From NCBI GenBank assembly GCA_016933055.1, contig JAFGBS010000031.1:30001-62000 (forward strand): a stretch of DNA of 32,000 nucleotides, in the 5' to 3' direction. Shown here piece after piece: positions 1-32,000 of this stretch. A program made the translations under genes and the position numbers. The notes under the pieces are model-generated. The model was not told the DNA's origin and did not search any database. It saw nothing but the letters and a program-made list of their open reading frames with translations. The number at the start of each line of letters is the position of its first letter. Position 1 is the first letter of the stretch. Origin of the DNA: Promethearchaeota archaeon (GTDB lineage Archaea; Asgardarchaeota; Lokiarchaeia; Sigyniarchaeales; Promethearchaeaceae).

Positions 1-130
1 CTTCTGCTGTATACGAATTTTCAACTTGTTCCTCAATCACAATAACAACTTCATTTCCATTCTCTGGTATCTCTACAATATCCATTTTTTCCCGCATTTT
101 CTCTTTTAACTTAGTAATATGGTCAAACAT
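1..130 (-). CDS. Hypothetical protein, N-terminal fragment (runs off window start)
   Basis: Manual translation from ATG at 130: MFDHITKLKEKMREKMDIVEIPENGNEVVIVIEEQVENSYTAE..., open to position 1; protein-like composition; no motif recognised. Confidence 0.5.
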   Translation of the reverse strand, partial: MFDHITKLKEKMREKMDIVEIPENGNEVVIVIEEQVENSYTAE

Positions 131-304
131 AGATTCTATTTGTATTCATATGTTTAATAAAAATTCTGTATACTATGGTTTAATGGGTTAAGAATATGAA
201 AGTGGTAAAAATAAAAGAAAAAAATAATTATTATTAATCGCTGTAGATTGTTGGATACATTACATACAACAATAAGATGCAAAGATTCCTAATTCTTGAT
301 AAAA

Positions 305-556
305 TCATGTAACTATCCGAACATTTTTTGCTTCAACAGTGTCGTCTTTTTGTCCCGGACCAACCTCGAATCTTACTTTTAAACCAGGTAAAAGAGTCTT
401 AAAACCTTCCATTTCGATTTGGCGCCAATGAACAAAAATTTCTTCTTGATTTTCTTCGGGTTCATCCGGATTTCGAATGATAAATCCATAGCCTTTCTTT
501 GAGCTAAACCATTTAACTCTTCCAGTTTCTATACTTTCTGTCAAAAATTTCACCAT
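305..556 (-). CDS. Cold-shock domain (CspA-like) nucleic-acid-binding protein
   Basis: TGRVKWF, RNP1 KGYGFI, RNP2 IFVHW, GFKTL..G.KV.FEV and C-terminal EAKNV match the CSD pattern. Confidence 0.93.
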   Translation of the reverse strand: MVKFLTESIETGRVKWFSSKKGYGFIIRNPDEPEENQEEIFVHWRQIEMEGFKTLLPGLKVRFEVGPGQKDDTVEAKNVRIVT

Positions 557-741
557 ATTTCCATATTTCTGTGACTGGAATACGGCATTATTCCAATTGA
601 ATTTGGATATTGCCTTAATTTTTGGAAAAACCAGATTCGATAAAAATATTATCTTAAGTCATATCTAAAAAGAAGGGAAACCTACTCACAGACAAATAGT
701 TATAAATCTAATAATGAATAACCACAATTAAGGGACGATAA

Positions 742-1203
742 ATGGTACTATACGAACTTGGGTTGTTAAAGAATGGAATGCTAATTTATGAGAAAAGCTT
801 CTATCATTTGAAGAACTTAAGACGTATATCTCAAGAAACCAAGGGACAGTTTCTCGATGCGATTTTTAATATGACAAAGGTTAGTATGTCAGAAAAGATC
901 AATACTTTAAAACTGAAACAGTACAAAATTGTATTCAAGGAGAAAGAACGACTTATTGATGATAGCCAACCAGCAGTAATATACCTAGTTTATGTTATTG
1001 GTGATAAACGCTTAAACACGAAATTTTGCTCAAAAATTTTAGAAACCTTGTTAGATTTATACTTATCTGAATTTGAGAAGAATGCTAATCCCTACGTTGC
1101 AGAAAAAATTAAAGAAGGAAGTGATTTGGATGAGAAAATCTCGAAAATTATTGGGGACTTTTACGCAACTTCAATTGACAGAATGTCAGATCTTTTTTTT
1201 TAG
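742..1203 (+). CDS. Longin/roadblock-like (profilin-fold) domain protein of the Asgard type
   Basis: 153 aa; N-terminal beta-hairpin LYELGLLKNGMLIYEKSF, helix (GQFLDAIFNM), strands (LKQYKIVF, YLVYVIGD), then helices (KILETLLDLYLSEF...LDEKISKII). Candidate TATA TTATAAAT at 700-707. Fold assignment is by pattern only. Confidence 0.6.
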   Translation: MVLYELGLLKNGMLIYEKSFYHLKNLRRISQETKGQFLDAIFNMTKVSMSEKINTLKLKQYKIVFKEKERLIDDSQPAVIYLVYVIGDKRLNTKFCSKILETLLDLYLSEFEKNANPYVAEKIKEGSDLDEKISKIIGDFYATSIDRMSDLFF

Positions 1204-1212
1204 GGATTTATC

Positions 1213-2325
1213 ATGGCTATGAAACCAGGGTTCCGTATTATTACAGCAAGCATATTCGGATTAGCAGTTGCAATTCCTATATTCCTCATCAATTACAATT
1301 TATCCCCCCTTAATACTACAGGAGAAGGACTAATTGAAATAATTCTACTTTCAGTGGTTCTATTTATTGATATATTCCTCGCATTTGTTTCATATTGGCT
1401 AATACGTAACTTATTTTCGAAGAGATGGGTAATTTTAGAAAAATCTCCAGATTCACGGATCTTCCGAATTCCCATTAATAAATTGCGCAATTCTTCATTG
1501 ACAACGGAGGAAGAATTCAATATAATCTCGTTAATCAATGGTCAAGTGGAAAATCCCTTAAAACCAGTATATGATAAGGCGACTTCACTATTCTGTGAAA
1601 TCATTTACCCAAAAAATATCAACATTAATGCTCTTATTTTATATTGCCATGGTTTTAATGATAGTTCGGAAAAAATACGTTATAAAACCTATGCATTAGC
1701 AGAACTCGGATATACAGTTTTCGTATGGGATGCAAGAGGGATGGGAAAATCATCCAAAGCGGGAAAGAAAGGGGATTTTCTCACCAGAAATATGGATACT
1801 GCTGCATTGTGTAAGTTTCTTATCCAATTACCTATATTTAAAGATTACAAGTTCATTATCGTAGGAGAGAGTATGGGAGGGATTAGTGCAGCTTATGTTC
1901 TTAATCAAATACCGAAAAAGATTGATAAATGTATTCTAATTTCAACACCGTCCATTTTTAACCAGACTTTTAAGCGAAGATTATTTCCATTTTCCCGTAG
2001 ATGGATTCAAAGACTAAATTATCGCATTAAGGGCATTAATCCCTATCCTAAGGGAGAATCAAATGCACTAATTTCCCCTTATCTGTTATTTCAAGATATG
2101 ATGAAGGGCATGTCCAAACAAGATTGGTTTCATTATACCAATAAAAAAATTCTATTGATTCATTCTAAAACAGATAAGCTAATTCCACTTGAAAAATGCG
2201 AACAGAATTCAGAAATCTTGAATTTAATTAAAAAAAATCGTATTATCTTCAACACTGGAAATCATAATCAAATAAAAAATGAGTTGGGAATAATTTCTAC
2301 CATAGATGCGTTTTCGAGAAGATAA
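1213..2325 (+). CDS. Membrane-anchored alpha/beta hydrolase (lipase/ABHD-like)
   Basis: Two N-terminal hydrophobic helices; oxyanion CHGF; DARGMGKS; nucleophile elbow GESMGG; HSKTDKLIP (Asp); GNHN (His). 9-bp gap after the longin-like gene. Confidence 0.9.
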   Translation: MAMKPGFRIITASIFGLAVAIPIFLINYNLSPLNTTGEGLIEIILLSVVLFIDIFLAFVSYWLIRNLFSKRWVILEKSPDSRIFRIPINKLRNSSLTTEEEFNIISLINGQVENPLKPVYDKATSLFCEIIYPKNININALILYCHGFNDSSEKIRYKTYALAELGYTVFVWDARGMGKSSKAGKKGDFLTRNMDTAALCKFLIQLPIFKDYKFIIVGESMGGISAAYVLNQIPKKIDKCILISTPSIFNQTFKRRLFPFSRRWIQRLNYRIKGINPYPKGESNALISPYLLFQDMMKGMSKQDWFHYTNKKILLIHSKTDKLIPLEKCEQNSEILNLIKKNRIIFNTGNHNQIKNELGIISTIDAFSRR

Positions 2326-2336
2326 ATCCTCCAAGT

Positions 2337-2582
2337 TCATTCTTTTCCGGGTGGGCATCCATATTCTTTACGTATTTTGCACCCAGGTTTCGTGTGAGGC
2401 CCCTCACATGGTTCGCACTCGATTTCTCTTAGCATTCGGAGGACTTCATCTCCTGATCTCTCTTCCTTATCCTCTTCTAACTCTTCTTGACTAAAGATTT
2501 CTTCTTCATTTTCTTCTTCTTCTTCCTCGTCGTCCTCATCATCTAAAATGAGATCTTCATCTTCTTTTTTTGACTTTTTCAA
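2337..2582 (-). CDS. Small highly acidic protein with C-terminal four-Cys motif
   Basis: TTG start preceded by GGTGAT SD-like sequence; 33 of 81 residues are D/E; C-terminal C-x2-C-x8-C-x7-C. Confidence 0.7.
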   Translation of the reverse strand: MKKSKKEDEDLILDDEDDEEEEEENEEEIFSQEELEEDKEERSGDEVLRMLREIECEPCEGPHTKPGCKIRKEYGCPPGKE

Positions 2583-2644
2583 AACTCGATCACCATATTG
2601 TAGTGTATTTATTTTTTCTTAGAGAGATAAAAGCGTTTCTCAAA

Positions 2645-4372
2645 TCATTCATTCATGATGGAAGAAAAGTAGAACCATCTTAATTCCTCACAATCTGGGT
2701 CGTCAAATCTACCAAATTTTGGATTACTACTAAGGGAATCACAAATTTTTTCTGCTTCTCTCAAATACTGCGCGAATAAATTCTTTTTATCGATTTTATG
2801 TTCTTCAAAACAATCAGATAAATCCATCGATAACACTGATTCAACGGTTGGAAAAGCTGTATCTTCCTCGGGTATGAATTTCTTATGAAACCATTCTCCT
2901 GTTTCACAATTAAACATGTAGAGCGGGATGAATTTGTAACCATTTGTAGCAATTAAATCCACTGCCTTGCAGATAAAATCAAGTTCTACTTCAGAAAACA
3001 AATAATGGAAATTCAAACGTGTCCATCCTGGTTTTAATCCGAATTTGCCTTTCTGGATTATTTGTCGGTATTGCTCCGATTTTTCAATTTCAATATCCAA
3101 CAATTTATGTCCAAAAGGTCCAGCACACATACAACCGGCACGGCTTTGAATTCCAAATAGGTCATTAAGGAGTTTTGTGAATAATTTTGGATGAAGAAAC
3201 TTATCTTTATGCATAGTTAGGAAAGAAATGATAGAGATTCGATCGTAGGGATTACTCGAACCTAAAATATAGAGATTTAAGTTTTTTCGTAAATGTTTCA
3301 TAGCTTTAAATGTATATAACTGTTCGATTTCTTCTATTTTCCGTATTCCAACTGCATTTTTTATATCAATTGCGAGCGCAGCCTTTATAATTTGAAGGAT
3401 ACCAGGCGTTCCGGCCTTTTCCCGAGTTTCTACATCCTCAGTGTAATCTATTGATTGTGAATTTACAAAATCTACGGTTCCACCCGCAGCACAGGTAGGT
3501 TCGATACTAGAATCATATAGATCTTTATTGATCACTAAAATTCCTGAAGATCCTGGACCTCCAACGAACTTATGTGGAGATAAATAAATTGCATCAAAGT
3601 AACATTCTTTATCCTTATTCATATCGATTTTAACATAGGGTGCACTTGCTGCAAAATCAAATCCCACTATTCCTCCATACTTATGCATAATACGCGCTAT
3701 CTCGTATATTGGGGATTTTAAACCGTTTACATTAGATGCAGATGAAAACGAACCGATTTTCATTCGGTGCTCATATGCAGGATCGGATACTTTCCTTTCT
3801 AAGTCTTCCAAATCGAAATACCCAGAATTATTCAAAGTTATTTCCACAACATCCACAAAAGCTTGCCGCCATTGAATATCATTGCTATGATGTTCATACG
3901 GACCGATGAAAACAACTGGTCTATTTGCTTTTAGTATATTATATGTGGTTAAAAACTCCTCTTTTTTATTTTTAGATACACATTTTTTATTATTTATTAA
4001 ATCTGTTATACGTTGCTTGGTTGCGGGAGGTAAACGTACTCCTAAGATTTCTTGGAATTTTGTTATAGCTCCAGTGGTCCCCGTTCCTGTAGCAATAATA
4101 TAACAGTTTTTTTCAGCATTGAACGATTTTTTGATATTAAATTCTGCTTGTTTTAGTAAATCAGTCATATGACGACCAGTAATGTCATCTTCGGTATGAG
4201 TGTTAGCATATTCTCTCTGAATCTTAATTAGATATTTCTCGATGAATTGCACGGATCGACCTGATGCGGTATAATCTGCGTAAGTGAGTAAGCGATCACC
4301 GTAAGGGGTTTGAAAGAAAAAATCACGGCCGATTATTTCATTTCGGAGTTGATCGAAATTGAGTGAAGTCAT
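2645..4372 (-). CDS. Class V PLP-dependent aminotransferase / cysteine desulfurase-like enzyme
   Basis: YADYTASG, YANTH, GPYEHHSN, DFAASAPY, PLP-lysine motif SPHKFVGGPG, AGTP, and candidate persulfide Cys in RAGCMCAGP. Confidence 0.92.
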   Translation of the reverse strand: MTSLNFDQLRNEIIGRDFFFQTPYGDRLLTYADYTASGRSVQFIEKYLIKIQREYANTHTEDDITGRHMTDLLKQAEFNIKKSFNAEKNCYIIATGTGTTGAITKFQEILGVRLPPATKQRITDLINNKKCVSKNKKEEFLTTYNILKANRPVVFIGPYEHHSNDIQWRQAFVDVVEITLNNSGYFDLEDLERKVSDPAYEHRMKIGSFSSASNVNGLKSPIYEIARIMHKYGGIVGFDFAASAPYVKIDMNKDKECYFDAIYLSPHKFVGGPGSSGILVINKDLYDSSIEPTCAAGGTVDFVNSQSIDYTEDVETREKAGTPGILQIIKAALAIDIKNAVGIRKIEEIEQLYTFKAMKHLRKNLNLYILGSSNPYDRISIISFLTMHKDKFLHPKLFTKLLNDLFGIQSRAGCMCAGPFGHKLLDIEIEKSEQYRQIIQKGKFGLKPGWTRLNFHYLFSEVELDFICKAVDLIATNGYKFIPLYMFNCETGEWFHKKFIPEEDTAFPTVESVLSMDLSDCFEEHKIDKKNLFAQYLREAEKICDSLSSNPKFGRFDDPDCEELRWFYFSSIMNE

Positions 4373-4761
4373 AATTTCAGATTTACATTTAGTTGTTAAT
4401 TATGAAAAAGGTTGCTGATGCTAGTATTCTGAGAAAAATTCCGATCAAGAAATTCAAAATGTGCAACTAAAATATTTAGATGACTAATCTACGGAAATGA
4501 ACGTTAGACAATTAAATCATCACATTTCAAAAAGATAGTAGATTTTTGTGCGTCTAAATTGCAACAACTTTAATCTTCAATTATTATGTAGAATGGCTAC
4601 CTTATATACTTCATAATTCTTTTAATAAGATATATATCGATATATTTTCAAGTTATGTTTTTTTGTGGTAATTTAATTCGAAATCCTCCCTTATTTATGA
4701 AAATAAACGGCTATAGATTATTGTAATTGAGAACCAATTTTGATATAGAGTGATTCAGAGT

Positions 4762-4936
4762 ATGTATACAATTACCTCTAATGTAAACATTTACATACAA
4801 TATTGACAAAAAATACACTTTACAGAACACAATCTAGGGTAAAAGGTTGGAATGATGCAAATCAAAAAAGACATTTCTATTCCAGATAACATTTACAGCT
4901 AAGATTTGTAGACAACCTATTCTAATGTATACATTG
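4762..4936. promoter_or_regulatory. Cluster of TGTAWACA-core palindromic sites upstream of the ArsR gene (candidate operators)
   Basis: ATGTATACAATT 4762-4773; ATGTAAA-CA-TTTACAT 4781-4796; perfect AATGTATACATT 4924-4935; AACATTTACA repeated at 4786 and 4888. Confidence 0.4.
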
Positions 4937-5110
4937 TCTCACAATTCAACTTTTACCTAGATACCCTTTTCATCAATGAAGTTTTCATCAATCTTAAATC
5001 CTCTCTCTCGATCATATATTATAGGTAAAAAAATATTTCTACCCTTTCCTATCACAACATTTATCATCCCATTATTAAATCCTTAAAAAAATAAAGAAGG
5101 TATAACGCAA

Positions 5111-5434
5111 ATGGAAGTTCAACAAGAATACCAAAATACCATAATTGAAAGTGATGGTTCCCGAACGATTATTGTCGTTGGAGATAATGTCGAAGGAATC
5201 GCTTCGGCTTTAAAGAGTGAAACTCGCAGGGAAATCATAAAAATTCTGAGAAAAGAACCTTTGGACGTGTCACGTTTAGCAGCAAAATTAAATCAGACGG
5301 AAGCTAATGTAAGTGCTCAAATCCAACAATTACAGAAAGCAGGACTCGTAAAGTCCCGATATGAACCTGGAGATCATGGTGTTCGTAAGATCTGTGAAGT
5401 TCAGATCGACCGAATCATTATTGAGCTGGAGTAA
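5111..5434 (+). CDS. ArsR/SmtB-family winged-helix transcriptional regulator
   Basis: ALKSETRREIIKIL...LDVSRLAAKLNQTEANVSAQIQQLQKAGLV helix-turn-helix followed by wing EPGDHGVRKICEV. Confidence 0.88.
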   Translation: MEVQQEYQNTIIESDGSRTIIVVGDNVEGIASALKSETRREIIKILRKEPLDVSRLAAKLNQTEANVSAQIQQLQKAGLVKSRYEPGDHGVRKICEVQIDRIIIELE

Positions 5435-5518
5435 TTAGATCACAAAAGTAAGAAAAACAACGAAAAGAATAATCAATACAATCCACAAAAGAAACAAAAT
5501 ATTCCATTTGCATCTCAC
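5435..5518 (-). CDS. Possible 27-aa single-pass membrane microprotein
   Basis: GTG-start ORF MRCKWNILFLLWIVLIILFVVFLTFVI whose stop directly abuts the ArsR stop; not in the ORF track; could arise from T-rich composition. Confidence 0.3.
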   Translation of the reverse strand: MRCKWNILFLLWIVLIILFVVFLTFVI

Positions 5519-5716
5519 TATTTTTGAAATTTTATTTTTGAAATTTTAAATAATTTTTTCCTGAAAAAATATCAATTTTAATCTCTTGATTTTTCAAGAA
5601 AATATCAAATTTTTGATTATTCGAATTCTCGGTCTAAATTTCATTTTGGTAAATAATGTCCTTTCCTTTCACTCCCTCTTCATGGATCATTTAAAAGACA
5701 GATGTCATTGTAATCA

Positions 5717-5737
5717 ATTGTATTCAAAAGATACAAT
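5717..5737. promoter_or_regulatory. Inverted repeat upstream of the RHH-like gene
   Basis: ATTGTAT-N7-ATACAAT, about 55 nt before ATG 5794. Confidence 0.3.
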
Positions 5738-5793
5738 AATCATATTTGTAGTATGTGTATGACAAAACTCAACTATGCTTCTAGGTAACTATT

Positions 5794-6492
5794 ATGGAGG
5801 AAATGGATAAAACAAAAGTATTGACAGTACGTATTCCTGTCAAGCTGATGGAACGATTGGAGAAAATTGCGCAACAACTAGACACAAAAAAATCAGAGAT
5901 TGCAAAACGATATCTCAATCTTTCCGAAATCTTTATACTTACAGATAATGAATCTAAAATCGATTCTGATGGTCAGAACTTAATTTTTTATCCAGAAAAA
6001 CTCATAAATGAAGTATTTAATCTCATTGCGAGAATTCCCATTAAAGATCGATTTCGAACTCGTCTCGAATTGGGAGACAAATTGGGAAATTATATTAATA
6101 GCATAACTTATAACATGGGAATTAAAGAAAACGATTATTATTCTATCTTTAAATTAATAATTGAAAAGCTTGGCTGGTTTAAAATAACTTATAAGAAGGA
6201 TTCTGAAAAAAATTCAATAATCTTGATTCCAAAAGAATTTGGGGAGAAATCCTTAGTATATGCCATGATTTATCGTATTGTGACCAGGCGACAATATCCT
6301 AATGAGTGGACGGAAGAATTAGTCAATCATGAAATTCCCTATCCAGAACCCAAGGGAAAGGATCAGAACAGATCAAATAATGAATTTGAGGATAATTATA
6401 AAAAATATATCGATGACCCATTGAAAGTCGATCTAGAACAAGAAAAGTTAGATAAATACTACTTTGGAGTTCTTAAGACCTCAAAAGTCTGA
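5794..6492 (+). CDS. Ribbon-helix-helix (CopG/MetJ-like) protein with C-terminal V4R-like domain
   Basis: N-terminal TKVLTVRIPVKLMERLEKIAQQLDTKKSEIAKRYL fits the RHH pattern; C-terminal ELGDKLG...IEKLGWFKI resembles V4R/4VR-type domains (inference). Confidence 0.7.
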   Translation: MEEMDKTKVLTVRIPVKLMERLEKIAQQLDTKKSEIAKRYLNLSEIFILTDNESKIDSDGQNLIFYPEKLINEVFNLIARIPIKDRFRTRLELGDKLGNYINSITYNMGIKENDYYSIFKLIIEKLGWFKITYKKDSEKNSIILIPKEFGEKSLVYAMIYRIVTRRQYPNEWTEELVNHEIPYPEPKGKDQNRSNNEFEDNYKKYIDDPLKVDLEQEKLDKYYFGVLKTSKV

Positions 6493-6676
6493 GAAAATCT
6501 CATTTTACTCGAATACATCTTTCTTTTAACCGAATTTCCCAAGATTTCCCTTTTATCAGATAACTCTCGCTAAAGCATTATCATGTAAAATTCAACCCCT
6601 TCCATTTTACAAACTAATTAAATTTATAAAACTAGTCATAATGCTTTTTTCTTAGTTAACAAACAGATAGGTATAA

Positions 6677-8248
6677 ATGTCTAATATCAAGACGAAGTTG
6701 CCATTGACACGATCCGCTGGAATATTATTACATCCCACTTCCCTTTGGACTCCCTATGGGGTTGGTGATTTTGGACCTAGTGCGTACACATTTATCCAAT
6801 ATCTAAAAAAAGCCGGTCAGAAATATTGGCAAATATTACCACTTGGACCTACCGGTTATTTAGACTCACCTTATCAATGTATCTCTGCTTTTGCTGGTAA
6901 TCCTTTGTTAATTTCTCCCGATGAACTGGTAAATAATGAATTATTAACAAAAAAAGAAGCGATTGAATGTTTAGAAGATGAAAACCATAGAATAAAGTGG
7001 ACTCTTTCCGAGCAAGTTGATTATTCGAAGGTACGAATAGCAAAATACCGAATGTTTGAAATTGCTTATAATAATCTGTTTTGTAAAGAGGATTCGGATG
7101 TAATGGAAAAATCTGCAAATTTAAAGAAGCACCAAACAGAATTTGATGAGTTTTGTATTATACAGCAGGATTGGATAGACAACTTTGTCACTTATTTTTC
7201 GTTGAAAAATGCTCATGAATTAAAATCTTGGGTAGAATGGCCGGCGAAATACCGAGATCACGACGAAAAAGCCATAGAAAAATGGAGCACTGAACATGAA
7301 GATGAACTAAGGTATTTTAAATTCATCCAATGGATCTTTCAGAAACAATGGAATAATTTAGTTGCATATGCACACAAAAATGATGTAAATATCATTGGAG
7401 ATATGCCAATTTTTGTTGCTCATGATTCAGCAGATGTTTGGGCTAATCGAGAATTATTTTTACTTAACGACAATGGTTCCTTACAATACCAAGCAGGTGT
7501 ACCTCCCGATTACTTTTCTAAAACTGGTCAGTTATGGGGCAATCCTCTCTATAATTGGGATTTGATCAAGAAACAGCATTTTTCTTGGTGGATCCGGAGA
7601 TTTAAGAGAAATCAAGAATTAGCCGATTGGATACGAGTCGATCATTTCCGGGGTTTCGAGGCTTATTGGAGAGTAGAAGGGGATGCATCTAATGCAGTGA
7701 AAGGGGAATGGGTAAAGGGACCAGGAATTTCCCTATTTAACGCTGTTTATAAAAAACTAGGAAATTTGCAGATCCTTGCCGAAAATTTGGGAATTATTAC
7801 TCCAGAAGTTGAACAACTACGGTTAAAATATGGTTTTCCAGGAATGTATGTTTTGCAGTTCGCATTTACTGGTGAAAAAACTAACCCGCATCTTCCATAC
7901 AATTATGAACCTTTGAATTTTGCTTATACGGGAACGCACGACAACAATACGACACTTGGATGGTGGGAACAAGAAGCCACTGATGGTGAAAAACAATATT
8001 TTTCAACTTATCTAAGTCATGGAGTCTCAGATATAACAGAAGAATTGATTAAAATGCTTTATAAATCCGTAGCACTAGTTGCCATTGTACCTTTGCAAGA
8101 TTTACTCCGCCAATCTGCGAAATATCGAATGAATACACCGAGTGTACCTGAAGGAAATTGGAAGTATCGAACTCCTTCACTTGGACTGGATGAAGAGAAA
8201 GCAAAGTGGTTAAATTTTTTAGCAAATGTTTACGGTCGGGTAGAATAA
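6677..8248 (+). CDS. malQ: 4-alpha-glucanotransferase (amylomaltase, GH77)
   Basis: RSAGILLHPTSL, YWQILPLGP, SPYQCISAFAGNP, IIGDMPIFV, GQLWGNPLY, catalytic RVDHFRGF / AENLG / YTGTHDN, RMNTP...GNWKYR. Confidence 0.97.
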   Translation: MSNIKTKLPLTRSAGILLHPTSLWTPYGVGDFGPSAYTFIQYLKKAGQKYWQILPLGPTGYLDSPYQCISAFAGNPLLISPDELVNNELLTKKEAIECLEDENHRIKWTLSEQVDYSKVRIAKYRMFEIAYNNLFCKEDSDVMEKSANLKKHQTEFDEFCIIQQDWIDNFVTYFSLKNAHELKSWVEWPAKYRDHDEKAIEKWSTEHEDELRYFKFIQWIFQKQWNNLVAYAHKNDVNIIGDMPIFVAHDSADVWANRELFLLNDNGSLQYQAGVPPDYFSKTGQLWGNPLYNWDLIKKQHFSWWIRRFKRNQELADWIRVDHFRGFEAYWRVEGDASNAVKGEWVKGPGISLFNAVYKKLGNLQILAENLGIITPEVEQLRLKYGFPGMYVLQFAFTGEKTNPHLPYNYEPLNFAYTGTHDNNTTLGWWEQEATDGEKQYFSTYLSHGVSDITEELIKMLYKSVALVAIVPLQDLLRQSAKYRMNTPSVPEGNWKYRTPSLGLDEEKAKWLNFLANVYGRVE

Positions 8249-8273
8249 TTCAAGAAATTTTTTTAAAAATGCC

Positions 8274-8810
8274 TTAATTTTCCTCTTTTGATTCGAGTTC
8301 TTTTAGCTCTCTAATTTTCTTAATTAACCGGTCAATTTCTATATAATAAAACACCTTTGGTGTTAATTTCACTATATTTTGGTTTTTTTCATATACAATA
8401 AATCCCAATTCGTGTAAATCGTGTAAATCCTTTGCAATGTCTTTTTTATTCCGTAAATCTTGTATCTTCGTTCCGGTAATTGCTGGAGTCTTACTCACAT
8501 ATAAAATCAAAATAGTAAATAACGTTGCGGAAAGACGGGGGGTCAGAACCTTATCTGTAGCACCACCAAAGTTAGATTCCATCTGATCTTGAAAGCCAAT
8601 ATACCAATGAGAATTCATGGGATTAAATTTCACGCTTAAACCTAAAGGGAATATAGTTTTGTTGAATTCTTGTAGCAGATTCCACAATTTATATTCTGCA
8701 TTACGATCCGAAAAACCTAATTTTGAACACAATTCGTCTTTATTCGCTCCTATATTTTGTGCATCCTTCTTCCTTGATAGTAAATATATTAACACTTCAG
8801 CTTCATTCAT
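8274..8810 (-). CDS. KITE-like tandem winged-helix subunit (ScpB/Nse1/MksE-like)
   Basis: Two WH-like halves: (VLIYLL...KDELCSKLG...LLQEFNKTIFPLGLSVKF...WYIG) and (LSATLFTILIL...DLHDLHELGFI...VKLTP). 4-bp overlap with the kleisin gene; last gene of the SMC operon. Confidence 0.7.
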   Translation of the reverse strand: MNEAEVLIYLLSRKKDAQNIGANKDELCSKLGFSDRNAEYKLWNLLQEFNKTIFPLGLSVKFNPMNSHWYIGFQDQMESNFGGATDKVLTPRLSATLFTILILYVSKTPAITGTKIQDLRNKKDIAKDLHDLHELGFIVYEKNQNIVKLTPKVFYYIEIDRLIKKIRELKELESKEEN

Positions 8811-9520
8811 TCGTTTTTCTCATCCTTATATTCTTCCAATCTATTAGTATTTTTAATAAAAACAACCTTCTTTCTCTGAATCAAATACAAACAAAATACA
8901 AATCTTTTGTAGCGAATCTCAGTATTAGTGGTCGTATCTATTATATCAGATAGTTTTTGGGGGAGAGTGGGTAATAACTTTAGCTCAAATGAATTCAATT
9001 CTCTTTCAAAATGAACATCATCAATCAAAAAATCTATTTCTCCCATATTGAATTCCTCTTTAGCAATCTCAGAGAAATCCGGGAACTCTACCGATTCCCA
9101 AATCTTTTTCTTATTAGTTAACTTCACAAAAGAATCGTAAAGAGTATTTAAATTGATATCTTCTATAATGAATGGAGGTTTATACAAAGCTTGGAAGCAT
9201 TCATGCAAAGAATTCTGGGATTCAACTTTAATGATAGACTCAAAATCCTCCTCTCCCCCTATAGCGGAAATATATGCTTGAATATCTTGGATTTTTTTAC
9301 CGAACAAGTCCGAAGAACTCTTAAATTCAGTAACAATTGTCTTTAAATTCTTATTATTAACAATCTCTTGGATAGAATGGAAAATAGGAACAAAATCTAT
9401 GTCTTGGGTAGAAATTTTTCCTAATTGGATATCTTTTTTCAAGTTCTTCAGGTAAATCTCTACATCTCGTAAAGTTCGTAATTGAATTTGTTGTACAGAA
9501 GATGGATTTATCTCATTCAT
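8807..9520 (-). CDS. ScpA-like kleisin subunit
   Basis: N-terminal GKISTQDIDFVPIF resembles ScpA GKIDPWDIDI; C-terminal cap-WH RYKRFVFCLYLIQRKKVVF resembles ScpA V.TFLALLEL.K.G.I; 4-bp overlap with smc. Confidence 0.75.
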   Translation of the reverse strand: MNEINPSSVQQIQLRTLRDVEIYLKNLKKDIQLGKISTQDIDFVPIFHSIQEIVNNKNLKTIVTEFKSSSDLFGKKIQDIQAYISAIGGEEDFESIIKVESQNSLHECFQALYKPPFIIEDINLNTLYDSFVKLTNKKKIWESVEFPDFSEIAKEEFNMGEIDFLIDDVHFERELNSFELKLLPTLPQKLSDIIDTTTNTEIRYKRFVFCLYLIQRKKVVFIKNTNRLEEYKDEKNE

Positions 9521-12500
9521 AAGGGAATAACCGTGCTTACTTCTTCAGATCCATTTTTTGCTATTCCTAATACACAATCTGCAAGATCCACTAGGGTACT
9601 AGATGCATTAGGGGTAATCATAATAAATTGAACCCCATTATCTGTAACATCCTTGATCAATTTTGATACATTCTCGGTATTACTCTTGTCCAAAAACATC
9701 TGTGCTTCATCAAATATACATAGGGGTGAAGGATTCAAGTTCTGGAGAGTTAACATTAAAGTTATTGCAAACAAAGTCTGTTCTCCTCCACTTAAAGTGG
9801 ATAAACTGCGCGATGCCTCATTAAAATGAACGTGGATATCCACTCCAAGCGCTTCAAATTTATCAGTTAAATTAAGCGAACCCTTACGATTAATTCCTAT
9901 TTTTTGGAAACGAGAGTTAATGTTATTTTCAATAGTCCGTAAATGCCCCCTAAATAAGGAAAAATACTGTTCTTGAAGTTTTTCTACGGAAATGTGCGCT
10001 TCTTTAATTTCTATTTCTAATTGTTTCTTTTTTTGGGCACTTCGTTTCAGTTGTTGTTCTAGTTCCTTTTTTCTTTCCAAAATTTGGTCTGTCACATCAT
10101 AATAATCTCGTAACTTCTCGTAAATGACTTTGAGATCATTCTCTACTTCTTCAACTGATCGTTCCTGATAATCTTTTCCAAGTTCTGCCACTTCTATACT
10201 TATATTGTCCACCATTTTCTGCTTTTCATATATTTGAGCTTCAGAATATTCGATTTTTATCTTTATCCTATCAATTGTTTGTATGATGGAATTCAAATTG
10301 TCATGTTCCGTTTGGATGACCTCTTGAATTTTTATATTTTTATCGTTTAATGTTAATTGTTCTCGAGTAATAGATTCAATAGAATTTCGTAATCTCTCCA
10401 ACTCATTGATTGCTTGAAGCATTCTAGTATTACCGCTTTTTAACTTATCTTCATATTTTTCTAGCTCCATTTCATGGGCTTTCAGTTCGGTCGAATAGTT
10501 TTCAATTTTTAATGTATATAGATTCTCTTCCTGTGTCTTGTTTGTAAGATTATTATTCATCTCTTGTATTTTATTATCCAGTCCTTCAAATTTGACTTGG
10601 AATTCTTCAATGAATGCATCCATTTCATCCAAGTTAGCTGGTAATTTCTCTTGAACTTGAATTATTTCATTTTGAATGGAATTAAGTTTCTCTAAGAAAG
10701 AATCCGAATTTGCAATCAAGTTACTTTTAGTTTCCAATAAACTATCTTTTTTATTTATAGTGATGGTCAATTTTTTGTAGTTATACGTAATGATATTGAT
10801 TTTCTGGAGACGTTCCTCATATAATTTAGAAGCTCGCTCTAATTTTGTAAACTGTTGCCGATATTCATCAATTTTTCCCCGATTTTCCATAAGTTGGTCA
10901 TGTAATTTTTTTACTGCGCGTTTTTGTTCAATCGGATTGGAATAACTTTTACCGGAATCTGACGCACGAGATTCCAAAACATATTCATATGAACGGATAA
11001 CGGTGCCATCTAATGCGACTACTCGTCCTTTATGATTATGTTGGTTAATAAAGTCATAACCAACACTCCTATCGTTGACCAATACGGTATTTCGACAAAT
11101 TGACACAAGTACTTTTTTTACATCGTCATGATGAGATAAAGGTGTTATAAAATTCGACAAATAACCGAATACTCCATCTTCTTTAACTATCTCTTTATAG
11201 CTTCGAATTTCCCTATCAAAAGGCTGATATATATTACATCTAGCACCCGTACGCTTTATTAAATCATGAACCAACATGAAGTCTTGCTTATTTTTTGCAA
11301 TGAAGGAATTTAAAACATATTTGCTCAGGATACTATCTACGGCAAGAGAAATTTCGGGATTAAACTCGATAAAATCAATTATAGGACCAATTACATCAAG
11401 ATTGCGGGTCTGAATTTCTTGTATTAAATTTATTAAATTTTGACTTTTCGGCATTTCTTTCATCAAAACAGAACTTTTAAGATGTTCTAACTGTTTTTCT
11501 AAATCCCGATTCTCATTTTCTTTTTGAGAGATGTTCTGGGAGAGTTTTTCTAAAGCAAAAAAAATTTTTTGTTTTTTTTTATTAAGGGATTCTAGTGTAT
11601 TTTTCTCAGGTTCTTGTAAAAACCATTTATCTTTTTCCAATTCCTGTTTAAGGTAACGGATTTCGCTCATTGAATTTTTAATATCGCGTTCAATCGCTTC
11701 AAGTTGTAAGTCGTTCTCTTTCGTTTTATATTCAATCTCTGACTTCTTCTTCTTTAGGTTTTCATAATATTCCATTATATCATGGAATTTCTTTTTTGTT
11801 CGTTGATGAGACTCAAATTCGTCCATTAATGCCTTCCTTTGCTCTTGTAGAACAGAAAACTCAAACTTGTATTTTTTTATTTCAGATAGACAAATTTTCT
11901 GCTCCTCAGTAAATCTTTGCTTTTCAGCAGTCAAAAGCTTGATTTTACTTTTTGCCCTCAAAATTTTATCAGCCAAATTGTCCTTATCGGATTGCCATCG
12001 GCTTATCTCGGCATCCAAATTTCTCTCTTTTACTTTTTCGTCTAACAATGTCTGGGAGAGTTCGGTTATTATCGTAGTATTTTCCTTTATCATAGCTTCC
12101 AAGTTTTGAATTGTACCTTCAATCTTTTCTTTATCATCCTCTAAACTATCAATATTTTGCTCGTAGTTCCCGATCTCAGTTCGGATATTTTTGATTTCCT
12201 CTAGGATCATAACCCGATTTAACCAAGTCCTCTCTTTTTCAAACTGCTCTCGTTGAATTTCTAACTCTTTTTTTTCTTTGAGCCTAACTACTTGGGGTGC
12301 AAGCAATCCAATTTCATATTTTGCTGATTTATCCATCAAATTCAAGCTTTTAATTTGATTATCTAGATCATTGATGGTAGTTTTATTCTCAATGATTTCC
12401 TCACGTAATGGATGCAATCCCAGTCCCCGCTCCAGATAATCACAAATCTGCATTTTTTCCATATTTTTGATGTTTGTGATATTTCCCTGAGATACAAAAG

Positions 12501-12903
12501 CAAATACATTATCGGGATTGACTCCAAAATCTGCAAGAAGATTTTGTACAGTAGAGGCTGTACATTTTTTAAGTTTAGAATCTGCACCAATTTGAATCTG
12601 ATAGAATGGAGATTGCCCTTTAAAAATAGTTCTGCGAATTTTTATTAGAGTTTTTTTATTCCGTAAATGGATTTCCGCATAACCCGCTTCTTGCCCTATC
12701 CGAATAAACTCAGACCACGTTTTTGCCCGGCCATCCTTTTCGTTGGATCCTAAAGAAAACTTGATCCCTTGAAAGATTGTAGATTTCCCTGCTCCATTTG
12801 GACCAGTTATAACCGTGAATCCTTTATGGAAGGGGACTTCATCTACTGCAAAAGAATTAAAATTATGGAGGATAATCCGTTCAAGTATTGGTTTTGTAGC
12901 CAC
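9517..12903 (-). CDS. smc: SMC-family ATPase with Smc5/6-like features
   Basis: Walker A GPNGAGKS, Q-loop FVSQG, long coiled coils, central hinge (IGPIIDFIE...LAVDSIL...SFIAKN...GRVVALDG), signature LSGGEQ, Walker B CIFDEA, D-loop FLD, terminal QFIMITP. GTG start. Confidence 0.95.
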   Translation of the reverse strand: MATKPILERIILHNFNSFAVDEVPFHKGFTVITGPNGAGKSTIFQGIKFSLGSNEKDGRAKTWSEFIRIGQEAGYAEIHLRNKKTLIKIRRTIFKGQSPFYQIQIGADSKLKKCTASTVQNLLADFGVNPDNVFAFVSQGNITNIKNMEKMQICDYLERGLGLHPLREEIIENKTTINDLDNQIKSLNLMDKSAKYEIGLLAPQVVRLKEKKELEIQREQFEKERTWLNRVMILEEIKNIRTEIGNYEQNIDSLEDDKEKIEGTIQNLEAMIKENTTIITELSQTLLDEKVKERNLDAEISRWQSDKDNLADKILRAKSKIKLLTAEKQRFTEEQKICLSEIKKYKFEFSVLQEQRKALMDEFESHQRTKKKFHDIMEYYENLKKKKSEIEYKTKENDLQLEAIERDIKNSMSEIRYLKQELEKDKWFLQEPEKNTLESLNKKKQKIFFALEKLSQNISQKENENRDLEKQLEHLKSSVLMKEMPKSQNLINLIQEIQTRNLDVIGPIIDFIEFNPEISLAVDSILSKYVLNSFIAKNKQDFMLVHDLIKRTGARCNIYQPFDREIRSYKEIVKEDGVFGYLSNFITPLSHHDDVKKVLVSICRNTVLVNDRSVGYDFINQHNHKGRVVALDGTVIRSYEYVLESRASDSGKSYSNPIEQKRAVKKLHDQLMENRGKIDEYRQQFTKLERASKLYEERLQKINIITYNYKKLTITINKKDSLLETKSNLIANSDSFLEKLNSIQNEIIQVQEKLPANLDEMDAFIEEFQVKFEGLDNKIQEMNNNLTNKTQEENLYTLKIENYSTELKAHEMELEKYEDKLKSGNTRMLQAINELERLRNSIESITREQLTLNDKNIKIQEVIQTEHDNLNSIIQTIDRIKIKIEYSEAQIYEKQKMVDNISIEVAELGKDYQERSVEEVENDLKVIYEKLRDYYDVTDQILERKKELEQQLKRSAQKKKQLEIEIKEAHISVEKLQEQYFSLFRGHLRTIENNINSRFQKIGINRKGSLNLTDKFEALGVDIHVHFNEASRSLSTLSGGEQTLFAITLMLTLQNLNPSPLCIFDEAQMFLDKSNTENVSKLIKDVTDNGVQFIMITPNASSTLVDLADCVLGIAKNGSEEVSTVIPL

Positions 12904-12908
12904 AATAT

Positions 12909-14129
12909 CTACCTTTCTGCAATTTTTTGGATACGATCAATGGTTTTTTTTGCATTAGTCAATTTTAATAATGCACGGTTTGGTGCATCTTTAAGAATAA
13001 AAGCGTAATCAGCGAGAATAGTGCGATCTAAATCATCTAATTTTCTCGCTTGATCTATCTTCTCAAGGATAAGGGTTAATTCCTCGAATTTCGTTGCGGC
13101 TGCATATTGATATAGTTGTGAAGAAGTAAAACTATCTAATTCAGCTAATCCTAAACCTTTAAAGGATGTTACAGAATTAGATTGAAATGATCCATCATTT
13201 AGTGGGTGGGTCTCTCGATCATTTTTTCCTACTTGAGGAATTTTAGAATTTGTAAAATCTTTATACGAATTATAACTACTAAGTGGTCGAATTTGATTAT
13301 TTTTGATAAGTTCTGCGAAAATTTCCCCCGTCAATGGAATTTTAGTTAGCAAGGTTCTGTTACTATCGGACGATGGCTCTGTTTCTTGTTCTACTTGCTC
13401 TTCATCCTTTTCTCTCTCTAATTGAGCTTTAAATTCTGTATAGTTAAGAATTTTCCATTGGATGAAGGCAATATCCACTAATCGTTTTAAATCGTTCACA
13501 TTCCATGAATCTTCTGTTAATTCAGATAAATAAGTGATATCAACCGTGTGAATGGCTAAATTTTCTAGTAACCTTTCAAAAATCTCAATACGTTGAATTT
13601 TTGTTGGATAGGGTATAGTAAATACAATATCTAAGTATTCAATGATCTCTTGAGGAATATCATTATGTATAATTCTTAGAAGAAAGAAATAATCAGGGTT
13701 CTGCTTTAGCATTTCTCTAATTCGCTTTACTAAGTGGATCACCTTTAGTTTTTCTTCAACGGAGTCAAAATCTGGATTATTCAGATAAATAATTTGTTTT
13801 TGAGGAACCGATCCGACTGACACAGATGCTTTTTGCTCACTTTCTTCAGAATCGAGTTGATTGATGCTTTTACTTAAGTATTCAAGCTGCTTTTCATACT
13901 CAGAATTGTCCCAATTTAATTCCAAAACACTGAACATATTGAAAATTTCATCTTTGATGAATTCACAAAATTCTGAACCCAAACTATCCTTTACAAGAAT
14001 AATCTGAGGGATGATGTCAGATTTATCGTATTTTTCATCTGAAAACATCTCGAACATAGAAATTATATGCGTATACACGTCCAAATTGCATAATAGTTTA
14101 GTACCACTTTCGTTCATAATTATGGTCAT
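12909..14129 (-). CDS. Degenerate (probably inactive) AAA+ ATPase-fold protein, first gene of SMC operon
   Basis: Recognisable AAA lid LDIVFTIPYPTKIQRIEIFERLL...VDITYLSELTEDSWNVNDLKRLVDIA; Walker A position reads IILVKDSLGSEF and Walker B position IIYLNNPD; 5-bp gap to smc. Confidence 0.75.
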   Translation of the reverse strand: MTIIMNESGTKLLCNLDVYTHIISMFEMFSDEKYDKSDIIPQIILVKDSLGSEFCEFIKDEIFNMFSVLELNWDNSEYEKQLEYLSKSINQLDSEESEQKASVSVGSVPQKQIIYLNNPDFDSVEEKLKVIHLVKRIREMLKQNPDYFFLLRIIHNDIPQEIIEYLDIVFTIPYPTKIQRIEIFERLLENLAIHTVDITYLSELTEDSWNVNDLKRLVDIAFIQWKILNYTEFKAQLEREKDEEQVEQETEPSSDSNRTLLTKIPLTGEIFAELIKNNQIRPLSSYNSYKDFTNSKIPQVGKNDRETHPLNDGSFQSNSVTSFKGLGLAELDSFTSSQLYQYAAATKFEELTLILEKIDQARKLDDLDRTILADYAFILKDAPNRALLKLTNAKKTIDRIQKIAER

Positions 14130-14688
14130 ATAATTCGGTTTTAGTATTGTTTTTCATAGAGAGAAAAGTTTGTTATTATCTTTATCTGCCCTTATATTCT
14201 TATACCAAGTCAACTTAAAAAGATTTTTGCTCTCTCTCAATAAATTTGAATATAATAAGCGTTTGTGCTTCATAAACACTCCCTTTTTCGACTACTTTTA
14301 AAGTATAACCCAATGTCAATGTTTGGGGGATTTTCAAACAAATTGTCAAAAGCCATTGAATTAGATCAATTTTCTTCATTCCATGGTACGAATTTTCCAC
14401 TTGTGGGTTTTTTTCCCCTTAGTTTCTCTATGTTTGAGTTTGGGATAAATTATTGCTGACATCAAAGGGAAGCTATTTTCTGCTGAATTTGTATAGATTT
14501 ATCATGAAATTCTTCATAATCCGGATATTCATAAACAACCAAAATATAAGTTTATATCAAATTTCATGGAGATTTTCGAAAGATTTCACCCAATTGATAT
14601 AAAATTAGTTGTTTGAAAATTTTTGGTAATAATGGATTGTAATCTGCTCCCAATAATTTTGAGTTTGGATTTATCTGCACTTAGTTAG

Positions 14689-14739
14689 AAATCATGATTT
14701 TATATGATTTTATTAAAGATATATCGGAAATCTTTAATA
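14689..14739. promoter_or_regulatory. Palindromes upstream of the thiolase gene
   Basis: Perfect AAATCATGATTT at 14689-14700 and TATTAAAGAT-N9-ATCTTTAATA at 14711-14739, ending 46 nt before ATG 14786. Confidence 0.4.
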
Positions 14740-14785
14740 TTTGTCATAATAACGAAACACATAACTTCTAAGCATGTGAGGAATA

Positions 14786-16048
14786 ATGGGAAAATTAGCA
14801 AGACGAGTAGCTATAGTCGGGGCTGGTATGTCGAAATTCGGTGCCCACTATCCAATCAAACAAAACCGTGATCTGTGGCAGGACGCTCTCATTAACACGA
14901 TTGAGTCTGTAGATCATGGAGTAAATTTACAAAAGGATGTTGAAGAACTTTATTTAGGTAACTTTTCTGCAGACTTGTTTAATCATGAAGCACATCTCGC
15001 ACCATTAATGGCGCAATTAGCGGGAATAAATCCCAAACCTGCAGCTCGGATTGAAGCTGCATGTTGTTCAAGTGGCATAGCTATGAGATATGGTGTTTTA
15101 GCGGTTGCATCTGGAATACATGACTTCGTTTTGGCAGGTGGGATTGAGACCATGACAGAAGTACCCACCGTTGATGTTACAGACTCATTGGCTGCAGCAG
15201 CGGATACAAGATTAGAATATCCGGCTGGTGCCACTTTTCCTGGTTTGTATGCGGCAGTAGCGACTGCGCATATGCATAAATACGGGACAACTGAGGAAAA
15301 TTTCTTTGACGTTGCGATAAAAAATTATGATAATGGTGCAGAAAATCCTTATGCTCAAGTACAAATGACCATTGAACAAGTGATAGAGGGTAAAATCACC
15401 AAAGCGAAAAAACGTGGTTTAGAACCTCCATCATGGAATAATCCCTATGATTTTTTGCGATCGGAATCAAATCCCTATATAGCTTATCCATTACGTTTAT
15501 TTGATTGCTCATTGGTTACTGATGGAGCAGCATGTGTATTGTTAGCCTCGGAAGACATTGCCAGAAAATACACAGATACACCCATTTGGATCACCGGAAC
15601 TGGTCAAGGTAGTGATACTCTAGCTTTACATGATCGTGATTCTTTGACCTCATTTCTATCAGCGAGAACTGCAGCACAGACTGCGTTTAAAATGAGTGGA
15701 TTAGAACCAAAGGACATTCAAATTGCTGAAGTTCATGATTGCTTTACAATAGCGGAGTTGGTCGCATTGGAGGATCTTGGTTTTTATAAACCTGGAGAAG
15801 CTGCAGCTGCAGTATCTGCGGGTGAAACAAAACGAGATGGAATCCTTCCAATCAATACAAGTGGAGGATTAAAAACAAAAGGACATCCCGTGGGAGCTAC
15901 GGGTACCGCTCAAGCAGTTGAGATTTTCAAACAAATGCGAGGTATCGCAGAACGTAATAGACAAGTGAAAAAGGATATAGAAAGAGCTTTGTCTCATAAT
16001 GTAGGAGGTAGTGGGGCATCTTCGGTTGTCCACATATACGAGAAATAG
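14786..16048 (+). CDS. Archaeal/SCP2-type thiolase (acetyl-CoA acetyltransferase)
   Basis: RRVAIVGAGMSKFG, catalytic Cys in IEAACCSSG, EVHDCF, NTSGGLK, GHPVGATG, HNVGG. Confidence 0.95.
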   Translation: MGKLARRVAIVGAGMSKFGAHYPIKQNRDLWQDALINTIESVDHGVNLQKDVEELYLGNFSADLFNHEAHLAPLMAQLAGINPKPAARIEAACCSSGIAMRYGVLAVASGIHDFVLAGGIETMTEVPTVDVTDSLAAAADTRLEYPAGATFPGLYAAVATAHMHKYGTTEENFFDVAIKNYDNGAENPYAQVQMTIEQVIEGKITKAKKRGLEPPSWNNPYDFLRSESNPYIAYPLRLFDCSLVTDGAACVLLASEDIARKYTDTPIWITGTGQGSDTLALHDRDSLTSFLSARTAAQTAFKMSGLEPKDIQIAEVHDCFTIAELVALEDLGFYKPGEAAAAVSAGETKRDGILPINTSGGLKTKGHPVGATGTAQAVEIFKQMRGIAERNRQVKKDIERALSHNVGGSGASSVVHIYEK

Positions 16049-16057
16049 GAGGAAAAT

Positions 16058-16486
16058 ATGATGAATAATGAAGAATTTACCATAAAGAATTATTTCGATT
16101 TTTTCGCTGAAAATAAACTGATGGGGAATAAATGCAATAATTGCGGTATTATGCACATTCCTCCCAAAAAAATCTGTAATAAATGTTACGGGACCAAACT
16201 TGAATGGATTGAATTTAGCGGAAAAGGGACTTTACAAACCTATAGTCTGATTGGAGTAGGTGCACGTTACTTCGTAAACCAAGGGTATAAAATTGAGAAT
16301 CCCTACTGTTTTGGTATCGTTCAATTGGAGGAAGGTCCTTGTATCTCAGGACATATTGTAGGACCAGAAGGTTTTGAACAAAATCCTAAAAAATTCAAAA
16401 TTGGAATGCCCTTAAAAGCGAAGTTTTTACATGTAGAGACCGAAGGGATAGAACCTAAAATCGATTTAGGATTTGAACCCATATAA
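16058..16486 (+). CDS. DUF35 Zn-ribbon/OB-fold thiolase partner protein
   Basis: CNNC and CNKC zinc ribbon, SGKGTLQTYS, PYCFGIVQLEEG, KIGMPL; directly after the thiolase with GGAGG SD. Confidence 0.92.
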   Translation: MMNNEEFTIKNYFDFFAENKLMGNKCNNCGIMHIPPKKICNKCYGTKLEWIEFSGKGTLQTYSLIGVGARYFVNQGYKIENPYCFGIVQLEEGPCISGHIVGPEGFEQNPKKFKIGMPLKAKFLHVETEGIEPKIDLGFEPI

Positions 16487-16500
16487 TTTTCTTTTTTTCC
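16487..16500 (+). terminator. Oligo-T tract after DUF35 (archaeal-type terminator candidate)
   Basis: TTTTCTTTTTTTCC immediately after the stop codon. Confidence 0.3.
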
Positions 16501-16570
16501 TTATCATATCTGAAAGTTTTTTTTCAAGGATTAATTTACATATTTACACAATATTATGTTTTGAAGAACT

Positions 16571-17245
16571 ATGGCTGCAGCTGGATTAACCGATTATCTA
16601 ATTCTATTAGGAATTGTCGTTGGAATGACAGTAATTTCACAATTGTTTCGATACTTTTTTGGGATGCGTCCAGAAGAAAGCATGGATATGCAACAAAAAC
16701 TGAAAGACATGCAAAATGAGATGGTGCAAGCGAGAGAAGATCCCGTACAATTACAACGATTACAACAGGAAGCTATGCAAACATATAGAACTATGATGCG
16801 GAAGCAACTCATCCCAAATTGTATATACATGATCCTATTTTTTGGATTATGGTATATAGTCGGTTTAATTTTCTCTGATACCCAATTCTTCGGAATGGAA
16901 GGAGATCGCACTTTTTTCTTTCCCTATTTGATATTCTCCTTTAGTTTAAGTGGGATAATATGGTTGATACGATATTTAATCAGACAAAACAAAAAGAAGA
17001 AAGGGTTATTACCCGACGAAAATTATGATGCATCGTTAGATCGTGGAATTAAATCTGGCGTTACTTTTTCTACGGGGTGGGCAAGGGGCTTATCTCCAGA
17101 ATTGCAGCAAATGAGAACTGATTTGCAAGAAAAACGGGATAAAGGGGAACTACCTCACGATATAGATATCGATGCTGAGATACAAAAGATTGCAGAAGAA
17201 GAAGAAGAAGATATCAGAAACTGGAAAAAACGATTAGAATCCTAA
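16571..17245 (+). CDS. DUF106/EMC3/TMCO1-like (Oxa1 superfamily) membrane protein with charged C-terminal tail
   Basis: TM1 (LILLGIVVGMTVISQLF), Gln/Met-rich coiled-coil hairpin (MQQKLKDMQNEM...LQRLQQEAMQ), TM2 (LIPNCIYMILFFGLW), TM3 (YLIFSFSLSGIIW). Confidence 0.7.
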   Translation: MAAAGLTDYLILLGIVVGMTVISQLFRYFFGMRPEESMDMQQKLKDMQNEMVQAREDPVQLQRLQQEAMQTYRTMMRKQLIPNCIYMILFFGLWYIVGLIFSDTQFFGMEGDRTFFFPYLIFSFSLSGIIWLIRYLIRQNKKKKGLLPDENYDASLDRGIKSGVTFSTGWARGLSPELQQMRTDLQEKRDKGELPHDIDIDAEIQKIAEEEEEDIRNWKKRLES

Positions 17246-18120
17246 AGTTTGAAAGAGGTAACTTTAGGTCGTGAATCCAGTGTGGGGTATATAAGTCCAG
17301 GTAATGGTGGCATTGAATTATATACTTCATCGATATCTATGGTTGCAAAATTAACTCCTCGTTTTTTCTTCCATTCCACTAATCTGCCATTCACCATTAT
17401 ATTCTCCATTTCCATATTCATGGCAAATGCAGAAATATGAGCCCCAAGGGGAATTTTCTTGAGTTCCTCCCCGAATTGAGATAAGGTAAATGATAGTTTT
17501 CCTCGATCTGGTGCGCGCAATTGGAAGCACGGGATGATGATCGGATATCCATCTTCATCAATCCAGCTGAGGAATTTTGGATTGATTGGACCGTTAAACA
17601 ACTCAAATGGGAGAACTGGCAGTTTTTTTTCTGCATTCTTATCTCGTAATGCTCCAACGCCTATCATGTTTGCGATGATTCCCTTTACAATCCCTCCTAA
17701 TCCCAAAAGTCTGACAGGAGTTACTGCAATTACATCATTATAATATGCAGTATGTGCATTCATATAAGTATTATAACGAAGCAAATCCATTCTTGAAAAG
17801 TAATCTAAATCTTCACCCTCCTTAGAGAGGTGTGTAAACTTAACCTTCGTTTGAATGAATTTAAAAGGCATCTCGGCTGTCATCATTGCGATTCCTTGCC
17901 GTGGGTTCTCTTTTACGTACTTCTTACTCTTTCCTTCCGTGAATTGTCCCCAAACAAGCTTATCTTTCGCAATTGCGCGGTTAAAAGCGATAAACGTAAT
18001 ATGAGGCCATCCTCGCGGGTCAATTGTTGAAACAAATTTTGCTGCAAACTCTAATCGTGAAAGTTTGTATGCATCATCATCAAATTCTTCATTCCATGTA
18101 GATTTTGCTTTTTTAGGCAT
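17242..18120 (-). CDS. Tandem pyridoxamine-5'-phosphate-oxidase-like (FMN-binding split barrel) protein
   Basis: Two repeats: KFVSTIDPRGWPHIT...GKSKKYVKENPR and KFLSWIDEDGYPIIIP...YNSMPP; co-oriented 26 bp after the activase. Confidence 0.75.
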   Translation of the reverse strand: MPKKAKSTWNEEFDDDAYKLSRLEFAAKFVSTIDPRGWPHITFIAFNRAIAKDKLVWGQFTEGKSKKYVKENPRQGIAMMTAEMPFKFIQTKVKFTHLSKEGEDLDYFSRMDLLRYNTYMNAHTAYYNDVIAVTPVRLLGLGGIVKGIIANMIGVGALRDKNAEKKLPVLPFELFNGPINPKFLSWIDEDGYPIIIPCFQLRAPDRGKLSFTLSQFGEELKKIPLGAHISAFAMNMEMENIMVNGRLVEWKKKRGVNFATIDIDEVYNSMPPLPGLIYPTLDSRPKVTSFKL

Positions 18121-18146
18121 TTATATCACTTTTTTTCATCAATTCA

Positions 18147-19157
18147 TTAATTTTTTTGTACACCACAAGAGGGAGGTGCAAATTTTGAAATTTTCCTTTG
18201 TGAATCTTCAGTTTCAACAGTTTTCGTCAACCCTGACCATTTCACATTTTTTACTCCTGTAGATTTCGCAATTTCAAAAAAATATTCCATTTCTTCGGGT
18301 AACAATAAATCTAAGTCGTTGCATGCCCATTCCATGTCCATACGAGCATACTTTGCTTTGGCTAGATTATTAAATGCTAATAAATCCCAGCGATCAATTT
18401 TATTATCTAATTCATTGACGATAAAATTTCCAATTTCTCTAATATTTTTTTCTGACGCCGTATAAGTTGGAATTATCGGAGTTCTTACCCATATTTGTCG
18501 ATTTTCCTTAACAAGCCATTTGATATTTTCTAAGATTTGTGTATTTGATACACCTGTAAATTTTTGGTGCTTAATATCATCAAATTCCTTAAGATCATAC
18601 AACCATAAATCTACATAGGGAAAAATTTGTGCATATTTCTCTTTGGGTAGGTATCCGCTTAAATCTAAAGCAGTGTGAAATCCATCTTCCTTGCATCTTT
18701 TGAAAAATTCCGTTACAAAGTCAGATTGAACAGCAGCTTCTCCCCCGGAAGCCGTTATCCCCCCTCTTGATTTCACATAATACGCTCTGTCCTTCGCAAC
18801 TTCATTAAGTAGATCTTCAACTGACCAATATTCCCCTAGCATTCGCAATGCCGTTCCAGGGCACGCTTCTACGCATTCTCCACAAGCAATGCACTCATCT
18901 CGATCGATATGCATTCCTTCTTCATCGAGAGATAAAGCTTGTTGTTTACATAAATCAATACATGTCCTGCAACCGATGCACTTCACTTGGAACCATTGGA
19001 TTGAGGGCTTTTTGAATAGAGATTCTGGATTATGACACCATACACACCGAAGGGGGCACATTTTAAAAAAAACTGTTGTACGAATCCCTGGTCCGTCTTC
19101 AGTGGACATTTTCTGTATCTCAAATATGTACCCTTGTATGGATTCCATCATTTTCAT
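18147..19157 (-). CDS. Glycyl-radical enzyme activating enzyme (radical SAM, with 2x[4Fe-4S] ferredoxin insert)
   Basis: DGPGIRTTVFFKMCPLRCVWCHNPE (CxxxCxxC); CIGCRTCIDLC and CIACGECVEAC; GGITASGGE; IWVRTPIIP. Start could be 19157, 19151 or 19148. Confidence 0.95.
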   Translation of the reverse strand: MKMMESIQGYIFEIQKMSTEDGPGIRTTVFFKMCPLRCVWCHNPESLFKKPSIQWFQVKCIGCRTCIDLCKQQALSLDEEGMHIDRDECIACGECVEACPGTALRMLGEYWSVEDLLNEVAKDRAYYVKSRGGITASGGEAAVQSDFVTEFFKRCKEDGFHTALDLSGYLPKEKYAQIFPYVDLWLYDLKEFDDIKHQKFTGVSNTQILENIKWLVKENRQIWVRTPIIPTYTASEKNIREIGNFIVNELDNKIDRWDLLAFNNLAKAKYARMDMEWACNDLDLLLPEEMEYFFEIAKSTGVKNVKWSGLTKTVETEDSQRKISKFAPPSCGVQKN

Positions 19158-19181
19158 CTATCGGATAAAATTAAAGAAAAA

Positions 19182-21689
19182 TTAAAAATTGTGCATCTCA
19201 CGTTTTATTATCTCGTCTTGTAATTCTCTTCCTATAGCTACAAAATATGTATTATAACCAGTTACCCTTACAAGTAAATGTGGATAATTTTCAGGGTGTT
19301 TCTGTGCATCTATTAGCATATTAGCATCTAGAATGTTAATTTGTAGAGCAGTCCCCCCATTTTCAATATATCCACGTAGGTATGCTTTGAATTTCTCTTT
19401 GGATTCTGGTTCTCGTAACATACTCGGATTAAATGTAATGGTGTGAGAGGCTCCATTTGGCAAGTAATTCACATATTTACCATCGTCAGTTTTCCCACCC
19501 AATGCATTTCCCACGGAATTTGTTACTGATGTTGGACCATTAATATCTGCACCGTTTGTGGGACAAATCGCGTTCGAAAGGAATGTGTTTGCCAATCTTC
19601 CATTAGGAGTAGCAGGAGTATAAGCAGCATCCTCTCCTGCCCAATAATTCCATGATAGCATACCACCGCGGAATTGGAAATCAGTATCCGTTTTGTATTT
19701 GAAAGTTTCTGAAGACCAAGTTTCCATGATGTTGCGAGCAAGCTCATCCGCTTCATCCAAATCATTACCAAATTTTGGACCTCGATTTTTTAGAGTGGTT
19801 TGCATGATAATATATTCTCTTTTACCTTGGAAGTTATTCACTAACGCTTCCTTCAATTCTGCAATCGTAAATTTCTGTTCATCATACACAAAATGCTTTA
19901 TTGCGAGAAGGGAATCCACGAGTGTCGCAAATCCAACTCCTTCGATGGTAATAAATCGGATTTCAGGACCTCCATTACGAATATCTAATCCTTGCTCAAC
20001 ACATCCTCGAACTAAAGTTGAAAGGTATGGAGTTGGCAGAAAGGCAGCACGTAAATTCTCGGTTTTATTATATACTTCGACCGTATATTGAATAATATGT
20101 TTTATCTGTTGTTCCCAAGCATTCCAAAATTCCTCCCAAGTTGCGAATTCTTCGGGATTTCCCGTTTTGGGTCCGAATTGAATCAGATTCTTTTCAGGTT
20201 TACCTTTAAAGAATTTGCTGGCACCATTCCAAAGAGTGAGTTCAACACTTTTTGCCAGATTAGGATTGCAGTTAACAGTCCCGGATCTATCATTTCCTTG
20301 CATCGTGTTTTCTAAACAACCAACACACGCATAATCCCACGCATCTTCTTTTGGAATTCCTTCAAGTACCATTCCTTCGATCGACCGTTCATCAAAATTT
20401 AATATGAAAGGTGCGCCTTGAGATCGCGTTATCATATCTACTAGTGTATCCAAAAGTTCATCGGGAGTGTTTCGATGTAAACGAACGTTCGGTTTTGGTT
20501 CTAATATTGGACTCCATTCATCAATTACTTCCAACATGGTATAGGTTAGTTCATTAGAAAGGTCTTCTCCATTAGGACCGCAACCGGATAACGTTAACAA
20601 TTGACCAAATCCTGCAGTTATACCTTGGTTGCCTCCTACACGCATTTGTCCGTCATATGCAGTGTTGCAATGGAACCAAAATGACCCTAAAATGTCTTTT
20701 GCGAATTCTTTGGTGATTAAATCTTTTTCTAGAACATCTTTCTTATAATAAGGATATAAATATTCATCAATACGACCAAAGCTATCGCCGGGACCAGGAT
20801 AGGATTCCTCCGCCATGATTAGCATATGTGCCATCCATAATGATTGCACAGCTTGCCAGAAGGTTTGGGCAGGTTCCCATGGAACGATTTCCAAGTTCTT
20901 TGCCATTTGCTCTAATTCCCCTTTACGCTCCAGATCTTCTGTTTCTTCTGCCACACGACGACATTCTTCCGCATATTTTTCAGCTAATTTCTTGGGTATC
21001 AAAGTTGCATGAATCATAGCCCGGACTTCTTCACCTTTAGCACCTCGTTTTTCGCGATCTGAGAGTTCATTATACTTATCCTGAGCTAGTTTGTGCACGT
21101 ATTTGAACCCTTTATTTATAATTGTGGGAAAATCTGGAATCAAATGACCACCTGTGGCACCTAAATTACCAAATCCGTATTCATGGAATTTCCAAACCGA
21201 AGGTCGGATATCTTTTACTAATTTTTTGTTAAATTCTTCCTCTTCCTTTTGTGTGAAACACTTGCTTAATTGCAAATTAAAACGACTTCCAGCAAGCAAT
21301 GAGGGTCCAACAATTTCTTGAGGAGTATTGTTCACCATCGCTTCCTCAAAAAAAATCATTCGCCGTTCGGGAAGTGATTTTTCCCAGAAAATTTTTGGTA
21401 ATTTGACGGGTTTACCCATTAAATCTATGGAAGAACCAAAAGGTCCTCGTTTCTTCTTCCCCATAAACCCCATTGCTTCGGGTACGATGTAAAAATCTAA
21501 CTCCGCCCATATTCTGTCCCATTCGACGCCTGTGGAGTACGGGTCATATTCATTATTCCACTCACGATCTAAACCCCTAAAATAATAGTCTCGCAACCAT
21601 TTCGAACGTGGAGATAGATCATGTGGTTCTGCAAGATTGTACTTGCTTTTCAAAGAAGTAGTTTCTTGTGGTTCTGAAGCATTACTCAT
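19182..21689 (-). CDS. Glycyl radical enzyme (PFL2/eliminase-like superfamily), substrate unknown
   Basis: Cys loop DYACVGCLEN; glycyl loop LLVRVTGYNTYF; PWEPAQTFWQAVQ, GRIDEYLYPY, KFGND, ATPNGR. ATG at 21689 preferred over the TTG at 21701. Confidence 0.95.
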   Translation of the reverse strand: MSNASEPQETTSLKSKYNLAEPHDLSPRSKWLRDYYFRGLDREWNNEYDPYSTGVEWDRIWAELDFYIVPEAMGFMGKKKRGPFGSSIDLMGKPVKLPKIFWEKSLPERRMIFFEEAMVNNTPQEIVGPSLLAGSRFNLQLSKCFTQKEEEEFNKKLVKDIRPSVWKFHEYGFGNLGATGGHLIPDFPTIINKGFKYVHKLAQDKYNELSDREKRGAKGEEVRAMIHATLIPKKLAEKYAEECRRVAEETEDLERKGELEQMAKNLEIVPWEPAQTFWQAVQSLWMAHMLIMAEESYPGPGDSFGRIDEYLYPYYKKDVLEKDLITKEFAKDILGSFWFHCNTAYDGQMRVGGNQGITAGFGQLLTLSGCGPNGEDLSNELTYTMLEVIDEWSPILEPKPNVRLHRNTPDELLDTLVDMITRSQGAPFILNFDERSIEGMVLEGIPKEDAWDYACVGCLENTMQGNDRSGTVNCNPNLAKSVELTLWNGASKFFKGKPEKNLIQFGPKTGNPEEFATWEEFWNAWEQQIKHIIQYTVEVYNKTENLRAAFLPTPYLSTLVRGCVEQGLDIRNGGPEIRFITIEGVGFATLVDSLLAIKHFVYDEQKFTIAELKEALVNNFQGKREYIIMQTTLKNRGPKFGNDLDEADELARNIMETWSSETFKYKTDTDFQFRGGMLSWNYWAGEDAAYTPATPNGRLANTFLSNAICPTNGADINGPTSVTNSVGNALGGKTDDGKYVNYLPNGASHTITFNPSMLREPESKEKFKAYLRGYIENGGTALQINILDANMLIDAQKHPENYPHLLVRVTGYNTYFVAIGRELQDEIIKREMHNF

Positions 21690-21765
21690 AATCCTAACCA
21701 AACCTTAAATACTCTAATCATAAAATAGGATTGAGAATTAATAATAGTTGCGAAATAAAATTTAT

Positions 21766-21781
21766 GGAAACTGGAGTTTCC
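21766..21781. promoter_or_regulatory. Perfect palindrome, candidate TetR operator
   Basis: GGAAACT-GG-AGTTTCC in the divergent GRE/TetR intergenic region, about 77 nt upstream of the GRE ATG. Confidence 0.55.
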
Positions 21782-21949
21782 TTAATAATTAGGATCGAAT
21801 CTACAATATTTAACGGAGAAGCGGAAGAAAAATACAACAATCTTTTAACTTTCCTTAATTTATAACAAAGTAAAAGATCATTCAAACCTCTCAAAACCAT
21901 CCCATCGAATGTTTTTTATAATCACAAAGCAGATTATCCATAGTGATTT

Positions 21950-22510
21950 TTGCCGATGTCAAGTTTCCAGAAAAAACAAGAAATTGCGGACGCCTTTATG
22001 GAATATTTTCGTAAATTTGGGATGAAAAAAACCATAGTAAATGATGTCGTAAAAAGTCTGGGAATGTCCAAAAAGACCGTTTATAAGTATTTTAAAGGTG
22101 GAAAAGAAGAAGCTTTATACTATTTTTTTCGCAAAGTTGCAGATTTTTATGTTAAAAATCTTGAGGATGACCTTAATTCCCTACCAACTGCAGAAAAAAA
22201 ACTCGTTTATGTTTTACAACAAATTTATGAAATTTCCCGTCCGCATATAGAAGCTAATGTCGCCGATGAAGAAGATTATGTAGTAGAAAATGAAATTGTG
22301 GGTTCTGCATTTCGGGACGCATATCAAAACATTGTAAAAAAACTATTAAAAATTGGGATGAAGACAGGGGAATTTAAGAATATAGATGTGGATCTTACAA
22401 TACACTTAATCTACGGCATGATATTGGAAAGTATGAAAATTATTCATCAAAATCACAAACGGAAAATCAAGGATGACGTTATCGATGCCGTAATGAAAAT
22501 TCTACAGTGA
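21950..22510 (+). CDS. TetR/AcrR-family transcriptional regulator
   Basis: IADAFMEYFRKFGMKKTIVNDVVKSLGMSKKTVYKYFKGGKE HTH; C-terminal GMKTGEF. Alternative ATG at 21956. Confidence 0.9.
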   Translation: MPMSSFQKKQEIADAFMEYFRKFGMKKTIVNDVVKSLGMSKKTVYKYFKGGKEEALYYFFRKVADFYVKNLEDDLNSLPTAEKKLVYVLQQIYEISRPHIEANVADEEDYVVENEIVGSAFRDAYQNIVKKLLKIGMKTGEFKNIDVDLTIHLIYGMILESMKIIHQNHKRKIKDDVIDAVMKILQ

Positions 22511-22573
22511 AGTAGGGAATTGAAAATTTTACCAATCTTATTGTTTAAAACAGAAATTGTCTAAATTATACTC

Positions 22574-23989
22574 ATGAGTATCGAGCGAGAACCTTTAACA
22601 GCTGTACTGTGTGGTGCCGGATCCCGAGGACTTGAAGCTTATGGAATGTGGGCTCTAAAGCACCCTGAAAGATTGAAATTCATAGCAGTGGCTGATCCTA
22701 ATTTAGAAAAAATCCAACGTTTTCAACAACTGCATGAAATCCCAGATAATTTTTGTTTCCAATCGTGGGATGATTTATTAAATTCCAAAATAGGAAAAAT
22801 TGCTGATTTGGCTTTTGTGTGCACACCTGATAGGTTACACTATAAACCCGCAATTGTAGCTTTGGAATTGGAGTATGATGTCGTCTTGGAAAAACCCATT
22901 GCTCCAAAGCTGGAGGAATGTCAACATATCGAACGTTTAGCCAAGGAAAAAAATCGATTAGTTCAAATATGCCATGTGCTTCGGTTTACAGACTTCTTCA
23001 AGAAAGTAAAAGAAATTATTGACTTAGGTGAGATAGGGAATATTTTACACTATGAACACAGTGAAAATGTATCCTATTGGCATTTTGGACATAGTTTCGT
23101 GCGTGGATGGTATAAAAATGCTAAAGAAAGCAATCCGGTAATTTTGGCAAAGTGTTGCCATGATTTGGACTTAATTCATTGGATAATTGGAACTACTTCG
23201 TTTGGAGTAGTGTCTACGGGAGACTTAACCTTCTATAAACCCGAGAATGCTCCCCAAGGTTCTCCTAAGAGATGCACAGATGGTTGTCCTCATTCTGAAT
23301 CATGTCCGTGGTATGCTCCTCGTATGTATATGGATCTCGAACCTCTTATCAGAACTGGTTTAGAATCAAAGTCTTTTTTGATTCAACTAGGAGCACGAGT
23401 TTTACTTCAGAAAAAACTCGTTAAATTCCTTAGCAGATTCATTCCTCCGTTACGTAAATATATGAAATGGGATCGATTTCCTGTTTCCGCAATAACGGAT
23501 GATTTTACTCCAGAAGGACGCATGAAAGCGCTACAAGAGGGACAATATGGTTTATGTATTTATAAAACCGGAAATGATGTTATGGACCATCAAGTTTCGA
23601 CCTTTCAATTTCCAAATGGAACTATTAGTACATTACTTCTGCATGGTTTCTCTGAATGGGAAGGTAGAGAACTCCGTATTATGGGAACGAAAGGGGTACT
23701 AAGGGGTATATTTCGAATTAATAATCAAGAAATTACTGTAACTGATTTTCGAACAACCACCACGAAAACACGATTCACAACCGGTATGGATATTTCAGGA
23801 CATGGAGGTGGAGACAATGGTTTGTTGATGGCTTTAACTTCGTATTTATTAGGAGAAAAAACTAAAGCAGAAGCTGGTATTACAGACATTAGTAGTGCGA
23901 TGGAATCCCATTATATGGGATTCGCAGCCGAAGAATCCCGGATACATCGAAAAATGGTAAAGATGGAGCAGATTCGACCGAAATCTTGA
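22574..23989 (+). CDS. Gfo/Idh/MocA-family NAD(P)-dependent oxidoreductase
   Basis: Rossmann CGAGSRG, VADP, VCTPD..H, VLEKP, HVLRFT, KCCHDLD, DHQV, GHGGGD. Confidence 0.92.
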   Translation: MSIEREPLTAVLCGAGSRGLEAYGMWALKHPERLKFIAVADPNLEKIQRFQQLHEIPDNFCFQSWDDLLNSKIGKIADLAFVCTPDRLHYKPAIVALELEYDVVLEKPIAPKLEECQHIERLAKEKNRLVQICHVLRFTDFFKKVKEIIDLGEIGNILHYEHSENVSYWHFGHSFVRGWYKNAKESNPVILAKCCHDLDLIHWIIGTTSFGVVSTGDLTFYKPENAPQGSPKRCTDGCPHSESCPWYAPRMYMDLEPLIRTGLESKSFLIQLGARVLLQKKLVKFLSRFIPPLRKYMKWDRFPVSAITDDFTPEGRMKALQEGQYGLCIYKTGNDVMDHQVSTFQFPNGTISTLLLHGFSEWEGRELRIMGTKGVLRGIFRINNQEITVTDFRTTTTKTRFTTGMDISGHGGGDNGLLMALTSYLLGEKTKAEAGITDISSAMESHYMGFAAEESRIHRKMVKMEQIRPKS

Positions 23990-23996
23990 TAAACAT

Positions 23997-25349
23997 TTAA
24001 ATTTTTTTTAAAATAATAGAATCGTCCTCTAACGTTATGGGATTGTACAGAATCTTATTCGCATTCAATTTGTCTGATTTTCTACCTCGCAATCTTCCCA
24101 CAATTTCATTCGTAATCCATTCAACTGAGCCGATGAAATTCACTTTTTCCCAGCCTTTCAAAATAAAATGCCACAAGAAGAAAACCAAAGGAAGATACAC
24201 GATAAAACCGAACATTTCGTTCGTTATGATACCTGCAGGATAGAATCCGGAAAAAATCACATTAAAAAGTTGAGCAATTCCAGTTGAAATTGTACTTTCA
24301 AATATAAAAATCGTTAGAGTTGACATACTATATCTTCGAACAAAAATGGTTTTTTGAGCAAGTTTAACTCGAGTTTTATCGTCTCGAAATTCAAATAAGC
24401 TAGTAAAAAACGTAATCAAACAAAATAACAAGCCTAAGTCCAAAATGTATAAATTAGGACTATATTTAGGTTCATTTAAAGAGGGAACGCCCAGGGGAAT
24501 CCAGAGAAAGAATCCCATAATCGTAAAAATTCCGCCAATAATATAACCGAAAGCCATGAATTTTTTCGGGTTAACTTTTCGCAAGATCATAATTCCAATT
24601 ACAGAACCAAACAACCCATAAGCAGCGTAGGGAAATATGCTATGACGGGGTCCAACTAATAAGGAAGTTAAATATGCTGTAAGATACTTTTCCGCTTCCC
24701 AGAAGGTGTCAATTTTCGTAATATGATCCGCAAATTCTGATGGAGGTCGGGAATGGATCTGAAAAATCCAATCCAATAAAGGCGTAAAGGCAAATATCAC
24801 TAGTCCAATTACCATTAAAATCCAATATATTTTATTACTTTTTTCATCTAATAAATTTCTTCTGAATATAATTAAAAATGTATTTGAAATAATCGTCCCA
24901 AATCCAATCATGATAAGAGCACTGTTGAAGAGTAATATTCGAGGGTCGAATTTATGGTAGGATAAAGTTTCCAAAAACCCGTTGATAATTGAATAATATT
25001 CTTGATCTCCCACCACACGATAGTGGCTAAATAAAATCATAAAAACATAATTAATTGTAATGATTGCCAACCCTGGTAGAATCGCACCTAAGAGGAGTTT
25101 TCCCGTTTTAATTCCTTTTTTCAATTGATTATACATTGCGGCAGTATTCGCAATTCCGCTGAGAAAAATGAATATAGCTGCCCATGAACCAATTATTCCT
25201 ATTGGATACGCAATTGCTTTAACAACGGGGGATACTGCATCTAATGCCTGTTGAGTTCCTCCAAAGATATTAAATGTCATTGCATGGAAGACAATTACGC
25301 AAAAAATCGCAATCCCCCGTAGGACATCTACAAACAATAACCTTCGCAT
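23997..25349 (-). CDS. Polytopic membrane protein, DUF1624/HGSNAT-like (acyltransferase-3 clan)
   Basis: RRLLFVDVLRGIAIFCVIVFH N-terminal motif; about ten hydrophobic segments; C-terminal GSVEW similar to DUF418-type GPLEW. Confidence 0.7.
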   Translation of the reverse strand: MRRLLFVDVLRGIAIFCVIVFHAMTFNIFGGTQQALDAVSPVVKAIAYPIGIIGSWAAIFIFLSGIANTAAMYNQLKKGIKTGKLLLGAILPGLAIITINYVFMILFSHYRVVGDQEYYSIINGFLETLSYHKFDPRILLFNSALIMIGFGTIISNTFLIIFRRNLLDEKSNKIYWILMVIGLVIFAFTPLLDWIFQIHSRPPSEFADHITKIDTFWEAEKYLTAYLTSLLVGPRHSIFPYAAYGLFGSVIGIMILRKVNPKKFMAFGYIIGGIFTIMGFFLWIPLGVPSLNEPKYSPNLYILDLGLLFCLITFFTSLFEFRDDKTRVKLAQKTIFVRRYSMSTLTIFIFESTISTGIAQLFNVIFSGFYPAGIITNEMFGFIVYLPLVFFLWHFILKGWEKVNFIGSVEWITNEIVGRLRGRKSDKLNANKILYNPITLEDDSIILKKI

Positions 25350-25530
25350 AATTTGTCACTCCAATTAGATCCAATCTAAGCTCTTTGAATAAATAGCATC
25401 TATAGGAATTAAAACCATAGTATTGTTTTGTAACATTTTTGTGAATTAGAATCCTCTGTTAACTAAAACTAGATTGGAATGAAAAGAAGGAAAAGAAAAA
25501 AATGTAGAAATGGAATGTCTAATTTTTGGT

Positions 25531-25971
25531 TTAGTGATATCGTCGACTGGTTGCAATTAGGTAAATAAATCCAAAAACACCAACGATTCCTACAAAGATA
25601 TAGACATATGTATACGCTACACCCCAAGCGCTGGCAACAATGCTGGAAACTGCAAGTGGAATCGCGTTAATGGCCATTAAAGAGAGTACAACAAGTGCCT
25701 GGCCTAAAGCCCACTCTTCTTCCGCAAACATGGCAATTCCGGCAATTAAAGCCCAAATACCTAATGCAATGTTAGACCACCCAGTAGCTCCCAATAATGC
25801 TTGTGCTTCAGTTGTCGCTCCTAATGTTCCTAATACCCATAGCGGCATTGTAATACCAAAGTAGGAAACCAGTAATGATACAACACCTTGTATTAAGAAA
25901 ATAGCTCCAAAGATGATTAAAAGCAGATTCAACATAGTACTAGATTGTTTTTTCTTCTGTGACATTTTCAT
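25531..25971 (-). CDS. Hypothetical four-TM membrane protein
   Basis: 146 aa, four Gly/Ala-rich hydrophobic segments, basic termini. Confidence 0.75.
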   Translation of the reverse strand: MKMSQKKKQSSTMLNLLLIIFGAIFLIQGVVSLLVSYFGITMPLWVLGTLGATTEAQALLGATGWSNIALGIWALIAGIAMFAEEEWALGQALVVLSLMAINAIPLAVSSIVASAWGVAYTYVYIFVGIVGVFGFIYLIATSRRYH

Positions 25972-26168
25972 AACCTTTTTAACATTTGTGTTAGTTTTAT
26001 TGATTTAAGTGTACATTTGTCTGGCTTAAACCAGACGAACGACTGAATATTACACAACTTACTCTGCATTTAAACTTAACGTGTCATTTAATAATCATCA
26101 TTTTGGAAATGGTACTTAGACGTAACAATAAACGGAAAAAATTTATGGAATAAACAATTGGCTATACT

Positions 26169-26555
26169 ATGAAAGAATCCGCTGAAAAAAGAATACAACA
26201 CATTGAAATAGATATCGACAAAATCATCTCGTTAAAACGAATTTCGGACCTCTTTCCCCAAGGAAAAATCTCAGAAATTTCGGGAAACCCTAAAGCAATG
26301 GATGTCTCGAAAATCGTACTCACCTCCCCTTTAATAAAAAATATACCAAATCTTGCCAATCCCGCTAATTCAATTTGTGTCTCCCCTCAAAATTCGTTAT
26401 CATCCCAAATAGAGAAGAGAAATGTAGAATTAACTAAAATCATCAAATCTGAGTTACAAAGTACATTCATAAAAAGAATTAAACCATTTAACATTGTTAC
26501 TCTAGTCCTAATTGCAGGGTGGTTATTTACCATTTTATTACTAACATTTCTATAA
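26169..26555 (+). CDS. Hypothetical tail-anchored protein
   Basis: 128 aa, soluble N-terminus, single hydrophobic helix at the extreme C-terminus (IVTLVLIAGWLFTILLLTFL); 20 bp before the methyltransferase. Confidence 0.6.
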   Translation: MKESAEKRIQHIEIDIDKIISLKRISDLFPQGKISEISGNPKAMDVSKIVLTSPLIKNIPNLANPANSICVSPQNSLSSQIEKRNVELTKIIKSELQSTFIKRIKPFNIVTLVLIAGWLFTILLLTFL

Positions 26556-26575
26556 GCGTCAATTGTTGAAGATGA

Positions 26576-28948
26576 ATGCCTAATCCAAGCTTTACGCCAT
26601 CATGGACAACTCTTTCCTATTCTCTTTTTGATAAATATGTACCATTAATAAAACGATGGGCGAAGAACTCAAAATCGACTCAATCTACTACTCAAAGCGA
26701 TATTACTGACATATTTGTGAAGATATTTTATATCACAACTACAGAACTGTTAATGCAACATGATTACTCAGCTTTTTTCCATCAAGATTTTCTTAAGAAA
26801 TACAATTTGGATGATTCTCATCTAAATCATCCAATTACAACTTTTCCACAATTATTTGATATTTCTTCGTCCCAAGCAAATGATCATGAACTTATAAGCT
26901 TTTATGGAATGTTAATTCATCGCCTATTTAAATCCCTGGCTAAAAATTTTACAATCTCGTTAAATAGTTCCTTAAATTCCCCTAAGAATCCCTCCTTCAT
27001 GAAATCTTATGAATTGAAGATGCTCGTTCAGATGTGTTACTCTGACTTTTATCATTATCAAAAGTCTTTTTTCGAGTTTGGGGGTATTCCAGCACTCTTT
27101 TCAGAATTTATCGCACTACTTTTTGATAAATTATCCACATTTAAGACTAGAAGGATTATTGCCTCACAGAAGAAGCAAACTGGTAGTATTTTTACCCCAA
27201 TATGGATAATTGAACTAATATTAAAGCGATTGCAATCCAAAATTGATCAGCTCCAATCCCCCCTAAAACTAGCTGATCTATCAGTAGGATATGGAGGATT
27301 TTTTGAAGCCTTTATTGGTTTATCCAAATCCGAGAACTCAAACCTAATTTTATATGGATATGATACCGATCCTTTCAAAATCGATATAATACGTCTAAAT
27401 TTTTTGATACGAAAACAAGAAAAGCATTGGAATCATATCCAATATGATTTGAATCTTTGTGATGCGTTATTACAAGTTCCTTCCGAGAGATATGACATTT
27501 TAGTAGGAAATCCCCCCTGGGGTGCTCGTGTCAATAAAGCAAAAATATTGAAAATTGAGGAATTGACTGAATTTACGGTAAAACAATTTGATTCATTCGG
27601 TTTATTTCTTATTAGGAACATCCTTGCACTCAGAGAAAGCGGATACTTGTACTTAGTTTTACCTGAGACTATATTATTAAATCCAAATTATGAAAACCTC
27701 CGAAAATTCATCTTAGATCATACCACTATTTTAGAAATCATCCATTTAGGAGAAGGTGTTTTTAAGGGAGTGAATATGCCTGCTATCATCTTAGGATTGA
27801 AAAACCGAAAAGCAGAATCCCCCCATCAATTGAAAATATATCAAAATATTACTGAAAATTCAGAATTGAATATAATAACCGCTCAAAATAATAAAATACC
27901 TAACAATATTCCCCATTATCTTCTCCGTTTCCAATCCGACTTTCTCTCTAATCCCGACTACTCTTTTGATATATTCACTACTACCCAAGATAGGCAAATA
28001 ATAGAGAAAATTGAAAAAATGGATTGCTATCGTTTACGAGACATGGTTGATAATAGTCGTGGTGTAGAAATTGGAAAAAAGGGCGAAGTAATTCAATGTT
28101 ATCATTGCAAAGTATGGATGCCGACTCCTCAATGGTCTCTAGATCCTTATTCAGGGCAAAGATTTACGGTTTGTCAAATATGCAAACATAAAATAAATCT
28201 AAATGAGCTCATCCATCGAGATAGAATTATACTTAGTAGTAAACCTGAAAATAGCGTACCATGCTCCAAAATCATCCTTGGAGAAGACATTCAACGTTAT
28301 GTAATCACGGGGAATAATTACATTATTCTAAATCGTCGAGGAATAAAATACAAAAGTGCGAAATTGTACAACAAGAAAAAAATACTGGTAAGGAAAACCT
28401 CAAAGGAATTACTAGGCGTTATCGATTATGATAACTCTTATACGATCCAAGTAGTATATCAGTTTTCATTAAAAGAGGAATTCGATAGCTCTCCTTACTT
28501 ATTGGAATTTATACTAGGCGCCCTTTCCTCCCGAATCATCCAATTCTACTATGCAAAAAAATACCAGTATCTAAAACGTAAAAATTTTCCTCACCACATC
28601 CAAAAAAATATCTTAAACATCCCTATTCCAAAAATTGTTACTTCGTCCACATCGTCTATACATTATTTAGAAGTTGTAATGTGCACAATTTTTCTCATGT
28701 GGATCTCTTATTATCTAGAACATCATGATTTCAACAAATCTATTCAATCAGTACTGTATAATTTCTTGGATGAAAACTTACAAATGTTACAAAACGGTCC
28801 CCTACTTACCCAATTTACCAAAAATTTCAACAATTCCCCGCTACAACTTATGAATAATCCTTCTAAACTCCTAGATCCGAAAGGTATGTCTACTTTTTTT
28901 CAAGAAATGCTCGATGATACAGTGGAGAGAGTATTTCTCGCATTATAA
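26576..28948 (+). CDS. Amino-DNA methyltransferase (N6-adenine, TaqI/Eco57I-like gamma class) with TaqI-C-like TRD
   Basis: Motif X GSIFTP, SAM motif I LADLSVGYGGFF, motif IV ILVGNPPWG, FDSFGLF, LVLPETIL; TRD-like GEDIQRY...KKILVRKT. Confidence 0.9.
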   Translation: MPNPSFTPSWTTLSYSLFDKYVPLIKRWAKNSKSTQSTTQSDITDIFVKIFYITTTELLMQHDYSAFFHQDFLKKYNLDDSHLNHPITTFPQLFDISSSQANDHELISFYGMLIHRLFKSLAKNFTISLNSSLNSPKNPSFMKSYELKMLVQMCYSDFYHYQKSFFEFGGIPALFSEFIALLFDKLSTFKTRRIIASQKKQTGSIFTPIWIIELILKRLQSKIDQLQSPLKLADLSVGYGGFFEAFIGLSKSENSNLILYGYDTDPFKIDIIRLNFLIRKQEKHWNHIQYDLNLCDALLQVPSERYDILVGNPPWGARVNKAKILKIEELTEFTVKQFDSFGLFLIRNILALRESGYLYLVLPETILLNPNYENLRKFILDHTTILEIIHLGEGVFKGVNMPAIILGLKNRKAESPHQLKIYQNITENSELNIITAQNNKIPNNIPHYLLRFQSDFLSNPDYSFDIFTTTQDRQIIEKIEKMDCYRLRDMVDNSRGVEIGKKGEVIQCYHCKVWMPTPQWSLDPYSGQRFTVCQICKHKINLNELIHRDRIILSSKPENSVPCSKIILGEDIQRYVITGNNYIILNRRGIKYKSAKLYNKKKILVRKTSKELLGVIDYDNSYTIQVVYQFSLKEEFDSSPYLLEFILGALSSRIIQFYYAKKYQYLKRKNFPHHIQKNILNIPIPKIVTSSTSSIHYLEVVMCTIFLMWISYYLEHHDFNKSIQSVLYNFLDENLQMLQNGPLLTQFTKNFNNSPLQLMNNPSKLLDPKGMSTFFQEMLDDTVERVFLAL

Positions 28949-28964
28949 TGAGATTTTTTAATGC

Positions 28965-28987
28965 TTTCTTAGCACTATGTTAAGAAA
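28965..28987. terminator. 10-bp hairpin after the methyltransferase (terminator or operator of the next gene)
   Basis: TTTCTTAGCA-CTA-TGTTAAGAAA, one G-T mismatch. Confidence 0.35.
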
Positions 28988-29072
28988 AACAAAATATTAT
29001 TTATTAGGAGAAAATTTAATATGATTAAACATACCGTTTTGATTGGAATATGTAAGCTAGGCTGTTTTTCGA

Positions 29073-30023
29073 ATGGATGAGAACGATCTTAAAATTTTAG
29101 AAATTCTGGATGAAGATTCGCGTACTCCCTATGATTTTATTGGGAAAAAAGTAAATTTAACTGGAAATGCCGTCCGAACCCGTGTTATTCGCATGATCGA
29201 GGACGGTGTGATTGATGACTTCATCTTTAAAATCCATCCGTCCGTATTTGAAGTCGACAATTGTTATGTATATTTTCAATATCCTCAATCTGCAAGTATT
29301 GCTGCTGTAATCAGCAAAAAACTAGGAGATGACCCCCATTATTGCGAAATTATTTCTGGATATGATCCCTCGTATGCGGGATCGGATGGCTCGGTAATTG
29401 TGTATGTGATGGGTCAAGGTGAAGAAGATCTTCATAAACAAGTGGACAAACTAAAGCGAAAAATAAATGACGTGGATGATTTTCTGGTTATAAAGCGGTA
29501 TACACCTCCCATAGAAAAAGTAAAGATTAACAACTCCCTACTAAAAGTAATCCATGTTTTAATTCAAGATGTGCGTACTTCAGTTGCAAATCTTGCTCGT
29601 GACTGCAAGATGACTTCAAAATCAGTGAAGTATTACCTAGACCAAATCACTCGCTACAAAATCGGCAGGTTCTCGATAAACACTCAACCCAATAAAATCT
29701 CTCAAAGAATATTCATTAACATGTATATCAGCAAAGAGAATGTGGATTACATACGGTTTGAGCAATTATTTGATTCAATACTTAAAAAAATTAAATCTGT
29801 GATCTTTAATAATCAATTATTGGTTGATCCACCTGGAGTATACTGTGAAATTACAACCGAATCTCTTGAAGAAATTGATCAAATAGAACATACTATACGC
29901 TCATTCATGGAAGATAACTATACGTTCAAGAAAATGTTTCCTTCCAAGATTATCTATCGGAAGAACTTGATCGAAAAGATTGTTCAAGATCGAATAGAAG
30001 CACTAGAGAAGATGACGGATTAA
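29073..30023 (+). CDS. Double-length Lrp/AsnC-family regulator (two HTH-RAM units)
   Basis: HTH1 MDENDLKILEILDEDSRTPYDFIGKKVNLTGNAVRTRV; HTH2 LLKVIHVLIQDVRTSVANLARDCKMTSKSVKYYL. Confidence 0.8.
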   Translation: MDENDLKILEILDEDSRTPYDFIGKKVNLTGNAVRTRVIRMIEDGVIDDFIFKIHPSVFEVDNCYVYFQYPQSASIAAVISKKLGDDPHYCEIISGYDPSYAGSDGSVIVYVMGQGEEDLHKQVDKLKRKINDVDDFLVIKRYTPPIEKVKINNSLLKVIHVLIQDVRTSVANLARDCKMTSKSVKYYLDQITRYKIGRFSINTQPNKISQRIFINMYISKENVDYIRFEQLFDSILKKIKSVIFNNQLLVDPPGVYCEITTESLEEIDQIEHTIRSFMEDNYTFKKMFPSKIIYRKNLIEKIVQDRIEALEKMTD

Positions 30024-30043
30024 TTAATAGATCCATTTTTCTT

Positions 30044-30946
30044 TTACTCGTTAATTGGGATTACCAGATCCTTCCATTTCTCAAACCGAACAATATAAGA
30101 AGGGAAAAATACTTGAATATCTTTCACTTCTTTCAAATTAGATGTTTTTTCAACAAGTTCTTCCATTTCAGCCAAAGTATTTGAATAGATATAGAATGCA
30201 ATACCTGGAGGATCTATCAAGATATAATAGGAGAGATAATTTGGTAATTCCTCTCTCAATTTGTCCACCTTTTCTTTGAAATGTTTATCGTCTTTAAAAA
30301 GGATAATTAACAGATGAATTACGAAGTTGCGGATCTTACTGGGTTGCAGTCCAATCGTATGAACAATAAGATTTGATTTAGAAAATTTCTGCAGATAACG
30401 TGATAAGGTCTTTTTGGACAGATCCAATTTTTCTGATAAATTAATAAGGTCTTTTCGGGAATCTTGACGTAAAAGGCGTATCAATTTCATTTCCATTGGT
30501 TTTAACTCTGCATCTCCAGTCGAATACTGAATCTTGTAAACATCAATAATGGGGACATCGGGGATTTTTTCGTGAAATCTTCGCTTAAAATCCTCTATCG
30601 TTGCTTTGGAAATTCCTTCGTCCGAACTAAATGGTAATAAAGCGATAATCGCACAACTCTTGCTTAATGAGAAAATTATCTCATAGACTTCTTCAAATTG
30701 TTCTACTTTCTTGCAAAAATCCTCCCGCTCCGTTCGTGAAATTTCTGCCATAAATGAGATTCGAGCGTAACCAAATTGTGAGAAAACTGGATTCGTGTGA
30801 AATACAAACACTCCTTCTTCTTCTAGCTTGATTGCTCGTTTTTTTAAGATATTTCCCGAAATCCCTAACATATGTCCCAGGGAATTAAAACTCATTCGTG
30901 AATCATGCCACAGTTCTTTCAATAATTTCATATCTATTTCATCCAT
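30044..30946 (-). CDS. Double-length Lrp/AsnC-family regulator (two HTH-RAM units)
   Basis: HTH1 MDEIDMKLLKELWHDSRMSFNSLGHMLGISGNILKKR; HTH2 MEMKLIRLLRQDSRKDLINLSEKLDLSKKTLSRYL. ATG 30946 preferred by analogy to the paralog; the ORF extends to 30976. Confidence 0.8.
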   Translation of the reverse strand: MDEIDMKLLKELWHDSRMSFNSLGHMLGISGNILKKRAIKLEEEGVFVFHTNPVFSQFGYARISFMAEISRTEREDFCKKVEQFEEVYEIIFSLSKSCAIIALLPFSSDEGISKATIEDFKRRFHEKIPDVPIIDVYKIQYSTGDAELKPMEMKLIRLLRQDSRKDLINLSEKLDLSKKTLSRYLQKFSKSNLIVHTIGLQPSKIRNFVIHLLIILFKDDKHFKEKVDKLREELPNYLSYYILIDPPGIAFYIYSNTLAEMEELVEKTSNLKEVKDIQVFFPSYIVRFEKWKDLVIPINE

Positions 30947-30998
30947 ACCCAGACCATCCGTGTGTTGTACTCTCATATACTATTTCGTATATGGGAAT

Positions 30999-31613
30999 TT
31001 ATTCTTTATGTATTTTTAAGAGATCCCTACTGATATACCCTATTCTATAGACCATTGTCGTGATGACACCAAATGCAAGGAGTATAATACCTATGGAATA
31101 GACAATCTGAAATGGAATTATACAAATTAAGAATAGCAGAAATAGTCGTTCAGATCGTGCAAATACTCCCACATCATAATCAGTATCTGATATGTTTTCT
31201 GCACGAGATCGAACATAACTGATCATCAAAGATCCAAGAAGAATGGATAAAATCATTATTTGATGCAACATATAACCATAAAGAAAATAATGGCTATTCA
31301 AAAACAATCCTAAGAATAGAAAAATTTCAGATAATCTATCCATATTTGAATCGAAAAATGCTCCAAAAGTGGTGGTTTTCCCCGTTAATCTTGCTAAAGC
31401 CCCATCAACCCCATCTAAAATACCAACTATGAAAGTTAAAATTCCAAATACCCAAAAAAAATCAGTAAAAATTATCAAAATACATGCTATTATGGATGTA
31501 ATCAACATTAGTAGAGTAATATGATTAGGAAAAATTCCTCCTTTACTGAAGATTTTCGCTATACCCACTACTAATGGTTTGAATATCCTACGCACTCTAA
31601 ATGGACTTCCCAT
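30999..31613 (-). CDS. CDP-alcohol phosphatidyltransferase (archaetidylinositol-phosphate synthase-like)
   Basis: PNHIT, signature DGVDGALAR...GAFFDSNMDR, SYVRSRAE, RSERL. Confidence 0.92.
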   Translation of the reverse strand: MGSPFRVRRIFKPLVVGIAKIFSKGGIFPNHITLLMLITSIIACILIIFTDFFWVFGILTFIVGILDGVDGALARLTGKTTTFGAFFDSNMDRLSEIFLFLGLFLNSHYFLYGYMLHQIMILSILLGSLMISYVRSRAENISDTDYDVGVFARSERLFLLFLICIIPFQIVYSIGIILLAFGVITTMVYRIGYISRDLLKIHKE

Positions 31614-31623
31614 AATAAACTTG

Positions 31624-31639
31624 ATAATCCAAGGATTAT
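31624..31639. promoter_or_regulatory. Perfect inverted repeat in 45-bp divergent promoter
   Basis: ATAATCC-AA-GGATTAT between ATG 31613 (-) and ATG 31659 (+). Confidence 0.4.
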
Positions 31640-31658
31640 ATTTTTTTGGTGATTCGGT

Positions 31659-32000
31659 ATGGTAATTCTCGGAGAAAAAGAATGGTTTTTACTATTTAAT
31701 TTGAGTAGAATGGGTGCGTTGAACGGTATCTCAAAATCCAGTACTGAAATCGCATCGCTCCTATCTACATCTCAACAAACAATCTCCCGTCGATTGAAAA
31801 AATTGAGAGATTCAGGATACATTATGAAATCTCTCGAAGAAGATATTCTTCAAATCAAGATTTCCGAAAAAGGGAAAACTGCCTTGAATTCAGTCTTTCA
31901 AGACCTAAAGAAAATCTTAGTGGAAAAAGGTAAACAGCAGTATTATGGGCAGGTACAAACTGGTTTGGGGGAAGGAAAATTCTATGTACAATTACCGAAA
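31659..32000 (+). CDS. ribK: HTH-fused CTP-dependent riboflavin kinase (RbkR-type), truncated by window end
   Basis: Not in the ORF track; manual translation from ATG 31659 (SD GGTGAT 31648-31653): MVILGEKEWF...STEIASLLSTSQQTISRRLKKLRDSGYI...GQVQTGLGEGKFYV; winged HTH followed by the G.V.(S/T)GLGEG..Y start of DUF120. Confidence 0.85.
   Translation, partial: MVILGEKEWFLLFNLSRMGALNGISKSSTEIASLLSTSQQTISRRLKKLRDSGYIMKSLEEDILQIKISEKGKTALNSVFQDLKKILVEKGKQQYYGQVQTGLGEGKFYVQLPK

Follow-up and report, generated by a model that had tools for sequence, protein, structure and literature searches.

What is a gene of AAA ATPase descent doing at the head of an SMC operon in an Asgard archaeon? SMC complexes are built of SMC proteins, a kleisin and kite or hawk subunits, and the extra factors known for them (Nse5/6, Scc2/4, JetD, MatP) are few and central to loading, regulating or aiming each complex. 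We analysed a 32,000-nucleotide stretch of a Promethearchaeota archaeon contig (hereafter the window), in which an earlier note had read four closely spaced minus-strand genes as encoding a motif-dead AAA protein, an SMC protein, a kleisin and a kite, with no nuclease among them. The reading that we favour, with some but not full confidence, is that these genes encode the Asgard version of an SMC5/6-related complex in which the pseudo-AAA protein is a fourth, non-catalytic subunit, the grounds for its membership of one holocomplex being synteny and co-occurrence.

The ORF coordinates bear out the proposed layout. On the minus strand, the pseudo-AAA gene (P0001, positions 12909-14129, 406 aa, ATG start) is separated by a gap of 5 bp (12904-12908) from the SMC gene (P0002, 9517-12903, 1128 aa, GTG start), which overlaps the kleisin gene (P0003, 8807-9520, 237 aa, ATG start) by 4 bp (9517-9520), and the kleisin gene in turn overlaps the kite gene (P0004, 8274-8810, 178 aa, ATG start) by 4 bp (8807-8810). 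The same order and strand recur in relatives, so the arrangement is more than a chance run of ORFs; apart from an 80-aa shadow ORF within the SMC gene, no competing ORF of at least 80 aa was found at the operon. The neighbours are metabolic genes, a GH77 glucanotransferase and, on the opposite strand, a thiolase. The 656 bp that separate the operon from the divergently oriented thiolase gene (14130-14785, no strand) are presumed from the gene layout to be the promoter region; a scan for bacterial-type promoters and terminators, a kind of scan unsuited to archaea, gave no more than expected from shuffled sequence.

The second gene encodes an SMC protein, as the earlier note had proposed. Pfam SMC_N covers residues 7-1116 (1e-26), and in a family alignment of 23 sequences the Walker A motif GPNGAGKS (residues 34-41, GxNGxGK), Q139, SGG 1038-1040 and D1065/E1066 are invariant. 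The N-terminal half of the head (residues ~1-170, 12394-12903, minus) carries the Walker A motif and the Q-loop, and the C-terminal half (residues ~955-1128, 9520-10041, minus) the signature motif, Walker B and the D-loop; P0002 is predicted to be an ATPase-competent SMC with a complete split ABC-type head. The hinge (residues ~504-612, 11068-11394, minus) gave a weak Pfam SMC_hinge match below the cut-off (E 0.0029), SMC hinge PF06470 is precomputed on several homologs, and in the family alignment G506/P507 are invariant and G577/G580 nearly so. Together with the length of 1128 aa, these hinge matches suggest coiled-coil arms and a central hinge. At the C-terminus, ‘ITP’ is invariant in the family and the canonical paralog has ‘ISH’; Smc5 and Smc6 may have Thr-Pro at this position. 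A PDB search with the last 53 residues, run to see whether ‘ITP’ is shared with Smc5/6, returned noise only.

P0002 lies outside the canonical Smc-ScpB set, as anticipated. Its scores against the equivalog models of canonical prokaryotic Smc are below the cut-offs (TIGR02169, 235 bits, cut-off 729.4; TIGR02168, 211 bits, cut-off 567), and the canonical Smc of the same genome sits elsewhere, on contig C6, as a 1480-aa frame matching in two pieces (304 and 286 bits) followed by ScpB (117 bits) and preceded by no AAA gene on that contig. P0002 is the second SMC paralog of this genome. The three-part architecture is shared with Smc-ScpA-ScpB, and in fold the kleisin resembles ScpA and the kite ScpB, but P0002 falls under the TIGR02169 cut-off and neither P0003 nor P0004 matches the corresponding Pfam model.

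For the kleisin, P0003 gave no Pfam match at all, the ScpA model included, and the assignment comes from structure. The AlphaFold2 model has N-terminal helices (residues 17-112), a low-confidence middle and a C-terminal winged helix (residues ~168-232, 8825-9019, minus) with helix-helix-helix-strand-strand topology and pLDDT >90, which is the kleisin arrangement. The winged helix matches the ScpA C-terminal chains 4i99_C, 5h66_C and 5xg3_C, which are among the best PDB rows, and the best 30 matches of the model in AFDB-Swiss-Prot are all ScpA, EID3 or NSMCE4A (probabilities 0.77-0.97). In the nearest Pfam-bearing Atlas cluster (score 0.92), 18% of the proteins carry Nse4_C; ScpA clusters come next (0.82 and 0.79). 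P0004, whose gene adjoins that of the kleisin, did not match the ScpB Pfam model; residues 1-173 of its Atlas model align with a ScpB family (TM 0.68), one member of its family matches Pfam SMC_ScpB PF04079 at 1.2e-6, and it has Lrs14-type wHTH matches and a weak MAGE match (0.80). These matches are those of a tandem winged-helix protein, and the kleisin and kite readings of the third and fourth genes both hold. Among the listed matches of a homolog search with the kite profile all named ones are Asgard, most being without a name.

The first gene proved to be what had been supposed, a AAA protein that has lost every catalytic motif. Pfam AAA does not match P0001 itself and still matches 6 of 35 family members; a family HMM finds the Cdc48-like proteins of the same genome at 3e-21, and the AlphaFold2 model (pLDDT 80) has as best Foldseek matches Vps4, p97/Cdc48, Msp1 and Pex6 (E 7e-9 to 1e-7, probability 1.00 for Vps4, p97 and Msp1). 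The classical fold, an alpha/beta domain plus helical lid, spans residues ~16-288 (13266-14084, minus) in the alignment with the live AAA proteins of the genome, and the ancestor of P0001 was probably a Vps4/Cdc48-like classical AAA ATPase. In that alignment the Walker A GPPGTGKT of the live proteins is DSLGSEFC, with Phe at the lysine position, Walker B IDE is LNN (Asn-Asn), the sensor-1 Asn is replaced, both Arg-finger positions are deleted, and the aromatic-hydrophobic-Gly motif of pore loop 1 was not found. Walker A is missing in 73 of 74 full-length family representatives. From these losses P0001 is predicted to be no longer able to bind or hydrolyse ATP or to thread substrate. Compared with the classical AAA ATPases Vps4/CdvC, Cdc48/p97, Msp1 and Pex6, it shares the fold of large domain and lid and the profile similarity, but has neither catalytic motifs, pore loop nor N-terminal substrate domain, and it has a three-helix C-terminal domain of its own.

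This domain (residues ~329-406, 12912-13145, minus, pLDDT 87-97) is the family signature and is joined to the AAA fold by a flexible linker (residues ~289-328, 13146-13265, minus, pLDDT <50) whose length and composition differ among homologs. Mean column identity is 57% in the C-terminal domain versus 27% over the whole protein. In 1.84 billion representative proteins the domain forms 108 clusters, the named ones all Asgard, and across these clusters it almost always stands at the C-terminus of the protein; searches of the PDB and the Atlas gave no relative of known function, only generic helical bundles. Gene 1 proteins are acidic overall (mean net charge -11) and end in a basic stretch of 25 residues (mean net charge +5).

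Homologs of gene 1 point to a gradual loss of the ATPase. The Walker A lysine is kept in Helarchaeales and three other families, and none of these lineages that we inspected keeps the Asp-Glu pair of Walker B. The series thus begins with proteins that still have Walker A but no longer the Walker B glutamate and ends with proteins devoid of every motif, which makes the fully dead state of P0001 a late stage of decay. The Helarchaeales-type AAA proteins of two families (f6 and f28) have a different C-terminal domain, so the C-terminal anchor that we propose below is not universal. A homolog search with the C-terminal part of the Helarchaeales-type proteins gave 7 proteins, of which the 3 named ones are Hel- or Lokiarchaeota. 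A common motif ‘..A.S.NY..’ of the two kinds of C-terminus was considered and rejected as unsupported, hhalign giving their relation a probability <1%.

The earlier note had suggested checking the synteny of the four genes, and in all relatives examined the AAA gene immediately precedes the SMC gene. The refuting tests that the note set for itself, on synteny and on a canonical Smc, thus did not go against it. All 20 fully fetched Asgard loci have the order and strand AAA-like gene, SMC, gene of ~220 aa, kite. Of 30 short loci, 29 have the AAA-like gene followed by SMC, and the remaining one is cut by a contig end; both sets were drawn from families f1, f3, f4, f20 and f31. The most distant carriers of the three-helix domain, proteins from Baldrarchaeia and Helarchaeales included, are also encoded directly upstream of an SMC_N gene, and in the divergent families f21, f28 and f6 a classical AAA gene abuts the SMC gene. 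Junctions of the translational-coupling type are preserved over several Asgard classes. In a genome of the same genus the flanking ORFs are of matching size, and a GH77 gene also lies beside one more distant operon.

Furthermore, gene 1 and the kite share their distribution. Among 400 Asgard genomes the three-helix-domain profile matched 217, in single copy in all but two, and the kite profile 225. Family by family, the tallies for the three-helix domain and the kite are 13/13 versus 13/13, 122/135 versus 121/135, 4/4 versus 4/4, 3/5 versus 3/5 and 66/89 versus 68/89, the source genome's own family having one such operon in all 13 other sampled genomes. In family f3, 8 genomes have a kite without a three-helix-domain match and 9 the reverse, nearly all of them fragmented assemblies. 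Neither profile matched in families f13, f15, f16, f18 and f19 of the 400-genome set, and no close P0002 homolog was found in five genomes from f12, f13, f15 and f16. Pairwise identities of the AAA protein correlate with those of SMC, kleisin and kite at r 0.93-0.97 (SMC versus kite, 0.96), and the gene 1 protein evolves at a rate similar to that of the kleisin. Very probably the operon is also present in the cultured Asgard archaea Lokiarchaeum and Promethearchaeum.

The suggestion that the whole system might be undescribed does not stand for the SMC-kleisin-kite core, which is the archaeal “SMC5/6-related” operon already published, that of P. syntrophicum included (Yoshinaga & Inagaki 2021, PMC8665677; van Hooff, Raas, Tromer & Eme, bioRxiv 10.1101/2024.01.07.573240). 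In these two independent phylogenetic studies a second archaeal SMC, kleisin and kite group with Smc5/6, Nse4 and Nse1/3, and the operon passage of the van Hooff supplement (10.1101/2024.01.07.573240) cites P. syntrophicum genes _495 to _497 by name as SMC5/6-related. Our use of this label for the window operon follows from the published trees and from the orthology that we infer to the P. syntrophicum operon. Both operons hold an Asgard second SMC paralog beside Smc-ScpB in the order SMC, kleisin, kite, but the papers describe three genes and the window operon adds the upstream AAA-derived gene. That gene went unmentioned in the SMC5/6-related literature that we searched: ‘AAA’ is absent from the main text of van Hooff et al., the operon passage of their supplement names three genes only, and a literature search gave no paper joining Asgard, Smc5 and AAA+, or Asgard, SMC, kite and AAA.

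What else could these four genes be? A compact operon of SMC, kleisin, kite and one extra gene is also the plan of Wadjet (JetABCD), MksBEFG and MukBEF, eukaryotic Smc5/6 restricts extrachromosomal DNA, and generic SMC-head matches in PADLOC (mad3, 116 bits; LmuB, 94 bits; JetC, 36 bits) would fit a Wadjet, MksBEFG or Lamassu-kind defence against foreign DNA in which the AAA-like protein serves as the sensor or the effector. We consider this very improbable. The absence of a nuclease among the four genes, as first noted, was upheld by Pfam, NCBIfam and PADLOC, none of which gave such a domain or that of any other effector; the extra gene codes for a pseudo-AAA protein instead of a Toprim nuclease, the genes stand in a different order, and PADLOC had no meaningful match for P0001, P0003 or P0004. 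Membership in Lamassu or Wadjet was rejected, there being no JetD, MksG or nuclease match, JetC models reaching 36 bits and the neighbours being metabolic. Wadjet has been reported in Lokiarchaeum strain B36 but not in the related strain B35. The window operon is near-universal rather than patchy and tracks host families, in single copy in the 13/13 and 122/135 genomes of the two nearest ones, in a stable chromosomal context and at a GC content (0.31-0.35) equal to that of its flanks. The same pattern disfavours the surveillance of extrachromosomal DNA that the earlier note had raised as a possible function. More weight, at a level we would still call doubtful, goes to P0002 having arisen by duplication of canonical archaeal Smc-ScpAB and evolved fast, with no particular tie to Smc5/6; the AAA gene would then be an Asgard-specific add-on irrelevant to eukaryote origins. 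Raw similarity leans this way, with best PDB matches to Pyrococcus Smc (79 bits) before Smc5 (42) and Smc6 (32), a kite aligning best to ScpB and a kleisin model that fits ScpA at least as well as Nse4, and van Hooff et al. could not reject the monophyly of all eukaryotic SMCs (p-AU 0.317, 10.1101/2024.01.07.573240). Against it stand the two phylogenetic studies, with their naming of the P. syntrophicum operon, and the kleisin's nearest Pfam-bearing cluster being that of Nse4_C, ahead of the ScpA clusters.

Two further alternatives concern the gene 1 protein. Conserved neighbour genes can share a pathway without forming one complex, and synteny and co-occurrence fit pathway linkage equally well; an acidic protein with a basic last helix could serve other contacts, so that gene 1 might be co-transcribed and yet encode no stable subunit but a chaperone for assembly, or a factor whose target within that pathway is something else (DNA, chromatin proteins). 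We regard this as unlikely, given that coupling-type junctions kept in several Asgard classes, an almost invariably single copy per genome and the kleisin-like rate are all seen more often in stoichiometric partners. The accessory-subunit idea also has a version with a particular mechanism, to which we give a somewhat lower chance still: the dead AAA protein would be an adaptor docking on the SMC complex and recruiting, or co-assembling with, Cdc48- or Vps4-type ATPases that extract or unload the SMC ring from DNA. Motif-dead members of the AAA family often persist as partners of live ones, the fold and sequence of P0001 are nearest to Cdc48/Vps4-type proteins, and the genome has three Cdc48-like and several single-domain classical AAA proteins. 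Yet the operon has no live AAA gene linked to it within the window, P0001 shows no sign of entering a hexamer, and, its Arg-finger positions being deleted, it would be unable to donate an arginine to a neighbouring subunit.

If the favoured reading of a four-subunit SMC5/6-related complex is right, its core, to judge from the homologous Smc-ScpAB and Smc5/6 complexes, would be a homodimer of an ATP-hydrolysing SMC, with an Nse4/ScpA-type kleisin that closes it and bears a kite dimer. With one SMC gene and one kite gene in the window, homodimers are implied, unlike in eukaryotic Smc5/6 (Smc5, Smc6, Nse4, Nse1, Nse3, Nse2, Nse5/6), with which the complex would share a kleisin, putatively of Nse4 type, closing the SMC ring, the kites and an accessory that is neither kite nor hawk. 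Gene 1 would supply the non-catalytic subunit, in which a flexible linker joins a rigid pseudo-AAA module to the highly conserved three-helix domain. That this last domain anchors the protein to the SMC/kleisin part is a guess, since it has no recognisable relative of known function; the pseudo-AAA module may then serve as a surface, for regulation or as an adaptor, through which head engagement or the loading or unloading of DNA is controlled. Such a role would resemble that of Nse5/6, described in yeast as inhibiting the ATPase and modulating DNA binding (PMC8327961), without common ancestry. There are also differences from the eukaryotic complex: no RING or SUMO-ligase domain was found in the window operon, the accessory is AAA-derived as opposed to the alpha-solenoid Nse5/6, and raw similarity does not favour Smc5/6.

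Asgard archaea are the group thought to have passed Smc5/6 to eukaryotes. More speculatively, and in our view rather improbably, the Smc5/6-type complex that the Asgard ancestors of eukaryotes had could have included, as an original fourth subunit (loader or regulator), a classical AAA protein that bound but did not hydrolyse ATP. In Loki- and Thorarchaeia this protein would have decayed to a scaffold free of nucleotide, and on the eukaryotic stem Nse5/6 would have taken over its function. The decay series offers a clean natural example of an ATPase becoming a scaffold. If the favoured reading is true, the SMC accessory factors would gain a new class in this conserved partner of AAA descent, and the proteins of the operon are small enough for reconstitution, so that the regulation of a pre-eukaryotic Smc5/6-type complex would become directly testable.

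The four genes of the operon lie on the minus strand of the window. The ORF listing places the AAA-like gene 1 (P0001, 406 aa) at 12909-14129, the SMC gene 2 (P0002, 1128 aa, GTG start) at 9517-12903, the kleisin gene 3 (P0003, 237 aa) at 8807-9520 and the kite gene 4 (P0004, 178 aa) at 8274-8810, with one 5-bp gap and two 4-bp overlaps at the junctions. The GC content of the operon equals that of its flanks in the window, and its neighbours (6677-8248 and 14786-16048), on the opposite strand, encode a GH77 4-alpha-glucanotransferase and a thiolase. GH77 fragments were also seen around the operon on one more distant contig (L077:6348-7885), and a same-genus genome has ORFs of 524 and 401 aa, matched by size and position alone, at L039:966-2540 and 8697-9899; these conserved-looking flanks fit a stable chromosomal location. 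Elsewhere in the window the minus strand also encodes, at 18147-21701, an 839-aa glycyl-radical enzyme (PFL-like plus Gly_radical) and its 336-aa radical-SAM activase, both unrelated to the operon.

The AF2 model of P0001 (pLDDT 80) has three parts, all encoded on the minus strand: a classical AAA fold (residues ~16-288), a disordered linker (289-328) and a very confident three-helix C-terminal domain (~333-405). Foldseek ranked Vps4, p97/Cdc48, Msp1 and Pex6 on top for this model, with probability 1.00, a profile of 35 P0001-family members matched Cdc48-like proteins of this genome (3e-21), and six of the 35 members are still matched by Pfam AAA. Reading the motif states from an alignment with live AAA proteins of the same genome, we found Phe at the Walker A lysine position, Asn-Asn in place of the Walker B Asp-Glu, loss of the sensor-1 Asn, deletion of the arginine-finger positions and no pore-loop motif. 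Both the gene junctions described in the earlier note and its label of a ‘dead AAA’ for gene 1 were thus borne out and, taken together, the motif losses and the Foldseek and profile matches identify P0001 as a dead AAA protein of classical AAA descent.

In the SMC protein P0002, the Pfam SMC_N model covers both ends and the hinge match is weak; the score is 235 bits against a cut-off of 729 bits for the canonical SMC equivalog. Judged by its sequence, P0002 is a working ATPase, since a 23-sequence alignment of its family shows no variation at Walker A, the glutamine of the Q-loop, the signature SGG, the Walker B Asp-Glu or the Asp of the D-loop. After a conserved near-C-terminal Gln, this family carries ‘ITP’ with an invariant Pro (SMC residues 1096-1098, window 9610-9618) against ‘ISH’ in the canonical Smc of the genome (L002:2101-2520); Smc5 and Smc6 probably also have Thr-Pro at this position. 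The operon SMC of one genome of family f21 (G117, L078:5570-8074), whose AAA partner keeps Walker A, has only 835 aa versus ~1120-1190 aa elsewhere, suggesting much shorter arms in this lineage. Several assemblies have an SMC frame that begins ~300 bp late or is broken into two pieces (L040:3092-3391, L043:3149-3460, L051:4674-7780), which looks like frameshifts or assembly errors and not like real truncation. The kleisin P0003 had no match in a Pfam search; its AF2 model combines a helical N-terminal part with a confident C-terminal winged helix, and its best 30 matches among Swiss-Prot structures are all kleisins (ScpA, EID3, NSMCE4A). ScpA C-terminal domains were among the top rows against the PDB, and in the Atlas the closest Pfam-bearing cluster has Nse4_C (0.92), with ScpA clusters ranking behind. 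The kite P0004 can be superposed over its whole length on a ScpB family (TM 0.68), and one of its homologs matches the ScpB Pfam model.

Contig C5, which carries the window, belongs to a 3.76-Mb genome (completeness 91%). The other SMC of this genome, on contig C6, scores higher with the canonical model than P0002; after it come a 340-aa gene and then a true ScpB (PF04079, 117-120 bits), and no AAA gene was found upstream of this SMC. Since canonical Smc and ScpB occupy this separate locus, the window's operon is a second SMC system of this archaeon and not canonical Smc-ScpAB. The canonical Smc frame (G000:C6:131766-136148; L001, L002) is unusually long, with 1480 aa versus ~1170-1190 aa in a typical prokaryotic Smc, and the 340-aa gene at the kleisin position has no ScpA Pfam match.

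In 29 of 30 short loci the gene immediately upstream of the SMC homolog, and on its strand, encodes a P0001 homolog, and the order AAA, SMC, kleisin-sized gene, kite was found in 20 of 20 larger loci, which come from five families. Even the remotest members sharing the C-terminal domain, including a Baldrarchaeia protein, precede an SMC_N gene and two small genes. Searched with a profile built from the final 84 residues, 217 of 400 Asgard genomes contain this domain, as a single copy in all but two of them, and the kite profile detects 225; the two profiles give closely similar tallies per family, and no family that lacks the kite has the domain. No close homolog of the operon SMC paralog was found in five sampled genomes of four kite-less families (f12, f13, f15, f16). 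The domain forms only 108 clusters among 1.84 billion representative proteins, is nearly always C-terminal, and all named members of its family are Asgard. In a few genomes inserted genes part the kite from the kleisin, either a 446-aa opposite-strand gene (L054:7394-9968) or ~5 kb of other genes (G276:C7:279087-285221), so the operon is not always contiguous. On three distant Asgard contigs (L060:13598-17083, L061:13503-15308, L062:4528-8014; one named Baldrarchaeia), the four-gene operon adjoins a gene for an AAA_5-type ATPase (566-607 aa), and on two of them a ~600-700 aa gene without Pfam match comes next after the ATPase gene. This pair, absent from the window, is downstream of the operon in L060 and upstream, overlapping the dead-AAA gene, in L062; L061 stops just past the ATPase gene.

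The earlier note had named a lack of synteny of the AAA gene in relatives, or an SMC branching inside canonical Smc with ordinary ScpA/ScpB partners, as counting against its reading; the gene proved syntenic in all relatives examined, and the genome's canonical Smc is a different protein. The note's suggestion of a possibly undescribed system does not hold for the SMC-kleisin-kite core. ‘SMC5/6-related’ archaeal SMCs were defined by Yoshinaga and Inagaki (PMC8665677), and van Hooff et al. (bioRxiv 10.1101/2024.01.07.573240) reported one archaeal set related to Smc5/6, Nse4 and Nse1/3, naming _495, _496 and _497 of P. syntrophicum in their supplement. A literature search found no paper in which an archaeal SMC operon comes with an AAA gene, and this partner appears to be the new part. 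P0002 homologs carry the labels Promethearchaeota, Lokiarchaeota and Thorarchaeota. Given the published operon and the presence of exactly one kite and one AAA C-terminal domain in all 13 other sampled genomes of the window's family (f1), we equated the window's operon with the SMC5/6-related one, its Smc5/6 placement coming from the published work while raw similarity here favours Pyrococcus Smc (79 bits, against 42 for Smc5 and 32 for Smc6). With these scores on one side and that placement on the other, an operon SMC without any special tie to Smc5/6 appears doubtful, although it is the alternative to which we give most weight.

As for gene 1, we consider it reasonably probable that P0001 is a non-catalytic, C-terminally anchored and regulatory fourth subunit. 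It would join the SMC-kleisin-kite complex, its flexibly tethered C-terminal domain would anchor the pseudo-AAA module on the SMC-kleisin part, and the module so anchored may regulate head engagement, loading or unloading; eukaryotic Nse5/6 would be comparable in this proposed function but is different in origin. When the AAA protein is compared pair by pair, its identities follow those of SMC, kleisin and kite (r 0.93-0.97), which is co-inheritance and no proof of contact. We regard it as rather unlikely that P0001 is co-transcribed with the others without being a stable subunit. Somewhat less likely still is that it recruits a live machine of the Cdc48 or Vps4 type, an attractive role without gene-linkage support within the window. 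Least credible of all is a defence role like that of Wadjet or Lamassu, since the operon has no effector domain, is single-copy and near-universal with a distribution that follows host families, sits in a chromosomal context and draws only generic PADLOC matches.

Walker A survives in one of 74 full-length representatives of the P0001 family, the Helarchaeales protein P0204 (GPLGTGKS), which has Asp-Pro at Walker B and whose gene shares 4 bp with the SMC gene. It is also kept in three proteins whose genes abut the SMC gene: P0365 of family f21, with Asp-Asn at Walker B and a weak C-terminal-domain match, and P0363 of f6 (Glu-Asn) and P0364 of f28 (Glu-Asp), both with a different C-terminal region, for whose kinship with the three-helix domain a comparison gave no support. 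The canonical Walker B Asp-Glu occurs in none of these four proteins, and both arginine fingers are gone in three; P0365 may retain one Arg. The occurrence of AAA genes that keep Walker A and lack Asp-Glu beside SMC in divergent lineages indicates that the AAA gene has long belonged to the Asgard operon. From the motifs, the ancestral AAA partner was probably at first nucleotide-binding but non-hydrolysing; it became wholly motif-less in Loki- and Thorarchaeia, the window included.

Follow-up and report, generated by a model that had tools for sequence, protein, structure and literature searches.

Within a genome assigned to the Asgard archaea (Promethearchaeota/Lokiarchaeia), a three-gene operon on the minus strand encodes a glycyl radical enzyme (GRE), its activating enzyme (activase), and a tandem split-barrel protein, hereafter the partner. 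The operon raises two questions: what class of reaction the GRE catalyzes, and what a split-barrel protein does beside it. The features discussed below are collected in Table 1, and the window refers to the whole stretch of 32,000 nucleotides that was analyzed. The gene order of GRE, activase, and split-barrel gene, with gaps of 24 and 26 bp, agreed between the coordinates and the first-pass annotation of this DNA, and these gaps suggest co-transcription of the three genes. As that annotation had also stated, the operon contained no ORF for a small Fe-S subunit; HiPIP-like beta/gamma genes were likewise absent among the three genes inspected. Translation of the GRE from ATG 21689 yields the same length as that of database entry P0004, and an alternative in-frame TTG start at 21701 (ORF 19182-21701) would add four residues. 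Residue numbers of GRE motifs are counted from the TTG start and those of the N-terminal region from the ATG.

Table 1. Features of the operon and its upstream region, in coordinates of the window.
Feature	Position	Strand	Remarks
GRE catalytic (alpha) subunit	19182..21689	(-)	835 aa from ATG 21689; PF02901 + PF01228
Family-specific N-terminal region of GRE, ~residues 28-128	21330..21620	(-)	Predicted partner docking surface
GGHLIP with His186	21135..21152	(-)	Equivalent to glycerol dehydratase His164 and HypD His160; invariant in family
Active-site loop SYPGPGxSFGR, family-specific	20772..20804	(-)	Pairwise and family alignments
Cys loop YACVGCLENTMQGNDRSGTV	20274..20333	(-)	Aligns to GCVE of glycerol dehydratase, HypD, and CutC
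Catalytic Cys462	20316-20318	(-)	In C-x-E motif (GCLENT)
Glu464 of C-x-E	20310-20312	(-)	Invariant
Gly loop RVTGYNTYF	19242..19268	(-)	PF01228; radical glycine Gly815 at 19257-19259
GRE activating enzyme	18147..19157	(-)	TIGR02494; radical SAM + two extra 4Fe-4S motifs
Tandem split-barrel (PNPOx-like) protein	17242..18120	(-)	292 aa; proposed beta subunit
GxSK motif of partner, barrel 1 helix start	17911-17952	(-)	Phosphate-type motif
C-terminal tail YNSxPPxxGxIYP of partner	17281-17334	(-)	Invariant
Palindrome TTATGGAAACT-GG-AGTTTCCTTAA	21762..21785	.	Core GGAAAC-N4-GTTTCC; ~80 bp upstream of GRE start
TetR-family regulator, divergent	21950..22510	(+)	PF00440; candidate palindrome binder

The catalytic subunit matched PF02901 at 2.7e-121 and, in its glycine radical domain, PF01228 at 4.9e-22. 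It combined a PFL-like barrel, a C-terminal glycine radical domain, a Cys-loop Cys, and a cognate radical-SAM activase, which places it in the GRE superfamily, and its fold compared with those of solved GREs at a TM of 0.75–0.80. The activase scored 316 bits on TIGR02494 (cut-off, 174) and carried CX3CX2C at residue 34 as well as two ferredoxin-like Cys clusters. The two loops read in the first-pass annotation, YACVGCLEN and RVTGYNTYF, were found at residues 457–465 and 812–820; RVTGY (residues 812–816) fits RVxG[YF], and LLVRVTGY was kept in all members of the GRE family. Pairwise alignments matched Cys462 with Cys433 of glycerol dehydratase, Cys434 of HypD, and Cys489 of CutC. Asgard orthologues were 62–86% identical to the GRE, and both C-x-E and His186 were invariant in 30 members with identities of 46–86%. 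The residue preceding Cys462 was an invariant Gly in these 30 members, in which the Cys-Cys pair was absent. Arg472 of the Cys loop was likewise invariant, and VGCLENT..G..R.GTV was unchanged across Asgard and bacterial members. The extra Cys459 of YACVGC, which had been pointed out earlier, is present only in the Asgard members and is not a feature of the family, bacterial members having S, P, or A at this position.

Next, we compared the GRE with curated models and known structures. The GRE scored below the cut-off on every NCBIfam equivalog, by a wide margin: HypD (381 versus 1100 bits), HpsG (366 versus 1000), HpfG (353 versus 1000), CutC (327 versus 1050), TIGR01774 (413 versus 678), and the PFL models TIGR01255 (82.2 versus 994.2) and NF007437/PRK09983 (279.6 versus 1109). 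Its top PDB matches were glycerol dehydratase (2.9e-93) and HypD (2.1e-88), and the identity of approximately 25% to these proteins was also that to all solved GREs. These data support the assignment of the GRE to no characterized family, as the first-pass annotation had supposed, and we found no clustering at high identity with a characterized GRE. The C-x-E motif and the His, which are hallmarks of eliminases and isomerases, were consistent with the reading as a dehydratase or isomerase. According to a 2026 review of GREs, CXE is kept by all eliminases and isomerases, in which the Glu hydrogen-bonds the substrate hydroxyl, and two cysteines occur only in PFL and TdcE (PMC13450708).

PFL is the current annotation of this gene in Asgard genomes. 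The MK-D1 orthologue DSAG12_02704 was named 'pyruvate-formate lyase' in the Prometheoarchaeum paper, and Supplementary Table 4 of that study lists it as 'Pyruvate--formate lyase' with an RPKM of 251 (Imachi et al. 2020). In a 2025 preprint, almost every Promethearchaeota MAG was scored as having PFL. In addition, a formate-dehydrogenase-like molybdopterin oxidoreductase and thiolases were located near some loci, the module itself being self-contained. Despite this annotation and the metabolic reconstructions of Promethearchaeota, we consider a pyruvate or 2-oxoacid formate-lyase highly improbable. The GRE shares the superfamily and the Gly-radical motif with PFL and TdcE, but has the Gly before Cys462 in place of a Cys-Cys pair, which was found in none of the four GREs of the source genome; its scores on the PFL models were very low, and its alignment with E. 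coli PFL was confined to the C-terminal 200 residues (E 2e-15).

We give even less credence to the assignment as an alkyl- or benzylsuccinate synthase that was put forward for GREs of Hermodarchaeota and other Asgard archaea. Asgard GREs of this kind were assigned as Ass/Bss based on 29–33% identity and a single Cys (PMC8163825), and the Hermodarchaeota members P0100 and P0106 were 65–66% identical to the present GRE. However, almost all GREs have a single Cys, and C-x-E together with the His is the signature of eliminases and isomerases. The alpha chains of benzylsuccinate synthase (BSS; 5e-38) and MASS (2.5e-53) were the weakest full-length PDB matches, versus 1e-93 for dehydratases. The absence of HiPIP-like beta/gamma genes from the operon also argued against this assignment, as did the activase, which scored 198 bits on the BssD model TIGR04003 against a cut-off of 496. 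Judged from its sequence, the GRE is neither a pyruvate/2-oxoacid formate-lyase nor an X-succinate synthase.

The closest relatives of the GRE, by sequence match, were the 1,2-eliminases and isomerases (B12-independent glycerol/propanediol dehydratases, HypD, CutC, IslA/HpsG, YbiW/PflD, and HplG), with which it shares a 10-stranded barrel, a single Cys in C-x-E, the His, and an activase with two extra ferredoxin-like clusters. However, it was only 22–27% identical to any of them, and its substrate-binding positions differed. The diol-binding residues His281, Ser282, and Asp447 of glycerol dehydratase were all replaced, as were Asp278 of HypD and the positions of Arg189 and Gln193 of IslA (mapped by alignment offset). 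The loop SYPGPGxSFGR, of which Y, P, G, G, S, G, and R were invariant, stands in place of His281/Ser282 of glycerol dehydratase and Asp278 of HypD, and is one of three invariant loops peculiar to the family, the others being GCLENTxxGNDRSGTV and FRxGMLSWNYW. The N-terminus was divergent, as noted in the first-pass annotation: the PF02901 match began only at profile position 156 (residue 183), and residues 1 to approximately 180 had no match among GRE profiles or PDB chains. Approximately residues 28–128 of this region were conserved within the GRE family. The characterized eliminases and isomerases are all bacterial and single-subunit, whereas the present family has its own N-terminal region of approximately 150 residues and is consistently linked to a second protein.

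We then focused on this second protein. PF01243 (PNPOx_N) was its only Pfam match and remained below the gathering threshold (17.4 versus 28.1 bits), although some homologues do carry a precomputed PNPOx_N match; the partner family comprised 383 clusters at 50% identity. The AlphaFold model (pLDDT 87, pTM 0.86) displayed two split barrels, and in Foldseek each half matched FMN-binding, PNPOx-like, HupZ, and F420-reductase structures at a probability of 1.0. The targets, which included 3IN6, 2HTD, HupZ, the D. vulgaris FMN-binding protein, and F420 reductases, matched one barrel each, with a TM to target of 0.65–0.75. HupZ and 3IN6 also resembled the partner weakly at the profile level (E 0.002–0.007), over a D-x-x-G-x-P turn and an (S/T)-(K/R) motif at a helix start. 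PNPOx-like proteins such as the D. vulgaris FMN-binding protein, Swol_0183 (3IN6), HupZ, and the mycobacterial F420 reductases are homodimers of approximately 120–150 aa, whereas the partner fuses two diverged barrels, of which only the first keeps the phosphate-type motif, and adds a conserved C-terminal tail. The fold and the GxSK motif suggest that the partner may bind a flavin. To our knowledge, Clostridia do not use F420, and the family also occurs in these bacteria; therefore, F420 is unlikely as a cofactor across the whole family.

The link between the partner and the GRE extended beyond the present genome. The three genes occurred together in approximately 50 loci, which belonged to most Lokiarchaeales, to other Asgard families with a partner of only 23–28% identity, and to a few anaerobic bacteria. 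Of 45 species-representative loci, 31 had the partner within the stretch that was fetched, including those of MK-D1 (partner DSAG12_02702), Lokiarchaeum ossiferum, and two Clostridia, and in all 31 it was downstream of a family GRE. Where it was outside the fetched stretch, it was encoded elsewhere in four of five genomes, in two of them 13–20 kb from the GRE on the same contig. The split-barrel gene was also kept beside GRE homologues in separately sampled copies, counting only those with enough contig: linkage was found in nine of nine places with distant family representatives, in all eight genomes of other Asgard families (GRE identity 43–63%, partner identity 23–48%), and in three of three further bacterial loci. 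Other neighboring genes varied among loci and formed no coherent pathway that would indicate a substrate.

This genomic pattern also bears on the possibility that the partner serves the activase, either as an adaptor or as a low-potential electron donor that replaces flavodoxin in reducing the 4Fe-4S cluster. The PFL activase of E. coli uses flavodoxin (PMC13450708), the D. vulgaris FMN-binding protein was among the structural matches of the partner, and activase and partner were adjacent in at least seven loci where other genes part both from the GRE. However, the source genome encodes four GREs and three activases but only one partner gene, adjoining the present GRE, and its two other GRE-activase pairs have no such partner. 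Moreover, the partner adjoined the GRE in five loci (L037, L039, L042, L044, and L060) in which the activase was apart or missing from the stretch, and complex prediction docked the partner on the GRE. We therefore consider a role in serving the activase improbable.

To examine that docking, the complex of GRE and partner was predicted from custom alignments, with the glycyl radical domain of the GRE (residues 706–835) removed for size. The ipSAE was 0.86, 0.87, and 0.85 versus 0.00 for the best control. These values passed a mark that was attained by 58 of 80 solved complexes, compared with 2 of 110 mismatched pairs. At least 85% of contacts agreed between runs, and the pLDDT of the partner was at least 86. 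The predicted interface comprised residues 31–128 of the GRE, within its family-specific N-terminal region, as well as loops 347–353 and 681–689, which flank strands lining the active site in other GREs. On the partner side, the interface included the invariant residues F60, G63, Y116, Y119, P271, and P272, so that several invariant residues are accounted for by the predicted interface rather than by a cofactor. However, residues of the interface did not exceed the protein average in conservation (GRE, 0.64 versus 0.71; partner, 0.68 versus 0.66). The only small subunits reported for GREs are HiPIP-like and rubredoxin-like (PMC13450708), and it is therefore unlikely that the score reflected memory of a solved complex. 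The partner is thus predicted to be a bound beta subunit on the N-terminal region of the alpha subunit, next to the active-site strands.

The first-pass annotation had proposed that the partner handles the product of the GRE. The prediction modifies this proposal, in that the partner appears as a bound subunit and not simply as a downstream enzyme acting on a released product. A free-standing FMN/F420 flavoenzyme of the latter kind, comparable to P5C reductase after HypD, would fit the fold, which is that of FMN/F420-dependent reductases and oxidases, the linkage to the GRE in every sampled locus, and the GxSK motif, together with numerous polar residues that are conserved away from the predicted interface. 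Nevertheless, we regard it as unlikely, because docking was predicted to involve the invariant C-terminal tail, and because consistent linkage in archaea and bacteria with parallel divergence (GRE 45%, partner 25%) is a pattern shown more typically by subunits. The two roles are compatible, as the partner could both bind the GRE and act on its product.

As a bound subunit, the partner would resemble the accessory proteins of BSS (alpha-beta-gamma), MASS (alpha-beta-gamma-delta), and HPAD (alpha-gamma), in which the catalytic GRE depends on small subunits from the same operon. These small subunits cover patches on the enzyme surface, act as gates of the substrate channel, or exert control over the glycyl radical domain (PMC13450708). 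Whereas those of BSS, MASS, and HPAD are HiPIP-like 4Fe-4S or rubredoxin-like proteins, the partner, a tandem split barrel of 290 aa, lacks a conserved Cys cluster and has the flavin/haem-binding PNPOx-like fold, and its docking is predicted on N-terminal helices.

The upstream region suggested how the operon is regulated. The palindrome occurred once in the window, with 0 expected, and its core recurred at the corresponding position upstream of the GRE in nine further Asgard loci, where the arms were invariant although the surrounding sequence diverged; it is probably a repressor operator. A divergent TetR gene was also located upstream in L001, L002, L004 (MK-D1), L006, and L028, and the bacterial loci had GntR/FadR or AraC-PocR regulators.

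Based on these data, we propose a mechanism of the eliminase or isomerase type. The activase would place a radical on Gly815, giving rise to a thiyl radical on Cys462, which would abstract a hydrogen atom from a small anionic hydroxy compound at its carbinol carbon. An anionic substrate is suggested by the invariance of Arg472 and Arg678 and by the GntR/FadR-type regulators of bacterial members, since such regulators mostly sense carboxylates. Glu464 would deprotonate the hydroxyl, and His186 would help a beta leaving group to depart. The beta subunit may gate or stabilize the alpha subunit, as do the small subunits of BSS and HPAD, and its first barrel would probably bind FMN at the interface, where the flavin would link the radical step with either electron delivery or a two-electron redox step.

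Taken together, we favor, with some reservation, the interpretation that the operon encodes an uncharacterized heteromeric GRE of an Asgard archaeon under the control of a ligand-responsive repressor. Neither of the labels given to Asgard GREs in the literature, pyruvate formate-lyase and alkylsuccinate synthase, matches the sequence of this enzyme, and its predicted split-barrel subunit would represent a type of partner not reported before for GREs.

The glycyl radical enzyme (GRE), radical-SAM activase and tandem split-barrel (PNPOx-like) partner genes lie in this order on one strand, and all of the points that the first-pass annotation had read from the sequence were confirmed, namely the gene order, both intergenic gaps, the Cys loop YACVGCLEN, and the Gly loop RVTGYNTYF. 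The GRE carries PF02901 and PF01228 domains, with the PFL-like profile aligned only from profile position 156 (residue 183). The activase contains CX3CX2C and two ferredoxin-like cluster motifs and scored above the cut-off of the GRE-activase subfamily model. The nearest relatives of all three proteins were found in Asgard archaea, i.e., Promethearchaeota/Lokiarchaeia and MAGs labelled Hel-, Hod-, Odin-, Thor-, Heimdall-, and Hermodarchaeota. The source genome comprises 3.76 Mb in 36 contigs (91% complete), and the DNA of the window was also present in a sediment metagenome run.

Coordinates of the GRE operon, its upstream palindrome, and other features in the window
Feature	Position	Strand	Remarks
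SMC/Rad50-like four-gene operon	8274-14129	-	406-aa no-family protein, 1128-aa SMC/Rad50-like ATPase, 237-aa and 178-aa no-family proteins
Thiolase and DUF35 gene pair	14786-16486	+	420-aa thiolase, then DUF35/ChsH2_C OB-fold protein
224-aa ORF	16571-17245	+	No Pfam match; convergent with the partner gene, ends overlap by 4 bp
Tandem split-barrel partner	17242-18120	-	292 aa; 26 bp after activase
Radical-SAM activase	18147-19157	-	336 aa; 24 bp after GRE
GRE	19182-21689	-	835 aa; in-frame TTG at 21701 would give four more residues
Palindrome	21762-21785		Core GGAAAC-N4-GTTTCC; ~80 bp upstream of GRE start
N6-adenine DNA methylase	26576-28948	+	790 aa; Eco57I and TaqI_C specificity domains

No curated GRE equivalog model reached its cut-off with the GRE, and all bit scores were far lower (HypD, 381 versus 1100; HpsG, 366 versus 1000; CutC, 327 versus 1050); the score on the glycerol-dehydratase/PFL2 subfamily model was 413 versus a cut-off of 678. 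The best solved relatives were the B12-independent glycerol and propanediol dehydratases, HypD, and CutC, all at near-equal distance (22–27% identity; TM 0.75–0.80). By curated HMM cut-offs and PDB alignments, the enzyme falls outside every characterised family.

In pairwise alignments, Cys462 and Glu464 (numbered from the TTG start) aligned to the GCVE motif of glycerol dehydratase, HypD, and CutC, and His186 aligned to His164 of glycerol dehydratase and His160 of HypD. Cys462, Glu464, and His186 were invariant across 30 aligned family members sharing 46–86% identity. All GRE eliminases and isomerases retain the CXE motif, the Glu of which forms a hydrogen bond with the hydroxyl of the substrate (PMC13450708, a 2026 review). 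With this motif and the His in common, the GRE has the sequence features typical of eliminases and isomerases that use hydroxylated substrates. The substrate-binding residues of the known enzymes are not kept: His281, Ser282, and Asp447 of glycerol dehydratase are replaced by Pro304, Gly305, and Val476, Asp278 of HypD is replaced by Pro304, and Arg189 and Gln193 of IslA correspond to Ala182 and His186, as mapped by alignment offset. The family possesses invariant loops of its own (SYPGPGxSFGR, GCLENTxxGNDRSGTV, and FRxGMLSWNYW), which contain two invariant arginines, Arg472 and Arg678; the substrate is probably anionic. The extra Cys459 noted in the first-pass annotation is present in this GRE and confined to Asgard members; it was rejected as a second catalytic cysteine because bacterial members carry Ser, Pro, or Ala at that position.

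In the current Asgard literature, the same gene is read as PFL or as an alkyl- or benzylsuccinate synthase (Ass/Bss). The partner homologue of MK-D1 is DSAG12_02702, and the GRE two genes off matches DSAG12_02704, which is given as 'Pyruvate--formate lyase' with an RPKM of 251 (Supplementary Table 4, Imachi et al., 2020) and on which the '2-oxoacid-formate lyase' route to formate rests in the text of that study. A 2025 preprint counted PFL in nearly all Promethearchaeota MAGs. Two cysteines, both essential, occur only in PFL and TdcE (PMC13450708). The Cys-Cys test failed, and PFL identity was thus ruled out; together with a score of 82 versus a cut-off of 994 on the PFL model, this makes a pyruvate/2-oxoacid formate-lyase very improbable. 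Asgard GREs have also been named alkyl/benzylsuccinate synthases from ~30% identity and a single cysteine (PMC8163825, Hermodarchaeota), and the Hermodarchaeota members of the present family showed 65–66% identity to the window GRE. Succinate synthase identity was rejected and is regarded as extremely improbable, since the solved succinate synthases were the weakest full-length matches, genes for HiPIP-like subunits were absent, and the activase failed the BssD model. At the sequence level, both labels fail the tests of their defining features.

The Cys-Cys pair was found in none of the four GREs of the window's own genome. The three GREs encoded outside the window are located at C15:183077-185023, C17:332508-334487, and C11:22072-23793 (L061-L063). 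One resembles HypD (GCVESGAFGRE), another occupies a 982-aa open frame (GCVEPTSVGK), and the third, where GCVD replaces GCVE and the scan gave no match to RVxG[YF], may be a non-canonical member.

The only Pfam match of the partner was PNPOx_N, below threshold, and a fold search was needed because sequence searches against the PDB gave marginal matches only (E 0.002–0.04). The AlphaFold model (pLDDT 87, pTM 0.86) consisted of two split β-barrels in tandem, and Foldseek matched each barrel to FMN-binding, PNPOx-like, HupZ, or F420-reductase structures with a probability of 1.0. A literature search retrieved no paper combining 'glycyl radical' with 'PNPOx' or 'glycyl radical enzyme' with 'split barrel'. 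A Pfam search of the window's own genome for flavodoxin gave two weak matches.

A scan of species-representative genomes yielded 51 loci, 45 of them with a GRE ORF. In 31 of these 45, the partner lay within the stretch retrieved around the GRE, including the loci of Prometheoarchaeum syntrophicum MK-D1, Lokiarchaeum ossiferum, Harpocratesius, and two Clostridia MAGs (GRE identity 52–55%, partner identity 32–33%); most of the remaining loci end at contig boundaries. Four of five genomes with 10-kb flanks free of the partner carry it elsewhere, in two cases 13–20 kb downstream of the GRE on the same contig. When 1.8 billion cluster representatives were searched with a profile, the partner family amounted to 383 clusters, and six distant representatives, at nine places, all adjoined a GRE, usually together with an activase. 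The order GRE-activase-partner was kept in eight genomes from other Asgard families, in seven of which partner identity was just 23–28%, and the same linkage was found in all three further bacterial loci with enough contig. The partner was present in 63 of 201 genomes of the Asgard sample, among them 32 of the 41 sampled from the neighbouring family (in the same order), and in only 6 of 401 genomes of the Clostridia MAG's phylum. The feature is real and conserved across two domains of life, and a GRE of this family is the most widely conserved GRE in the order containing the cultured Asgard archaea.

The window's own genome encodes four GREs and three GRE activases, with a single partner gene adjoining the window GRE. 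From this distribution and the linkage across loci, the partner belongs specifically with this GRE subfamily rather than serving GRE activation in general. Its function as an electron donor to the activase is improbable, given one partner gene versus three activases. GREs of 65% identity were additionally found on two contigs of a MAG labelled Candidatus Nanopelagicaceae bacterium (L016, DATKTW010000103.1; L050, DATKTW010000078.1). Both have the gene order of Asgard loci L015 and L040 and are probably mis-binned Asgard contigs.

GRE residues 1–705 and the full partner were co-folded with a separate alignment for each protein, the radical domain being left out for size. The ipSAE values were 0.86, 0.87, and 0.85, and that of the best control was 0.00. 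Of 80 solved complexes, 58 pass the ipSAE mark, as do 2 of 110 mismatched pairs; these counts apply roughly here owing to the use of custom alignments. The runs shared at least 85% of contacts, and the pLDDT of the partner was at least 86. We know of no GRE–split-barrel complex, so that a pass owing to a solved complex already seen by the predictor is unlikely. The model supports, rather than demonstrates, binding of the two proteins, with the partner as a predicted subunit. On the GRE side, the predicted interface comprised the family-specific N-terminal region 31–128 and loops 347–353 and 681–689. The former loop adjoins segment 353–360, which was disordered in the GRE-alone model, and the latter directly follows the FRxGMLSW strand, which corresponds by alignment to strands of the active site in glycerol dehydratase, HypD, and IslA. 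On the partner side, the predicted contacts included invariant F60 and G63 beside the GxSK motif at a helix start, the usual flavin-phosphate site of the split-barrel fold, together with Y116, Y119, and the invariant C-terminal tail YNSxPPxxGxIYP, which had low confidence in the partner-alone model. Interface residues were no more conserved than average, and conservation therefore gives no independent support for binding.

In the proposed mechanism, the activase would install a radical on Gly815, leading to a Cys462 thiyl radical that would take a hydrogen from a carbinol carbon, while Glu464 would deprotonate the hydroxyl and His186 would aid departure of the β leaving group. The partner, as β subunit, would stabilise or gate the GRE (α subunit) and, if it binds FMN, could couple the radical step to a redox step or supply electrons. 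A partner acting instead as a free product-handling flavoenzyme is unlikely. We tentatively consider it possible, albeit doubtful, that these proteins form a new GRE class whose tandem split-barrel subunit carries a flavin, lies at the active-site mouth, and directly couples the thiyl-radical step to flavin redox in a net reductive or oxidative radical reaction, and that this enzyme rather than PFL is the conserved GRE of Lokiarchaeia. To our knowledge, no known PFL-like GRE performs such a net reaction.

The window contains a single copy of the palindrome, the one upstream of the GRE, against a chance expectation of zero. In nine other Asgard loci, those of MK-D1 and L. ossiferum among them, the core recurs at the equivalent position. 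Its arms were invariant and its flanks divergent, and three loci had a second degenerate copy. A TetR-family gene is divergently encoded at 21950-22510 in the window, and one is likewise divergent in five of these nine loci. Among bacterial members, a GntR/FadR-type regulator was encoded directly upstream in L036, L041, and L053, overlapping the GRE start in two, and one member had an AraC-PocR regulator instead. From the palindrome and these regulators, the operon appears to respond to a small-molecule inducer. A hydroxy compound that bears a carboxylate is weakly indicated by the FCD-type regulators together with the two invariant arginines.

Neighbourhood analysis for the substrate revealed no coherent pathway; gene contexts varied and were heterogeneous in bacteria. 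Recurrent Asgard neighbours encoded thiolase, 3-hydroxyacyl-CoA dehydrogenase, enoyl-CoA hydratase, sulfatase, an NMO-like FMN enzyme, DUF447, rubrerythrin, a TrxR-like flavoprotein, molybdopterin oxidoreductase, and amidohydrolase. Much of this recurrence is lineage synteny, since orc1/cdc6 and xerC blocks recur alongside. In L015, L016, L040, L003, L021, L038, and L045, 3.5–8 kb of other genes separate the GRE from the activase-partner pair; among their products are thiolase, 3-hydroxyacyl-CoA dehydrogenase, enoyl-CoA hydratase, a formate-dehydrogenase-like molybdopterin oxidoreductase and its Fe-S subunit, a 540-aa amidohydrolase, and an MFS_2 transporter. A 233-aa DUF447 protein is encoded directly 3' of the partner in seven Asgard loci (L007, L008, L013, L019, L033, L021, and L038). 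The thiolase and DUF35 genes in the window form an archaeal thiolase-DUF35 pair, beside which an HMG-CoA synthase gene was absent; at other Asgard loci, thiolases of different types are repeatedly encoded close to the GRE operon.

Elsewhere in the window, the 1128-aa ATPase of the four-gene operon matched PF02463 and, in PADLOC, mad3 (7.9e-34), LmuB (4e-27), and weakly JetC. This operon may represent a defence or condensin module of the SMC type, and its first two genes also occur in L001, the closest relative. The N6-adenine DNA methylase, preceded by a 128-aa no-family ORF, resembles a type IIG restriction-modification enzyme.

These GREs probably constitute a clade whose chemistry is unassigned and whose predicted accessory subunit is of a new type. 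The function of archaeal PFL-like GREs is not known for any member, which was stated as an explicit gap in the 2026 review, and known small GRE subunits are HiPIP-like and rubredoxin-like only (PMC13450708); the predicted tandem split barrel would be a third structural type, in a large unexplored clade. Bacterial members may be easier to express, and the conserved palindrome, as a probable operator, and the TetR/GntR regulators offer a practical route to the substrate via the inducer. Related Asgard genes have been used to claim hydrocarbon degradation by Asgard archaea, and the MK-D1 orthologue underlies the 'pyruvate/2-oxoacid formate-lyase' step of the metabolic model from which a role of syntrophic formate transfer in eukaryote origins has been argued. 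If the flavin-coupled reading is true, no assigned gene would be left for the formate-producing '2-oxoacid formate-lyase' branch of that MK-D1 syntrophy model.
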